Shown here one piece after another: positions 1 to 64,000 of a DNA stretch of 64,000 bases. The translations under genes and the position numbers were made by a program. Origin of the DNA: an uncultured Lachnospiraceae bacterium (GTDB taxonomy: Bacteria > Bacillota > Clostridia > Lachnospirales > Lachnospiraceae). Every line of letters begins with the position of its first letter. Within the stretch, counting starts at the first letter, position 1. Where the stretch lies: positions 6,037 to 70,036 of the forward strand of contig CAMJHQ010000013.1 in assembly GCA_946405625.1 (NCBI GenBank), in the 5' to 3' direction. The notes below the pieces were generated by a model. The model made no database searches. It was not told the DNA's origin and worked only from the letters and a program-made list of their open reading frames with translations.

Positions 1-933
1 AGTATCAACTCTGTCAACCGAATTGACTGTATTGATATTAACTGCATTTACCGGATTAACAGTAATCTTATCCTCAGACTGGGAAACAACCTTGTCATGC
101 TCTGCAAGAGAAGCTTCTGTAGCAGACTCGATAGCTTCGTCAGAAAGAACAAATCCTTCCACTTTGTTTACCGGAATACCGTCAGGAATATCCGAAACAA
201 CTGTTCCTTCCGGAACAAATGCACTGTCCATCTTAGCATTATAATCAGCGCTCTCAGCATCAATGGCTGCCTTCTTGCTGTCACTCTGCTCTCTCTCAGC
301 TCTGAGTGCTTCCTTTATAGCCTTGGTATCAATCTCATTAGTCTTGGCATCAGCCTGGCTGAGCTCCGATCCCACAGCCTTATTGATCTCAGCTTCCATA
401 GCTGCATTACTTGCGGCAACTTCACTGCTCATAGCGTCATCAGCCTTAACTGAATCAGTATTTCTGCCCGCAGCCGATGCGTTAAAACCTGCTCTGAAGC
501 TGTCTATCTTTGAAGCATCCTCATCATCTTCATCTTCTTCGTCCTCATATTCTTCATCTTCATACTCCTCTTCATCCTCTTCTTCGTCGGATGTATCGGA
601 ATCATTTGCTGATGAGGAATAACCTGCCTGAGATGCCTTGAGTGACTCTGCAACGTACTGATTTACCGCCGCTGCAACCTTTCCGGGAGAATTTTCGTCT
701 TCTTCATCCTCCTCTTCTTCCTCATACGAATCATCAGGTTCATATTTCTTTTTAGCTTTTTCAGCCTTTTTACTTGACTTTATCTCGTCCTCATCATCAT
801 TGGAAGATTTGAGAACATGAACTGTCACAACTATAAGTATTATAAGAAAAATCACAAGAATTGCAGCAAAGACAAGTATCATTACTGTCGAGCTATCCAA
901 TTCCTTGAAGAAATCTTTTACTTTATCTAACAT
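1..933 (-). CDS. Hypothetical membrane-anchored acidic protein; the 3' end runs off the window start
   Basis: Minus-strand frame is open from ATG 933-931 (GGAAGG 7 nt upstream) down to base 1, so a complete-ORF track misses it. It translates [41 protein letters not shown] (one TM helix), then a long Asp/Glu-rich low-complexity region. No family recognised. Confidence 0.55.
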
Positions 934-1140
934 AACGGTACCTTCCCAAACAAATACATTATAAATTTGCACGCACTTACAAGTATAACGCACAGACCGT
1001 CAAATTTCAATTATGACATTTTTAAAGTGAAATGTGATTTGAGTTATGATATACTGTCGCATAGCTACCGATTTTCGGTAAAATTTGCAGGCTCATACAT
1101 TTATAAAAAGCCTGAAATATATGAAACGAGGAAAACAATT

Positions 1141-2604
1141 ATGGCTAAGATCAGAACAAGATTTGCTCCCAGTCCTACGGGAAGAATGCATGTAGGAAAT
1201 CTCAGAACAGCGCTCTATGCTTACCTTATCGCTAAGCATGAAGGCGGCGATTTCATTCTCAGAATTGAGGATACCGATCAGGAACGTGAGGTTGAAGGAG
1301 CAGTTGACATAATCTATAGAACTCTCAAGAAAACAGGTCTTATCTGGGATGAAGGTCCTGATAAGGACGGCGGCGTAGGCCCATACATCCAGTCTGAAAG
1401 AATGGCAAAGGGAATCTATCTCGAGTATGCCAAGAAGCTTATCGATAAGGGTGAGGCATACTACTGCTTCTGCGATGAGGAAAGACTTCAGACACTTCAT
1501 ACCGAGGTTAAGGGTGAAGACGGAAGTGAGAAAACAATCTTCCACTATGATAAGCACTGCCTCCATCTTTCCAAGGAAGAGATTGAGAAGAACCTTGCAG
1601 AGGGAAAACCTTATGTAATAAGACAGAACAACCCTACTGAAGGAACAACAAGCTTTGAGGATGAGCTCTACGGAACCATCACAGTTCCGAATATCGAACT
1701 TGATGATATGATTCTTATCAAGTCAGACGGCTTCCCAACATATAATTTTGCAAATGTAGTCGATGACCACCTCATGGGTATCACCCATGTTGTAAGAGGA
1801 AATGAGTACCTCTCATCTGCACCTAAGTACAACAGACTTTATGAAGCATTCGGATGGGAAGTACCTGTATATATCCACTGCCCGCTCATTACAGATGAGA
1901 CACACGCAAAGCTTTCAAAGCGTTCGGGACATTCTTCATTTGAAGATCTTCTCGAGCAGGGATTCCTCACAGAGACTGTAGTAAACTTTGTATCACTCCT
2001 CGGCTGGGCTCCTGAAGGAAACGAAGAGATCTTCTCACTGGAGGAACTGGTTAAGCTCTTTGATTATCACCACATTTCAAAGTCACCTGCAGTTCTTGAT
2101 ATGACAAAGATGAAATGGATGAACAGCGAGTATATCAAGAAGCTTGACCCGGATACATTCTACGAGATGGCACTTCCTGTAATGAAAGAAACTATTCATA
2201 GAGACATCGATCTGAGGAAGGTTGCTTCAATGGTTCAGACAAGAATCGAAATCCTGCCTGACATCAAGGATCAGATAGATTTCTTCGAAGCAGTTCCTGA
2301 ATATGATATAGAAATGTATACTCACAAGAAGATGAAGACAAATCCGGAAAACTCACTTCAGCTTCTGAAGGAGGTACGTCCTGTACTTGCCGAAGCAACA
2401 GCTTTCGATAACGATTCTCTCTTCGAGCTCTTGAAGAACTTCGGAACAGAGAAGGAATATAAGACAGGCTTCATCATGTGGCCGCTCAGAACAGCAATGT
2501 CCGGAAAGGCTGCTACACCGGGCGGAGCAACAGAGCTTATGGCACTCCTTGGAAAGGAAGAATCTCTCGCAAGAATCGACGCAGCAATCGAGAAGCTTTC
2601 ATAA
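1141..2604 (+). CDS. gltX: Glutamate--tRNA ligase
   Basis: N-terminus [29 protein letters not shown] carries the class I HIGH-type motif, and KLSKRSG is the KMSKS-type motif. GAGGAA Shine-Dalgarno lies upstream of ATG 1141. The track start at 967 adds a non-conserved extension. Confidence 0.95.
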
Positions 2605-2615
2605 TACTATAATAA

Positions 2616-2653
2616 ATCGCCGTGAAGCATACACTTCACGGCGATCTTTTCTC
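2616..2653 (+). terminator. Rho-independent terminator after gltX; also serves the convergent minus-strand genes
   Basis: 12-bp perfect stem atcgccgtgaag / cttcacggcgat with a 6-nt loop, followed by cttttctc. The A-rich 5' flank gives a T-run on the other strand. Confidence 0.8.
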
Positions 2654-2682
2654 ATGTTTTGAACTCTAACACTAAACAAACG

Positions 2683-3090
2683 TCATACAGTTTCAAAATA
2701 TAATTCATCTAATGAAAACTTGCTTGGATCAACTCCATCCTTTGATACTGTCCAATCAATTTCTGGTATGTATTTTTTTAAGTCATCTATATCTACATAC
2801 CATTCCCTAACATCGTAACCCTTTACACTTACACAATTACAGCAACTTAAAGCTTCCAAATATAAGTTGCTCAATTCCCCTCTTATAAAGCATATACCAA
2901 CTCTGCAGTTTAGCATAATTGATAAATCTTGATTACATACAAATGCCCATTCTTCACCAGCTTCTTCATCCCAATTAATTGTATTATTGCTGTTTAAAGC
3001 TTTAAGTTGATATAATAATTTTTTAAAATCATCATTATTATAAATTGTTTTATTCTTGGCAATAATCAATTCCTTTAACAAATCTCTCAT
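2683..3090 (-). CDS. Hypothetical small cytoplasmic protein, possible immunity-type protein (family not recognised)
   Basis: ORF with AAGGGG SD 7 nt before ATG 3090 (MRDLLKELIIAKNK...). No TM helix or signal peptide. It is the last gene of a tandem array of small genes that includes a SUKH-type protein. Confidence 0.5.
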   Translation of the reverse strand: MRDLLKELIIAKNKTIYNNDDFKKLLYQLKALNSNNTINWDEEAGEEWAFVCNQDLSIMLNCRVGICFIRGELSNLYLEALSCCNCVSVKGYDVREWYVDIDDLKKYIPEIDWTVSKDGVDPSKFSLDELYFETV

Positions 3091-3154
3091 CGATTTTACC
3101 CCTTTAAGAACCAAGAATGGAATCACTCATACATGACCTTCGTTTTACCTTGAT

Positions 3155-3413
3155 CTATTCTTGATAAAATTGTTTTTTTATTTCTGCATCATTTGAATTA
3201 TTCTTTTCTATATGTGACCATCCCTTAAAACAAATCCTCCGCGGTAATGCCACATCAAAAATATAATCATTAATCGCATCCCAACTGTGCCCACAATTAG
3301 TTTTATATAAAAAATAATCTATCATTTCTTTGTGCTTTCAATTGAATTTCAATATATGCCTCATTCCATGTTCTTTCATCAACATTTGGAAACAAGCCTG
3401 ATTTTTGTATCAT
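3155..3413 (-). pseudogene. Possible frameshifted barstar-like immunity gene remnant
   Basis: ATG 3413-3411 overlaps the TGA of the upstream gene (ATGA). That frame gives 36 codons (MIQKSGLFPNVDERTWNEAYIEIQLKAQRNDRLFFI*) ending in a T/A run. The +1 frame continues YKTNCGHSWDAINDYIFDVALPRRICFKGWSHIEK...YQE*, which resembles the barstar Y-x-x-N-L-D-A-L-W-D core. Similarity was judged from memory only. Confidence 0.3.
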
Positions 3414-3856
3414 ACCTCATTAAATAGGTCTTTATCTTTAATCATCATCCCCAACAAAAATTCCGAAAGACTATTTGTTATTTTAATGAATCTATCCTCT
3501 TTTGCCTCATTATAATAATATACTGGTGGATTATCCCCCTCATCTAATCTAAAAAAGCAAAACATATAGCCTTGGCTCATCCAGAAAACAAAATCATTGT
3601 CTGTTAATGTATTAGAAGACTCATTTTCAACAAGTAAATCTATAGCCCCGTTTCGCAGCATTCCTATCTCATCCATAAAACAAGAGTCTCCCCTCATATA
3701 TCCACCATTTCCAAATTCTTTCATAAACTCTATATATGCTTGAGGAAGAACACCTTTAGGAGATAATTGCATAACTTCATTTATTTCTTTGTCAGTTGCC
3801 TTGATTGGAACTATTCCCAATTCTTTCGATTTTTTTATAATTTGATTTATATACAT
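3410..3856 (-). CDS. SMI1/KNR4 (SUKH-1) family immunity-type protein
   Basis: 148 aa. LPQAYIEFMKEFGNGGYMRGDSCF and the later FVFWMSQGYMFCFFRLDEGDNPPVYYY match the SUKH-1 pattern (L-P-x-x-Y-x-x-F...NGG). No signal peptide. Confidence 0.75.
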   Translation of the reverse strand: MYINQIIKKSKELGIVPIKATDKEINEVMQLSPKGVLPQAYIEFMKEFGNGGYMRGDSCFMDEIGMLRNGAIDLLVENESSNTLTDNDFVFWMSQGYMFCFFRLDEGDNPPVYYYNEAKEDRFIKITNSLSEFLLGMMIKDKDLFNEV

Positions 3857-4167
3857 AAGTCATTCATGTCCTTTTCATATAGTCTATATTCCGTTTTTAG
3901 TGCCTGTTGTATTTCTATTCCGGATATAGATAGCATCTCTTGTTGTATAACTTCTACTATTTTTGAATAATCTCTTTTGTTTTCCTTAAATATAAACGCT
4001 AAGGAAATATAAATACACAGCTTTTCAACCTCACAAAAGCCTTCTCCATATTGATATTCATTCAAAATCGCATTCATTATATGCTCATCACTATCAAATC
4101 CCATTCTGATAAACATTTCATAATCTTCGCGTATATATTCCTTTAGTTCACTATATGAAAATCTCAT
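3847..4167 (-). CDS. Hypothetical small helical protein, possible immunity-type protein
   Basis: AAGGGAG SD 7 nt before ATG 4167 (MRFSYSELKEYIRED...). Its 3' end overlaps the start of the SUKH gene by 10 nt. Family not recognised. Confidence 0.5.
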   Translation of the reverse strand: MRFSYSELKEYIREDYEMFIRMGFDSDEHIMNAILNEYQYGEGFCEVEKLCIYISLAFIFKENKRDYSKIVEVIQQEMLSISGIEIQQALKTEYRLYEKDMNDLCI

Positions 4168-4220
4168 TAGACTTACTCCCTTAATACCCTTTAACAATCA
4201 CGTCTAATCCTTATTAGTAT

Positions 4221-4262
4221 ACAACAAAAATAAACGGCAGACGACACTCTATCGCCTACCGT
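4221..4262 (-). terminator. Rho-independent terminator after the YihY gene
   Basis: On the minus strand, ACGGUAGGCGA / UCGUCUGCCGU forms an 11-bp stem (one G-U pair) with loop UAGAGUG, followed by UUAUUUUUGUUGU. Confidence 0.65.
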
Positions 4263-4274
4263 CTATAATAAATT

Positions 4275-5501
4275 TCATTCACCTGTTATTTCATCATTCG
4301 TGAAGTTATCATCATCACTGACTTTCTTGAGTCGTCTTTTCTCTCGGCGTTTTTTCATCTTCTCAAAAGCAACTACCCTATCCTTGTCTGCTATTTCCGA
4401 CTCTTCGCCATACGACAGTTTATCTGTTTCCACATCAGCTATACCTGCTTCAGCTTCTGTCAGTTTATCCGTTTCCATATCAGCCGTGCCGGATTCGACA
4501 TATGGCAAATTCTCCGTTTCTTCATTTACCACTTCTTCAGTCTCTGCAACACCGCCAACTTCAGCATCAGCAGCAGCCTCCTTGATAAGCCCTTTCTTCT
4601 CCAGCTTTCTTCTTTCCTTCTCCTGCTTTTTTCTCTCTTTTGCTTCCTTCTTCTTTCTGTCGATTTCGGCATCCTCATCCTTATATTTTACAAGGTACAG
4701 ATATTCGTTGATCTGCGCACCGATAAATATCATACTTGATACAACATAGAGCCACATCATCATCAAAATGACCATTGTAAGAGAGCCGTACATATACGAA
4801 CTGAACAGAAACTGATCGATATATATAGATATGATCTTTGTTACAAGTACCCATGCACCTGCTGTAAAAAGGGCCCCCGGAATCTGCCTTACGAATTTCA
4901 GACGTCTTGTCGGAACGATAGTATACAGCAGCCAGAAAAAGATGAAAAGCACTATAAATGTAGCCCCTGTTCTGAGACCATATAAGAACATTGCCAGATT
5001 ATCGAATTTAGGGAATTTATTTATAACGAAAAGAACTATCTGTGTACCGAACATGTTAAGCGGTATCATAATAACGAGCATTACAAGGAAGAGCGCCGTA
5101 TAAACAGAACTGATTCCTCTTATTATCAGATAGTTTTTCTGCTCTCTCGAGCGATAGACTTCATTGAGTCCGTTACGGATTGCCATAAGTCCCTTAGCCG
5201 AGGACCATAGCGCTATGATAGCGGATACAACCGTCATGGTATAAGTTCCGCCCGCATATATATCATCTACGATAGAAATAACGTAATCTTCAAATCTTCC
5301 GGGGATAACATTGCAGATAAGATTTATCAACTGATCCTGAGTAACCGGAAGAAACTTCGATATAGACATAAGAAGGCTGACCATTGGAAAAAAAGACAGA
5401 AATATAAAGAAAGCGGTCTGTGCAGCAAAAGCACCTATATGCTCATCAGCCGTTCCCTTGATAAAATCTCTAAGTCTTCTGAATTTCTCTTTAAATGTCA
5501 T
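4275..5501 (-). CDS. YihY/BrkB family membrane protein with a long charged C-terminal tail
   Basis: MTFKEKFRRLRDFIKGTADEHIGAFAAQTAFFIFLSFFPMVSLLM is the typical YihY N-terminus, followed by about 6 TM helices. The last 130 aa or so are Lys/Glu-rich with ETDKL repeats. Confidence 0.8.
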   Translation of the reverse strand: MTFKEKFRRLRDFIKGTADEHIGAFAAQTAFFIFLSFFPMVSLLMSISKFLPVTQDQLINLICNVIPGRFEDYVISIVDDIYAGGTYTMTVVSAIIALWSSAKGLMAIRNGLNEVYRSREQKNYLIIRGISSVYTALFLVMLVIMIPLNMFGTQIVLFVINKFPKFDNLAMFLYGLRTGATFIVLFIFFWLLYTIVPTRRLKFVRQIPGALFTAGAWVLVTKIISIYIDQFLFSSYMYGSLTMVILMMMWLYVVSSMIFIGAQINEYLYLVKYKDEDAEIDRKKKEAKERKKQEKERRKLEKKGLIKEAAADAEVGGVAETEEVVNEETENLPYVESGTADMETDKLTEAEAGIADVETDKLSYGEESEIADKDRVVAFEKMKKRREKRRLKKVSDDDNFTNDEITGE

Positions 5502-5547
5502 ACGAAACGGGTCACCCCTTTCTTCGTGTCATTTCCAAACCGAATAT

Positions 5548-7980
5548 CTACTGTTCAGTACTGTTCTCAGAATTCTCATCTTCCTCACCGGATTCTTTAT
5601 CAGCATCAGTCTCTTCGCCATTCTCGGCATCTGTCGCAGATGCTTTATCTACATCAGACTCTAACACCTGAGAGTATATATTGTCAAATTTAACGTCCTT
5701 GTAATAATGCAGCAGTATATATCTGTAATCATATCCTGCTTTCGCAAGGGTATCCGCACCATACTGCGAAAGGCCGCATCCATGACCGAACCCGCCGCCG
5801 TGTATCGTGAATCCCTTATCAGTCTTCTCAACATAATAAATCGGGCTCGGAAGCATATTCCAGCCTTCCTGCTTTGAACCGCCGGCAGTCACTATTGAAA
5901 CCTTCTCCGGCGTGATAAGTCCGACCACATTTGTATAACCCTTAACTTTAATAGTTGCTTCGCTTCCCGTTATCAGGATTTCCTGAACAACACCTCCGCG
6001 GCTTCTTGAGATAACCTCAACATCCTGAACATCACCTATGCTCTTCAGATTCTCATCATATTCAAAGCTGTCCGGTCCCGTCATAACCTGAATCCAGTCA
6101 GTGGATCTTGACAGTCTTTCCGGAAGATTTCTGCTTATTGTTTCAGTCATTTCCTTATCTGTAAAATCAATATTCCATCTAAAGAAAGGCATATCCTTCT
6201 CAATCATATTAGAGTTATCGGCTTTCATAAAATCAATGAAATCCTCTTCATCAGACAGATTTGCTTTCGGTTTTTCAACCGTCTCAATATTGTCAGTAAG
6301 ATAAGGCTCCGATTCTTCTTCCCACACCTCTGCATTATTGCATGTAACTCCTGCAGAGGTTGAGAAATAATATGCAACTATAGCATATCCGTCATATGTC
6401 ATAACAGTTCCATATGTCTCATCTACTGCAGCAATACTGATCTCTGTTTCAGGATAATTATTATATGCCTGACACATTATGGTATCATCAACATTTGCAC
6501 CATACGCAGCAAATGTTCCGTCTTCAATATGATTAAATGCATAGCCTCTCGCGCATACGGCAAGTGCCTTCTGCGCCTCAATATCGAAGGAATTCGGAAG
6601 CTCACTCGATACAACACTGTACAGATAATCCTCTATCGAAAGTCCGTTAACAACGTAAAATCCAGCCTTCTCCCTGGTAATCTCTATATATCCTCTGTAA
6701 GAAGGTGATCCATATCCTCTTTCAAGACTGGAAATGTGAATCTTCCCGTCCTGATTGTCCGGCCATAAAGTAATTACCGTTCCGACAGGATAATCCTCCT
6801 TCTTAAATGTAACATCCATCCCCGGATCCAGCACCGCAGGAACCTTCTCATCATCCTCTCCGATTCTCATGAGTATTGTCTCATCGGGAGATACCGTTAC
6901 CGAATCCATCACATAGTCTTCATAGCCATGTTCATTCAGCAGAACTCTTATCTCCTCATTTGCGATTTCCGGATCCTCAATGATTATTCCCTGAACCTTA
7001 TTATCCGAAGAAAGAACAAGTCTTACTTCTTTATAACCCACGATCCTGTTCACCGAATTAAGGCGTACCGGCTTTTCACCCGAGATATCATAAACCTGCA
7101 TATTTTCATCAAGACTGAGCCATGCTTTTCCTTTAAGCCTTATCCTGCTGTCATTAATCGCAAGAACTCTTCCTCTTATCGATGTGGGATTTGACACCTG
7201 ACCGGTAACACCTTCGTTGGTAAATACAATATCCGAAAACCTTCCCGCCTCAAGCTTGGTCCCAGCCTTTATCTTCATTTTCTTCTCTATGTCGCCTGAT
7301 AAAAATGTACAGCCGCTCTCATCAACTTCATAAACCCAGACATTTCTGAGTGTAAAACTACCGTCAGACATTCCGTTAATTTTAAATATCTCTTCGTTCT
7401 TAACATACACATCAACTATCTGCCCGTTGAATGTATCATCGACACGTTTCAAAGAGCAGATATAATCCGTATATCCGTCATTTATTATCAGTTTGTTTTC
7501 TTCTTCTCTAATGGAATCAATGTAGACAGACATTCTTTCGATACCTTCGATTTCACCGGTCTCAAGAATGTTCTGATAGATAAGATCAAACTCTTCTCTG
7601 CTTACTGTTGAGAGGTCGTCTCTTCCGCTGAGTATGTCACTATAAACCTGTTTGGGAAGTCCAAGAGTCTTTGCCAGATTCCTGATATACATTACATTTA
7701 CCTTATCGCTCATGTAAAGCGGATCAACAAGTCTGTCAAGTTTCTCCTCAACCATACTGTCTATCGCCAGAATACGTACCTCATCATATATATCATTGTA
7801 GGTAAGATCACCCTTTTCAATAGACATTATCTCGGCTGAAATGTCTCTGGCCTGCTCGCGATTAGCGTTTTTTATATATAAATACACAAAAAGAGTCCCT
7901 GATAATAATATCAGGGATATTGCTGCTATCCAGCCTGCAGCGCGGCCTTTATGCTCTTTTGAAAACTTACTAATTGCCAC
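5548..7980 (-). CDS. SpoIID/LytB domain-containing protein (N-terminal membrane anchor, large extracytoplasmic region)
   Basis: Carries CARGYAFNHIEDG, YYFSTSAGVTCN and GHGCGLSQYGADTLAKAGYDYRYILLHYYKDV (SpoIID/LytB signature). GTG start at 7980 precedes the TM segment AAGWIAAISLILLSGTLFVYLYI. Acidic C-terminal tail. Confidence 0.85.
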   Translation of the reverse strand: MAISKFSKEHKGRAAGWIAAISLILLSGTLFVYLYIKNANREQARDISAEIMSIEKGDLTYNDIYDEVRILAIDSMVEEKLDRLVDPLYMSDKVNVMYIRNLAKTLGLPKQVYSDILSGRDDLSTVSREEFDLIYQNILETGEIEGIERMSVYIDSIREEENKLIINDGYTDYICSLKRVDDTFNGQIVDVYVKNEEIFKINGMSDGSFTLRNVWVYEVDESGCTFLSGDIEKKMKIKAGTKLEAGRFSDIVFTNEGVTGQVSNPTSIRGRVLAINDSRIRLKGKAWLSLDENMQVYDISGEKPVRLNSVNRIVGYKEVRLVLSSDNKVQGIIIEDPEIANEEIRVLLNEHGYEDYVMDSVTVSPDETILMRIGEDDEKVPAVLDPGMDVTFKKEDYPVGTVITLWPDNQDGKIHISSLERGYGSPSYRGYIEITREKAGFYVVNGLSIEDYLYSVVSSELPNSFDIEAQKALAVCARGYAFNHIEDGTFAAYGANVDDTIMCQAYNNYPETEISIAAVDETYGTVMTYDGYAIVAYYFSTSAGVTCNNAEVWEEESEPYLTDNIETVEKPKANLSDEEDFIDFMKADNSNMIEKDMPFFRWNIDFTDKEMTETISRNLPERLSRSTDWIQVMTGPDSFEYDENLKSIGDVQDVEVISRSRGGVVQEILITGSEATIKVKGYTNVVGLITPEKVSIVTAGGSKQEGWNMLPSPIYYVEKTDKGFTIHGGGFGHGCGLSQYGADTLAKAGYDYRYILLHYYKDVKFDNIYSQVLESDVDKASATDAENGEETDADKESGEEDENSENSTEQ

Positions 7981-8214
7981 TGTTCTTCTTCTTGACTATC
8001 CAGGATGCCGGCTCCTGCCCTTTGAGTCCCAGCCAAGGCCAGGTGGTGATCCTGCATGTATACTTCTGAAGTCCGTTCTGAGACGGCCGGTCATCCATAT
8101 ACAGATTTAGGTTCCCGTATTAAAAGTGTAGGTTCAAAAATATACAGGAGTTATCGTGCATCCCAGATATAAGTTTATTTTCTTCTCAAAAAAGATCTGA
8201 TTTTTATGGCTTAA

Positions 8215-9369
8215 CTATAGCATTTTGTCGGTCATTTGTAAAGCACTATATATGACCGCATCCATGTCGTAATACTTGTATTCTCCGAGTCTTCCGCCAA
8301 AAACAACCTTCTCTTCAGCGTCGGCAAGCTTCTTATATTCTGCGTATAAAGCACCGTTCTTTTCGTCATTAACAGGATAGTAAGGTTCGTCACCCTTCTT
8401 CCATTCTGAGCTGTATTCTCTTGAAATGACAGTCTTCGGAAGGTCGTTTCCTTCCTCATCCTTTCCGAACTCAAACCACTTATGCTCAATGATCCTTGTC
8501 CAAGGTGTCTCAGCATCTGTATAGTTTACAGCTGCATTTCCCTGGAATGAAGGTTTATCAAGAATCTCATTCTCGAATCGCACAGAACGGTACTCAAGTG
8601 TTCCAAGCTTATAATCAAAATATGCATCGATCGGGCCGGTATAGATAACCTTATCAGCAAGCTTATCCAGTTCTTCTTTGTTCTCCAGATAATCGATACC
8701 GAGTCTCACCTCGATACCTTCCAGCATATTCTCTACCATCTTTGTATATCCGCCGATCGGAATACCCTGATAAAGTGCATTGAAGTAATTGTTATCAAAT
8801 GTAAACCTTACCGGAAGTCTCTTAATGATAAAGCTCGGAAGCTCTGTACATGGTCTTCCCCACTGCTTCTCGGTATAACCCTTTATAAGCTTCTCATAGA
8901 TATCTGTACCGATGAGCGATATAGCCTGCTCCTCAAGATTCTTCGGCTCAAATTCTTCAACCGAAACACCTCTTTCCGCAGCAAGTCCCGAAAGTGCTTC
9001 TCGCTTCTGCTCCTCGATTTTTGCCTCAGCCTCTTCAGGTGTAACAACGCCCCACATTTTATTGAAGGTATACATGTTAAAAGGCAGCGAATAAAGTTCA
9101 CCTTTATAATTTGCTACAGGTGAATTTGTAAAACGGTTAAATGTAGCAAAACGATTTACATAGTCCCATACCTGCTTTATGTTTGTATGAAATATATGAG
9201 CGCCGTACTTATGTACATTTATACCCTCAACTTTTTCTGTATATACATTTCCTGCAATATTAGGTCTTCTGTCAATTACCAGAACCTTCTTATCCATATC
9301 AGCTGCTTCTCTTGCGAATACCGCACCGTAAAGTCCGGCACCTACTATGAGATAATCATATTCTGCCAT
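8215..9369 (-). CDS. glf: UDP-galactopyranose mutase
   Basis: MAEYDYLIVGAGLYGAVFA (FAD GxGxxG), NVHKYGAHIFHTN, and a full-length 384-aa Glf-like layout. Confidence 0.92.
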   Translation of the reverse strand: MAEYDYLIVGAGLYGAVFAREAADMDKKVLVIDRRPNIAGNVYTEKVEGINVHKYGAHIFHTNIKQVWDYVNRFATFNRFTNSPVANYKGELYSLPFNMYTFNKMWGVVTPEEAEAKIEEQKREALSGLAAERGVSVEEFEPKNLEEQAISLIGTDIYEKLIKGYTEKQWGRPCTELPSFIIKRLPVRFTFDNNYFNALYQGIPIGGYTKMVENMLEGIEVRLGIDYLENKEELDKLADKVIYTGPIDAYFDYKLGTLEYRSVRFENEILDKPSFQGNAAVNYTDAETPWTRIIEHKWFEFGKDEEGNDLPKTVISREYSSEWKKGDEPYYPVNDEKNGALYAEYKKLADAEEKVVFGGRLGEYKYYDMDAVIYSALQMTDKML

Positions 9370-9596
9370 TTGTATTCTCCTTTATCCTTTGTGTCATAAA
9401 CACACTATTCTAAATCCTTACACGGAACTGACTTTCCGCCTCTGACATTTATGTCACATTATAACCTTAAAACCCGCTTTGCACAATACCATCGGCCAAT
9501 AAATACCCTTCTGATATTTTTTAAAAATTCTGATGATTTATATAAAAGAATGTTTTATACTGATAATAATCAGCTCGAAAGAGGAGTAAATCATAA

Positions 9597-10622
9597 ATGA
9601 TCAACATTGTATATACAACAGATGATAACTTTATTCCGCAGATAAATGCGGCAGTTGCATCCGTTCTTGAAAATAACAGGAATAATGATATTCATATATA
9701 TCTGATGTCCAAAGGAGTTACTGATGCTCATAAGGAATCTCTTACAGACTTCGTCAACTCATATGATCAATCGATCACGATAATTGAGATTCCCGATATT
9801 GCAGCACTTACAGGACGTGAGATTGATACAGGCGGATGGAATGACATCGTTCTTTCAAGACTCTTCCTTGATAAACTTCTTCCCGCAGATGTTGAGAAGA
9901 TACTTTATCTTGACGGAGATACGATTGTCAGACAGGATCTGAGTCCTCTCTATAACATGGATATCCGCAATTCCGTTCTGGCAGCCGCTATAGAACCTGT
10001 AGTTCCGAAACACCGCAAGAAGGCGATCGGCCTTGACGGACATGCACCGTATTATAATGCAGGCGTCCTACTGATGAACCTCAAACTGTGGAAGGAACGT
10101 GATACCGGAAAACGTATTATGGATTTCTTTGCAGCACATGATTATAAGCTTTTTGCGAATGATCAGGATGCAATAAACGGATGTCTGAAGAATGAAATAT
10201 TCCCGATATCCTTTACTTACAACTTTGCAAATACTTATTGCTTCTATCCTTACAGCGCCATCATGAGATGGCTGCCTGAAGGAAACAGGATATCAAAGCT
10301 ACACTATAAGGAGATTGTTAAAGATCCCGTTATAGTACATTATCTCGGTGAGGAACGACCTTGGAGACATGGAAGCTGCCACAGATTCGGAGCTGACTTC
10401 TTCAAGTATTATAAGCTCACACCGATAGGACGAAACAGAAAAACCCGTGGTTCGGTTATGGAATACGGATGGGAGAAATATTTCTTCTGCTTCTACACCT
10501 TCAGCTTCTTCATGAAACCTTTCCCGGACCTCAGACTGGCAATAATCAATTCTCTGATCCCTGCTTTTATGAAATATCGTAAGAAGCAGCGTGAGAAGGA
10601 GCTTTCAAAAAAATCGGAGTAA
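9597..10622 (+). CDS. Glycosyltransferase family 8
   Basis: NIVYTTDDNF, YLDGDTIV (DxD), YYNAGVLLMNLKLW, NDQDAING and HYLGEERPW are typical GT8 motifs. GAGGAG SD is present. Confidence 0.85.
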   Translation: MINIVYTTDDNFIPQINAAVASVLENNRNNDIHIYLMSKGVTDAHKESLTDFVNSYDQSITIIEIPDIAALTGREIDTGGWNDIVLSRLFLDKLLPADVEKILYLDGDTIVRQDLSPLYNMDIRNSVLAAAIEPVVPKHRKKAIGLDGHAPYYNAGVLLMNLKLWKERDTGKRIMDFFAAHDYKLFANDQDAINGCLKNEIFPISFTYNFANTYCFYPYSAIMRWLPEGNRISKLHYKEIVKDPVIVHYLGEERPWRHGSCHRFGADFFKYYKLTPIGRNRKTRGSVMEYGWEKYFFCFYTFSFFMKPFPDLRLAIINSLIPAFMKYRKKQREKELSKKSE

Positions 10623-10626
10623 TAAT

Positions 10627-11709
10627 ATGACAACAAAAAGCAATTTCTTCAACAGAATACGAAACATAAAAAGAGCTGAAGAGCTCGGTAGAATAGATGA
10701 ACGTCTTAAAAACATCAAAAGAGCCGACGAACTCGGCGGGATAGATGCACGCCTTCAGGAAATCAAGGCTGAAGAAGCTTCACGTCCTGCCTTCTCCATA
10801 GTTGTCATCACCTATGAGCCTGTGTGGGAAAAGCTTCGCGCAACCCTTGCTTCTATTCTTTCTCAGGACTTCAAGGATTATGAGATCATCATGACCGATG
10901 ACGGTTCTAAGAATAATCTATATGACAAGGTCGAGAAATATTTCAAGCATTTCGGTTTCACACGTTATAAGTTTATAACCCATGCCGAAAACAGGGGCAC
11001 CGTAAAGAATCTTATCTCGGGTGTCGGTGCAGCTGAAGGCACATATATCAGAGACTTCGGTCCCGGAGATATGTTCTATTCGCGTGATACACTCGGAAAG
11101 GTTTATAAATATATGACCGAGACCGATTGTAAGATGGCCGCAGGACTTCCGATCGGATATACCAAAACCGCCAAGGGAAGAAAGGCCGTAAAGTTCGATC
11201 ATCCTTTCGATATAGATGCATACCTGAAGAACAACGAGGAACGTATACTCGAAAATCTTATTCTTTATACTGATATGGTATGCGGAGCAAATCTCGTTTA
11301 TGAAAAAGAGTTCTTCCTGCACTATCTGAACCGTATTGAAGATCATGTAATCTATGCTGAGGATCTTCTGCAGATTATGGCAGCACTCGAAGGCGAACGT
11401 GCATCCATCATGCCTTTCAGAATGATATGGTATGAGGTTGATACAGGAAGCTCAACCAAGAAAATGTCACCTTTCAAGAAACGTCTTGCCGAAGATGTTG
11501 AGAATATGTTCGACCTGCTTCTGTCGGAGCATCCGGACAATAAGCTTCTGCAAAAAAGAAAGAAGCTGAGCAAGTTCTACAAGATAGATAACCTCTATAT
11601 GAGAACCGCTCTCCGCTCCTTTAAAAACCCCGGTCTTTACGGATATATGCTGAGACATTATTCCCAGTCCATAGCCGGAAAGCACAATCCAAAGAAGGGA
11701 CAGAGCTGA
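10627..11709 (+). CDS. Glycosyltransferase family 2
   Basis: FSIVVITYEPVWEKLRATLASILSQDFKDYEIIMTDDGS matches the GT2 N-terminal fold. GGAG SD lies before ATG 10627. The track start at 10591 overlaps the upstream gene. Confidence 0.8.
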   Translation: MTTKSNFFNRIRNIKRAEELGRIDERLKNIKRADELGGIDARLQEIKAEEASRPAFSIVVITYEPVWEKLRATLASILSQDFKDYEIIMTDDGSKNNLYDKVEKYFKHFGFTRYKFITHAENRGTVKNLISGVGAAEGTYIRDFGPGDMFYSRDTLGKVYKYMTETDCKMAAGLPIGYTKTAKGRKAVKFDHPFDIDAYLKNNEERILENLILYTDMVCGANLVYEKEFFLHYLNRIEDHVIYAEDLLQIMAALEGERASIMPFRMIWYEVDTGSSTKKMSPFKKRLAEDVENMFDLLLSEHPDNKLLQKRKKLSKFYKIDNLYMRTALRSFKNPGLYGYMLRHYSQSIAGKHNPKKGQS

Positions 11710-11784
11710 TAGCCGAAAAGTACAACCCGAAGAAGGGACAGAGCTGATAGCCGGAAAGCACAACCCGAATAAGGGACAGAATTG
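11671..11784. repeat. 3 x 38-bp tandem direct repeat spanning the stop codon of the GT2 gene
   Basis: Units are 11671-11708, 11709-11746 and 11747-11784 (atagccggaaagcacaatccaaagaagggacagagctg and two near-copies). The TGA at 11707-11709 sits at the unit junction. Confidence 0.9.
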
Positions 11785-11827
11785 ATATAAGTTATAATTT
11801 ATCATACCTTATGCATATAAAAAAATA

Positions 11828-11880
11828 CCCTCTTTACCGAACTTAAATGTTTGGTGAAGAGGGTTAATTATTCTGTTTCG
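11828..11880 (+). terminator. Rho-independent terminator of the plus-strand GT8-GT2 pair
   Basis: ccctctttaccgaac / gtttggtgaagaggg forms a 15-bp stem with two G-U pairs on the plus-strand RNA, followed by ttaattattctgttt. The same stem has mismatches on the minus-strand RNA. Confidence 0.65.
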
Positions 11881-11883
11881 TAA

Positions 11884-13326
11884 CTATTTCGAAACTGCCC
11901 CACCGGAAAAATCATTTATAAGATAACTTATCATCTTTCCCGCAGGATCACTGTATTTACTTTTATAATCCCGGATATACTTTTCTCTTATCGGTTTCAT
12001 CTCATCATTTCCGGAAAGAAGCATCTCGAGATATTTCCTGATATCTTCATACGACGAAGCATTATATGTCAGCTCCGACATTTCTTTAAACTCTTTAGAT
12101 ACAACAATATCATTTGTGCAGTATATCATAGGCTTTCCGCTGAAGAAGAACTGCCACATAACAGATGAAATATCCGAAATCAGAATGTCCACATCCTTAA
12201 AGGTATCGTTGATCATCTTATTTGTATCTACGATGACACCTTTCTCTTCGATCTTATTCTTATATTCTTCAACATCCGCTTCGGTCATTCTTCCGGTTGC
12301 GATCATATGTTCGTAGGTCAAAGGATGCGGCCTGATTATCACCTTAGTTCCCGGATATTCATCTCCGAGGTTTAGGATGTCATCCTTATATTCCATAAAA
12401 TGACTTCCGCCTATCTTCGGCTCATAGCTCCATCTCGGTGTCCACATAACAGTCTTTCCGGCACACTTCTTTTCAGCTTCCGAAGAAATATTCTTTCCTG
12501 CATCCGATGTCTCATCCGCTGTTGCTATCTCAACCGGATTCTCATCCGCTGCTATCTCAACCGAATTCTCATTCTCATCCACTGCTGCTATCTCAACCGG
12601 ATTCTCATTCTCATCCGCTGCTATCGAATCATAATGAACCGGATATCCGAGATCAACGAAGTGATGCGGCATCCTGCATACCTTCCACATAGATTCATAC
12701 ATAGTCCTGGTATGAAACTCTGAATTGTTGAATGCTATATAGAGATATCTGAAGAACTCCTTACACTCGGTATTGATTCCCTCTCCCTGCCAGAGATCGT
12801 AAGTTGCATAAGGGATGTAACAGGTCTTTGCAAAGCCCGAAACTCTCCTGCAGCAAAGACTCTTCGGAAGATAAGGATCGTAAGGCCTCTCATAGAATAC
12901 ATAGTCAAATCTGTATTTCCTTATATCAACAGCTTTCCCACTGTCATCTATTGCATTCAGGAACTTACATTTCCTGCAATTAGACTTATAAAATCTTATA
13001 TTGTTTTCATTATCACCGAACTTTCTCGTATCGGGATTAAACGGTGGAACTATCACAACACATACATTGAATCTTCCGTCCGAAGTGAGTCTCTCAAAGA
13101 AGCTTTTCTGCTTGTCCCAGACCTCAGGCATCTGAACTATATATGCAACTCTGATCTTACGATCATATTCTGTATTTATCCGATTATTCCTATGTTCTCT
13201 GATCATAAGTCCGAGCTTCAGAGCTGAGGTTATATCGAGTGCTCTGTTTCTCGGCCTGTCCACAACCTTATGAGCCGCGCTTTTGGCAATCGCTATGGAC
13301 TTGTCCTTAATTCCTCCGGTGTTCAT
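11884..13326 (-). CDS. CDP-glycerol glycerophosphotransferase family protein (TagB/TagF-like)
   Basis: VMWTPRWSY, IIRPHPLTYEHM and DILISDISSVMWQFFFSGKPMIYC match Glyphos_transf motifs. ATG 13326 is preferred because AAAGGA overlaps the earlier ATG at 13332. Confidence 0.8.
   Translation of the reverse strand: MNTGGIKDKSIAIAKSAAHKVVDRPRNRALDITSALKLGLMIREHRNNRINTEYDRKIRVAYIVQMPEVWDKQKSFFERLTSDGRFNVCVVIVPPFNPDTRKFGDNENNIRFYKSNCRKCKFLNAIDDSGKAVDIRKYRFDYVFYERPYDPYLPKSLCCRRVSGFAKTCYIPYATYDLWQGEGINTECKEFFRYLYIAFNNSEFHTRTMYESMWKVCRMPHHFVDLGYPVHYDSIAADENENPVEIAAVDENENSVEIAADENPVEIATADETSDAGKNISSEAEKKCAGKTVMWTPRWSYEPKIGGSHFMEYKDDILNLGDEYPGTKVIIRPHPLTYEHMIATGRMTEADVEEYKNKIEEKGVIVDTNKMINDTFKDVDILISDISSVMWQFFFSGKPMIYCTNDIVVSKEFKEMSELTYNASSYEDIRKYLEMLLSGNDEMKPIREKYIRDYKSKYSDPAGKMISYLINDFSGGAVSK
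12511..12630. repeat. In-frame imperfect tandem repeats (30/27/36/27 nt) inside the TagF-like gene
   Basis: ctcatccgctg(c/t)tgctatctcaaccggatt-type units encode AADENENPVEIAAVDENENSVEIAADENPVEIATADE. All unit lengths are multiples of 3. Confidence 0.85.
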
Positions 13327-13422
13327 AATCATCCTTTCAAATGTGTCATCACATTGATAAATCTATATTCTTTCAATTCTACAATTCAAAGCTCTGCAAT
13401 TTTCTTAATCCGTTCCTCAACC

Positions 13423-14913
13423 TCAACTGTTTTCACAGTCGTCGCCACCGTCAGCGCCGTCACTGTTGTCTTTCTTCATCATGATCTTTACAAGACCGAT
13501 TATCCTCTTGATATTTATAAGCACACCGATCACGCCGACTCCTATGATCGCGTATCTTACTGTATTATTCTTATACGTAAACATTATCAGATAACTGAGC
13601 ACTGTATAAACAACAAGTATAAGCAGCATAAGCTTCATGTTGTAAAGATCATCGGGAATATTCTTCTCTCTGAGCATCTTCTTGTAATAATAATAATTCA
13701 TTCCCGTAAATACCACATAACTGATAAGTGTTGTATATGCCGCAACTATATATCCGAATATCGGTATCAGAAGTGCGTTAAGGACTACGTTGAGTATTGC
13801 AGCAACCGCAGTTCCGTATACCAGCTTCTTCTTCTCTTCGAAATAGAATTCCACATTTATAAAAAGCTGCGAATAGAAAAGAAGGAGCAGGCTGAGTGCA
13901 ACCGGCGGAACAACCCATACCGCAGAGCTGTATTCAGGTTTTCCATGACCCAGGAAATATATCAGCTCCGGTGCGATAGCTACTACTCCAAGAAGAAGCA
14001 CAGCCATAATTATCGAAATGATGCAGGCCATCTTCTGATTATCCCGTCGCTCACCCTTCTTGATCTTCTCATATACCCACGGAACATAGGCATTATTAAG
14101 TGAGTTGAGCACTATTGTAAGCAGCATTGCGACCGAATAGGCAAGACCATACTGGGCAGCGTCTCCTCTTCCGCATATATGATCGATCATAACCTTATCG
14201 CTCTGGTTAAAAATACTTTGTGAAAGATAATATGGGATGAGCGGGATATTAAAGGCCAGTGCATATTTCCAATATTCCTTGTTAAACGCAGCCTTTCCGC
14301 GTATAAGTGCAAACAAAAGAATAACCACACCTATCGCAATATAAACCGCTGCCGTACCTAAAACCAGTGCCTGTCCCTTCCTGTCCGAGTTCTTTACCAA
14401 AATGTAAGAAAGAACAGGAACCGCCACTCCTATTAAAACCGTGACCAGCGACACCGCTATATATTTATATTCAAACCTCTTCTTTCCGGTCCAGCAGGCA
14501 AGCGAATTCTTTGCGATTATCGCAGCAACCATTAAAACAATAAGATGAGTCGGAAGCTTGAAAAGCAGGTTAAATGTATTCCTGAACGGCAGATATATTG
14601 CCAGAAATGCCGCAGACATTGCGATACATATCATATTTACGGCTGATATATATTCATCTCTTTTATCGCTGTATTTCAGCATCGCGGTATTGAAGGATCC
14701 GTACGCAAGATAAAGCGAAAGGAATATCGTAAGCATTGCTTCCCAGCTGTTAAAGGTTGTCTGGGTTCCATATTCAGCATCAGACATCATGCCCGTAAAA
14801 ATCGAAATTGTAAAAAAGCCTATACCGTTCTGCAGAACACTGCAGACGGTATACGCCATTGATGATTTTACCTCTTTAGGCATTGATTGTATTTTTGCTT
14901 TAAGTTTACCCAT
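13423..14913 (-). CDS. Polysaccharide flippase (Wzx-like, MOP superfamily)
   Basis: 496 aa with about 12-14 TM helices and a typical N-terminus (KSSMAYTVCSVLQNGIGFFTISIFTGMMS). Sits within a glycan locus. Confidence 0.75.
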   Translation of the reverse strand: MGKLKAKIQSMPKEVKSSMAYTVCSVLQNGIGFFTISIFTGMMSDAEYGTQTTFNSWEAMLTIFLSLYLAYGSFNTAMLKYSDKRDEYISAVNMICIAMSAAFLAIYLPFRNTFNLLFKLPTHLIVLMVAAIIAKNSLACWTGKKRFEYKYIAVSLVTVLIGVAVPVLSYILVKNSDRKGQALVLGTAAVYIAIGVVILLFALIRGKAAFNKEYWKYALAFNIPLIPYYLSQSIFNQSDKVMIDHICGRGDAAQYGLAYSVAMLLTIVLNSLNNAYVPWVYEKIKKGERRDNQKMACIISIIMAVLLLGVVAIAPELIYFLGHGKPEYSSAVWVVPPVALSLLLLFYSQLFINVEFYFEEKKKLVYGTAVAAILNVVLNALLIPIFGYIVAAYTTLISYVVFTGMNYYYYKKMLREKNIPDDLYNMKLMLLILVVYTVLSYLIMFTYKNNTVRYAIIGVGVIGVLINIKRIIGLVKIMMKKDNSDGADGGDDCENS

Positions 14914-15464
14914 TATTGTTCCTTGATATCAACATACCACTGATAAGACGGATTGTTCTTAAGATCATCTTCAAGTTTTACACCGAAGCGTTCCAGATCT
15001 GACACAGTGCAGCGTGTATAGCTGCACTTATCATAAAACTTGATTGCTCTTTGATTCTCTTTATTCACATACCAGTATATAATTCCAAGTCCCATCTCGC
15101 GATGTCCCAGAGTAAGAATATCACTCATTCCGACAGCCGATGCTCCTGTTCCCATTGCGGAACTTCTGATCGTGATCGCGAACTCTGCTGTGCCTGATTC
15201 TGTATCTATATTCTTCAGACTTACTGTACCCAGATACTCATCTGATATATCCACTATTGCAAGATGTGCACAGCCTCTCTTCTTCAGTTCCTCTACAAGT
15301 CCGTCTTTATCAACGTCTGAAGGAAGCTTATTTTGTTCGATAAAGCTATTGCAGTCTTCAATCGTCATTTCCGAGAAATTTCTGTTCATCATTTTCACAA
15401 CCGAACTGTCAAGCATCCATTCAAGCATGAGCGGTGCATCTTCCGATTTCAAACCTCTGATCAT
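14913..15464 (-). CDS. GNAT family N-acetyltransferase
   Basis: 183 aa, MIRGLKSEDAPLMLEWM..., with the GNAT core TIRSSAMGTGASAVGM and NQRAIKFYDKCSY. The stop overlaps the flippase ATG by 1 nt. Confidence 0.75.
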   Translation of the reverse strand: MIRGLKSEDAPLMLEWMLDSSVVKMMNRNFSEMTIEDCNSFIEQNKLPSDVDKDGLVEELKKRGCAHLAIVDISDEYLGTVSLKNIDTESGTAEFAITIRSSAMGTGASAVGMSDILTLGHREMGLGIIYWYVNKENQRAIKFYDKCSYTRCTVSDLERFGVKLEDDLKNNPSYQWYVDIKEQ

Positions 15465-15548
15465 TTTACCCCCCCTATATAATTCATATATAAATCATAT
15501 GTAATTCCATCGCTGAATAAAGATATTATGAATATCTAAGATCTTTAA

Positions 15549-16646
15549 TTATTTAAATTCATTTATGCAGCTGATGACATAATCCACTTCATCCTCTGTC
15601 ATTCCATAATACATCGGAAGACTGAGCTCAGTACATGATATTTCCTCTGCGCGCGGAAGCTGTCCCTCCTTTATACCGAGGTCCCTGTAAGCCTCCTGAA
15701 GGTGCATAGGTATCGGATAATGCATGTTTGTTCCGATTCCCTTATCCTTCAGATATTTCTCCAGTTCATTTCTTCTCGCTGTCCTCACTGCATAGATATG
15801 AAATACATGAGTTCTGTTATCCGATATAGTCGGAAGTATGATCTCACTGTTTGTTATCCCTTCTGAATATCTTGCAGCAGTATGCTGTCTGTCCTCGTTC
15901 CATTTATCAAGATATCTCAGCTTTACTCTGAGAAATGCAGCCTGCATCTCGTCCAGCCTTGAATTATTTCCCTTATAAATGTGATGATACTTATAATCCG
16001 AACCGTAATTACCGAGTGCTCTTACCTTATCCGCAAGCTCTTTATCATTTGTGACAACCGCTCCTCCGTCGCCAAGTGCGCCGAGATTCTTACCCGGATA
16101 GAAAGAAAAGCCCGCCGCATCACCGATAGCACCTGTTCTTATTCCCTTATAGAGTGCACCATGTGCCTGTGCACTGTCCTCTATCACCTTAAGATCATAC
16201 TTCTTTGCAATCTTGATTATCTTATCCATCGAAGTCGGCTGTCCATAGAGATGCACTGCAATGATTGCCTTTGTAGCAGGTGTGATCTTTGCCTCAATCC
16301 TCTTAGGAGAAATGTTATAAGTCTTCATACTCGGTTCAACAAAAACCGGCTTTGCACCCGTATAGGTTACTGCAAGAGCCGTTGCGATATATGTATTCGA
16401 AGGAACGATAACCTCATCGCCCTCTCCTATTCCGTAAGCACGTAAGATAAGATAGAGTGCATCAAGTCCGTTTCCGCAGCCCACGGCATACTTCGCACCG
16501 CAATATTCCGCAAATTCTTTCTCGAAGGCTTCGCATTCCTCTCCCTGGATATACCAGTTTTTTGAAAGAACTCTTTCAAAAGCTTCTTTCAGTTCGGCCT
16601 CTATCTCGCCATGCATTTTTTCAAATGATACAAAAGGGATATTCAT
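15549..16646 (-). CDS. DegT/DnrJ/EryC1/StrS family sugar aminotransferase (FdtB/QdtB-like)
   Basis: [22 protein letters not shown] and [17 protein letters not shown] (PLP lysine motif). 365 aa. Confidence 0.88.
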
Positions 16647-16667
16647 ATCTGTCTGTCCTTTAACTCT

Positions 16668-17069
16668 TTATTTCTTTCCAATATACTGAAGGAATTTATC
16701 ATAGTCTCTGATATAATCCCTCTCATCATAGAATTCAGACGCAAGTACCATAAGAACGGCATCCGGTGAGAAGTCGTACATTTCTCTCCAGATATCGTTA
16801 CTGATATAAAGGCCCTCAAACGGCTTATCCAGAACGACCTCCGCTGTCTCTGTTCCGTCATCCAGATGAATCTTACAGGTTCCGTGGATCGGTATCAGAA
16901 TCTGCTGAAGACATTTATGAGCATGAAAGCCTCTTCTTACGCCTTCTATCGTATCATACATGTAGTAAACCCTTTTAATCTCAAAGGGGATATCCTTCAT
17001 TTCTTCAATTGCAACCAGCATTCCACGGTCATCACCGTGTCTCTGGAAGTTAAACATTTTTATATCCAT
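16668..17069 (-). CDS. WxcM-like cupin; dTDP-4-keto-6-deoxyhexose 3,4-ketoisomerase (FdtA/QdtA-like)
   Basis: MDIKMFNFQRHGDDRGMLVAIEEMKDIPFEIKRVYYMYD...RRGFHAHK matches the FdtA family pattern. ATG 17069 has GGAG 9 nt upstream. The track start is a TTG at 17084. Confidence 0.8.
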   Translation of the reverse strand: MDIKMFNFQRHGDDRGMLVAIEEMKDIPFEIKRVYYMYDTIEGVRRGFHAHKCLQQILIPIHGTCKIHLDDGTETAEVVLDKPFEGLYISNDIWREMYDFSPDAVLMVLASEFYDERDYIRDYDKFLQYIGKK

Positions 17070-17096
17070 TGAGCATATCTCCAAAATGATACTTTA

Positions 17097-18038
17097 TTAC
17101 TTCTCAAGCATATCCTTATACCATCTGTCTGCCTGCTGAAGCTTGAATTCGAATTCTCTTTTATCTGTCTTCAGCATCGTATCAAGTATAAGTCCCGCAA
17201 AGAAGCTGAGAAGCGCCGCGATAACAGCAAATCCGCAAACGATAAGTGTCGGATATCTGTTAACAAGTCCGATATGATAATAGTCGATTGCAACAGGAAT
17301 AAAGAATCCGATTGCCAGTAGCAGAAGTATCAGTGAAATGATACCGAAAAACTGAAACGGTTTATAATCCCTGTAAAGAGATCCGATCGTACGGAGCACC
17401 TTCATTCCGTCTGAAACCGTGTTGAGCTTAGACTCACTTCCTTCAGGTCTGTCACGATATGTAACAATAACATTACTGATATGCATGTTCTTATCTACCG
17501 CATGTATAGTCATCTCGGTCTCGATTTCAAATCCCTTTGAAAGAACCGGGAATGTCTTTACGAATTGATAGCTGAAGGCACGGTATCCCGTCATGATATC
17601 TCTGATATCCGTCTTAAAGAGACGATTGATCGAATTTCTGACTATCGTATTACCGAAGTTATGGAACGGTCTCTTATTCTCTGTAAAATATGTTGATGAC
17701 AGTCTGTCTCCGACTACCATATCAACATTCTTCTCGAGGACTTCCTTCACCATCTCCGGTCCGAACTCCGCAGGATAGGTATCGTCACCGTCGATCATTA
17801 TATAGCACTTTGCATCTATATCTCTGAACATCGACCTTACAACATTTCCCTTGCCCTGCTGATATTCATATCTGACTATCGCACCTGCACGTCTTGCTAT
17901 CTCATCAGTCTTATCCGTAGAATTGTTATCATAGACATATATTACCGCCTCGGGAATAGCCTTCTTCCAGTCGGTAACTACCTTTTCAATTGTTTTGCTT
18001 TCGTTATAGCAGGGGATAAGTACTGCAATTTCATCCAT
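17097..18038 (-). CDS. GT2 polyprenyl-phosphate glycosyltransferase (GtrB/CsbB-like)
   Basis: IAVLIPCYNESKTIEKVV, YVYDNNSTDKT and IMIDGDDTYPA, plus two C-terminal TM helices, which is typical of GtrB-type enzymes. Confidence 0.8.
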   Translation of the reverse strand: MDEIAVLIPCYNESKTIEKVVTDWKKAIPEAVIYVYDNNSTDKTDEIARRAGAIVRYEYQQGKGNVVRSMFRDIDAKCYIMIDGDDTYPAEFGPEMVKEVLEKNVDMVVGDRLSSTYFTENKRPFHNFGNTIVRNSINRLFKTDIRDIMTGYRAFSYQFVKTFPVLSKGFEIETEMTIHAVDKNMHISNVIVTYRDRPEGSESKLNTVSDGMKVLRTIGSLYRDYKPFQFFGIISLILLLLAIGFFIPVAIDYYHIGLVNRYPTLIVCGFAVIAALLSFFAGLILDTMLKTDKREFEFKLQQADRWYKDMLEK

Positions 18039-18050
18039 AGATTAACTCCT

Positions 18051-18845
18051 CTATACGTTATCAACCTTGTTGAATTTTTCCGATTGATTATACACTTTAT
18101 TGATGATTGCCGCAATCGGCTTTGGCCAGAACTTACGGAACATCTCGAAATTTTCCTTTTTTCTGATACCTCCCGAAAGAGCTATCGAGGTTGTTGATTC
18201 CTCATGAATCCTATGGTAAGTAAGCTTCTTCGGCACATAGATTATATCGCCCTTCATGCCGAATACCTTCTCAAGCATCTCCCAGTCTTCACAGCAGATG
18301 AAATGATCCTCGAAGATCGGCTTCGGAAGATTACGTACCGCAAAGGTCACCGAAGGACATATGATCGGATCACCGAGAGAAAGCGTATATCTTCTGAGGA
18401 TTCTGCTCTTTCTCACAAAACCGAGCCTGAGCGGCATGGTCAGCCACTTCTTAATCCTTATCATAGTCGACTTTTCGACTCTCTCACCGCGTCTGATCTC
18501 ATAATAATCCGTAAAACCGATAAGCGGTTTTTTTGCTTTCCTCATTCTTCCGACGACCTGCCTCGTATAATCCGGCTCATATTTATCATCCTGATGCGCG
18601 ATCGTAACAAATCTCGTTTTAGCTTTACTGAGTGCGAAGTTCCAGTCCTGGGTTATTCCCGCTTCGCCCTCGTTTATATACAAAGGAATATCATACTTCT
18701 TACAGATATCCGTAAGAAAATCACTCGGTGTATGAGTTGCCATTATGATCTCAGACTTAACTGTCTGGTTCATCAATGACTCAATACACTCTTCGAGATA
18801 TTCACTTTCCTTATAAGCACATATTGCAAATGTATGTATTCTCAT
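18051..18845 (-). CDS. Glycosyltransferase family 2
   Basis: FAICAYKESEYLEECIESLMNQT and HQDDKYEP (DxD-like) indicate a GT-A fold. 264 aa. Confidence 0.7.
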   Translation of the reverse strand: MRIHTFAICAYKESEYLEECIESLMNQTVKSEIIMATHTPSDFLTDICKKYDIPLYINEGEAGITQDWNFALSKAKTRFVTIAHQDDKYEPDYTRQVVGRMRKAKKPLIGFTDYYEIRRGERVEKSTMIRIKKWLTMPLRLGFVRKSRILRRYTLSLGDPIICPSVTFAVRNLPKPIFEDHFICCEDWEMLEKVFGMKGDIIYVPKKLTYHRIHEESTTSIALSGGIRKKENFEMFRKFWPKPIAAIINKVYNQSEKFNKVDNV

Positions 18846-18866
18846 TATACTGTTCCTTCCGCAGGT

Positions 18867-20666
18867 CTATCGCATCTCGATGACCTTTCCTCTGGTATTA
18901 GAGTATATCACATTTCCGAGATTATCAAAAAATACCTTATTACTGTCATATATATCCGTATTCTGGATACAGATATACTTATAATCTCTGAAATCGGTAC
19001 TCTGCACCTGATTCACATCATTCAGCTGAGCAACCTCATTATCTGTCAGCTTTGCAAACCAGTGAGTATATATAAATCCGCCTACTGCAAGAATTTCTGT
19101 CTCTTCCTTATCCGTTTCGATATTGTAGCGGACATACTCCATAAGTGCAATATCATCCGAGTTTATATCACCTGAATATTTTACGAATTCCTCATTAAAA
19201 TAATAAATATCCAGAAAACTCTCTGCGCCCACTCGAAGGAATCTGTCATTCTTCTCGTTGATCTTTGCATCGGCACCCGTAAGTATCATAACTATGAGTA
19301 TCAGAAGAACAACCTCAAATCCGATAAAGATTTCCTTCGCTTTCTCCCACATTTCCGATGCTGTGATCATAACGAAAGCCCAAGCAAGAAGTGCAAATAC
19401 ATTATTGTTCTTCACATAATAATATACCGATACATAGCCCTTCATTGCAAAGAAGAACATTACCGCCGCAAAGATAAGCATTACAACAAATACCGAAGGA
19501 AGTACTATATGCGCGCCCTTCAGATCCGCATCTTCACTCTTATCCTTCTGCTTCCTGATCGACATCATGATGCCCGCAATTATAAATGGCATAAGCATTA
19601 TGAAATTAGAATACATATCATTATAGCATCCGCCATCCATCGCAATACCGCGCGAACCGTCTGCTGTTCCCGATGTTACGGTATCTCCCGAGATAAAAAG
19701 CAGATTCGATGCCGTGATAAGAAGTCCGTAAATGCTCGGCACAAGAAATACAAGCAGTCCTGTCTTTACAGTCTTTCCGGAGAAGAGCTTCTTCTCTCTC
19801 TTCATCTTCACAGCTATTCCGACGAGCACACCGGTAAAGATTGCCGGAACAAAGAGCATATAACAGAGGAAGAGGCCTGCAAGTCCGAAATTAAGCATAA
19901 GATACACATTTATCTTATCAAATTCATCTTCGACAAGCAGAATGGCTGCATATATTATATATGCGATGAGCGATATGCTGAGTCCGAAATACGAAAATCC
20001 GAATATCAGTGAATAAAGCGGATAACCCAGCATGTAGATTACAGCTCCGACAACTCCGTAAACCTTAAGCCCCTTTGTCTTAAGGAAGCTGCTGATCAAA
20101 ATATAGAAAAATACTCCGGACATAAAGAAATATCCGATTTCCCATAACAGGAAGGTTCTGTACATATAGAACTCACCTGTGATCGGAAGTCCCGCTTCCA
20201 TCGGAAGTGCGGATGTGACTATAGAGAAGAACATATTTGTTAGACTCCTATGTTCGAAAACCATAGTCTTTATGATACCGTATGTGGTGGCACTGTCCAT
20301 CGATGCAAAGCTGATATCATGTCCGAGAGCAAATCTCTTCGAGTATATCACTCCGGCAACCAGAAACATTATGAAAAAAGCCAGAGCATCCGCTTTATCT
20401 ATATAATATTTCTGTGATCCGTTCTTTATAACATCAATCCAGATAAGCACAGCCAGTGCGGAGTTCCAAATTCCGACAGTCATGATACTTATGGATAAAT
20501 GTGCAAGATAAAATATCCCGGCTCCAACAGCCTGAACTGCAAAAGATGTCATTACAGACATTGCGATCCAGATCAGTGCACTGAGTTTCTTCCCGCTTTT
20601 ATGCAGCATAAAAATACCGGATAGAAGCGCTAAATATGAAATTACATAGAAAATACTCTGCGGCAT
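18867..20666 (-). CDS. Uncharacterised polytopic membrane protein with a soluble C-terminal domain (possible GT-C-like enzyme or polymerase)
   Basis: 599 aa: about 13 predicted TM helices over the first 470 aa or so, then a roughly 130-aa hydrophilic domain. No family recognised. Embedded in the glycan operon. Confidence 0.55.
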   Translation of the reverse strand: MPQSIFYVISYLALLSGIFMLHKSGKKLSALIWIAMSVMTSFAVQAVGAGIFYLAHLSISIMTVGIWNSALAVLIWIDVIKNGSQKYYIDKADALAFFIMFLVAGVIYSKRFALGHDISFASMDSATTYGIIKTMVFEHRSLTNMFFSIVTSALPMEAGLPITGEFYMYRTFLLWEIGYFFMSGVFFYILISSFLKTKGLKVYGVVGAVIYMLGYPLYSLIFGFSYFGLSISLIAYIIYAAILLVEDEFDKINVYLMLNFGLAGLFLCYMLFVPAIFTGVLVGIAVKMKREKKLFSGKTVKTGLLVFLVPSIYGLLITASNLLFISGDTVTSGTADGSRGIAMDGGCYNDMYSNFIMLMPFIIAGIMMSIRKQKDKSEDADLKGAHIVLPSVFVVMLIFAAVMFFFAMKGYVSVYYYVKNNNVFALLAWAFVMITASEMWEKAKEIFIGFEVVLLILIVMILTGADAKINEKNDRFLRVGAESFLDIYYFNEEFVKYSGDINSDDIALMEYVRYNIETDKEETEILAVGGFIYTHWFAKLTDNEVAQLNDVNQVQSTDFRDYKYICIQNTDIYDSNKVFFDNLGNVIYSNTRGKVIEMR

Positions 20667-20669
20667 AGA

Positions 20670-22067
20670 TTATCCCCAATATCTTATAAACAGAATTCTT
20701 AGAACAAGTACTATCGACAATACATAATAACATGCCTGTACGATCGTATATCTCTTTGTACTCGCGGCTTCATTGCCGCGTCCGAGAGATATGCAGAGCA
20801 TCGGCAGGAAAGGAATAAAATATCTTCCCTGTACTCCGAGCATATAGTCAATCTGATAGAGGTAAGCCCTGAACTCTGCAACGCCTACATCAAGATTAAA
20901 TCCGGCCAGGAAGAAGCTCCACGATACCATACTGATAAATATAAAAACAAACATCATTCCCGAAAGGAGCACAAGATATATCCTGTTTCCGATCGTAAAA
21001 TCTTCCTGCAGTTCGATACTCTTCTTCGACTGAAACAGATTCACATAGAAAAGCATCATGAAGAATATAGTAACAAATGTATACGAAACTCCGCTGTCCA
21101 GCCAGCCGAAACTGCCGACCATAGTCTGAAGATAAAAATCCTTATAACCAAGAAGAGTATTCTTAAAAAGCAGATATGATCGTCCAGGCTGAAGAACACT
21201 CGCATAGAGTATCTTCACATATCTGAAATCTCTGCATAGAATTCCGAGTGTTACCGCGATTGCCGCAAGAATGACAATAAAAAGTATCTTATACTTCTTA
21301 ATAAACTGTGCCAGATCAAACTTCTTTCCGATCATAAGACTGAATCTGTCAAGCGGTACAATGAAGATTCCGAAAGCAACAAGAATATAGATTTCTTTTG
21401 CTACCAGTACCACTCCCGTCATCAGTGCGAAAATAATCATCTCCTTCCAGCCGACCTTCTTCTCTCTTGTCTTGAAGTCAAAGATCATTGCTGTAATAAG
21501 AAATGATAATGCATTTACCGTAACATCAGGACTGAACGAACCTGCTTCCTGCATAGCCATAGGCATCAGCATTATAAACATCAGTACTTCTTTCTTGAAC
21601 GGCATCTTCTTAAGTGCTATAAGACATATCAGGATATAGAAGATAAGCGCCGTAAGTTCACCCAGCTGATGGCATATCAGTATCGGAAGCCTGAGCAGAA
21701 CTCCCGCAAAGAAGCCAACTGCCTGCGGAATAAATCTCACCGCTGTGATCCCGGGTTTAAAACCGTATCCGAAAAGTCCCTCCGAATATGATTTCATTCC
21801 GTTATCCATATAAGCATTTCCGTCTACCGGCCTTATATCTCCCGAATTAAAGCTGTCAAGTCCGGAAGGTCTGAAGAATTCATTCAGATCTTCGCCGTAC
21901 ATTTTCTCAGCACCGTATGCCCTGAGCATAAGTTCAAAATGTGTATATTCATCAGGCACCTGAGATACAGGTATGATAAGAGACATCATGAGTCCGAAGA
22001 CCGAAGCCGCTATAACGAAAAAAATGTATATATTAAATTTAATCTTTTTCTTATTATTATCCATCAT
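20670..22067 (-). CDS. DUF2142-type polytopic membrane protein (GtrC-like/GT-C-like), paralog B
   Basis: SQVPDEYTHFELM motif after TM1 and many TM helices. Clearly paralogous to the upstream gene, for example MPFKKEVLMF(I/V)MLMPMA and GVQGRYFIP. The ATG at 22067 overlaps the upstream TGA (TGATG). Confidence 0.7.
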   Translation of the reverse strand: MMDNNKKKIKFNIYIFFVIAASVFGLMMSLIIPVSQVPDEYTHFELMLRAYGAEKMYGEDLNEFFRPSGLDSFNSGDIRPVDGNAYMDNGMKSYSEGLFGYGFKPGITAVRFIPQAVGFFAGVLLRLPILICHQLGELTALIFYILICLIALKKMPFKKEVLMFIMLMPMAMQEAGSFSPDVTVNALSFLITAMIFDFKTREKKVGWKEMIIFALMTGVVLVAKEIYILVAFGIFIVPLDRFSLMIGKKFDLAQFIKKYKILFIVILAAIAVTLGILCRDFRYVKILYASVLQPGRSYLLFKNTLLGYKDFYLQTMVGSFGWLDSGVSYTFVTIFFMMLFYVNLFQSKKSIELQEDFTIGNRIYLVLLSGMMFVFIFISMVSWSFFLAGFNLDVGVAEFRAYLYQIDYMLGVQGRYFIPFLPMLCISLGRGNEAASTKRYTIVQACYYVLSIVLVLRILFIRYWG

Positions 22068-23464
22068 CAGCCCCAATATCTAAGCTTGATAAGATTTAAT
22101 GTATATATCATGGAAATCAGATAGAACGCAATCTGAGCACCTCTATATATCTTCCTGCTGTTATATTCATTCCCTTCAAAAAGCGAAACGAGAAGAATCG
22201 GAAGTATAGGGATAAAGTATCTTCCCTGCACTCCCTGTATGAATCCGGTATTCATAAGATATCCCCTATACTGGGACAGATCTGCACTAAGATCATATCC
22301 CGAAAGCTTGAATGACCATATCGTCATTGAACACATGATCAGCATAAAGATAAGAATAACAAGAAATATTAGATATATCCTGTTTTTAATATTCAGTACC
22401 CTCGCGCGTTCAATATCCTCACCGGATGTCATGATCGAGATATAAAGCATAAATACCATGAAGAAAACTATAAATGTATAAGGCACAAATGTATCCAGCC
22501 ATCCGAAGCATCCGACCATGGTCTGAAGATAAAAATCCTTGAGCATTCCAAGCGTTACTTTTATCAGCATCATAAACTTGATCGGATGACTCAATGTAGC
22601 AAGGAGCACCTTTACAGTCTCATTTCCTCTGAAAAGATAAAGTCCTGCCGCCGCAGCTGCGACGATCAGTAAAGCCACTACTATCTTATATTTTCTGACA
22701 AAGCTCTGAAGTTCAAACTTTCTGCCGATCGGCAGTCTGAACTTATCAGCAGGAACTATAAGGATTCCCAGACAGAGCGGAATATATATCATCTTGCAGA
22801 TAAACAGTATAAGTGCAAGGATCATAAGTATTATCAGATCCTTCCAGCCAACCTTCTTATCTCTAACCTTAAAGTCCAGTATCATAGCCGTCATAAGAAA
22901 GGCTGAAGTATTCACCATAACATCGGGATTGATTGAGCCTGCCTGTTGAATCGCCATAGGCATCAGCATAACAAACATCAGCACTTCCTTTTTGAAAGGC
23001 ATTTTCTTCAGTGCTATTGTACATATCAGAATATAATATATCAGAGCCGTAAGCTCTGCCAGCTGATGGCATATAAGCATCGGAAGTCTGAAGAGCAGTC
23101 CCAGATGAAATCCCAAAGCTCCCGGAAGGAACTTGATGATACTCGGTGAGATATGCACCTTCAGATCTAAAAGCCCGTATGAATACTTCTTCATGCCGTC
23201 ACGGAAATATGCCTCTGTATTGAAGTCCGCTCTTTCCGACGCTACGCTTATGAGTCCGGAACTCTTATAGAACTCGTCTCTATCTTCCGGGTATAGCTTA
23301 TTTGTACCGCAGGCTTCAAGCATAAAACTGAAATGACTGTTCTCATCCGGAGTCTGTCCCACCGGTACAAGAAATGACATTATAAGTCCCCAGACTGCGG
23401 CTGTCACGATAAAGAATATATAGATATTCGGTTTTACATCTCTTCCTCTGATCTTCATATCCAT
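22067..23464 (-). CDS. DUF2142-type polytopic membrane protein (GtrC-like/GT-C-like), paralog A
   Basis: GQTPDENSHFSFM motif after TM1. 465 aa and polytopic. Paralog of 20670-22067. Confidence 0.7.
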   Translation of the reverse strand: MDMKIRGRDVKPNIYIFFIVTAAVWGLIMSFLVPVGQTPDENSHFSFMLEACGTNKLYPEDRDEFYKSSGLISVASERADFNTEAYFRDGMKKYSYGLLDLKVHISPSIIKFLPGALGFHLGLLFRLPMLICHQLAELTALIYYILICTIALKKMPFKKEVLMFVMLMPMAIQQAGSINPDVMVNTSAFLMTAMILDFKVRDKKVGWKDLIILMILALILFICKMIYIPLCLGILIVPADKFRLPIGRKFELQSFVRKYKIVVALLIVAAAAAGLYLFRGNETVKVLLATLSHPIKFMMLIKVTLGMLKDFYLQTMVGCFGWLDTFVPYTFIVFFMVFMLYISIMTSGEDIERARVLNIKNRIYLIFLVILIFMLIMCSMTIWSFKLSGYDLSADLSQYRGYLMNTGFIQGVQGRYFIPILPILLVSLFEGNEYNSRKIYRGAQIAFYLISMIYTLNLIKLRYWG

Positions 23465-23485
23465 ACTTCCGAATTATCGAACATA

Positions 23486-23920
23486 TTACTCACTCTTTTT
23501 CTTACGAAATACCAGCAGCTTACTGAATACGTAATTCGCAACGGTTACAACAACCTGAACAAAGAGCTTAACAATCTTATCGTTAAAATGCAGGCATGTT
23601 ACTCCGACAAACATTATTCCCATATCCATCAGAAGCGTTCCGACTCTTGCTCCGTAAAACCTGACAGCTTCCTTCATTGATTCGCTGCCTTTGGCTTTAC
23701 TTTCAAAAACATATTTCTTATTGGCAAAGAAAGCAAATGTCACTGCACATATCCATGATATTATATTTACAATCTGAAGCTGGACGGGATTCTCCGGATC
23801 AAAGATCGTTAATACCAGTCCATAGTACACTCCGAGACTTACTACTGTCGTAAGTCCTCCGACTATAAGATAATTTATTATTTCCTTATGCTTCAGATAT
23901 AAATCCTTTAGCTTCTTCAT
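23486..23920 (-). CDS. GtrA family protein (putative lipid-linked sugar flippase)
   Basis: 144 aa with 4 TM helices. INYLIVGGLTTVVSLGVYY and FFANKKYVF are GtrA-like. Confidence 0.8.
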   Translation of the reverse strand: MKKLKDLYLKHKEIINYLIVGGLTTVVSLGVYYGLVLTIFDPENPVQLQIVNIISWICAVTFAFFANKKYVFESKAKGSESMKEAVRFYGARVGTLLMDMGIMFVGVTCLHFNDKIVKLFVQVVVTVANYVFSKLLVFRKKKSE

Positions 23921-23933
23921 TTGTATGACCTTC

Positions 23934-26618
23934 CTACAGCTTCAGCGAGAAATCCTGTCTTTCGAGCGAAAGGTTCGGATTATAATACGGATCACCCTTT
24001 GAAAGGATATCTCCCCAATTCTGCTGAAGATGTGTTACCTCTCTTCTGAATCTTTCCTTCTTCTCTGCCGTATCCTCAAGTCCTCTGGATTTAGATTCAT
24101 AATGATGGAATCTTGCCCAAGCGTCATATACTATGAGAAGTCCGAGTCTCCTGATCCTGAGACAGAAATCTATATCATTAAAAGCAACCTTGAAGGTTTC
24201 ATCAAGACCGTTCAGTTTCTCAAATACATCTCTTCTCACCATAAGGCATGCAGCCGTAACAGCACTGTAATCCGATGTCATCTTTGAACGGTTGAAATAA
24301 ACCGATCCCGGTTCCTCTGACTGTGCAACAAAACAGTGGCCCGCTATTCCGCCGAATCCCATAACTACACCGGCATGCTGAAGTGTATCGTCATTATAGT
24401 AAAGTCTTGCTCCTACCGCTCCCACATCCGGTCTCTTACAGAAACCGAGCATATCGGCAATCGCATCCGGATTTATCATCTCGGTATCATTATTAAGCAG
24501 CAGGAAGTAATCTCCCCTTGCACTCTTCGCACCGAAATTGTTTATAGCCGAATAATTGAATTCATCCTTCCAGTAAAGAACCTGTACATTTTCCCGTTTC
24601 TCCAGTTCCTTATAGAATTCAAAGGTTTCCGGTTCTGTACTGTTATTCTCAACTATAACAAATTCATAATCCTTAAATACCGAATACTTATCTATCGAAT
24701 CCATACATGTCTTAAGATCCGAGATATGATCCTTGTTCGGAATTATTATCGAAAGGAGCGGTGATGAATCATCAAGAGAGTAATGCACGTCATAATAACC
24801 GAGCTCGTCGCCCATCTCAACCACAGCTTTCAGTCCTCTTCTTTCAAGATGCGCTTCTATAGCCTTCTTTCCGGCTTCGAAGGCATATAGCTTGGCCTTC
24901 GGATCGGACGCTGTAGATGCGGCGATGGTTCTCCAATGATAGAGTGCCTTCGGAATATGATATATTTTATATCTGCCATAGGATGAAGTAAGTTCTTTCT
25001 TCTCTTCTTCATCTGAATCCGGTGCGGAATCTGCCTTTCCTTCGTTCGATCCCAAGCTTCCCGGTCCTGCCGCACGCTCTTCTTCTGCAGCCTTGTTCCA
25101 CTCTTCAAGCTTATCGACACATCTCAGATTGAAATCATAATCCTGTGCCCCGTCAAACTCTTTTCGGAGCATTCCGACTTCATCCAGAAGCTTCTTCGAA
25201 ACAACTACCATATGGCAGAAATAGTTGACCGATCTCAGAAAATCTATGTTAAAGTCAGGCTTAAAGTGAGGCATACTGTAAACCTTACCTGCCTCATCTA
25301 TCTTATCTTCATCTGTATAGATAAAATGAACAGAATCCTCTTTCTCCTCATTTATAAGCTTTACGCATTCATATAAAGCATTCGGTGCAAGCAGATCATC
25401 ATGATCACAGAATATGACATAATCTCCATTAACTTCCTTCAAAGCCTGGTTCGTATTATCGGCAAGTCCAAGAGGTCCTCCGTCCTTCGGAGCTATATAT
25501 CTTATTCTCTCATCTCCGTCAGAAAGCTTTTCAACTATCTTACTGAGCCTTGTTGTATCCCAGCTTCCGTCTGCAAGACACAGTTCCCATTTACTGTAGG
25601 TCTGAGCCTTTACGGATTCTACAAGCTCCTTCAGAAGTCCTTCGGGAGTCTCATACATAGGTACTACAATACTGAACTTCGGTTTCAGACTGAATAAAGC
25701 TTCATCATCCCGCTCTTTCTTCAGCATTTCTTCAGTCGGAATATAATCCAGTCTCCACTTGTTATAATCCATTTCTCTGCTGAACTTTTTTCCCGGAAGC
25801 AGCTTACGTGCAGCCTTTCTCATAGTTCCCGCAAACCCTATGGTATTAAGGTTATATTCAACCGTCTGCCACAGCAGTCTTGCACGGTTTCTGATCATTC
25901 TCTTTGAAGAATTCTCAACTGCATTTATATTTACTATCTTCTTTTTTCTTTTTGTCTGAATTAGAAGCTTCAGCTTCTCCTCATTTGTATATGCTGTAAG
26001 CTTGAAGCCGTATTTCGCTTCTCTGTCACATTCCGGAAGAAATTCCATCGCATCTGTTCTTACATCCCATTCAACCTCTGATGCAAGACGGATTCCGTGA
26101 TTATCCTCAACCTTGTAGAGACCTATTCTTGTCTCATCTCTTTCTGCCGCCCATCCTGTGATCTTAAGCTCTCCGTTTTCTTTACTTATATCATCGACTA
26201 CACAGTTAAGCTTGCTCAATCTGTTTCTGATGAAAGACAGCGTGCATGTGAAGACCATGTCCTTTCCAATATCCGCGTCTTCTATATAAACCGACATATG
26301 ACCTGCGGTTTTCTTCGCACTTCCATGTACTCCGTATGTTTCTCCGTAGCCGAGCCACTGTTTTAGATTGGCATTCAGATTGATATAGAAAAATGTCATA
26401 TATCTGAGTGTTGTTCCCGATCTGAATGCAGCAAAAATAGGCGACAGCTTCTTCGTCATTACCTTCGCCTTGATATGCTCTTTAGTCTTCCCCGATTCAA
26501 AGACTATTTCAGCCTCATCGGTATCCATAAAAGCTTCGTTTGTATATCCCTGAAGAACAATAGTACTATCATCTTCCAGGTGATCTCTGATATTGTCAAA
26601 ACTGAATCTTCTAACCAA
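23934..26618 (-). CDS. Large multidomain glycosyltransferase with two GT2 domains
   Basis: Two GT-A modules, FSIVVPMYETPEGLLKELVESVKAQTY...LADGS and LLSIIIPNKDHISDLKTCMDSI...VIVENNS...LLLNNDTE, preceded by an N-terminal domain of about 290 aa with no recognised family. Probable TTG start at 26618 with GGGAG 8 nt upstream. Confidence 0.8.
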   Translation of the reverse strand: MVRRFSFDNIRDHLEDDSTIVLQGYTNEAFMDTDEAEIVFESGKTKEHIKAKVMTKKLSPIFAAFRSGTTLRYMTFFYINLNANLKQWLGYGETYGVHGSAKKTAGHMSVYIEDADIGKDMVFTCTLSFIRNRLSKLNCVVDDISKENGELKITGWAAERDETRIGLYKVEDNHGIRLASEVEWDVRTDAMEFLPECDREAKYGFKLTAYTNEEKLKLLIQTKRKKKIVNINAVENSSKRMIRNRARLLWQTVEYNLNTIGFAGTMRKAARKLLPGKKFSREMDYNKWRLDYIPTEEMLKKERDDEALFSLKPKFSIVVPMYETPEGLLKELVESVKAQTYSKWELCLADGSWDTTRLSKIVEKLSDGDERIRYIAPKDGGPLGLADNTNQALKEVNGDYVIFCDHDDLLAPNALYECVKLINEEKEDSVHFIYTDEDKIDEAGKVYSMPHFKPDFNIDFLRSVNYFCHMVVVSKKLLDEVGMLRKEFDGAQDYDFNLRCVDKLEEWNKAAEEERAAGPGSLGSNEGKADSAPDSDEEEKKELTSSYGRYKIYHIPKALYHWRTIAASTASDPKAKLYAFEAGKKAIEAHLERRGLKAVVEMGDELGYYDVHYSLDDSSPLLSIIIPNKDHISDLKTCMDSIDKYSVFKDYEFVIVENNSTEPETFEFYKELEKRENVQVLYWKDEFNYSAINNFGAKSARGDYFLLLNNDTEMINPDAIADMLGFCKRPDVGAVGARLYYNDDTLQHAGVVMGFGGIAGHCFVAQSEEPGSVYFNRSKMTSDYSAVTAACLMVRRDVFEKLNGLDETFKVAFNDIDFCLRIRRLGLLIVYDAWARFHHYESKSRGLEDTAEKKERFRREVTHLQQNWGDILSKGDPYYNPNLSLERQDFSLKL

Positions 26619-26631
26619 TTCCTCATCTCCC

Positions 26632-27399
26632 TTATGGCCGGTCTGCCATATATATTCTGAATCCTTCGAGATCTCCTATCTCGTGATATCCGAATTTATC
26701 CTGTATTGATACGTCCGCTGCCGGAGTAAGGACATCCAGAACGATAAACTCTATTCCTTTTCCTGCCGCAATTGCAAAGATATAATTATAATCCGGATTA
26801 TCACTTTCTATCTGGGCACTCATACCCGTACGTTCATCTGTTGTATAAACTATATATCCCTGAACATCCCTTCCGTACATCATTTCGATATTTCCGCTGT
26901 ATTGTCTTGCATAAATGTAAAGCGGTTCAGGAAGGATGGTACTCGGACTGTCATCTAACGAAAGTATCTTATCGAATACATTTACGGCATATTGCGGAAC
27001 CTTATACGGATTATCGGCAGTATAGAAACCACCGTTCTTATGTATATTTGTTCCGACCAGCATTATAACAACAGTAAGAAGCCCTATCACCGCTATCTTC
27101 TGTCTGTCACTCCGGAGCGATTCGACAAGTCTTGTCATCGCAAGTGCGATAATGAGAACCTCCGGGATCATCCAGAAAAGTCTCCAGAAGATAAGTTTGC
27201 TGAAAAGGAACTTATAGAGAACCGGATTTATGATTATAAAGATTAAAATGAAGACCGGCCAGATTATATGTCTGTCCTTCTTATAGAGCACAAAAAGACA
27301 TACGATAGATATGAGCAGCAGAGTCAGATATCCTCTGTCGCCATAAAAATCGCAGAAATAATCATATATGGTTGACATTATATTTTTCAGTGCTTCCAT
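26632..27399 (-). CDS. Hypothetical membrane protein with an extracytoplasmic C-terminal domain
   Basis: 255 aa with about 4 TM helices, then a hydrophilic domain. AGGA lies 8 nt before the ATG. Family not recognised. Confidence 0.55.
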   Translation of the reverse strand: MEALKNIMSTIYDYFCDFYGDRGYLTLLLISIVCLFVLYKKDRHIIWPVFILIFIIINPVLYKFLFSKLIFWRLFWMIPEVLIIALAMTRLVESLRSDRQKIAVIGLLTVVIMLVGTNIHKNGGFYTADNPYKVPQYAVNVFDKILSLDDSPSTILPEPLYIYARQYSGNIEMMYGRDVQGYIVYTTDERTGMSAQIESDNPDYNYIFAIAAGKGIEFIVLDVLTPAADVSIQDKFGYHEIGDLEGFRIYMADRP

Positions 27400-27445
27400 A
27401 ATAAAATCCTATCGTTAACGGTGAATCTATATATTCCTTTTGTGC

Positions 27446-27527
27446 TGTCCGATATATCTTGTAAGCTCGTTCTGTTTCCTGTCCGGTATGTCTTGTAAGC
27501 TCAATCTGTTTTCTGTCCGGTATATTT
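27446..27527. repeat. About 2.4 copies of a 34-bp tandem repeat in an intergenic spacer
   Basis: tgtccgatatatcttgtaagctcgttctgtttcc / tgtccggtatgtcttgtaagctcaatctgttttc / tgtccggtatattt... Confidence 0.85.
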
Positions 27528-27546
27528 ATATGCCATAATTTAGTGT

Positions 27547-28656
27547 TTAATTCTGCAGATACTTCATGTAATCCGTCATCTGGCTTATCATAAAGTAAAC
27601 TCCGGACGGTATGCAGCATATCATTGATAATATAAGTATCCTTATACTTTTCTTTGCAACAGCCGTATAAAGTCCGAAAGATGCAATCATCACTGCCGAC
27701 ATAACTATTCCCATAGCTGACATATGACACATCGACATTGCAGTCATAAGAAGTATTATCCAATAAGACCACTTTCTTCCGTCTTCATAAAGAAGCATGA
27801 ATGCGAAAACGATAAGCGGAACTCCGAAACCTGCAGCAACAGCCTTGCCCTGCCAGAGTCTCGACAAGATAAATGTCTCCGTGGATTGAACCGAATAAAA
27901 ACCGAAGAGGATGATCAGCTGAACAAAGTACATGAAAATCATCCTGTTTTTTCTTGCCTTACCGGGATCCGGATCGGCGAAAAGTCTGCTGCTGAGTCTC
28001 CAATATACAGAAAGTATCAGGAGATATAAGATAACATGCATTACGCTGTGTGCACTTGCAGCCGGCGACATTCCCGTTACAAAACCGGTATATGCGAGGA
28101 ATACTGACCACGATGACACTACATCCTTATAAAAATCCCCATATACAAGACTAAGCGGTGTACCTGATGTCGGATCTGTCTGAAGTATCTTATCTGTCCT
28201 CAGAATATCGACCGCATTTACAACATATCTTGTATCATCCGCATCCAGATGATAATATCTGATGATCTTATAGAATACATATGCGGTAAAAACCATCAGG
28301 AGTATAAAGAAAGCTGCAGTATATCTGTCCGCAAAATATTTCTTAAGTCGTTTTACCGTACCGCTGACTATATATTCCTCTCTGCTCGGCTTTGAAACAA
28401 CCGAACCGATAAGGAAGAATACTGCCGCCAGGGTAAGCACTGCTACTACCGTCCAGGCTATAAGTCTGAAAGAGCCCTTCATAAGAGTTACAGGTACTCC
28501 GAGAATCTGTACTGTAGTCCAGGTAAGAAGATATCCCAGAATAAAGCTTCCCGAAATAGTATTACGCACACGAAGAAGCCTTCCGAGCCCCGCGCCTGCA
28601 AGAGTCGGAAGAACGATAAGTGATATTAAGATCAGCAGCATATTCACTATACTCAT
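27547..28656 (-). CDS. Polytopic membrane protein with a DDxRY loop motif (GT-C-like candidate)
   Basis: 369 aa with about 10 TM helices. HLDADDTRYVVNAVDIL in the first large loop resembles the ArnT/PMT-type DExRY motif. This similarity was judged by eye. Confidence 0.55.
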   Translation of the reverse strand: MSIVNMLLILISLIVLPTLAGAGLGRLLRVRNTISGSFILGYLLTWTTVQILGVPVTLMKGSFRLIAWTVVAVLTLAAVFFLIGSVVSKPSREEYIVSGTVKRLKKYFADRYTAAFFILLMVFTAYVFYKIIRYYHLDADDTRYVVNAVDILRTDKILQTDPTSGTPLSLVYGDFYKDVVSSWSVFLAYTGFVTGMSPAASAHSVMHVILYLLILSVYWRLSSRLFADPDPGKARKNRMIFMYFVQLIILFGFYSVQSTETFILSRLWQGKAVAAGFGVPLIVFAFMLLYEDGRKWSYWIILLMTAMSMCHMSAMGIVMSAVMIASFGLYTAVAKKSIRILILSMICCIPSGVYFMISQMTDYMKYLQN

Positions 28657-28692
28657 TTCAAAACCTATCTCTCTCTTCTGTTTGTTTCTCTA

Positions 28693-30180
28693 TTATATTT
28701 TTTTACTCTTCTTCTTAAACTTCGAAGTAATGATTCCGAGTATTTCCACCACCAGATTATCCTTTGATACCAGCAGGATAATTCCGTATGCCGTGAAGAA
28801 TATCATCGCCGAAAACATAAGTCTCAAAAAACTGTTTAATTCCGGATGGGTTGTAAAAACAATATATTTCAGCCAGAATGCTCCGGCTATCGGAGCTATT
28901 GCCGCAGGAATCAGTTTTATAAATTTTATATCTCCGAACAGCTTTACGGGCTGATCCTTAATGGCATTCATCTGATATATCGTTACACCCAGCTCTGCGG
29001 CAAGCGTACCGATAGCAGCTCCGACAACCGCAAGTTTCGGAATAAGGATTGCATTTAATATCAGGTCTATAACAGCGCCTATCACTTCGGAATAAAATAC
29101 TTTCTTCTCCATTCCGAGAGGAACCATCATCTGAATACCCGATACATTTGTTATTCCTATCAGTATAAGAGTCGGCATGAGTACGATCATCGGAACTATC
29201 GCTCCCGAATACTCAACACCCGAAAGAAGAGTTATTCCTTCCTCGGCAAACAGCATAAAGTACACACAAAGAGGCACCGCCATAAGTAATATGAGATGCA
29301 TCGTTTTACGTAGTATCCGGTAAAACTCAGCCATCTTTGCCTCCTGAACGAAAGTTGTCGCTCTCGGAAGAAGCACCGTACTTGCCGACGTTACGATTCC
29401 CATCAGAATATTCTTGATCTTTACAGCTGCTCCGTATAATCCGACAGCATCATCATCCTTCATAAAGCCCAGCATTACCTGATCCAGTCTGGTATAGATT
29501 ACCGTCGCTATCGACATTGAAAAGAACAGTAAAACCGGTTTTCTGTGCTGTTTAAAATCGTAATCACGTCTGGGTTTAAAACTGATATACTTACGTGCAT
29601 TTATCAGATTGAGTACATCTGATGCAGCTGTTGAGAATATCGTTATTCCGCCATAGATAATATAATCATCCTTGGATCTCACCATCAGAAACATTGCAAT
29701 CAGTCCGATGACTTTAAAGATAACGGATCTTGATGTTATATAGGAATACATCTCAAGTCCCTTATACATCCACTCGATACCGATCGCATTCAGGAAAATG
29801 AGCGTACTCATTACGATCAGGAGAACCTTCTCTCTTCCGAATTTCGGAACTATTTGCAGCGAAAATCCAAAAGCAATATATACAAGTATGCTCATGAAGA
29901 TATTGATCATAAGAAGCTCATGAACAACTCTTGTCAGCTTCTCTTTATCATCTCTGACCTTCGCAACCGCCTTCACACCATAGTCGGGAATTCCGAGCTG
30001 TGCAAACATTGCAAAGTAAGTTATTACAGCTGCCGCAAAATCAACCTTTCCCGTTCCCGTCTTTTTAATTACTCTCGAAGCATACGGAAATGAGATAAGC
30101 GGAAAAAGAAATCTCGACATCGTAAGGATGGCGTTCATTATCATATTCTTTTTTATAGAAACAGGTTTTCTATCACTCAT
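28693..30180 (-). CDS. Polysaccharide flippase (Wzx-like, MOP superfamily), second copy
   Basis: MSDRKPVSIKKNMIMNAILTMSRFLFPLISFPYASRVI is a typical Wzx N-terminus, and the protein is polytopic. The start is uncertain; the track gives a GTG at 30210. Confidence 0.75.
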   Translation of the reverse strand: MSDRKPVSIKKNMIMNAILTMSRFLFPLISFPYASRVIKKTGTGKVDFAAAVITYFAMFAQLGIPDYGVKAVAKVRDDKEKLTRVVHELLMINIFMSILVYIAFGFSLQIVPKFGREKVLLIVMSTLIFLNAIGIEWMYKGLEMYSYITSRSVIFKVIGLIAMFLMVRSKDDYIIYGGITIFSTAASDVLNLINARKYISFKPRRDYDFKQHRKPVLLFFSMSIATVIYTRLDQVMLGFMKDDDAVGLYGAAVKIKNILMGIVTSASTVLLPRATTFVQEAKMAEFYRILRKTMHLILLMAVPLCVYFMLFAEEGITLLSGVEYSGAIVPMIVLMPTLILIGITNVSGIQMMVPLGMEKKVFYSEVIGAVIDLILNAILIPKLAVVGAAIGTLAAELGVTIYQMNAIKDQPVKLFGDIKFIKLIPAAIAPIAGAFWLKYIVFTTHPELNSFLRLMFSAMIFFTAYGIILLVSKDNLVVEILGIITSKFKKKSKKI

Positions 30181-30299
30181 TATTATCTCTGAAATCCTTA
30201 TTTTTAGCACGATACGGATAAATCAAATATACGTACCGGCAACTGATACAACTCGTGAAACCTTACACGACTCTGTCACAAGTTTGCGGCGGCTGATCA

Positions 30300-32330
30300 T
30301 CAATGCTCCGTGAAATACTTTATATTTCCGAGATATGTATCATATACCGACGAGTCGATCACTTTATTTGTTTTTTTATCATAAACGACAACATTGATGC
30401 CCCTTCGGTTCATCGAATAATCAGTGCCGTTCAGAATGATCTTTGAGACATTATCCGCCTCAAAGCCTGCACTTACAAGCGTATAATCTATCTTGTCTCC
30501 CGTAATGTCGTTCACAATCTGTCCCGATGCGGAAACCGTATCATCTTTTGCAGATGCAATTTCTTCTTCTATGACTTTTCCGTCTATTACAGCGTAAAAG
30601 CCCTTTCTGTTCGCATTTGAGAAGTCTGAGGTAATTCCGAGGTTCGTCATTCTCTGTATCATCTCGGTATCCATTTTCTCAGCCGCATCATCCTTTACCG
30701 ACATGAATGTGATATAGTCCTTACTTCCCGCGTCGTCAAGACATTCATATATATCACGAAGCTCCGTTTTCGGATCAGTCAGTTTCTTGGTTGAAACGGT
30801 ATATTTCTTACCGTTGATCTTTATCTTTGAAATAATAGTCAGATCTATATCGTCATGAAGATAATAATCCTCTATATAAACGCGTGCATCATATTTCCAC
30901 TCTTCACCGCTGTAATGCCACTCGCCTATACCTATCCTCTTCAATCCCGCATAAATCTCAACATAGATTCTATCGAGTCCATCGATTTTATATATATCCA
31001 TGCAGATATTCATTCTTAGATGAATTCCCTTGCCGCATGTGAAGTGATCGCTGAGTATATCTGTAACCTGTAAATCCGACGAATTTTTCAGTAAATTAAC
31101 TGTCTCATCGGTCGATATACCGGTCTGAGCCTCATACTGTGCTGAATTTTTAATCGAATGCGCCTTAATATAAAGGCCTGCAAAAATATAACATATAAAT
31201 GCAGCAAAGACCATTACCGCGGATGCGACAATCACAGTCCTGCTTTTCTTCACCTTTGAAAAAGGCTTATATATTAACCTGTGAAGATGAAGCTTCTTAA
31301 GTATTACAGCTATCAATATAGATACAGCTGTACTTATCACCGTATTGATAAGTATCGCAGGAATGGCATAGGTTAAACCGATCCTGACAAGAAGCACTCT
31401 TATCGCTGCGGTAAAAAGTATATGAACAACATAAATATCCAGCGAATATCTTCCTACAAACTGCAGGAAACCCGTATATCTGTCAGGGATCACGCTGCTG
31501 AACAGGAACCATATCAGCGGGCATATAAGCAATCCGGCAAGTATTCCCACCACCTGTTCCTTATATAAAACTCTCCAGCCGTTTCTGTCCCAGAATGCAT
31601 AGCAGATGATTACTCCCATAACAAAAAGAACCGCTGCCGAAATAGCTCTTTTTCTTTTTAGTTCCTTATCATCCCTGCCTATACCGGCTATGGCATAGTT
31701 TATTCCAACTGCGAAAAATCCGCTGTACTTACATAACCTGTATAACTCAGCTACCGACTCACGAGTCTGATCGACCACATAATCTCCGGTAAATCCGATA
31801 AGCATAAATACAACCATTGATATCATTGCCGCAAAGCGGAAGTGCTTTGCTGATATCTTGTTGAGTAACACCATATATAACGGAAATACAATGAAAAAGA
31901 TTATCAGGATATATAAGTACCAGAAAGGTGCAATGGTCTTAACCAGTATTTTCAGCACATCCAGCTGAGTAACGTCATTACTCACATACCCCGGAACCGT
32001 CAACTTGATAATTCCGTATATCAGGCTATATAACAGATAAACAAAGATAAGATTTGCAAGATGCTTCAGATATCTATCCTTATCCATCACATATGCTTTG
32101 CCCTCACGGTGATAATATGCTTTCAAAAACATGTATCCGCTTACTGTCATCATCATCGGCATATGGAATACATAGATTATATTATAAGCACTCCAAAACA
32201 GTCTGTTATCGTCCGGAGAAAAGCCGCCGTAGAGATAGCCGTTAAGCACATGGCCCAGCACTACAAGAATTATAATAAATCCCTTTAAGGCATCTATATT
32301 TTTTAACCTTGTATCGCTCTTTTCCGCCAT
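30300..32330 (-). CDS. Acyltransferase family 3 membrane protein with a large non-SGNH C-terminal extracytoplasmic domain
   Basis: NIDALKGFIIILVVLGHV (acyltransferase_3 N-terminus) and about 10 TM helices, then roughly 300 aa of soluble sequence. The region near RRGINVVVYDKKTNKVIDSSVYDTY recalls ILEI/FAM3-type domains, recalled from memory only. Confidence 0.75.
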   Translation of the reverse strand: MAEKSDTRLKNIDALKGFIIILVVLGHVLNGYLYGGFSPDDNRLFWSAYNIIYVFHMPMMMTVSGYMFLKAYYHREGKAYVMDKDRYLKHLANLIFVYLLYSLIYGIIKLTVPGYVSNDVTQLDVLKILVKTIAPFWYLYILIIFFIVFPLYMVLLNKISAKHFRFAAMISMVVFMLIGFTGDYVVDQTRESVAELYRLCKYSGFFAVGINYAIAGIGRDDKELKRKRAISAAVLFVMGVIICYAFWDRNGWRVLYKEQVVGILAGLLICPLIWFLFSSVIPDRYTGFLQFVGRYSLDIYVVHILFTAAIRVLLVRIGLTYAIPAILINTVISTAVSILIAVILKKLHLHRLIYKPFSKVKKSRTVIVASAVMVFAAFICYIFAGLYIKAHSIKNSAQYEAQTGISTDETVNLLKNSSDLQVTDILSDHFTCGKGIHLRMNICMDIYKIDGLDRIYVEIYAGLKRIGIGEWHYSGEEWKYDARVYIEDYYLHDDIDLTIISKIKINGKKYTVSTKKLTDPKTELRDIYECLDDAGSKDYITFMSVKDDAAEKMDTEMIQRMTNLGITSDFSNANRKGFYAVIDGKVIEEEIASAKDDTVSASGQIVNDITGDKIDYTLVSAGFEADNVSKIILNGTDYSMNRRGINVVVYDKKTNKVIDSSVYDTYLGNIKYFTEH

Positions 32331-32333
32331 TAA

Positions 32334-33688
32334 CTAATGTACCTCAGAATTCATTAACTCTCTTTTGCGAATCCGTCTTTTAGCGACAGACAGAATATCG
32401 GAATGTATATAATAATATCTTATCGCATTTCCGATAAGCAGGATAAACGGTGTAAATATTATATTCATCAGCTGCGGATCTATCATGGCTCTTACCATGA
32501 TCACCATAAATATCCATGCAGTCACGATATCATTTGTATCCATAAGAAATTTCATTATGATCAGCAGAATTGCCGTCATAAGCAGGAATATAACGATACC
32601 GTTCTTTATGATTATGTTCCAGTAAGAACAGTCAACAAACATATAGTCCGGAGTTCCTCTGTAACCATATAATCTCCATTCAAATTTGCTTCCGAAAAGA
32701 TGTATTCCAAACTCTTTTATAGCATCTCTTGTCAGAAGCAGTCTGTTCGACAGTTTGGCATTCAAAGCTCTGTAAAATGCACTTCCGTCGGAATAATTAT
32801 ACCCTATATAAAGTGATATCAGGATCAATCCTATAAATGCGGCTATAACCAAAACTCTGAATAATCTGTTCTTCAGGAACCTTGTACGTATCAGCTTTGA
32901 ACACTTGATACACAGCATTCCGGCAACAAAAAGGAGAACACAGTAGTATACACCTCTTGTATCGGTACGAACCTTCAAAATGTAATTAAGTACAAGTATT
33001 ATCACATACTTTGCAAGCTCATTTACCGACAGATCTCTCTTTCTGTTTACAAAACCATCCAGATAAACGACAGTGATGAAAAGGCTCGGTCCCATCGTAG
33101 GATAATCAAATCCCAGATAATCTCTGGTAACTCTCTCACCTTCAACATTTCATCCAGATAAACGACAGTGATGAAAAGGCTCGGTCCCATCGTAGGATAA
33201 TCAAATCCCAGATAATCTCTGGTAACTCTCTCACCTTCAACATTTCTGTCTACATTTTCTATCAGACTGTAATAACCCGCAAACAGCCCGGCCTTATCAC
33301 AGAGAATTATCAGAATTATAAAGGCCAGCATCGAAATTGCGAGAACCTTAAATACCTTATCAAAATCAACATCCTCTGATGCGATCATAAAGACCAGCAG
33401 TATCATCAGCTCTCTTATTGAACCCGAGCTGAGGATAGTAAGTGCAAAGACTGCCGACGCCAAAACCAGAGAAACGATATTTCTGAAATAGCCTTTTATC
33501 CCGATTGATAAACACAGCAAAAAAAACGATATCCCGAACCTGACCAATCTGGCAGATTCGGGGAGTTCAAACTTACCAACCAGACTTGACATAAGCATTC
33601 CGGTTATAACGTAAAAAACCAGGGCCACGGTATAAACCATTTCCCAATTCCTGAATTTTAAAGTTTTCAGAGAATAATTAACTTTCAT
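32334..33688 (-). pseudogene. Wzy-like repeat-unit polymerase / O-antigen-ligase-like membrane protein, disrupted by a 95-bp tandem duplication
   Basis: The two track ORFs (33047-33688 and 32334-33095) share the peptide MGPSLFITVVYLD encoded by the two repeat copies. Deleting one copy gives a 1260-nt, 419-aa polytopic ORF. Confidence 0.75.
33056..33245. repeat. Perfect 95-bp tandem duplication (2 copies)
   Basis: 33056-33150 and 33151-33245 are identical base for base (catccagataaacgacagtgatg...caccttcaacattt). Confidence 0.97.
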
Positions 33689-33698
33689 ATCACATTTC

Positions 33699-34736
33699 TC
33701 ACGGCAGTATCAGCCGTCCGACCTTTACACGTCTTAACACCCATGCAATTCCCATGCATATCGCAGCTGCTGGTATAAATCCAAAAAGCCTCCACAGGAT
33801 TGAATACTGATCGATATTAAATATTTTTATCAGCCCCTGTATTACAAACCAATGAAGCAGGAAAAAAGAAAATGTATATTTTCTTAAAACATCTATCAGT
33901 TTATTGACTATCTTATTCTTCTCGATAAATCTGTATGCATATTTAATAAAAACAAAAAATGCAACGCCCTGAAGGATCGCAGGAATATTGGTATATTCCT
34001 TAAATGCCGTATCTACTGCACCTGCTTTCATAGAGCGTATATACGTACCGAATAACTGAAATCCGAGTCCTGCCAGTCCTCCTAGATATATCAGAACTCT
34101 TGCCGTAATCTTTAGCTCGACACTATCAATTATATATCCGAGAAAAAGGAATATCAGATAGTAGCTTCCCACTATGGTGACAATATTCGGATTTACTCGT
34201 ATCTTAAAGCACGAATTCAGAAACGGAAAAAGGAAATCCAGGATCAACGCTGTTACGGCAATATAAGTAAAGATCTTCAGCTTTTTCGATTTTTCAACAC
34301 CGGCAAAAACAGGAATTGCAAGATATGATATAAACAGCGGTCTGAAAAACCAGAAGACCGGAACAAATGAACTGAATGCCATAAGTCCGTTGAAAATATT
34401 CCTGAATACAAGTGCCTCAACCGGAATATCCTTAAAAAATACTACATGAACTATAAGTCCCATTATCGACCAGAACAGAAAAGGAACAAAGGTCTTTACA
34501 GCCCTCTTCTTGAAATATACGCCTAAACCGTATCTTTCATAAAAATCCATCAGAGTCGCCCCGGAAATCATAAAGAATACCGGAACCGCAAAATAGAAAA
34601 CCGACTCTATTATAAGTGCTGATTTCCAATAGGACTGCGTACTGCTGAATTCCCAGAATACTCCGTTTACATGAAGGATTATTACCGAAAATGCAGCTAT
34701 TATCGATAAAAGATCAAGATATCTTTTTTCTTTCAT
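33699..34736 (-). CDS. Acyltransferase family 3 (membrane O-acyltransferase)
   Basis: YLDLLSIIAAFSVIILHVNG. 345 aa with about 10 TM helices. Confidence 0.8.
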   Translation of the reverse strand: MKEKRYLDLLSIIAAFSVIILHVNGVFWEFSSTQSYWKSALIIESVFYFAVPVFFMISGATLMDFYERYGLGVYFKKRAVKTFVPFLFWSIMGLIVHVVFFKDIPVEALVFRNIFNGLMAFSSFVPVFWFFRPLFISYLAIPVFAGVEKSKKLKIFTYIAVTALILDFLFPFLNSCFKIRVNPNIVTIVGSYYLIFLFLGYIIDSVELKITARVLIYLGGLAGLGFQLFGTYIRSMKAGAVDTAFKEYTNIPAILQGVAFFVFIKYAYRFIEKNKIVNKLIDVLRKYTFSFFLLHWFVIQGLIKIFNIDQYSILWRLFGFIPAAAICMGIAWVLRRVKVGRLILP

Positions 34737-34764
34737 TTCTCATCATACTTTCTGTCTGAAAACC

Positions 34765-35703
34765 TTACTGCTCCGGCTTCCATCCCGGTTTAACAACCGG
34801 ATGTATTCCGAGCTTTCCTCTTACGCCGTCTCTGATACCCATGAAGAACAGCTTCGCTCTCGGACGTGTATCCTTCTTGAGATACATAAGAAAGCTCTTT
34901 CCGAATTTCTTTATAACCTTGATCATATACACATGCTTCTTATGATGCTTCTTATATGTGTATATCTCATTTCGCAGTCCGTAATAGTCCTTCCATGTTA
35001 TGTTTGAACCGCCATAAGCCTGCTCAACATCATGTATGATCTCCAGAGACGGAATAACATACATTCTTCCGTATTTTCTTAATCTGTAACTATATTCTGT
35101 ATCATCAAACCAGATAAAGAAATCTCTCTCCGGAAGTCCGACAGCTTCGATTGCTTTTCTGCTGATGATCGTTCCAGCGAAAGATATGATATCAACCGGG
35201 AATAATTCCTTCTCATACTCCTCTTCGGGAACCTTCAGATCCATCGCATAGAATTTGGATCTTACTATATTTCTCCTATGCATCAGATCGATCTTTCCGT
35301 CCGTAACAACCTTACTTGCGATTGCCGAAAGCTCTCCTTCATACTGTTCTGTATCAGAAAGCTTCTCTATATATTCGGAGCCTACCTCAAAAGCATTCTC
35401 CTTCGGATATACATCATCATCACTTACCCATACCCAGTCTGCATTCAGCTGAACGGCTCTCTTCATTCCTATATAAAAGCCTCCGCTGCCTCCGAGGTTG
35501 GTTGGTGCAGCACTGACATACTTCTTATATAGAGTCTTTGTCTTAAGCCACTCCTGCAGGAATTCTCCCGTTCCGTCCGTACTTGCATTATTAACTACCA
35601 GAATATAAGCCGGTTTGTTAGTCTGCTTATCAAAAGCTTCCAGCGAATTCTTCAGCTTATCCAATCTGTTAAATGTAACTATTACAACACCGATTTTTAT
35701 CAT
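34765..35703 (-). CDS. Glycosyltransferase family 2
   Basis: IGVVIVTFNRLDKLKNSLEAFDKQT...ILVVNNASTDGT and VWVSDDDVYP (DxD). Confidence 0.8.
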   Translation of the reverse strand: MIKIGVVIVTFNRLDKLKNSLEAFDKQTNKPAYILVVNNASTDGTGEFLQEWLKTKTLYKKYVSAAPTNLGGSGGFYIGMKRAVQLNADWVWVSDDDVYPKENAFEVGSEYIEKLSDTEQYEGELSAIASKVVTDGKIDLMHRRNIVRSKFYAMDLKVPEEEYEKELFPVDIISFAGTIISRKAIEAVGLPERDFFIWFDDTEYSYRLRKYGRMYVIPSLEIIHDVEQAYGGSNITWKDYYGLRNEIYTYKKHHKKHVYMIKVIKKFGKSFLMYLKKDTRPRAKLFFMGIRDGVRGKLGIHPVVKPGWKPEQ

Positions 35704-37013
35704 TTAGTCTTTCCCCTTGAAAGTTTATATTTTGCTCCCTGTATCACGCAGTCGGCCACTGTCGCAAAAAGAATCGTAAGAACCGTTATAAGGAGCAGTA
35801 CAAGCCATTCATCCTGAGTGCTGAGCTGCACTTCACGAAATGAATAATTCACGTAATCTATCACTTTATGCTGAAGCAGGAAAATACCGTATGACTGTGC
35901 GCTTACAAAGCAGATCAGCCACCAGAATGGTTTGATCTTTTTTATAAAATCCGCAAGACTGAACAAAAAGATATAAAGCATGACCGCAAAGGAGATCGCA
36001 TATATCATTTCCGGCATTCCTTCCGGCATCTTCACAAAGAATAAGACCAGTACACCCGCAAGTGATATGATCATCGGAATAATCCCTGTAAGTCTTTTTC
36101 TGAATTTTTCAAAAAGCATTCCAAGTACTACATATGTAAGGCATGACGCTATATTTCTCTGGCTGAGTATTCTTCCCGGTCCGTAGAAAGAGAAGTAAAC
36201 ATATGCCGCGGCAAATCCCACCGGAATAAGAATTTTAAAGAATATTCCCTGCTGAAAAAGCTTAGCAATGATCGGATACAGAATATATATCAGCACAAGT
36301 GCTCCGAGAAACCATTCACCTATCTGATAATAGGTCTTCAGTCCGTGGATAGACATATATCCGTCCATCCCGAATACGCTGAGTATAATACTCCATTTGT
36401 TTTCTCTGTAGAAAAATTTATGAACCTGAAGAACATCAAGAGTATACAGATATATCCATATCATCCAGAACATCGGAAACAGTCTGAGAAATCTTGATTT
36501 ATAAAAACTCCCCAGACTTTTAAAAGAATCAAATCTATTATATCTTCCGAACAGCGTCGAACCGGTCAGCATAAAGAACATGATGACAGCCACATATCCC
36601 CATTCCGATAAAGAAAATGTAAAGAAATGCGGAAACTCTTCCATATTCTCATAAGTTCTTGTCTGCCCCGAGAAGTGAAATGCAATTATCATCAGCGCAG
36701 AAAAACATCTGATAAGATCATATCCCGCAATACGCTCTCTGACCTTGACCGGCTGTTTTGTCTTGCCTCTACTGATCTTGACAGGCTGCTCTGTCTCGTT
36801 TCTATCGGCCTTGACAGGCTGTTTCTTTTCAGCCTTGCCACTATTCATTTCGACAGCAGTGCTTTCATTCAGATCCGCCTGCCTGTCGGATTCACTGTTC
36901 GGTGCCGCAACTACGGCCGCTTTACTGCCGGCTGTCTTCCCAAGGGACGGATTCCTGCCATTAGTTTTCTTTCTTGATGACTTCTTTTTTCCGGATGATC
37001 TTTTCTTACTCAT
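35700..37013 (-). CDS. Acyltransferase family 3 with a Lys-rich N-terminal extension
   Basis: IAGYDLIRCFSALMIIAFHFSG and polytopic. The N-terminal 100 aa or so are basic and low-complexity (KKRSSGKKKSSRKK). Start is ATG 37013 or TTG 37022. The 3' end overlaps the next gene by 4 nt. Confidence 0.75.
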   Translation of the reverse strand: MSKKRSSGKKKSSRKKTNGRNPSLGKTAGSKAAVVAAPNSESDRQADLNESTAVEMNSGKAEKKQPVKADRNETEQPVKISRGKTKQPVKVRERIAGYDLIRCFSALMIIAFHFSGQTRTYENMEEFPHFFTFSLSEWGYVAVIMFFMLTGSTLFGRYNRFDSFKSLGSFYKSRFLRLFPMFWMIWIYLYTLDVLQVHKFFYRENKWSIILSVFGMDGYMSIHGLKTYYQIGEWFLGALVLIYILYPIIAKLFQQGIFFKILIPVGFAAAYVYFSFYGPGRILSQRNIASCLTYVVLGMLFEKFRKRLTGIIPMIISLAGVLVLFFVKMPEGMPEMIYAISFAVMLYIFLFSLADFIKKIKPFWWLICFVSAQSYGIFLLQHKVIDYVNYSFREVQLSTQDEWLVLLLITVLTILFATVADCVIQGAKYKLSRGKTK

Positions 37014-37038
37014 CTTTCCCAATCTTCATTCATATAAT

Positions 37039-37980
37039 CTATAGACACATAAGCATCCATATATTACGTTTATTTCTTCTGATATCATATCGTCTGAAGC
37101 ATCTTATCCTCTGAATCTTACTCATCGAATAGAATTCCTTCATTACCCTGACGATCTTCCTGTTATCACCTGTAAACTTTATATTGTCAAGCTCTGCAGC
37201 CTGATTGACAAAATTCGAGATCATAAACTTCGTCTCGGAAACATGTGACAGTGTTATAAGCCAGTAAAGAAGTTTCAGCTTCTTCTTGATTCCTATCTCC
37301 TTCTCTGCACCTATACTGTTATCTCCATGCTGTCTGTAAAGCTGAAGGCTTTCGTTATGAAATGCAATTCTTCCTTTACCTGCGGCAATAAGTGTGAGCC
37401 ACCAGTCATGCCATCTGAGTTTATCACGGTCTTTATACTTCAGACCCTCATCACGAAGAGCTCGGTTGAATAGCGTTGTGCATCCCGCAACAACATTCTG
37501 AACTACAAGCCTGTTAAAGCTCAAATTCTCCGCATCCAGCCTGTTATATCTGATAAAGGAATCATTTATCACATCCAGCTTCTCATCGACAACCTTCATA
37601 TCTCCGAATACCAGAATAGGAGTTTCGGATGGATTTACGCCGTCTTCTCCCTCCATCTCATCAATGAGGCTCTTGAGCGTTTCAATCTTATGAGGAAGCC
37701 ATACATCATCCTGATCGCTGAACATATAGTAATCCGCTTCAACCTTGTTCAGAAGATACAGAAAATTATTCTTGCTTCCGCCTGTAGGCTCGCCTTCAAC
37801 TATCTTTACTCTGTCCGGATATTTCTCTGTATATTTCTTAACGATATCGATCGTTCCGTCAGTTGAACCATCATCATGAATAAAGACCACCGTATCGCTA
37901 TATGTCTGCTGAAGGATTGAATCCAGCTGTTCCTCTATATACTTTTCACCATTATAGGTTGCCATCAATATAGCTATCAT
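37039..37980 (-). CDS. Glycosyltransferase family 2 (rhamnosyltransferase-like subfamily)
   Basis: MIAILMATYNGEKYIEEQLDSILQQTY...IHDDGSTDGT and FSDQDDVW. Confidence 0.8.
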   Translation of the reverse strand: MIAILMATYNGEKYIEEQLDSILQQTYSDTVVFIHDDGSTDGTIDIVKKYTEKYPDRVKIVEGEPTGGSKNNFLYLLNKVEADYYMFSDQDDVWLPHKIETLKSLIDEMEGEDGVNPSETPILVFGDMKVVDEKLDVINDSFIRYNRLDAENLSFNRLVVQNVVAGCTTLFNRALRDEGLKYKDRDKLRWHDWWLTLIAAGKGRIAFHNESLQLYRQHGDNSIGAEKEIGIKKKLKLLYWLITLSHVSETKFMISNFVNQAAELDNIKFTGDNRKIVRVMKEFYSMSKIQRIRCFRRYDIRRNKRNIWMLMCL

Positions 37981-37982
37981 AG

Positions 37983-38966
37983 TTATCTCACCAGATACTT
38001 TCTGTATTGTCCGAGACTGAGAACTATCAGTCTGCTGGCCTTCTCGATCACTCTTCCCCAGACAACCTTATGTCTGATGCAGAATACAGCCGCCCTGAAG
38101 CCGCCCTTTTCAAGAGCTTCCTCGATTGCATTTACAAATCTTTCCTGCTGCCAGTTCAGCTCCAGCTTCTTCATTTCGCTTATCGCCATCAGTGTCTGGC
38201 TGTAAAGATTTGCATGAAGCTCAGACAGTTCCAGAAGATGTGTCACTCTTCTGAGGATCAGTCCGGCATCAGCCTTATATTTCTCATGGGAAGTCGAATT
38301 ATCGCCATGTCTTCTGTAATCCATCAGACTTTCAGGGAAGAAATATACGCTTCCGAAAACAGCCGCAAATTTCGTAAAATAATTATCATGCGACAGGATG
38401 TGAAGGTTCGGACGTGTCATATCCATAGCCGGAACCTTCTCGAAAAGCGCCCTGTTAAACATCGTATTACACCCGAAAACCTTATGCGAGAAGAAGAATG
38501 AAGTCCTGTTCTTGTTTCCCATTCCAAACTGCTTATTAAGGCTTGACTCTATCACATTGCCATCCTTATCTACAGTAGTCATATCCGCATAGCAGAGTAT
38601 AGGACGATTCTTCTTTTCTCTTTCCTTTACGAATCCGAGAAATCTCTCTATCTTATCCTCGTGCCAGATATCATCCTGATCCGAGAACATATAGTAATCA
38701 AATCTCTCCATATCTTTACATCTTGCAGAAAGTGCAAAGAAGTTCTCATATGCCCCGTGCTGATCCGTCTCATTGCTGCAGACGGATATCCTGTCATCAC
38801 GCGATGCATATTCCTTAACTATATCTACTGTTTTATCTGTTGAATTATCATCCTGAACAACCAGTTTCCAATTTCCGTATGTCTGGTTCAGAATACTGTC
38901 TATCTGGGCACTGATATAATTCTCGCCGTTATAAACAGCCATCATTATCAAAACCTTGTCGTTCAT
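37983..38966 (-). CDS. Glycosyltransferase family 2 (paralogous subfamily to 37039-37980)
   Basis: VLIMMAVYNGENYISAQIDSILNQTY...VQDDNSTDKT and FSDQDDIW. Confidence 0.8.
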   Translation of the reverse strand: MNDKVLIMMAVYNGENYISAQIDSILNQTYGNWKLVVQDDNSTDKTVDIVKEYASRDDRISVCSNETDQHGAYENFFALSARCKDMERFDYYMFSDQDDIWHEDKIERFLGFVKEREKKNRPILCYADMTTVDKDGNVIESSLNKQFGMGNKNRTSFFFSHKVFGCNTMFNRALFEKVPAMDMTRPNLHILSHDNYFTKFAAVFGSVYFFPESLMDYRRHGDNSTSHEKYKADAGLILRRVTHLLELSELHANLYSQTLMAISEMKKLELNWQQERFVNAIEEALEKGGFRAAVFCIRHKVVWGRVIEKASRLIVLSLGQYRKYLVR

Positions 38967-38980
38967 AGTATCTCCATTAA

Positions 38981-39895
38981 CTATTTAAGCTTCAGCTCAA
39001 GAACCACATGTTTCTCGATTTCATCCGGATCCGGAATCTTCATGTAGTCTCCGTATAACATTTCAAGATAATTCTCTATCTCTTTCATTATCTGGAATCT
39101 TTCGGTTCTTCCATCAAATGTATAATCGATCCATTTCATCTTGCATGCCCATCTTCTCTCATACATTTCACCAAAGAAATGCTTTCTTCCGGCAGGCACA
39201 ACCACATACTTCGAATTATTGTTTCTGCAGAATGAATTAACCTTATTCCACAGCTTCGTCCATGTATCTACACTGAAGAATGAGAAGAGGCGTCCGAGGA
39301 GAACCTTCTTTTTGAAAACACTCTTAAACTCCTTGTTATCTCCTGCCAGCTTCATATAGAGATCCTTCTTTGAAAGGAACACTCTGCAGGACCATGCAAA
39401 GCCTACGGCATATGTAAAGAAACCGTGGATGTTCCTGAGGAGCTTGTTGTTAAATGTATTCTCCATCACGAAAAGGTCTATATAAACTCCACATTCATCA
39501 GATTCGGCATCTTCTCTTGCTCTGCATACCGTACCCTTCTTTCTGATCCTGGAAATACCAAGTCCGTAACCCTTGGTAAGTTCAGGTGCATGCAGCCAAT
39601 ATCTGTCACTCATATCTCTGTCGAAGAATTTCTTGACCTTCTCGAAATCCTTTCTGGATATGAGAATATCTACGTCATCATCCCAAGGGATAAATCCGCC
39701 GTGTCTTACGGCACCGAGCGAGCTTCCGCCTGCCAGGCTGTAATAAATCTTATTCTTCTTACAGAATTCATTAAAATCTATAAGCATTTCAAAAAGAACT
39801 CCCTGAAGATCATGCAGCTCTTCATCTGTCAGAACCTTCAGTCCGTTCTTCTCCGCATCTATATGCTTCATCATATTAACAGTTGATAAACCCAA
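38981..39895 (-). CDS. licD: LicD family phosphotransferase (phosphocholine or polyol-phosphate transferase)
   Basis: IYYSLAGGSSLGAVRHGGFIPWDDDVDILISRKDF is the LicD signature (DxD). Probable TTG start at 39895 with AGGAGG 6 nt upstream. Alternative starts are ATG 39922 and GTG 39928. Confidence 0.85.
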   Translation of the reverse strand: MGLSTVNMMKHIDAEKNGLKVLTDEELHDLQGVLFEMLIDFNEFCKKNKIYYSLAGGSSLGAVRHGGFIPWDDDVDILISRKDFEKVKKFFDRDMSDRYWLHAPELTKGYGLGISRIRKKGTVCRAREDAESDECGVYIDLFVMENTFNNKLLRNIHGFFTYAVGFAWSCRVFLSKKDLYMKLAGDNKEFKSVFKKKVLLGRLFSFFSVDTWTKLWNKVNSFCRNNNSKYVVVPAGRKHFFGEMYERRWACKMKWIDYTFDGRTERFQIMKEIENYLEMLYGDYMKIPDPDEIEKHVVLELKLK

Positions 39896-39924
39896 AACTG
39901 TATCCTCCTGTATCGAAAACATCC

Positions 39925-41019
39925 TCACGACCTGAATATATCGATCGTACGGCGCATTCCCGTTCCTATATCATACTTCGGAGCCCATCCGAGTGCTTTG
40001 AGCTTCGATCCGTCAAGTCTCGCCTTTGTGGCCTTGCTGTATCCTGCTTTCTCTACTTCATCCGGAAGGTCGAAAACCACCTGCTTACCGGAATAGCCTG
40101 CTATAAGTCCCGCAAGATCCTTCAGCGTTATATCCGACGCCTCATCTGCTATATTATATGCTTCACCGCATTCACCCACGAGGAGTACCGTCAGCAGTCC
40201 CGAAACAGCATCTGTAACATATGTATATGAGTAAAACTGGTTTCCTTCGCTCTTAAGAACTATATCCTCTCCTGCTATACCCTTCTTGATAAACTGAGAT
40301 ATAGCCTTAGTGTCCGAATCGAGCATTGTAGGGCCGTAAGAACGCGTAGGGCGTGCTACTACCACATCCAGTTCTTTCTGCCTTATATAAGCCTGACAGA
40401 GGGCTTCAGCGCACCGTTTACTCTCAGGGTAGCCTGCACGAAGTGTATTGGAATCTATATATCCGCAATAGTCCTCCTTAAAAAGCTCTGTATCTCCCCT
40501 GTTCTCTCCGTATATTTCATTCGATGACGCAAAAAGAACCCTCCGGGAGCCATGCGATGCCGCATACTCCAGCAGGTAATAAATTCCGAGTATGTTTGAA
40601 GTTACCGTACCTATCGGATCGGTAGCATAAGCAACCGGATGTGTATTGCTTGCAAGATGAAGTATATAATCCGGATTACCCAGTTCGTCACCGACTATAA
40701 CCTTGTTGATATCATGTTCGATAAAATGTATCTTCAGCGGATCACTGAGATCATCCTTCGAATCGTTTTCGGGCATATATTCACCGAAACGCTCTGCAGC
40801 CTTTTCTCTGTTTCTTCCCACTGCCGCAATCTTACAATTAAGTCCGTCAAGCTTGTTCTTTCTCATAATGACATCGATGATACAGCTTCCCATCATACCG
40901 GTTGCCCCTGTAATAAGCACAGTTTTGCCGGTAAGCTTCTCCCACGGAAGCGATATACTTCTTACCGAATCGATATCCTCTATGTATTTTTCAGAACCGT
41001 ACAGTTTTTGAGAATCCAT
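39925..41019 (-). CDS. NAD(P)-dependent epimerase/dehydratase-type SDR (candidate reductase partner of the cytidylyltransferase)
   Basis: VLITGATGMMGSCIIDVI (Rossmann TGxxGxxG) and YPESKRCAE (YxxxK). 364 aa. Confidence 0.8.
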   Translation of the reverse strand: MDSQKLYGSEKYIEDIDSVRSISLPWEKLTGKTVLITGATGMMGSCIIDVIMRKNKLDGLNCKIAAVGRNREKAAERFGEYMPENDSKDDLSDPLKIHFIEHDINKVIVGDELGNPDYILHLASNTHPVAYATDPIGTVTSNILGIYYLLEYAASHGSRRVLFASSNEIYGENRGDTELFKEDYCGYIDSNTLRAGYPESKRCAEALCQAYIRQKELDVVVARPTRSYGPTMLDSDTKAISQFIKKGIAGEDIVLKSEGNQFYSYTYVTDAVSGLLTVLLVGECGEAYNIADEASDITLKDLAGLIAGYSGKQVVFDLPDEVEKAGYSKATKARLDGSKLKALGWAPKYDIGTGMRRTIDIFRS

Positions 41020-41024
41020 AGCTC

Positions 41025-41738
41025 TTAGTCCTTATCTGTTTTTATATACGCCTTAAACAGTTCAAGGTCGTCTCTTGTCGTAAGCTTTATATTCTTATCG
41101 GATCCCGATGCAAAATGCAGTCTCTCTCCGAGCTCGACCATCATTGTATTTGTATAGGAAGAACCGTAAATTCCGATTTCCTTCTCAAAGGCCTCATGAT
41201 ACTTCTCATCGAGAATACCGAACTTGTAAGCCTGAGGAGTCGCAACACGCCTGAGCGTCTCACGCGGAATATACTTCGTAGTCGTGGTGCTGTCATCTTC
41301 ATCCACAACAAATATCTGTTCATTATACGGCATTGATGTAACAGCATTTCCGAATTTCTTGCAGGTTCTGATAACATCCGTCAGAACCTCGGCATCCACA
41401 AGCGGTCTGATACCGTCATGGATAACCACGATATCGTCAGCCTCACATTTATCCTCAAGATTATAAACGCCGTTACGGATAGACTCCTGACCGGTCTCGC
41501 CGCCGGATACTATCCACTTCAGCTTATCTATTCCATATTGTTTTGCATAAGCCCAGACAACATCATGCCATCCATCGATACATACAAGTTCGATCGCATC
41601 TATCTGCGGATGATTCTGAAAGCTTTCAAGCGTATATACCAGCACCGGCTTATCATATACATTTATGAACTGCTTGGGTATATCCATACCCATTCGATGT
41701 CCGGAGCCTCCTGCAATTATAACCGCAACATTCATCAC
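41025..41738 (-). CDS. tarI: IspD/TarI family cytidylyltransferase (probable ribitol-5-phosphate cytidylyltransferase)
   Basis: NVAVIIAGGSGHRMGMDIPKQF and VVIHDGIRPLV. The TarI assignment rather than IspD comes from the glycopolymer context and is an inference. Confidence 0.75.
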   Translation of the reverse strand: MMNVAVIIAGGSGHRMGMDIPKQFINVYDKPVLVYTLESFQNHPQIDAIELVCIDGWHDVVWAYAKQYGIDKLKWIVSGGETGQESIRNGVYNLEDKCEADDIVVIHDGIRPLVDAEVLTDVIRTCKKFGNAVTSMPYNEQIFVVDEDDSTTTTKYIPRETLRRVATPQAYKFGILDEKYHEAFEKEIGIYGSSYTNTMMVELGERLHFASGSDKNIKLTTRDDLELFKAYIKTDKD

Positions 41739-41753
41739 TGTATCCTCATCTGA

Positions 41754-42596
41754 TTAAAAGCTCTTTGTCTGCTTAACTCCGAAGAATTTAGCCGCAAGGA
41801 ACGACGCACCCTTTGTGAGCCAGTTGATCCTTTCCATATAAATGAACGGAAGCTCGGCAATATCACTTATAGCGAGCTCGCCTGAATCAAGCTTATGTTT
41901 GATCCATACATTAAAGAGAAGCTCGGCAACACGTCCCGGATATCTCTTCTCGAAATCCGACCTTCTGCTTGAGTCTATCTTCTCTCTGAGCTTGAACAGG
42001 ATATCAAACAGCCATTCGCAATATTCGTTCATCATATCCTTCGGAAGCACAGCCATGTTAAACATATATCCCCAAGTACGTGCCATAACTTTATTATATG
42101 ATCCGACATATTCCGGATAATTCTCTCTGATTATATTTATCGTTATATTAAACTCATCAACCTGATGAGTATGGATATAATGCGAATAGAGTGTTTCGAT
42201 AAAATATCTTCTCTTAGCCGGAAGGATTACCTTGTATCTGTTAAGAAGGTAATCTATCTCCTTACTTGTCAGAACTCTTGAGAAAGGATCGATACTGAAT
42301 ATATGTCTCTTGAGAAAACTTCCTCCCGACCTCTTTCCACAGAAATATCTTCTGTAATGCACAAGTCCCAGATAATCCGCATCAAGATTCTTCCATGCCC
42401 AGTAAAGGCCTGTGAGCTCACAGAATTCCGGATTCAGTTCGGAAATGTTATCTCCCGAATCATCTCTCGTAAAGCCCATGCTCTCCTTGCCGGCAGCACC
42501 TACATGAACAGGAAGATACAAAGAGTCCTTCGGCATTCTGTAGGGTTTATGAGTTGCTACGATTATTCTCGCATTATGCTTATTCTTATACGCCAT
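41754..42596 (-). CDS. DUF4422 domain protein (putative glycosyltransferase)
   Basis: ARIIVATHKPYRMPKDSLYLPVHVGAAGKE...FCELTGLYWAWKN is the DUF4422 pattern. ATG 42596 lies 1 nt after the upstream stop. Confidence 0.75.
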   Translation of the reverse strand: MAYKNKHNARIIVATHKPYRMPKDSLYLPVHVGAAGKESMGFTRDDSGDNISELNPEFCELTGLYWAWKNLDADYLGLVHYRRYFCGKRSGGSFLKRHIFSIDPFSRVLTSKEIDYLLNRYKVILPAKRRYFIETLYSHYIHTHQVDEFNITINIIRENYPEYVGSYNKVMARTWGYMFNMAVLPKDMMNEYCEWLFDILFKLREKIDSSRRSDFEKRYPGRVAELLFNVWIKHKLDSGELAISDIAELPFIYMERINWLTKGASFLAAKFFGVKQTKSF

Positions 42597-42597
42597 T

Positions 42598-44010
42598 CTA
42601 CTTAGATCCTTTCTTTCCCAGAACCGCACCAAAGGTCTTGATTATGATCTTCAGATCAAGTCCCAGAGAAAAATTCCTAATATAATCATTATCAAGCTTA
42701 ACAACTTCTTCGAAATCATCGATATCCGATCTTCCTGAGGTCTGCCACATGCCTGTAAGTCCCGGCTTCATGGCGAGACGGCTGAGGTGATGCGGATCAT
42801 ACTGCTGATATTCATCCAGTGTAGGAGGTCTGGTTCCTACCAAAGACATATCTCCCTTAAGGATATTCCAGAACTGCGGAAATTCATCCAGACTTGTTTT
42901 TCTGATGAATTTGCCGATAGGCATGATTCTCGGATCATCTTCCATTTTGAACATCAGACCCTTGATCTCATTCTTATCCATAAGTTCCTTCTTACGCTCT
43001 TCGGCATCCATATACATGGATCTGAATTTATACATCTTGAAGATCTTTCCGTTTTTACCGACTCTGTCCTGACAGAACAGTGCAGGTCCCGGCGACTGCT
43101 TCTTGATGATCGGTGCAAGGAATATATAGAAGATGCCCGTAAAGAAAAGCCCTATGATCGATACGAGAATATCGAAGATTCTCTTCACAAGCTGTGCACC
43201 TTCAGAGCCACGCGATATGCTCGAGGTTATTATCGTATAATCATCAATAGTCTCAATCTGAGTATTTGAAAGAACTGACATGTCGAGATTAAGTGCGATA
43301 TGTGTGGTTATACCCATATTCATGAAGAGCTCGACCATCTCTCTTCCGTCTTCCGAATCGGCAAGTATATAAGCCTCATTTACTACATTCGTCTTAACAA
43401 ATTCAAGGATGTCAGATTTCTTGATCCTCGGGATCTTATTAAATGCATCAACATCCTTAGCGCCTCCGTCCTTCTCATCAAGAAGAACTATTCCGACATA
43501 ATCATTGAAACCGTTATTGTTTGAACTAAGCGACTTAAGATACTTCTCGAGCATGCTCGGGTAAGTAACTATAATAACCTTGTTTGTGTTCTTACCCTCT
43601 CTGAAGCTTTTCCAAAGATGTCTCTTCCTGAGACTTCTCATGACGGTCATTATAAAAATATCAAAGGCAAAAAACATCACAAGAATCTGACGTGAATATA
43701 CTTCCGATTCCTTCGCCAGAAACAGATATGTAAAGAGTGCAAAAATAAGCTCGAGATTGACTACTATTACACTCAGAAACTCCTTATTTTTTCTCCTCTT
43801 CAGAATATTTCTGTGGAAAGAATTAAAAAGCATAAGGATTATATAGAGAGCCAGGATCACAAGAACGATCTTCTCATATAAAGGAAGATATATATGATCC
43901 TCGCTTCTGTCGGTTCTGATAAGATAAGCAATCGCAAGCGATATCACTATGGAGATCATATCAATTAAGATAAAATCCGCATGTTTTGCTTTAACACTAC
44001 TTGTATTCAT
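42598..44010 (-). CDS. Initiating undecaprenyl-phosphate sugar-1-phosphate transferase (WbaP/CpsE-like polyisoprenyl-phosphate hexose-1-phosphate transferase)
   Basis: VKRIFDILVSIIGLFF...YKFRSMYMDAEE...DPRIMPIGKFIRKTSLDEFPQFWNILKGDMSLVGTRPP is the bacterial sugar transferase signature. Four N-terminal TM helices. Confidence 0.9.
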   Translation of the reverse strand: MNTSSVKAKHADFILIDMISIVISLAIAYLIRTDRSEDHIYLPLYEKIVLVILALYIILMLFNSFHRNILKRRKNKEFLSVIVVNLELIFALFTYLFLAKESEVYSRQILVMFFAFDIFIMTVMRSLRKRHLWKSFREGKNTNKVIIVTYPSMLEKYLKSLSSNNNGFNDYVGIVLLDEKDGGAKDVDAFNKIPRIKKSDILEFVKTNVVNEAYILADSEDGREMVELFMNMGITTHIALNLDMSVLSNTQIETIDDYTIITSSISRGSEGAQLVKRIFDILVSIIGLFFTGIFYIFLAPIIKKQSPGPALFCQDRVGKNGKIFKMYKFRSMYMDAEERKKELMDKNEIKGLMFKMEDDPRIMPIGKFIRKTSLDEFPQFWNILKGDMSLVGTRPPTLDEYQQYDPHHLSRLAMKPGLTGMWQTSGRSDIDDFEEVVKLDNDYIRNFSLGLDLKIIIKTFGAVLGKKGSK

Positions 44011-44055
44011 TAAGCTTCTTCACTTTCATTTTTTTATTGCCGGAGAAACCGTGAT

Positions 44056-45285
44056 CTATCTGACGATCACTGTTCCCTGAATCTTGGCATTAACTTTAGC
44101 CATCTCTTCTCCGGCCTTAATAAGTGTATTTACACGGCTCTTTCCGTATCTTGTCAACAGTATTACGTCATTTCCGCCGCGTGCGGCAATCAGAGCATCA
44201 GCACTGTTCTTCATGTCATCCGGCACAACAATGAGATAATCATTATCGGCAACAGCCTTGGATAACTTGTCCTTACTTACTATAGTCTCTGAGAGATCAC
44301 CGGATAAAACACCTGCCTTAAGGCCCAGACTCTTAAAGGCCTCCTCAATGCTATCGACCATTTTATCAGAAAATGAATATTTATCAACCGGAGCCAGAAC
44401 CACTATCTTTCCTGTATCCGATCCTTCAATGCTGACAGCCAGTCTCTTCATATCCTGGGCAAACCTCTTCTGCTTTAATGAAATGTCAGCAAATTTCTTC
44501 AGGCCCGCAAACTCAATATCATCAGCAGTTCTTACATTGTCTCTGATGATAAAGATCAGGAGCAGCACAACCAGTATAAACAAAACACCGGCTGCCCCAC
44601 CGACAATAAAATACTTTATTATCGATTTGATATTGATCGAACCCTTGCCTATTATCAATTCATCCGGAACACTTGCTTCATCTATAACCTGAATGTTATC
44701 AACCAGACCGAGTTCCTTTGAATTCTTCACAAACTCTTCCGTAACTGCTTCTGCAATATCATGTGCTCTCTTTGCATTTACATCGGTAACGACTATTATC
44801 ATCACATGAGCACCCTGGACATTCTTGTTAACCATCCAGGACAGATCATAAGGAGTAATGTTCTTCATATCATCATATGATCTGAGGTCCAGCTTATCTA
44901 TTACATTCTGAAGTGCCGATTCACTTACACACAGAGATCCCGCATCATATGCCAGATGAGTCATAATGTTGTTGTTATCAACCTTTCCGCCTTCATCAAA
45001 CCCATCAATATTATAATCCAGATACAGCTTTGCCCTGGATTCAACGGTATTCTCAGGTCTGTGTGCATCCGTATAATTCTTCATGGAATTGAAGTATGAT
45101 TCCCTGTTCTGATTCATAATCGTATGAATACTTGTTATCCTTGACAGATTATCCTTCTGCTTCTTATAACCGAGAAACGCAAGTCCACCGGCTGATAAAG
45201 CCCCGATCAGAACTACGAGCACAAAGTTCTGCCAGACATATATGAAAAACTGTCTTAAGTCGATAACTCGTTCCTTATTATTCAT
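44056..45285 (-). CDS. Wzz/CpsC-like chain-length regulator fused to a degenerate BY-kinase-like (P-loop fold) C-terminal domain
   Basis: Wzz-type N-terminus (IDLRQFFIYVWQNF plus TM) with a second TM before RDNVRTADDIE. The C-terminal roughly 140 aa align by eye to CpsD-type kinases, but Walker A is replaced by LAPVDKYSFSDKM and there is no C-terminal Tyr cluster. GAGGAG SD before ATG 45285. Confidence 0.75.
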   Translation of the reverse strand: MNNKERVIDLRQFFIYVWQNFVLVVLIGALSAGGLAFLGYKKQKDNLSRITSIHTIMNQNRESYFNSMKNYTDAHRPENTVESRAKLYLDYNIDGFDEGGKVDNNNIMTHLAYDAGSLCVSESALQNVIDKLDLRSYDDMKNITPYDLSWMVNKNVQGAHVMIIVVTDVNAKRAHDIAEAVTEEFVKNSKELGLVDNIQVIDEASVPDELIIGKGSINIKSIIKYFIVGGAAGVLFILVVLLLIFIIRDNVRTADDIEFAGLKKFADISLKQKRFAQDMKRLAVSIEGSDTGKIVVLAPVDKYSFSDKMVDSIEEAFKSLGLKAGVLSGDLSETIVSKDKLSKAVADNDYLIVVPDDMKNSADALIAARGGNDVILLTRYGKSRVNTLIKAGEEMAKVNAKIQGTVIVR

Positions 45286-45404
45286 TTTCAAATATCTCCT
45301 CAATTTATATAAAATGCCGAATTCCCACACAAAAACAAAATCGTTGCGGATGCAGAATCAGAATATTATTACACAAAAATATGCTTCTGTAAACCAACAG
45401 TACT

Positions 45405-45433
45405 ATTTTAACATTCTGAAACTGCAACTGCAA
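45405..45433 (-). promoter_or_regulatory. Candidate sigma-A promoter of the glycan operon
   Basis: On the minus strand, TTGCAG, a 17-nt spacer, then TAAAAT, about 115 nt upstream of the Wzz-like start. Confidence 0.4.
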
Positions 45434-45482
45434 CGAAGTATTAACAATTACAATTATCTCATATATTAATATTTTCTTATAT

Positions 45483-47024
45483 TTAGATCATTTTCCGCTC
45501 GATCATGTACTTCTTTGCATCCTTCATAAAGCTCCAGATCATCAGGATCATTATGATACCTATAGGGAATGCCGATATGATACTTACGCTCTGTATATTG
45601 TTCATACTGCTTTCCGAGAATACAAGTGCGATCGGAAGTGCAATAAGGAGCAGGCACCAGAGAAGTGTTATAAGAACATGTGGCTTCTCATCCTCTCCGA
45701 GCTTCTTATAGCTGTAACAAGCCGCTGTATAAGCGATCGAATCAAACGATGTTGCGTAGAATGCGATCATACATACCATTGTAAGGATCAGGATAAATGT
45801 AGCGCATGGCATCGTATTAATTATATTTATTATAAGTGCATAAAGGTCACCTGTTGCCTCATACTGTGCAATGAAATCAGCTGCACCATCAATCTGCATG
45901 CCAAGGCTGTAGTTTCCGAGAACAACAAATGATACGATAGTTGAACCTACACCGAATACATATCCTCCGATTATAGTCTGCTTGATAGTACGTCCTCTTG
46001 ATATATTTCCGATGAAGAAAGGTGCTGCTATACACCATACCATCCAGTATGCCCAGTAATATATTGTCCAGTCCTGAGGGAAGTTGTTTGTTCTTGCAGG
46101 ATCTGTATAGGTTGAAAGTTCAATAAAGTGCTGGAACATTTTTCCGAGGCTCTGGAAACCGTTCTCAATTATGAATCTGCCCTGACCGCCGATTATAAGC
46201 ACAAGAATCAGAAGTCCAAAGAACAGATATATACAAAGCTTAGCCAGGAAGCTTATTCCCTTAAATCCGTGAATAACTGCATATGTATATACCGCACATG
46301 TTATAAGAAGGATTATTATAGTTACCGCTGTTCTGCTGATGGTAATTCCGAAAAGAGTTACCATGATTTCAGCCATAAGAGGAGTCGCAACACTGAATGT
46401 TGTTGCTGTTCCTGCAAGAAGTGCAAAAAGTGCAAAAAGATCTATGATTCTTCCAAGCAGTCCGTCTGCACGCTTATCACCGATAACCGGGCGGCAGGCC
46501 TCTGAATATCTCTGACGGTTTCTCTTTCTTACATGAAGCATGAAACCGAATGCAACCGCAAGTACAAGATAAAATGCCCATGGGATAAAGCTCCAGTGGA
46601 ACAGCGGGAAAACTCCTGCCCATTCCTTGATATCTCCCATTTCAGCAATATGAGGATTAGTAGCATACATTACCCATTCAGCAAATGAATAGAAAAGGAT
46701 ATCTGCTGCAAGTCCGCAGGTAAACATCATACTTCCCCATGTAAAGAATGAATACTTAGGTTTCTCATTCTGATCTCCGAGAACTATATCTCCATACTTG
46801 GAAAAAGAAAGGAACAGTGAGATTATAAGCACTCCCACACCTATTACAAGATAATACAGTCCGACAGTATCTCCAAAGAAGAATCTCACATCTGAGATAA
46901 CTCCGTTAGCCTGCTCCGGGAAAATAAACAGATATACAACCAGTGCCATTATAAGGATGAACGGAACCAGTGTGATCATCCAGTCAATTTTTCCTTTGCT
47001 TACTTTCTTTTTTTCTTCGCTCAT
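45483..47024 (-). CDS. BCCT family transporter (probable choline uptake)
   Basis: WTIYYWAYWMVWCIAAPFFIGNISRGRT is the BCCT signature. 513 aa with about 12 TM helices. The choline assignment comes from the adjacent lic genes and is an inference. Confidence 0.88.
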   Translation of the reverse strand: MSEEKKKVSKGKIDWMITLVPFILIMALVVYLFIFPEQANGVISDVRFFFGDTVGLYYLVIGVGVLIISLFLSFSKYGDIVLGDQNEKPKYSFFTWGSMMFTCGLAADILFYSFAEWVMYATNPHIAEMGDIKEWAGVFPLFHWSFIPWAFYLVLAVAFGFMLHVRKRNRQRYSEACRPVIGDKRADGLLGRIIDLFALFALLAGTATTFSVATPLMAEIMVTLFGITISRTAVTIIILLITCAVYTYAVIHGFKGISFLAKLCIYLFFGLLILVLIIGGQGRFIIENGFQSLGKMFQHFIELSTYTDPARTNNFPQDWTIYYWAYWMVWCIAAPFFIGNISRGRTIKQTIIGGYVFGVGSTIVSFVVLGNYSLGMQIDGAADFIAQYEATGDLYALIINIINTMPCATFILILTMVCMIAFYATSFDSIAYTAACYSYKKLGEDEKPHVLITLLWCLLLIALPIALVFSESSMNNIQSVSIISAFPIGIIMILMIWSFMKDAKKYMIERKMI

Positions 47025-47026
47025 CT

Positions 47027-47791
47027 TTAAAACTCCTTCACATTACTTCGCTTTTGAAGATATATTTCATAGCTTGGATCAAGCTTTACAAGCTCTTCAA
47101 GATCATCAACTTCAATGATGTCTTCATAATTCATCTCGGTAATACCGAGTCTGAAATCATCGAAATGGCAGAACATCGGAACATCATCCCAGTATATCTG
47201 ATCATTTCCGCTTTCAAACTCCTGTTCCAGATGCCTTCTCAACTTTTCTCCGTCCGATTTATTCCACCTGGATATGGAGAACAGCTGCCATCCGTCTTTT
47301 CCTCCGGTTCTTGAACACGATGTCACAATTCCATCCTTATCAATCTCCATCAGCCATTCGTTTGTTTCGCCTTCACACCTGACCGCATTATATCCGGAAA
47401 GCGTGAATTCCGATTTCAGAATATCAGGATTATATATGATCTGATCCCCATCCAGGATCATGCAGTCTCCGAGATATTCTCTTGCAGCATACAGCGAGCT
47501 TATATTATTGCAATCCGCATAATACGGATTCTCGATAAGTGTTATATCGCTGTACTTCTCTGTAATAACCTTGAACTGTTCTTTCAGATAACCGACCACT
47601 ACATATATTTCTTCTATCCCGTTTATATGAAGCGCATCAATTACAGAATCAATCATCCTCTTTCCGTTAACCTTAACCAACGGTTTGGGTATTTCTTCGG
47701 TCAGCGGATGCATCCTGACTCCGGAGCCCGCGGCCATTATTATCGCTCTTTTCACTAAGCTCTTTTCTACCGACATCATCTCTTCCATCAT
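47027..47791 (-). CDS. licC: CTP:phosphocholine cytidylyltransferase (LicC-like)
   Basis: AIIMAAGSGVRMHPLTEEIPKPLVKVNGKRMID, YVVVGYLKEQF, TNEW and IYWDD align by eye to pneumococcal LicC. Confidence 0.8.
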   Translation of the reverse strand: MMEEMMSVEKSLVKRAIIMAAGSGVRMHPLTEEIPKPLVKVNGKRMIDSVIDALHINGIEEIYVVVGYLKEQFKVITEKYSDITLIENPYYADCNNISSLYAAREYLGDCMILDGDQIIYNPDILKSEFTLSGYNAVRCEGETNEWLMEIDKDGIVTSCSRTGGKDGWQLFSISRWNKSDGEKLRRHLEQEFESGNDQIYWDDVPMFCHFDDFRLGITEMNYEDIIEVDDLEELVKLDPSYEIYLQKRSNVKEF

Positions 47792-49548
47792 GATATCTTT
47801 TCCATTTCTTCTAATGCATATTTATAGAAATCCTTAGCATATCTGTACTGCTTGATTCCATAATCTCCGAACTCGATTCCGAGAGTTCCTTTGTATTCAG
47901 TCCAGTTAGACCAGAGGAATCCGCACATTGCTACATAGCAGTAGATTTTCGCTTTAATACTGTGATCCGGAGTCTTTCCGAAATACAGTTTCATCAGATT
48001 ATCTATCTGTGACTTATCATAATAGCTGTAGATAGAAAACATCGCTATATCCACATGAGGATCCTGCATTCCTGCATATTCCCAATCCGTCAGCTGAAGA
48101 CTTTCCTGCTTGTCACCCTCCTGCTTATAAAAAAGGAAGTTATCCGGAACCGCATCAATATGTGTCAGGCACCAGTCCTTCGGCTGCTCGTCAACGAACT
48201 TTCTGAGGCTCAGGATATTTGCTTTAACCTTATCATAATCCTTGAAGTCCGATCCCTTTTCGCCCATCAGGCTTTCATAAAAGTCTATCTTTTCGAATAT
48301 ATCAAATGTATGGCTTACCTTCAGTTTCAGATCATGGAAGGCTTTAAGCTTCTTCATACATTTCTTAAGATCATCCTGATCTTCAGGATCGCAGGTTCTG
48401 ACACCTTCAAGGAATTTAGTTATCTTATAGCCCTTATCCGGCTTTATGTAAACCGGATCATCACATATCCCACGACCTGAAAGTATCTCGAAAACTTCGG
48501 CCTCTTCATCTCTGTTGATCAGGTTCTCCGTTCCCTCGCCTGGGATTCTCATGATATACTTCTCACCTTTAACAGTGAAAAGAAATGATCGATTGGTCAT
48601 TCCCTTTTTCAGAACTGTTATATCTTTTATATCTCTGTTATCACATTTGAGAGCATCCGAAATCGCATCAATCGCATCTGATTTCAGATGTTCGGATTCA
48701 TAATCCAGTTCTCTGAGCTGTTCATATGTATTTATCTCAACCGCATCCTCGCCCGGTACTACCTTGGCCTGAACGATCATCTTTCCGTTATCGAGAAGAG
48801 TCTCTTCCCAGAAGCAGTCATCATATCTTCTGTCCTTGCAGAATTCTTCCAGCTTCCTGCAGACAGTCACTGCTTCCTCACCCGCAAGATAGGAAATACC
48901 TATCATTGCATTTCCGCCTGAAATCTCAGATACAAGTTCATTTTTTCTGTTCACGCGGACATCGCTCTCTTCGCTCTGCCTGTCGCTTACCATATACCAT
49001 GAGTAAAGTTCTGTCTTACTGAACGGATTGGATGCACACCATATGTCACATGGAATTATATATGTATTGGAAATATATTTTGAAACGAGCTTAAGTGTAT
49101 GAATATTGTTCTTTATCGCATAATCCGGATTTATAATAAGATCAACTCCGTAATCATCAATAAGATATTCATATCGCTCCTTCATGAAACCGGCTACTAC
49201 CTTGATGTCTTTAACTCCGGCTTCATGCAGCTGTTTTATGATTCTTTCAATCAGCAGTTCTCCCTTTACCTCGATAAGTCCCTTCGGAATAAGGGTATTA
49301 ATCGGAACCATTCTCATTCCGAATCCTGCTGCAAGTATTATCGCATTCTTGGGTGCCTTTGCCTTTTGTTCTTTCTTGGCAAGGGCTGTAAGCTTCATAT
49401 CTTCCGAAAGGTATCCCTGTTCAATAAGGGTTTTCAGAGATTTATTCACAGCTCCCAGTGAAAAACCTGTTTCCTCGGCCAGTGCCCTCTGATTGGTATA
49501 CTTATTATCAATCATGTATTTCAGAATATCGAGTGTTTGTTTGTTCAT
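47788..49548 (-). CDS. Three-domain protein: winged-HTH + LicC-type nucleotidyltransferase + LicA-type choline kinase
   Basis: N-terminal LDILKYMIDNKYTNQRALAEETGFSLGAVNKSLKTLIEQGYL (wHTH). Then AIILAAGFGMRMVPINTLIPKGLIEVKG (NTP transferase). Then KGMTNRSFLF, LTHIDAVPDNFLF and LTDWEYAGMQDPHVDIA (choline kinase/APH motifs). ATG 49548 is preferred because AGAGGG lies 8 nt upstream. Confidence 0.85.
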   Translation of the reverse strand: MNKQTLDILKYMIDNKYTNQRALAEETGFSLGAVNKSLKTLIEQGYLSEDMKLTALAKKEQKAKAPKNAIILAAGFGMRMVPINTLIPKGLIEVKGELLIERIIKQLHEAGVKDIKVVAGFMKERYEYLIDDYGVDLIINPDYAIKNNIHTLKLVSKYISNTYIIPCDIWCASNPFSKTELYSWYMVSDRQSEESDVRVNRKNELVSEISGGNAMIGISYLAGEEAVTVCRKLEEFCKDRRYDDCFWEETLLDNGKMIVQAKVVPGEDAVEINTYEQLRELDYESEHLKSDAIDAISDALKCDNRDIKDITVLKKGMTNRSFLFTVKGEKYIMRIPGEGTENLINRDEEAEVFEILSGRGICDDPVYIKPDKGYKITKFLEGVRTCDPEDQDDLKKCMKKLKAFHDLKLKVSHTFDIFEKIDFYESLMGEKGSDFKDYDKVKANILSLRKFVDEQPKDWCLTHIDAVPDNFLFYKQEGDKQESLQLTDWEYAGMQDPHVDIAMFSIYSYYDKSQIDNLMKLYFGKTPDHSIKAKIYCYVAMCGFLWSNWTEYKGTLGIEFGDYGIKQYRYAKDFYKYALEEMEKIS

Positions 49549-49587
49549 GAACATTTCCCTCTCTATATTTTATGAACACCGTTATGG

Positions 49588-49616
49588 ATTATAGCATTGA
49601 TACAGCAGATTGTCTA
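49588..49616 (-). promoter_or_regulatory. Candidate sigma-A promoter of the lic operon
   Basis: On the minus strand, TAGACA, a 17-nt spacer, then TATAAT, about 35 nt upstream of the start codon. Confidence 0.45.
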
Positions 49617-49644
49617 CTGTTTTCTATTGCTTTTTTTGCGCACT

Positions 49645-49686
49645 GCATTGTAATACTTTTTGGCTCCACGCATTGTAATACTTTTT
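49645..49686 (-). promoter_or_regulatory. Two 17-bp direct repeats upstream of the lic promoter (candidate operator or UP-like element)
   Basis: gcattgtaatacttttt occurs at 49645-49661 and 49670-49686 (period 25 bp), between the upstream terminator and the -35 element. Confidence 0.3.
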
Positions 49687-49699
49687 TTGCGAACACAGT

Positions 49700-49729
49700 A
49701 AAAGGACCCGGCAGTTTCCTGCCGGGTCC
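49700..49729 (-). terminator. Terminator after the M23 choline-binding protein gene (shared hairpin family)
   Basis: ggacccggcag tttc ctgccgggtcc forms an 11-bp stem, with a short U-run (CUUUUAC) on the minus strand. Confidence 0.6.
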
Positions 49730-49806
49730 AACATATTGATTATTTATTTAACCTAAGGAGATTTATTAATATTTTTTATAATCTGTTTCAGATCAATCCA
49801 TCGGAA

Positions 49807-51771
49807 TTAATTGAAAAACTGAGTCGGATCTACATACTCTCCTGAAATACTGATTTCAAAATGAAGGCATGGTCCGGTTACTGCTCCGGTATTTCCCGAT
49901 AAAGCAATTTCCTGTCCTGCAGTCACTTTATCACCAACCTTACATTTACATTCCGAAAGATGCTTAAATGTAATGATTATATCATTTCCCGCGTCAATCT
50001 TTATCGTTTTTCCGTCCTTTACGGAATCGTCTACAGAAACAATCGTTCCTGCTGCCGGTGCCTTTACCGACGAACCGACTTCACATGCTATATCTACACC
50101 ATTATGTGCCTGTTCCATCTCTGTTACCGGATTATACTGAGGTTCGCTTGAAAAAGATCTTGTTATTACCGAGCTATAAACCGGCCATGTAAGACTTCCC
50201 GTCAAATCCGAAGCATCTTTCTTTTTGTTTTCCGAAGTATCAGCCTCAGACAGATAAACAATCGGCTTATCGTTCAAAACTTTAACGTTATATTTTGAAC
50301 GTAATACCCCCCTCTCATCCTTATAAACTTCTATTTCTTTTGTTATATGAAAACAATACTCCTCACCATCTATTTCTTTATAACCCACTACAAGTCTTCC
50401 GGAAGGATTAGCATAAGCATATACTTTTTTATCAATTCCGTTTTTATCAATTCCGTTTCCTTTAATCCATCCGGTCTGCATGGCTCCGGAATCACTGAAA
50501 GAATAGTATTCGCCTTTTATAGAAGCAACCCTTCCCTTTATCATCTTAAATCCATCTATCCTCTGAATACTACCGGCACCGGCATAAACCGGAACCGCAC
50601 TGGGTTCTCCAAAATAATAGTATTTATCATCTATTAATTTCCATCCTTGATCAAGCTCTCCGTCGCTTTCAGCATGATACCAATCTCCGTTGCCATCCTT
50701 ACCCCAGCCTGTCATCATAGCTCCATTTAAAGTGAAATAACAGGCTTTATAACTATTTTCTATTGGCATATAGATAAACTCCTTATCAGCCAGCATATTA
50801 TAGCCTTCTATTTCAAAAGAATAATCATCATGATCTCCAAAGTGATACCATTTTCCATCCACATTCATCCAGCCCTGTGCTAATCTTCCCGATGGAAGAG
50901 CATAACAATACTCACCGGTTTCGTTATTCTTTATCCAGCCGGTCCGCATATTTCCGTTAGAATCAAAGACATATCTGTTTCCATTGATATCAACGCTTTC
51001 GCCGCGATAATACTGATCTTCGCCATCTCCGAAATAATATTTCCATTTATCGCCGTCTTTTACCCATCCGTTGGCCTTTGCTGCTTTACTTTCGTCATTG
51101 GTTACTACAGCAGTTACTTCCTCTTTTGTTATATCGGCATTTTTCTTTTCAGCTTCTTTCGGTCCGGCCGCTTCCTTATCCTTATTCTCTACAATCTTTT
51201 TATCTTCCTTATCTGCGTTCTCTTCAGTTCTTTCGTCTTCCTTACCAGCGTTCTCTGCAGCCTTTTCATCTTCCTTATCTATGTTCTCGTCGGTCTTTTC
51301 GCCTGTCTTATCCGCGTTCTCTTCAGTTCTTTCGTCTTCCTTATCTATGTTCTCGTCGGTCTTTTCGCCTGTCTTATCCGCGTTCTCTCCGGTCTCTTCA
51401 TCTTCCTTATCTGTATTCTCGTATGCCTTCACCGATATATCTATGATATTTTCCTGTTTCTTCGCATCTGTTGAGAACACTGTAATCTTTCTCTCTTCTG
51501 CAGTTTCTACCACTTCTGTCGTCTTGTTCACTTCAGATTCTAATGTCTTGTTCACTTCAGAATCAGCTGTATCAACAACCGAATCCTCATTATCTTTTTC
51601 AGATTCATCCGCCAAATCTTCTGAATTATCATCTTCGCTGCTTACCGAAACCGTTGTTTCTCCCTGCTTGATCAATTCATCCGCATGAACTTCTTTACCG
51701 GCCGGTGCAGCGACTGAAATAAAAGCTGCTGTTGCAGCTGCTGCAAGCCACGGACTTATCTTTTTTCTCAT
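49807..51771 (-). CDS. Secreted cell-wall (choline)-binding repeat protein with a C-terminal M23 peptidase domain
   Basis: Signal peptide MRKKISPWLAAAATAAFISVAAPAGKEVHA. Acidic tandem-repeat spacer. CW_binding_1-type repeats (GWVKDGDKWKYYF, TGWIKNNETGEYCY, QGWMNVDGKWYHF). M23 motifs HNGVDIA and GNTGAVTGPCLHFEI. Confidence 0.88.
   Translation of the reverse strand: MRKKISPWLAAAATAAFISVAAPAGKEVHADELIKQGETTVSVSSEDDNSEDLADESEKDNEDSVVDTADSEVNKTLESEVNKTTEVVETAEERKITVFSTDAKKQENIIDISVKAYENTDKEDEETGENADKTGEKTDENIDKEDERTEENADKTGEKTDENIDKEDEKAAENAGKEDERTEENADKEDKKIVENKDKEAAGPKEAEKKNADITKEEVTAVVTNDESKAAKANGWVKDGDKWKYYFGDGEDQYYRGESVDINGNRYVFDSNGNMRTGWIKNNETGEYCYALPSGRLAQGWMNVDGKWYHFGDHDDYSFEIEGYNMLADKEFIYMPIENSYKACYFTLNGAMMTGWGKDGNGDWYHAESDGELDQGWKLIDDKYYYFGEPSAVPVYAGAGSIQRIDGFKMIKGRVASIKGEYYSFSDSGAMQTGWIKGNGIDKNGIDKKVYAYANPSGRLVVGYKEIDGEEYCFHITKEIEVYKDERGVLRSKYNVKVLNDKPIVYLSEADTSENKKKDASDLTGSLTWPVYSSVITRSFSSEPQYNPVTEMEQAHNGVDIACEVGSSVKAPAAGTIVSVDDSVKDGKTIKIDAGNDIIITFKHLSECKCKVGDKVTAGQEIALSGNTGAVTGPCLHFEISISGEYVDPTQFFN
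51205..51420. repeat. 33-bp (11-codon) in-frame tandem repeats encoding the acidic spacer
   Basis: ttccttatct...ttcgtc units. Two 66-bp blocks (51271-51336 and 51337-51402) are nearly identical. They encode DKEDE(R/K)TEENADKTGEKTDENI. Confidence 0.85.
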
Positions 51772-51809
51772 TGTTCAGATACCTCCTTACTTTTAATCTT
51801 TAATCATTT

Positions 51810-51881
51810 TGTAATATCTTTGTAACATTCCCGCGGTATAGTGTAACTTTTTAATTACATTTCTGTTACATTTTTGTTACA
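51810..51881. promoter_or_regulatory. Cluster of six TGTWAH hexamers with 11-bp phasing (WalR/OmpR-type box candidates)
   Basis: Minus strand: TGTAAC-aaaaa-TGTAAC-agaaa-TGTAAT (51881 down to 51854). Plus strand: TGTAAT-atctt-TGTAAC (51810-51826) and TGTAAC (51842-51847). All lie between the candidate -10 element and the M23 gene start. Confidence 0.45.
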
Positions 51882-51886
51882 TTTTG

Positions 51887-51915
51887 ATTATAGTCCTCGT
51901 TAATCCCAAATACAA
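51887..51915 (-). promoter_or_regulatory. Candidate sigma-A promoter of the M23 choline-binding protein gene
   Basis: On the minus strand, TTGTAT, a 17-nt spacer (ttgggattaacgaggac), then TATAAT. Confidence 0.5.
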
Positions 51916-52087
51916 TTTAAGAATTTATTAAATTCACAAAACTCTTTTTTTCCAAGATTTCGGCAAATCCAAAAAGGGCCCGGTAGTGTCTTTTTACTAA
52001 TTATTTTTCTTATTTGTCTTTATTGTTAGTAACGCCCTAAATGCAGCCAAGTTTTACTGAAGATGTAATCATATCGTAATCCTTACA

Positions 52088-52128
52088 ACAAAAAAGGTTC
52101 GGCACGCATCATACGTACCGAACCTTTT
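52088..52128 (-). terminator. Terminator after the 1213-aa choline-binding protein gene
   Basis: aaaaggttcggcacg / cgtaccgaacctttt forms a 15-bp stem with one wobble or mismatch and loop catcata. The run acaaaaaagg gives the U-run on the minus strand. Confidence 0.7.
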
Positions 52129-52200
52129 AAACCTGTTAAGTTCGACTATATCTTACCCATTTCTGTAAGCCTGATTTTAGCTCACTTGATTCTTTACGGT

Positions 52201-55200
52201 TTAGTTTTTGCTTATAAGTTTTCCGTTAGAATCAAATACAAACTTATCCGAATACATGTAAGTTGTTCCTGTTGTAACACGTCCTGCAGTAATATAATAT
52301 GTATCACCGTCGATCACATGCCAGCCTGCAAGCAAGCCATATCCATCCTCTGCGACATAGTATATTGATTCGTAACCAAAGAATTCATCCTTTCTTTTAT
52401 AGAATCCCGGAGTTCTGCGTGCCGAATAATCATTATTTGTTAAATTAACGTTTCCGGCATAATCAGCGAATTCACTCTGTAACCTGCCGTTTGATATATA
52501 ATATGTTATACCGTTTTGAGTCAGATATCCCTCATATGCTGTTCCATCCGGATTTGAATAAAACCAGCCGCCCCAATAGTTTGATTTATACCATCCGCCG
52601 GTAAGCATCTTTCCGTCATCTGCAAAAACATAATTTTTATTGGCTTCAGGTACATACTGTACTCCGATAAGCATCTTACCATCGTCAAAATAATACTTAT
52701 CTTTTCCTATCGTAATAAACTTATCTGATAATGCAGATTTTCCTTCACTTTCTAGATAGTACCAGTTGCCGCCGTATCCTTCATAGATATCTTCCACATA
52801 TTGCCATCCCTTCGGCAGTTCAGTTATTCTGCCATTCTTATCAGCCCCGTAAAATGTACCAGCATCTATGAACTTCTTATCCGTTATCAACACTCCGTCA
52901 TCCCTGAAATAATAATCTGCTTTGTCTATTGTATATAGACCTGAACTGTAAACATCTCCATCCTTAAGATAGTACCATTTATTGTCAATCTTCTTCCATC
53001 CGTTTACGGTAATCTCTTTTCCGTCTTCTCCAAAGAGTCCTTCACGATAGTATTTCTTTTCTTCGTCATAAATCATTCCACCATATCCCTTAACCATAAT
53101 GCCTTCTTCATCAAATGCATAGTAAGCACCATTTATTTTCATAATAGCATCATAGTTTACGGAATAATCAGAATTAAGATAATACCATGCAAGTTCATTT
53201 ATTATATTGTCTGACTCATCAGCGAGATATCGGTGTATTCCGCTTACCCATCCGGATTTCTTAACAACCTTGCCACTATTATCTACCAGGAAATAGTCAT
53301 TTCCCTCAGAAAGATATACTACCGAATTCTTAACTAATACTCCATATGAATCGATTACATAGATATCCCCTGCGGAATTCTTCATGGGCACAGTTCTTAC
53401 GGTACCATCTTTGTTAACAAAACATTCCACATCATACAAATACCAATTTTCATGGGAATAAGTTTTTTCCCATCCGGCCTTACCGGTTACAAGAGCCCCA
53501 TCTTCGCCGAATAAGTAAACCGATGATCCAACCCTAAACAAATCCGTCGCCATCGTTCCGTTCATATCGAAGTAATATTTTTTTCCTCCGATGGTCTTCC
53601 AACCCTTAACCAGTTCTCCGGTCTTTTCACCGTAATGCCACACGGAATCATATTCGCGGATCCAGCCTTTCTTCATATCACCTCTCTCGCCAAAGTAATA
53701 CTGTTTTCCGTCTATTATATGATTGCCTCTACATAAGAGACCGTTTGAATCAGTATAATACCAGTTGCCATTTACTTGTTTCCATCCTTCGGTTATCACA
53801 CCGCTTGAACTTGCATAAAATGGCATATTACCATACATATTTGCAATATCATAAAAACCGGTCTGAAGAACTCCGGACTGATCCAAATAATACTTATTTC
53901 CATCCTTGGTTAAATACTCGTATCTTCTTAAACCGAATCCTTCTATCGTCTCTTTTCCCCCGATATTATTTACATACCCGAAGAAATACCACTTTCCGTT
54001 AATCTTAGTCCATCCCTGAGCCAGATTTCCGTTTTGAGTCGCATAAAACCAATTACTATAAATATGGTTTCCTTCAGAATCAAAGTACTTGAATTCAATC
54101 CATCCGTTCTGCTTTAATACGCCCGATTCATTAAAGTAGTAAGAATACTTACCGATTTCATTTACATTTTTGATCATACAAAATCCGTTTACCGTGTAAG
54201 TACCATCAGACTCATTATTCGGATATCCGAAGAAATAATACTTATCATCAATCTTTGTCCATCCGGACTGAAGAACACCCTTCGAATTCGAATAATACCA
54301 GTCTATATTCTCTTTCCCATCCGAATCTTTGTATATATCTTTAATCCATCCTATCTGCAGAGCTCCGGATTTATCAAACCAATATGGTTCATCCTTGATA
54401 AAATAAACGCCATCTCTAAGCATGTCTATTCCGTAAATCGTCCATTCTCCATCAGAGTTTTTATAGGAATCTCCGAAATAATACCATTTACCTTCTATTT
54501 CCGCCCATCCCTGTACAATAACACCGCTGACATTCGAATAATAATATATAGACTGATCACCGCAAACATCTATCCATCCCTTTTTAAGAGCTCCGGATTC
54601 GCCAAAATAATATGTTTTCCCATACAGATTAGCAAAAAACGTCTGCATATAATATCCGTCCGGAATATACTTATTATCTGCCGTCAGAATCGTATCGCCA
54701 AAATGATAATCATTATTATCGATGACCTGCCATCCTTTAGCGAGCTTTCCATCAGGTTTTGCATAAAAAACGTTACCCCATTGTTTTATCCAGCCAACTT
54801 TCATAACTCCGTTGTCTGCAAACAGGTAGGAATCATCATAAATATTATATATTCCGTTTATATTCATGTAATATCCATCAAGAATACTCTTTCCATCGGA
54901 ACCTTTATAAGTATATCCAAAGAAAAAGGAAACTCCGTTCTGAGTAAGCCATCCCTGTGCAAGATGACCGCTTTTATCAGCGAAATACCAATATCCTCCG
55001 TCTTCGATCCAGCCGGTCTGCATATATCCCTCGGAATCAAATCTATATCCCACTCCATCTATTACTATTATTCCGTTCTTGTAATATTGATCTGAAGACG
55101 CAGCATAGTAATATCTCCACTTGTCTCCTTCCTTATTCCAGCCCACAGTGACAGGCGCCATTACATCTTCATCATTGGTTATTACGGGTTTTATCTCTTC

Positions 55201-55842
55201 ATCTTTCTTTACAGCATCCGTATCGCTGCTTAATTCGGACAGAGTATCATTTTTTAAAGCATCTTTGTTGATAACATCAACCTTCCCTGCTTCTTCCTTC
55301 TCATCTCCGATGATTTCTTTTGAATCCGCCTCTTCTGCCTGAATTTTCTCATCATCGATGATTTCATCTGATGAAACCTCTTCCGACACTTCCTCTGAAT
55401 CAGTCACTTCTTCTATCTCATCAGATAATTCCTCTGAAGATGCCTCTTCTGTTTCTTCCAACAATTCTTCCGAATTCAACTCATCTGAGGTTTCTCCTGA
55501 CATTTCCTCCGAAGACAGTTCCTCCGAAGCCGCCTCTTCTGCAGTTTCTTCCGACAGTTCTTCCGAAACCACCTCTTCTGCAGTTTCTTCCGACAGTTCT
55601 TCCGAAGCTGCCTCTTCTGCAGTTTCTTCCGACAGCTCCTCTGAATCCGCCTCTTCTGTCAGTTCCTCCGAATCCACATCCGACTCATCTTCTCCGGATT
55701 CATAAAGCCCCTGCTCTTCTGACTGAGTGATTTCTACCGATGTACTGAGTTCATCTGCATGAACAGTCTTACCTCCGGCCGCTCCGGTCGAAATAAGTAC
55801 TGCCGCAAGTGCAATCAGCCCCCGGCTCATCTTCTTCCTCAT
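52201..55842 (-). CDS. Giant secreted cell-wall (choline)-binding repeat protein with no recognisable catalytic domain
   Basis: ATG 55842 has GGAAGGAGG upstream. Signal peptide MRKKMSRGLIALAAVLISTGAAGGKTVHA. Acidic SEELSEETAEEAA repeats, then about 45 CW_binding_1-type repeats (GW..., Y(Y/F)F, GxMxxGW) running to the C-terminus. Confidence 0.88.
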   Translation of the reverse strand: MRKKMSRGLIALAAVLISTGAAGGKTVHADELSTSVEITQSEEQGLYESGEDESDVDSEELTEEADSEELSEETAEEAASEELSEETAEEVVSEELSEETAEEAASEELSSEEMSGETSDELNSEELLEETEEASSEELSDEIEEVTDSEEVSEEVSSDEIIDDEKIQAEEADSKEIIGDEKEEAGKVDVINKDALKNDTLSELSSDTDAVKKDEEIKPVITNDEDVMAPVTVGWNKEGDKWRYYYAASSDQYYKNGIIVIDGVGYRFDSEGYMQTGWIEDGGYWYFADKSGHLAQGWLTQNGVSFFFGYTYKGSDGKSILDGYYMNINGIYNIYDDSYLFADNGVMKVGWIKQWGNVFYAKPDGKLAKGWQVIDNNDYHFGDTILTADNKYIPDGYYMQTFFANLYGKTYYFGESGALKKGWIDVCGDQSIYYYSNVSGVIVQGWAEIEGKWYYFGDSYKNSDGEWTIYGIDMLRDGVYFIKDEPYWFDKSGALQIGWIKDIYKDSDGKENIDWYYSNSKGVLQSGWTKIDDKYYFFGYPNNESDGTYTVNGFCMIKNVNEIGKYSYYFNESGVLKQNGWIEFKYFDSEGNHIYSNWFYATQNGNLAQGWTKINGKWYFFGYVNNIGGKETIEGFGLRRYEYLTKDGNKYYLDQSGVLQTGFYDIANMYGNMPFYASSSGVITEGWKQVNGNWYYTDSNGLLCRGNHIIDGKQYYFGERGDMKKGWIREYDSVWHYGEKTGELVKGWKTIGGKKYYFDMNGTMATDLFRVGSSVYLFGEDGALVTGKAGWEKTYSHENWYLYDVECFVNKDGTVRTVPMKNSAGDIYVIDSYGVLVKNSVVYLSEGNDYFLVDNSGKVVKKSGWVSGIHRYLADESDNIINELAWYYLNSDYSVNYDAIMKINGAYYAFDEEGIMVKGYGGMIYDEEKKYYREGLFGEDGKEITVNGWKKIDNKWYYLKDGDVYSSGLYTIDKADYYFRDDGVLITDKKFIDAGTFYGADKNGRITELPKGWQYVEDIYEGYGGNWYYLESEGKSALSDKFITIGKDKYYFDDGKMLIGVQYVPEANKNYVFADDGKMLTGGWYKSNYWGGWFYSNPDGTAYEGYLTQNGITYYISNGRLQSEFADYAGNVNLTNNDYSARRTPGFYKRKDEFFGYESIYYVAEDGYGLLAGWHVIDGDTYYITAGRVTTGTTYMYSDKFVFDSNGKLISKN
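55506..55657. repeat. 39-bp in-frame tandem repeats encoding the acidic spacer
   Basis: The unit gcagtttcttccgacagttcttccgaa..cctcttct occurs at 55541, 55580 and 55619, with a degenerate copy before them. Confidence 0.85.
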
Positions 55843-55957
55843 TAAACCGTTACCTCCTTCCCTCTTTTCAACACATACTGTTAAACAGCATTTGGCCACA
55901 TTAAAATTTTAAACTCATTTACTACATTACACCCAAAATATTTTTTCGACATCATCC

Positions 55958-55986
55958 AATATATCGAAATATTCGTATATATACAA
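55958..55986 (-). promoter_or_regulatory. Candidate sigma-A promoter of the 52201-55842 gene
   Basis: On the minus strand, TTGTAT, a 17-nt spacer, then TATATT. Confidence 0.35.
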
Positions 55987-56124
55987 AATTGTTCAGCTAT
56001 CTATATCAAATAATTAACCCACGGCAATCAAATAAGTTATAGCCTAGATTTACTTTCTTATTTTCCGCAAGGCAATGAGTTATTTCATGTCTTAAAATGT
56101 ACTTCGCAGTTTTGGCGGAAGGCA

Positions 56125-56158
56125 GAAAAATAGCGAGACAGCCGAAACTGTCTCGCTA
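56125..56158 (-). terminator. Terminator after the LRR choline-binding protein gene
   Basis: tagcgagacag ccgaaa ctgtctcgcta forms an 11-bp perfect stem. The gaaaaa flank gives UUUUUC on the minus strand. Confidence 0.75.
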
Positions 56159-56170
56159 TATAAATCAATA

Positions 56171-58888
56171 TTATTGCATTTTTCCGTCAGGACCTAAATA
56201 GTATTTACCGACTTTACGGTTAGTAACCATAACTCCATCCGAATCGAAGTAGTACCAGTCTTTTCCAAGCTGCAGCCAGCCTGTCTTCATCTGACCGCTT
56301 GTATTAAAGTAATACCACCTGTTTCCAATCTGAAGCCATCCCGTCTTCATATGTCCGCTGGAGTTAAAGTAATACCACTTTCCGCCTTCAAGAAGCCAGC
56401 CTGTCTTCATCTGACCGCTTGTATTAAAGTAGAACCATTTATTATCTATAAAACACCAGCCGATTTTCATCTTTCCGCTGGACAAAAAGTAATACCATGA
56501 TCCATCTCTTGTCTGAAGCCAACCTGTCTTCATCTTACCGTTTGTATCAAAGAAATACCATGATCCATCAGAAGACTTATACCAGCCTTTCTGTGCACCT
56601 CTGCTGGTTACGATATACCATGATCCATCTTTTGTCTGTAACCATCCACTGAACATCTTAGCCGGTGTTTTTCTGATCTTATTTACATCATAGAGACCTT
56701 CCATCTCAATTCTGAGGTCATTAACAGAAGCTAATCTTCTCGGCTCCAATGTCTGCTGTGACTTATCACCGTCAAAATCTCCGCTTGCCGGATAAAAACG
56801 CCATGTACATGCCCAGCAGATTGCTTCCCAAGCATAGTAATCTATATCATAATAATCGCTGTAATCATCACTACGACCAAAATCTATAGATCTTTCATAT
56901 CCTTCATACTCTGCATATCTCATGACCATGAGAGTCAGATCCTGTCTTGAGATGAATTTACCGACTCCGAAGGTATCCTCGTAAATATCAGGATAACCTA
57001 CGCAGATAGCATCATTCTGCTCACCCCAGACCAAAGCGTCATAATACCATGATCCCGGTACAGCATCCTTAAATCTTGACTTTCCGGTTACCGCAGGTTT
57101 ACCTGCCAGACAATAGAAATAATATGCGGCAGCTTCACGTGTTATAAGATTAGAAGTATCAGCCGGAACATCAGGGTCAATCGGCTTAGGCGGTGTGCCC
57201 ATAGGAGAAGTATTTACCTTAGTCTTATAATCAAGTACCAGACAGAAAATATTATCTCCACCTGTAGATGTATCTCCGCCCCAGTCCAGAGTCCATGACT
57301 GTCCCTGACATACTAACGGTTCATCTTTTCTGACACCATCTTTATAAACCTTTATAAGACGACGACAGTTACCTATTTTAATTTCCTTTAAAGGATTGGT
57401 AAAAGCCATCAGATAATATAATTCTGTATTCTTTGAAATATCAAGATTACTTATACTGTTACGTCCGCAATCCAGATATACGAGCTTCGGATTATGTGAT
57501 ACATCCAGAGATGTCAATCCCGGAAATCCTGTATCCGGATTATCATTATAGCTGACTATAAGCTTGGTCAATTCAGGATTATGACTTACATCAACACTCG
57601 AAGCATTATTATGAGCGCAGTTATAATACTGTAATCCCGGACACTTACTTACATCTATACTTCCAAGTCTCGGATTATCCCATACATCAAGTCTCTTCAT
57701 CTTAGGACAGCATGTTACGTCCAATTCCGTAAAATCATTTCTGAACGCATCAAGATGCTGCATATTAGGATTATTACTTAAATCCAATTCCTTTAATCCA
57801 CAGTCTCCGCACATAAGATGCTCAAGAACAGGGTTATTGCTTAAATCCAGATGTCCTACAGGACTTGAATTACACTCGATATATGACATATTCGGATTTC
57901 CGCTGACATTGAGTGATGTCAGATTATCACAATAGAAGCAGTAAACCCACTCAAGCGACGGAGTAGATGAAAAATCAAGTGATGTGAAATCATTATATGC
58001 AACCCACACACCTGTTATCAACTGATTACCGCTGAGATCAAGCTCCGTTAAATGGTTATGCGAAGCATATAGTCCACGCAGTTCGGTTAAATATTTAATT
58101 CCATCCAAAGAATAGATATTACGATTGTCGGCATAGATATTTCTGGCAACCAGTATCTCATGATCATCAAGCACATTGTTATGATCACCATCAAAAGCTT
58201 CAGATACATATGCTCTGAAATTCGGATCTGGGAATGTATTGGCATTTATCCTGACATTACCGGCACTGTCTATTGCCTCATCATCTTCCTTAATAATATC
58301 ATCCTTTGCATTCTTATCCTTCTGAGTCAAAACAGCCTTCTTCTTCTCTGCCTCAGCTATTTCAGCAGCCTTTTTTGCTGCTTCCTGCTTTAATTCTTCG
58401 GGAGTTTTTGTATTACTTTTTTCAGTTATTTTTTCCTCTGAAGTCTTTTCTTCTGAGGTTTTTTCTTCAGTAGTTTTCTCCTCGGTTGTATCCTTCGCAG
58501 CCTCCTCCGATGTTTCTTCAGATGCTGTTTCTTCGGATGTTTCCTCAGATGTTTCTGTTCCTTCTGTTGTTTCCTCAGAAGTCTCTGTTCCTTCTGTCGT
58601 CTCCTCAGAAGTCTCTGTTCCTTCTGTTGTCTCCTCAGAAGTCTCTGTTCCTTCTGTCGTCTCCTCAGAAGTCTCTGTTCCTTCTGTTGTCTCTTCAGAA
58701 GTTTCTGATGCATCTTCTGTATCGGCAGCATCTGCTTCAGACGACTCATCACTGATCACGGTAACAAGCTCGGCCTCATTTCTGTCAATTCCGGCAGCAA
58801 AAACCGTATCAGCACCACTTCCGAGCGCAATCATAAATGCCAGACATCCGGCAATGATCCTCGAAAGCCTTGCGTTAATTCTCCTCAC
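56171..58888 (-). CDS. Secreted protein with leucine-rich repeats, SLH-like module(s) and C-terminal cell-wall (choline)-binding repeats
   Basis: GTG start at 58888 with GAGG 9 nt upstream. Signal peptide ...CLAFMIALGSGADTVFA. TEGTETSEET x5. About 12 LRR units of 22 aa (LDLSNNP, LDVSHNP, LDISKNT). FKDAVPGSWYYDALVWG...GYPD...FISRQDLTLMVMRY is SLH-like. C-terminal GWLQTKDGSWY-type repeats. Confidence 0.85.
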   Translation of the reverse strand: MRRINARLSRIIAGCLAFMIALGSGADTVFAAGIDRNEAELVTVISDESSEADAADTEDASETSEETTEGTETSEETTEGTETSEETTEGTETSEETTEGTETSEETTEGTETSEETSEETASEETSEEAAKDTTEEKTTEEKTSEEKTSEEKITEKSNTKTPEELKQEAAKKAAEIAEAEKKKAVLTQKDKNAKDDIIKEDDEAIDSAGNVRINANTFPDPNFRAYVSEAFDGDHNNVLDDHEILVARNIYADNRNIYSLDGIKYLTELRGLYASHNHLTELDLSGNQLITGVWVAYNDFTSLDFSSTPSLEWVYCFYCDNLTSLNVSGNPNMSYIECNSSPVGHLDLSNNPVLEHLMCGDCGLKELDLSNNPNMQHLDAFRNDFTELDVTCCPKMKRLDVWDNPRLGSIDVSKCPGLQYYNCAHNNASSVDVSHNPELTKLIVSYNDNPDTGFPGLTSLDVSHNPKLVYLDCGRNSISNLDISKNTELYYLMAFTNPLKEIKIGNCRRLIKVYKDGVRKDEPLVCQGQSWTLDWGGDTSTGGDNIFCLVLDYKTKVNTSPMGTPPKPIDPDVPADTSNLITREAAAYYFYCLAGKPAVTGKSRFKDAVPGSWYYDALVWGEQNDAICVGYPDIYEDTFGVGKFISRQDLTLMVMRYAEYEGYERSIDFGRSDDYSDYYDIDYYAWEAICWACTWRFYPASGDFDGDKSQQTLEPRRLASVNDLRIEMEGLYDVNKIRKTPAKMFSGWLQTKDGSWYIVTSRGAQKGWYKSSDGSWYFFDTNGKMKTGWLQTRDGSWYYFLSSGKMKIGWCFIDNKWFYFNTSGQMKTGWLLEGGKWYYFNSSGHMKTGWLQIGNRWYYFNTSGQMKTGWLQLGKDWYYFDSDGVMVTNRKVGKYYLGPDGKMQ
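58543..58692. repeat. 5 x 30-bp in-frame tandem repeats (TEGTETSEET)
   Basis: cctcagaagtctctgttccttctgt(c/t)gtct units are nearly identical. Confidence 0.9.
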
Positions 58889-59032
58889 CTTTTCATACCT
58901 CTCTTTACCGCCAAAGCGGCATTACACTTAAAGTTTATAGATTACAGCACACTACACACACATTTTTTATAATAACAGCGAAATAAGCCAAAATTTTTGC
59001 TGTTATTATATTAACACTTTAAAAGTACTCAA

Positions 59033-59061
59033 ATGATATTATAGACATAAACATGTGTCAA
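59033..59061 (-). promoter_or_regulatory. Candidate sigma-A promoter of the LRR protein gene
   Basis: On the minus strand, TTGACA, a 17-nt spacer, then TATCAT. The leader is about 135 nt and contains an 11-bp inverted repeat (58969-59009). Confidence 0.4.
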
Positions 59062-59274
59062 CGATACAAACACGACATTATATACCTACATTCTCTTAAA
59101 CAAATGTTTACTCAATATCTTCAAATACATTCTTAATAAAAATAATCTAAAATACTTACCAAGTCAATATACATATATAACAAAAATTATAAATTTGCGA
59201 ACAAATAATAATATTCATTATCTGACACGTAAAAAGGCCCGGGTTGTCACGTAAAAACCATCAGCTTGAAACGT

Positions 59275-59303
59275 AAAAAGGCCCGGCAGTTTCCTGCCGA
59301 GCC
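59275..59303 (-). terminator. Terminator after the 1204-aa choline-binding protein gene (shared hairpin family)
   Basis: ggcccggcag tttc ctgccgagcc forms a 10-bp stem with one G-U pair on the minus RNA, followed by UUUUUACGUUUC. Confidence 0.7.
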
Positions 59304-59319
59304 TGAGACTTTTATAACT

Positions 59320-62300
59320 TTATTTACTTATAAGACGTCCCTGTGAATCAAAAACAAATCGTTCATTATAAATGAATTGAGTTCCTGTTAACAACGAACC
59401 TGATCTCATATAATATGTATTTCCGTCAACAGTAAACCAGCCCGTATCCGGACAATGACCTGTCTTATCTACATAGCATAATTCGTCATATGACTCATTC
59501 CCTTCATAGAACGTTCTTGTAAAGAAACCCGGAGTAGTATGAACAGCTCCGTCACTGTCTGTAACATAATTTCCGTCACCGCTTATCTCGAACACATAAT
59601 CGACCATACCATCAAAAATGTAGTAGGTTTTACCGTTTTCCGTAATCTTTCCGTTATATGCGGTTCCATCCTTGTTGGCATAAAATTTTGTTCCGAATAT
59701 GCCTGCAGTCCAGCCTCCCTTAACAAGCTTTCCGTTCTGTCCGAATACAAAAAGATCATATTTTACCGGATCAAACGTAACTCCCGTAGCCATTCTTCCG
59801 TAACCATCAAGATAATAATCACCTATCCATTCATTACGAAGATACTTGCCGTCATCACCTACATAAACCCAATAAGTTACAACATTTCCCCAAGGAAATG
59901 CTTCGTTAATAAGAGTCCATCCTTTTGCCTGAGAGACAATTCCACTCTTATCAGCTTTATAACAATAACTACCATGGAGAAATGCTTTGTCTGTCACCAG
60001 CACTCCGTCATAATCAAAAGCATAATCATGTCCATCGACTGTTATTATCTGATCACGAACCATTTGTCCTCCACCGATAAAGAAGCACCATTTATCTGCC
60101 ACTTTATTCCATCCGGCTTGAGTAATCTCCTTTCCTTCGCTATTAAATGCAGCATACCTATTCTTTTCCATTACAGGATCATAAAGCTTTGCAACCGTTT
60201 CCTTTAACATATATCCATCATTTGAAAATCCATACTTTGTACCGTTTATATTGATTATTTCTTCATGCGCAACCGTTCCGTCTGACTTAATATAAAACCA
60301 TACATCCTCATAATATTCTTCCCCTGCCAGATAATCAAAAGACTTAACCTTTTTCTTGGTCCACCCCGGTGTCTTTACTATAAGCCCGTTTTCATCAGCT
60401 AAGTAATAACTTCCATTATTATAAAGATCAACAATTCCATTCTTTATCAATTCTCCGTTATCAGATATAGCATAGATACCACCTGAACCGTTTGATATTG
60501 GGGCTGTCACCACTGTTCCGTCATTATTCAGATATAAATCCTCCGGATTGTCCTTTCCATAGTACCTCGAATAGCCCTTTATCCAACCGCTCTTTCCGGT
60601 TACAAGCGCACCATTTTCATCAAAGTAGTATACACCCTTATCTGTTTTAGTACGCCCCCAATTCATATAACCATCTTCTTCGAAATAGTATTTTTTACCT
60701 TCTATCGTCTTCCAGCCCTTTGCAGCCTGTCCTGTCTTTTCAAAATAATGCCAGGTACCCGGACTTGACTGAACCCATCCGGTTCTCATATTACCTCTTT
60801 CACCAAAGCAGTAATATAAGCTGCCGATTTTACCGATTCCTTGTACCAGTCTGCCTTCCTTGGAGTAATACCAGGTTCCGTTTATCTGCAGCCAGCCATC
60901 TTTGATTTCACCGTTTGAATCCGCATAGCATATATAATCATTCTTTATACTTCTTATATCAAAGAATCCGGTCTGTAAAACACCGTTTTTATCAACATAA
61001 TAATTCTTTCCATCAACATTGATGTACTTTTCACTTTGAAGCATATAGTCAGGTGTCTCCGACTCAGGAGTTCCGAAATAATACCACTTTCCTCCGATCT
61101 GTCTCCAGCCATTGGCAAGTATTCCGTCTTTAATAACATAATACCAGCTGCTGCCTTCTACAGGTAATCCGTTAATTTCATGCTTTTCTTCTATCCATCC
61201 GTTTCGTGAAACAAGTGCACCGTCCTTTGTGAAATAGTAACCATATTTACCTGCAGTTACAACTCCTGACTTCATGTCCCATCCCATAGTATCAAGTTTT
61301 CCAAGTGAATTAATGTATGGCTCACCGAAGAAGTACGTTTTTCCTCCGATATCGGTCCAGCCTTCTTTCAGAATACCGTTTTTATCAGCATAGTACCATT
61401 CTGTACGATATTCACCGGGGGTTAATTCATATGTACGTTTTATCCATCCCGTCTGCATAACTCCGGATTTTGCAAAATAATACGGCTTACTCCTTACATA
61501 ATATACGGCATCACTATTCATTAAAACTCCGTCATCGACCCAGCTTCCGTCACCTGACTGGTAATCATAACCAAAATGATACCACTTACCGTCTATGTTG
61601 GTCCATGCCTGTGCCAATCTGCCGGACGGATTGGCATAATAATACTCACTCTTATCTCCGTAAACATCTATCCAGCCTTTTTTCATAACTCCGGATTCAC
61701 CAAAGTAATAATATGAGCCTCTTATATCCTCAAGATATGTGCACATATTATAACCCTTCAGTGTATAGCTTCCGTCAGATTCCTTCTGTGTCTGTCCAAA
61801 ATGATAATCATTTTTGTCTAAAACAACCCAGCCCTGATCAAGCTTACCATTCTTATTTGAATGCAGCCATTCGCCTCCGTCGGTCTTTGCCCAGCCGACA
61901 GCCATAACACCGCTCTTTGCAAAATAGTAGAAAGTCCCCTCTACCTCAGCTATACCGTCTTTCTTCATAACATAGCCGGATACTTTATATGTACCATCCG
62001 AATTCTTAACAGAATCGCCGAAATAAAAATATAATCCTCCCTGTTTAACCCAGCCCTGCTGGAGATGGCCACTGTTGTCAGCAAAGTAATCATTGCCCAA
62101 TTTATTGATCCATCCTGTTAGCATATATCCGTCACTGTCAAATATATAGGTGTAACCACCGAGAGAAACGATAGCATTCTTATAATATGTATTTGTGCCG
62201 GTATAGTATCTCCACTTGTCCCCGAACTGAACCCATGAATTAGGTGTATACATCTTACTTTCATCATTAGTTATAACAGCGTTTACTTCTTCATCCTTAT

Positions 62301-62934
62301 CGGATTTCATTGAAGTTTTACCGGCATCAGTCTTTGCGACATCGATATCAGCCTTTACTGCATCAGCCTTTGCCGCATCGGTATCACTACTTAATTCAGC
62401 TTTTTCTGTTTTTTCCGAAGCATCAACACTTCCGGACTCAGCTGACTCAGTGCTCTCATCCGTATCTTCTTCCGAAACAGGATTATCTGACACGTTCTCG
62501 GATATTTCATCCTCTGCCGTATCCTCTGCAACTCCATCGGTATTATCTTTCAGAACTTCATCTTTCGGATTCTCGGCTGTATCCGATATTCCTTCCTCGT
62601 CAATCATGTCAGCATCCGATACTTCAGAATTATCCCCAACTTCGATATCTTCTGATTCTCCTTCTGCCTCAGCATCCTCCGAAACCCCATCAGCTTCAAC
62701 GCTTTCAGCCTCTTCCGTTGCTTCTTCATCCTCTGATGCTTCCACTGCCTCAGTGCTATCAGGTATGTCAGCATCATCAGATTTTCCAGTTTTCTCTTCA
62801 ACAGCAGAAACTGCCTCAACTGTTTCCTCCTGATGAACTATCTCATCAGCATGAACAGTTTTCGGTCCTGCCGCACCTGTTGAAATAAGAAATGCCGCAG
62901 CCGCAACCAACCACGGGCTCGCCTTCTTCCTCAT
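59320..62934 (-). CDS. Giant secreted cell-wall (choline)-binding repeat protein, paralog of 52201-55842
   Basis: GGAGG SD. Signal peptide MRKKASPWLVAAAAFLISTGAAGPKTVHA. Acidic spacer and the VITNDESK junction, then CW_binding_1-type repeats to the C-terminus. Collinear with the other giant protein but clearly diverged. Confidence 0.88.
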   Translation of the reverse strand: MRKKASPWLVAAAAFLISTGAAGPKTVHADEIVHQEETVEAVSAVEEKTGKSDDADIPDSTEAVEASEDEEATEEAESVEADGVSEDAEAEGESEDIEVGDNSEVSDADMIDEEGISDTAENPKDEVLKDNTDGVAEDTAEDEISENVSDNPVSEEDTDESTESAESGSVDASEKTEKAELSSDTDAAKADAVKADIDVAKTDAGKTSMKSDKDEEVNAVITNDESKMYTPNSWVQFGDKWRYYTGTNTYYKNAIVSLGGYTYIFDSDGYMLTGWINKLGNDYFADNSGHLQQGWVKQGGLYFYFGDSVKNSDGTYKVSGYVMKKDGIAEVEGTFYYFAKSGVMAVGWAKTDGGEWLHSNKNGKLDQGWVVLDKNDYHFGQTQKESDGSYTLKGYNMCTYLEDIRGSYYYFGESGVMKKGWIDVYGDKSEYYYANPSGRLAQAWTNIDGKWYHFGYDYQSGDGSWVDDGVLMNSDAVYYVRSKPYYFAKSGVMQTGWIKRTYELTPGEYRTEWYYADKNGILKEGWTDIGGKTYFFGEPYINSLGKLDTMGWDMKSGVVTAGKYGYYFTKDGALVSRNGWIEEKHEINGLPVEGSSWYYVIKDGILANGWRQIGGKWYYFGTPESETPDYMLQSEKYINVDGKNYYVDKNGVLQTGFFDIRSIKNDYICYADSNGEIKDGWLQINGTWYYSKEGRLVQGIGKIGSLYYCFGERGNMRTGWVQSSPGTWHYFEKTGQAAKGWKTIEGKKYYFEEDGYMNWGRTKTDKGVYYFDENGALVTGKSGWIKGYSRYYGKDNPEDLYLNNDGTVVTAPISNGSGGIYAISDNGELIKNGIVDLYNNGSYYLADENGLIVKTPGWTKKKVKSFDYLAGEEYYEDVWFYIKSDGTVAHEEIININGTKYGFSNDGYMLKETVAKLYDPVMEKNRYAAFNSEGKEITQAGWNKVADKWCFFIGGGQMVRDQIITVDGHDYAFDYDGVLVTDKAFLHGSYCYKADKSGIVSQAKGWTLINEAFPWGNVVTYWVYVGDDGKYLRNEWIGDYYLDGYGRMATGVTFDPVKYDLFVFGQNGKLVKGGWTAGIFGTKFYANKDGTAYNGKITENGKTYYIFDGMVDYVFEISGDGNYVTDSDGAVHTTPGFFTRTFYEGNESYDELCYVDKTGHCPDTGWFTVDGNTYYMRSGSLLTGTQFIYNERFVFDSQGRLISK

Positions 62935-63052
62935 CCTCTGTTACCTCCTTATAAATCTGTTACCTTCAAGTTATTCGTTCAAAAGCTATACTCCAATAAT
63001 ATCTGTCACTAAAATCCATTTAAACATCCGATTTAATGATATTTACAAAATC

Positions 63053-63078
63053 AAAAAGCCCGGCAGTTTCCTGCCGGG
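63053..63078 (-). terminator. Terminator after the AlgJ/DHHW-like gene (shared hairpin family)
   Basis: cccggcag tttc ctgccggg forms an 8-bp stem, followed on the minus strand by CUUUUUGAUUUUG. It starts 8 nt after the stop codon. Confidence 0.7.
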
Positions 63079-63085
63079 TATGGTC

Positions 63086-64000
63086 TTAATTATCATCTTC
63101 CGATTCTTTGATTTTCTTTGCTGCATCTTCAATGCGTTTTGTTCTGTCACAGCGTTCAGCATTTTCTACAATAACAATATCGGGATCATATGCTTCGATC
63201 ACAGCCTTTGCATCGTCCAGATAGATTCCCCAGATTACTATCACTTCATGAAAACTTTCAGCCATATCATCTATGATAAATGTATCAAAATAACTGTCAC
63301 CTATGAACAGAACTCTTGTATCATTATCAATGCTGTCGTTTGTGAAATATCTGTTCCACGAGTCCTCTGAAAGGTATGTCAGCTTCTCATTTGTCAAAAC
63401 CGCCTGAGGGTCTTTAATTTCAAAATTCTCTTCATAATCGGGCTTATGTATCCCTCCGAAAACGGTTTCACCCTGGTCTGTAACCGATATATTATAATCT
63501 GATTCCTGAAGGATTTTATATTTATTATCCGATTCAGAATTAATCGCATTCATCAACTGCAGATAAGCTAAATATGCACCTCTCTGAGTCCAGTGTGACG
63601 GATCCCCCCACACGCTGTATGTAGCATAATTCTTCTTTTCATCAATTAACAGCTGTTTGGATGAGATAACATTCACATCCGTATATCGTTCGAACGCATC
63701 GACAAAATAATCTGTTTTGGATTTTTCTCCCGATTGAATTACGGTTGTCGGAAAATATTCAGGATAGATAGAATGCTTATCCCAACATTGTACATAATAA
63801 AACTGCATACCTTTTCCTACCACATAATCCTTTAGACATTGCAGGCTTTCGGCTTTTTTCTGTAATTCTTCTTCAGTATAGAGATTCTTCCTCTGATAAT
63901 CGACAAGCATTACATCTGTTGCATAATTCAGTTCCCCATTCGGTCCCAGATACATATTCGTATTATTCGAAAGCACATTGAATACATAGAACTGTATCCG
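63086..64000 (-). CDS. AlgX/AlgJ-like (DHHW-type) SGNH-like protein, probable polysaccharide O-acyltransferase component; the 5' end lies outside the window
   Basis: WGDPSHWTQRGAYLAY (D-x-H-W motif) and VLFIGDSYFDTF (GDS motif). The frame stays open to base 64000, so the true start is beyond the window. Confidence 0.6.
   Translation of the reverse strand, partial: RIQFYVFNVLSNNTNMYLGPNGELNYATDVMLVDYQRKNLYTEEELQKKAESLQCLKDYVVGKGMQFYYVQCWDKHSIYPEYFPTTVIQSGEKSKTDYFVDAFERYTDVNVISSKQLLIDEKKNYATYSVWGDPSHWTQRGAYLAYLQLMNAINSESDNKYKILQESDYNISVTDQGETVFGGIHKPDYEENFEIKDPQAVLTNEKLTYLSEDSWNRYFTNDSIDNDTRVLFIGDSYFDTFIIDDMAESFHEVIVIWGIYLDDAKAVIEAYDPDIVIVENAERCDRTKRIEDAAKKIKESEDDN

Follow-up and report, generated by a model that had tools for sequence, protein, structure and literature searches.

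What does a perfect tandem duplication inside a polymerase-like gene mean for the surface-glycan locus that carries it: has the gene just been lost, is it held in the OFF position of a switch, or was a copy added during assembly? The question is raised by a stretch of 64,000 nucleotides analysed here as a whole (hereafter the window), whose host is probably an uncultured Lachnospiraceae species from the rumen or gut of a herbivore, represented by a metagenome-assembled genome. The GltX protein encoded in the window shares no more than 86% identity with any GTDB representative, its best matches being MAGs of rumen Lachnospiraceae (RUG, RUI and RGIG series), and one member of the protein cluster of the polymerase-like gene bears the annotation 'Eubacterium sp.' MAG. 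Positions 33056-33150 of the window equal positions 33151-33245 base for base, according to both direct reading and string comparison, and Tandem Repeats Finder reports an array at 33056-33246 with a period of 95, 2.0 copies, 100% matches and a score of 382. All three routes agree with the two identical 95-bp copies claimed in a preliminary description of this DNA. The unit corresponds to nt 444-538 (aa 148-180) of a Wzy-like gene on the minus strand, which the duplication splits into ORFs of 213 and 253 aa:

33151..33245, minus strand: 95-bp unit, copy 2, reached first in transcription; in the native frame it encodes aa 148-180, RNVEGERVTRDYLGFDYPTMGPSLFITVVYLDG
33056..33150, minus strand: 95-bp unit, copy 1, reached second by the ribosome; carries the ATG (33095) of the C-terminal fragment ORF
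33047..33688, minus strand: N-terminal fragment ORF, 213 aa, native residues 1-179 followed by a 34-aa frameshifted tail
32334..33095, minus strand: C-terminal fragment ORF, 253 aa, native residues 167-419, with the conserved T210, R213, R284, D321 and G332

Since 95 is not a multiple of 3, the frame shifts after residue 179 and meets a stop 34 codons further on; the N-terminal ORF accordingly reads ...RDYLGFDYPTMGPSLFITVVYLD and then continues into the out-of-frame tail EMLKVRELPEIIWDLIILRWDRAFSSLSFIWMVL. The C-terminal ORF begins with MGPSLFITVVYLDGFVNRK, at the Met of ...PTMGPS... in the copy that is second in transcription. Deletion of one copy in silico yields a single ORF of 1260 nt (419 aa). 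The ORF translations and this deletion fully reproduce the frameshift, the internal restart and the restored reading frame that had been proposed earlier: a surface-glycan gene has its frame broken by a perfect tandem duplication within it. We found no Shine-Dalgarno sequence at a good position before the C-terminal ORF, but weak scores are common among the genes of the operon, and therefore this comparison is uninformative with respect to the internal restart.

An origin of the 95-bp repeat by chance is impossible, the expectation (64,000 x 4^-95) being practically zero. It is the sole long perfect tandem repeat detected by Tandem Repeats Finder within the 64-kb window, where the remaining rows correspond to diverged repeats, either coding, in surface-protein genes, or in intergenic spacers. 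Identity at period 95 spans 96 nt, which leaves a microhomology of 1 nt (C) at the novel duplication junction between 33150 and 33151, where ...CACCTTCAACATTT is followed directly by CATCCAGATAAACG.... With a junction homology of just 1 nt, illegitimate template switching or slippage is the likely cause, and the duplication would have arisen in this way. We detected no flanking repeat or hairpin beside the 95-bp unit that would favour its duplication. Slippage between flanking repeats was considered and rejected: the sole nearby near-repeat, of 12 nt (33040-33051 vs 33243-33254), is spaced by 108 bp in the one-copy state, not by 95.

The identity of the disrupted gene has to be approached through its relatives. 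The restored 419-aa protein matches no Pfam family at E<=0.01 and no NCBIfam family, and by itself it is recognised by no curated Wzy, Wzy_C, EpsG or O-antigen polymerase model; profiles built from 7 and from 88 sequences retrieve no PDB sequence at E<=10. At E<=1e-3, an exhaustive phmmer search gathers 1,567 family representatives; the best 150 of these 1,567 are, with few exceptions, single chains of ~380-420 aa. Among 88 sampled family members, 22 match Pfam Wzy_C (PF04932; best E 2.9e-8), with matches spanning profile positions ~2-149 of 149, and one of the 22 (P0159) is the sole member to exceed the gathering score (34.1 bits vs 31.7). For the AlphaFold2 model calculated on the 88-member alignment (pLDDT 91.0, pTM 0.90), the top Foldseek match in the PDB is the O-antigen ligase WaaL (7tpg_B, probability 1.00, TM 0.48-0.49), followed by FtsW and RodA. 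The TM-score of the model to WaaL is only moderate. About 12 TM helices are predicted, with a large outer loop after TM9. Across the family, G161, R284, D321 and G332 do not vary and R157 and T210 hardly vary, while R213 is constant in the seven closest homologues. Combined with the positive-inside rule, the model leads us to infer an outer-loop location for all of these residues.

The architecture of ~12 TM helices, the large outer loop after TM9 and the conserved outer-loop Arg and Asp residues are all shared with Wzy/O-antigen-ligase-like proteins (Wzy_C, PF04932; WaaL, 7TPG), with WaaL as the best fold match and the SEDS proteins FtsW and RodA as remote fold relatives; the gene also stands beside those for Wzx, an initiating transferase and a Wzz-like protein. 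The protein differs from recognised Wzy_C enzymes in that it falls below every Pfam and NCBIfam threshold, has a TM-score to WaaL of 0.48 and belongs to a family outside the curated models. Based on the Wzy_C matches of the family, the WaaL-like fold and the Wzx/Wzy context of the locus, we predict that the gene encodes a divergent Wzy_C/WaaL-like enzyme, most probably the repeat-unit polymerase. The designation "Wzy-like" given to it earlier is in this way upheld, albeit indirectly, by the family matches, the fold and a locus with Wzx, transferase and chain-length genes. The genes of the locus that bear on this assignment are:

28693..30210, minus strand: Wzx-type flippase (Pfam Polysacc_synt; weak match to NCBIfam Wzx_EPS), sharing the operon direction
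38981..39928, minus strand: LicD-family phosphotransferase, adjoining IspD-like and SDR genes (39925-41738)
42598..44010, minus strand: initiating phosphoglycosyl transferase (Bac_transf)
44056..45330, minus strand: CpsC/Wzz-like chain-length determinant (weak match)
45483..49554, minus strand: choline uptake and activation genes (BCCT transporter, LicC-like nucleotidyltransferase, choline kinase fused to a nucleotidyltransferase)
49807..62934, minus strand: four surface proteins with choline-binding repeats (an M23 peptidase among them), flanking the locus

GT2 transferases and three Acyl_transf_3 proteins are also encoded here. The LicD-family gene next to the IspD-like and SDR genes suggests transfer of a CDP-alcohol or of phosphocholine, and the gene content as a whole has the appearance of a Wzx/Wzy pathway whose product would be a choline-linked glycopolymer, either teichoic-acid-like or capsular. 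The polymer is plausibly decorated with phosphocholine and may serve as an anchor for the choline-binding proteins. In the preliminary description these proteins were placed downstream of the polymerase gene; the choline-activation genes and the choline-binding proteins do flank it, but they lie upstream in transcription.

The WaaL-like fold also admits a function other than polymerisation, namely that of a WaaL/TacL-type ligase, which moves the finished chain to its anchor and whose loss would alter attachment of the polymer instead of chain length. The best structural match is itself a ligase, Pfam Wzy_C takes in ligases and polymerases alike, and the locus resembles the choline teichoic-acid pathway of the pneumococcal type, in which TacL, a protein of the O-antigen-ligase family, makes LTA. 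We nevertheless regard a ligase as an unlikely candidate, because a Wzx/Wzy pathway needs a polymerase and this is the sole Wzy_C-like protein beside Wzx, the initiating transferase and the Wzz-like protein, in a synteny with those genes that is kept in orthologues at 31-59% identity. A repeat-unit polymerase remains our preferred assignment.

That no second gene of this kind is present had been claimed before, and within the window a profile scan, Pfam, hhalign and fold comparison all agree with it. Among 183 stop-to-stop ORFs of >=80 aa in the window, the family profile matches just the two fragments, and no other large ORF of the window matches the Wzy_C, EpsG or O-antigen polymerase models. 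Two other proteins were considered as a possible second polymerase and rejected, namely the DUF6077 protein (27547-28656) and a 599-aa membrane protein, each of which obtained an hhalign probability of 0.5% against the family profile. The fold of the DUF6077 protein has no significant match in the PDB (all E>1), and WaaL is absent among the matches listed.

The duplicated segment covers the loop with R157 and G161 as well as the first half of TM6. The native part of the N-terminal fragment consequently comprises predicted TM1-5, the outer loop to which the conserved R157 and G161 belong and one half of TM6, and the conserved residues are divided, with R157 and G161 on one polypeptide and T210, R213, R284, D321 and G332 on the other. 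A functional split gene was considered and rejected: the split occurs on one contig only, the orthologues are single-chain proteins, and the conserved residues are parted between the fragments. The alternative of conserved and separately functional split proteins, left open in the preliminary description, is likewise contradicted by the confinement of the split products to one contig. Judged from its sequence, the two-copy allele is most likely null for polymerisation, and the loss-of-function reading proposed earlier holds in view of the frameshift, the premature stop and the parting of the conserved residues.

The state of the gene in related strains can be read from public metagenomes. Along its entire length the restored protein is identical (100%) to P0001, the representative of its cluster (NCBI, ENA and Logan assemblies), and at least 16 public metagenome contigs encode exactly this 419-aa protein. 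We read 24 related loci of the same species, 10 of them P0001 loci and 14 reached through neighbouring genes, from ~21 sample accessions, some of which may represent the same biological sample assembled twice. All 24 have the unit in a single copy and lack the junction; the 14 loci reached through neighbouring genes all possess an intact gene of 419 or 403 aa, and in L010 the unit carries SNPs and is single-copy in the alignment. Apart from the duplication, contig L007 shows 0 mismatches to the window over 7,981 bp and contig L008 shows 0 mismatches over 7,488 bp, while L002 differs by 17 mismatches in 21 kb. The one-copy contigs that are 100% identical over 7.5-8 kb come from sample accessions other than that of the window, and the window has no private SNP across 26283-43688.

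The same picture emerges at the protein level. In a collection of 15 billion proteins both split products are found on a single contig of 86,961 bp, which we take to be the window's own; apart from the two fragments of the window, each member listed for the 34-member 90% cluster has a length of 419 or 403 aa. No second independent duplication, of any length or position, was found in the 24 same-species loci or among the listed members of the 34-member cluster. Distant orthologues at 59%, 52%, 40% and 31% identity are single proteins of ~410 aa, and those at 59% and 31% are single ORFs in syntenic loci. A search with an exact 34-mer from the unit retrieved no match from GTDB representative genomes or JGI metagenome contigs; the JGI contig L094 has the locus but carries SNPs in the unit, hence this negative result reflects exact matching. 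Relatives of P0001 in JGI metagenomes were not confirmed by protein search. These comparisons identify the 419-aa form with one copy as normal and ancestral. The duplication is private and extremely young, because one-copy contigs match the window at 100% and the split products are confined to one contig. This accords with the very recent event proposed in the preliminary description, and the comparison of orthologous loci suggested there returned one-copy genes or single ORFs throughout (the 24 related loci and the orthologues at 59% and 31%).

Such a degree of privacy is also what would be expected if the organism itself were one-copy and the extra copy had been produced during or after assembly, by wrong traversal of a loop in the graph, by merging of contigs with an untrimmed overlap, or by gap closing. 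A single contig carries the two-copy allele, ~21 other sample accessions are all one-copy, including strains 100% identical to that of the window, and the copies are perfectly identical. Furthermore, a supposedly deleterious null allele is accompanied by no suppressor or other private change, and the sister contigs have low coverage (~3-10x, as judged from their SPAdes names). On the other hand, de Bruijn assemblers cannot create junction k-mers that are absent from the reads, so these k-mers must come from some reads unless contigs were concatenated later. An untrimmed-overlap join would be expected to leave an overlap of k, and the 95/96 bp observed here matches no usual default k of SPAdes (21/33/55/77/99/127) or MEGAHIT (up to 141). 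The 64-kb window also contains no further perfect duplication of such kind. We found no contig ending at the unit boundary, which would be a sign of a graph loop; the sole contig that ends near the gene (L109) stops ~450 bp away, at the end of the upstream acyltransferase gene. We give an artefact an appreciable probability, though a lower one than a true duplication.

Duplications of this kind have been described in S. pneumoniae, where reversible duplications in cap3A (type 3), cap8E/wchA (type 8) and tts (type 37) cause phase variation of the capsule (Waite 2001, 2003, as summarised in PMC4243769, PMC4022640 and PMC11163986). The resemblance is close: there, as here, a surface-polysaccharide gene of a Gram-positive bacterium is inactivated by a perfect tandem duplication that arose spontaneously within it, nothing but the duplication distinguishes the OFF from the ON allele, and precise loss of a copy restores the gene. 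However, the pneumococcal cases are experimental, with ON and OFF colonies, measured reversion and recurrent, varied duplications, as opposed to one metagenome-derived contig in our case. Moreover, the pneumococcal targets are a UDP-glucose dehydrogenase, an initiating transferase and a synthase, while here the target is a Wzy-like polymerase, the loss of which is expected to be costly.

This parallel is the basis for an evolved phase-variation switch, by which the surface polymer would be toggled OFF and ON through gain and precise loss of tandem duplications. In its full form, the two-copy allele would be real and represent the OFF state of a reversible switch, in which a wall glycopolymer that bears choline, and on which the choline-binding proteins would dock, is no longer polymerised. 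The anatomy is that of the pneumococcal cases, an otherwise identical ON allele is in circulation, and perfect 95-bp tandem repeats are intrinsically unstable. Yet the duplication occurs once, with no other in the 24 same-species loci or the listed cluster members; there is no flanking repeat or hairpin to favour recurrence; and the block would fall on a polymerase, where it is expected to be costly, in contrast to the initiating or synthase step affected in pneumococcus. The reversible ON/OFF switch contemplated in the preliminary description thus draws on analogy, and one contig, the absence of a second duplication and a 1-nt microhomology without a predisposing repeat speak against it. We consider an evolved switch very improbable, and its full form, with the choline-bearing docking surface, is equally hard to credit. 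If the switch were true, phase variation by duplication in the pneumococcal style would also operate in uncultured gut anaerobes, and the Wzy step would be added to its targets.

The explanation that we favour as probable is a recent, spontaneous and private loss-of-function event, a head-to-tail duplication of 95 bp in the single Wzy-like gene, which is revertible in principle. According to this explanation, lipid-linked repeat units would still be made and flipped but would not be polymerised. The copies are perfect 95-bp direct repeats, so that precise loss of one of them would restore the gene exactly; this may proceed independently of RecA, by template switching or slippage. In tetA assays in E. 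coli, tandem 101-bp repeats are deleted RecA-independently (PMC7145654). That system likewise has two adjacent perfect direct repeats of ~100 bp within a gene and a null allele that reverts by precise deletion, although it is an engineered plasmid assay in E. coli and here we deal with the chromosome of an anaerobic Firmicute. Reversibility is a generic property of tandem duplications, and we saw no sign of an evolved switch at the locus, that is, neither recurrence nor a flanking repeat of the right spacing.

By analogy with pneumococcus, a null allele of this gene might be costly once fixed. Late mutants of the Wzy pathway in S. pneumoniae (wzy, wzx and side-chain transferases) need suppressors in cpsE, the gene of the initiating transferase (Xayarath & Yother 2007, as cited in PMC4022640 and PMC4243769). 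The similarity to the present case lies in the block after initiation in a Wzy-dependent pathway. The difference is that the pneumococcal late-step mutants carry suppressors and none is visible here, the initiating transferase being identical to that of intact strains. We found no suppressor in this protein, which is residue-identical to its wild-type counterparts; at least 21 contigs encode the same sequence, and an intact polymerase gene accompanies it on each of the six that we read. Because the initiating transferase is identical and private SNPs are lacking, the two-copy allele would be very young, minor in the population, or not real.

If the allele is real, it marks a strain or subpopulation in which the choline-linked surface polymer has very recently ceased to be polymerised, and altered anchoring of the adjacent choline-binding proteins, altered phage adsorption and altered host interaction are possible. 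It would also show that knockouts by revertible duplication, familiar from the capsule genes of pneumococcus, occur naturally outside pathogens. Events of this kind are already known, and this would be a further instance. If, on the contrary, the second copy is an artefact, the locus calls for caution with pseudogene calls in metagenome-assembled genomes.

Several annotations can be improved. A single disrupted gene is the proper annotation for the two ORFs, in place of two hypothetical proteins, and "divergent Wzy_C/WaaL-like" is a suitable label for the family of ~1,570 representatives, for which no curated model exists. In the DUF6077 protein, the nearest GT-C-type match by fold is STT3 (probability 0.47), and its invariant H-x-D-x-DD motif is suggestive of a GT-C glycosyltransferase.

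The intact 419-aa one-copy form of the Wzy-like polymerase (P0001) belongs to a Wzy_C/WaaL-like family of about 1,570 representatives at 50% identity, and no curated Pfam or NCBIfam model catches this query. Several members form part of far longer fusion proteins, including P0040 (868 aa), P0051 (831 aa), P0079 (837 aa), P0089 (845 aa), P0100 (890 aa) and P0152 (1433 aa).

Comparison of the window with four same-species contigs (L102, L105, L107 and L108) revealed that the spacer separating the polymerase gene from the acyltransferase gene upstream of it (33689-33698 in the window) occurs in two lengths among strains, approximately 10 nt and approximately 42 nt; one further contig, L109, stops just short of this spacer. 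Near-identical strains also differ in the region of choline-binding proteins that lies upstream of the lic genes for choline uptake and activation (window 49807-56500 versus the same-species loci L094 and L095): L095 carries two M23 peptidase genes in this region and L094 none, and in L094 a 1213-aa choline-binding protein adjoins the choline kinase gene. In the more distant loci, where the syntenic polymerase orthologue is 59% identical, the gene that follows the polymerase encodes 864 aa in L092, whereas in L093 it is broken to a 319-aa remnant, and the other strand there carries an 81-aa ORF. L093 also has a shorter LicD (251 aa, versus 295 aa in L092), and these differences together suggest that other genes are disrupted in related loci, or in their assemblies.

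The window also contains a second glycopolymer gene cluster and a module that looks like an extracytoplasmic glycosylation system, followed by a gene for a DUF6077 protein:

8215-18038, second glycopolymer gene cluster
11884-13332, TagF-like glycerophosphotransferase, within this cluster
13423-14913, second Wzx-like flippase of the window, within this cluster
18867-26618, minus strand, extracytoplasmic-glycosylation-like module
27547-28656, minus strand, DUF6077 protein

The second cluster additionally encodes UDP-galactopyranose mutase, GT8, GT2, GNAT and DegT aminotransferase proteins, and a Wzy-like gene is absent from it. The module comprises an 894-aa double-GT2 protein, two DUF2142 polytopic proteins, a 599-aa membrane protein without a family match, and a small GtrA-like gene, as called on sister contigs. 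In the DUF6077 protein, the motifs H136-x-D138-x-D140-D141 and RLWQGK are both invariant among 17 homologues. Its AF2 model (pLDDT 83) gave no significant match in the PDB; the closest GT-C-type match, itself not significant, was the oligosaccharyltransferase STT3 subunit (TM 0.38, probability 0.47). The DUF6077 protein may be an uncharacterised GT-C-like transferase.

One RNA gene was identified next to the second glycopolymer cluster:

7993-8172, minus strand, 6S (SsrS) RNA gene (Rfam RF00013, 61.6 bits, full-length model)

Two imperfect short tandem repeats, at 11671-11787 (38 nt, 3.1 copies, 88% identity) and 27445-27525 (34 nt, 2.4 copies, 87% identity), lie largely in intergenic spacers.
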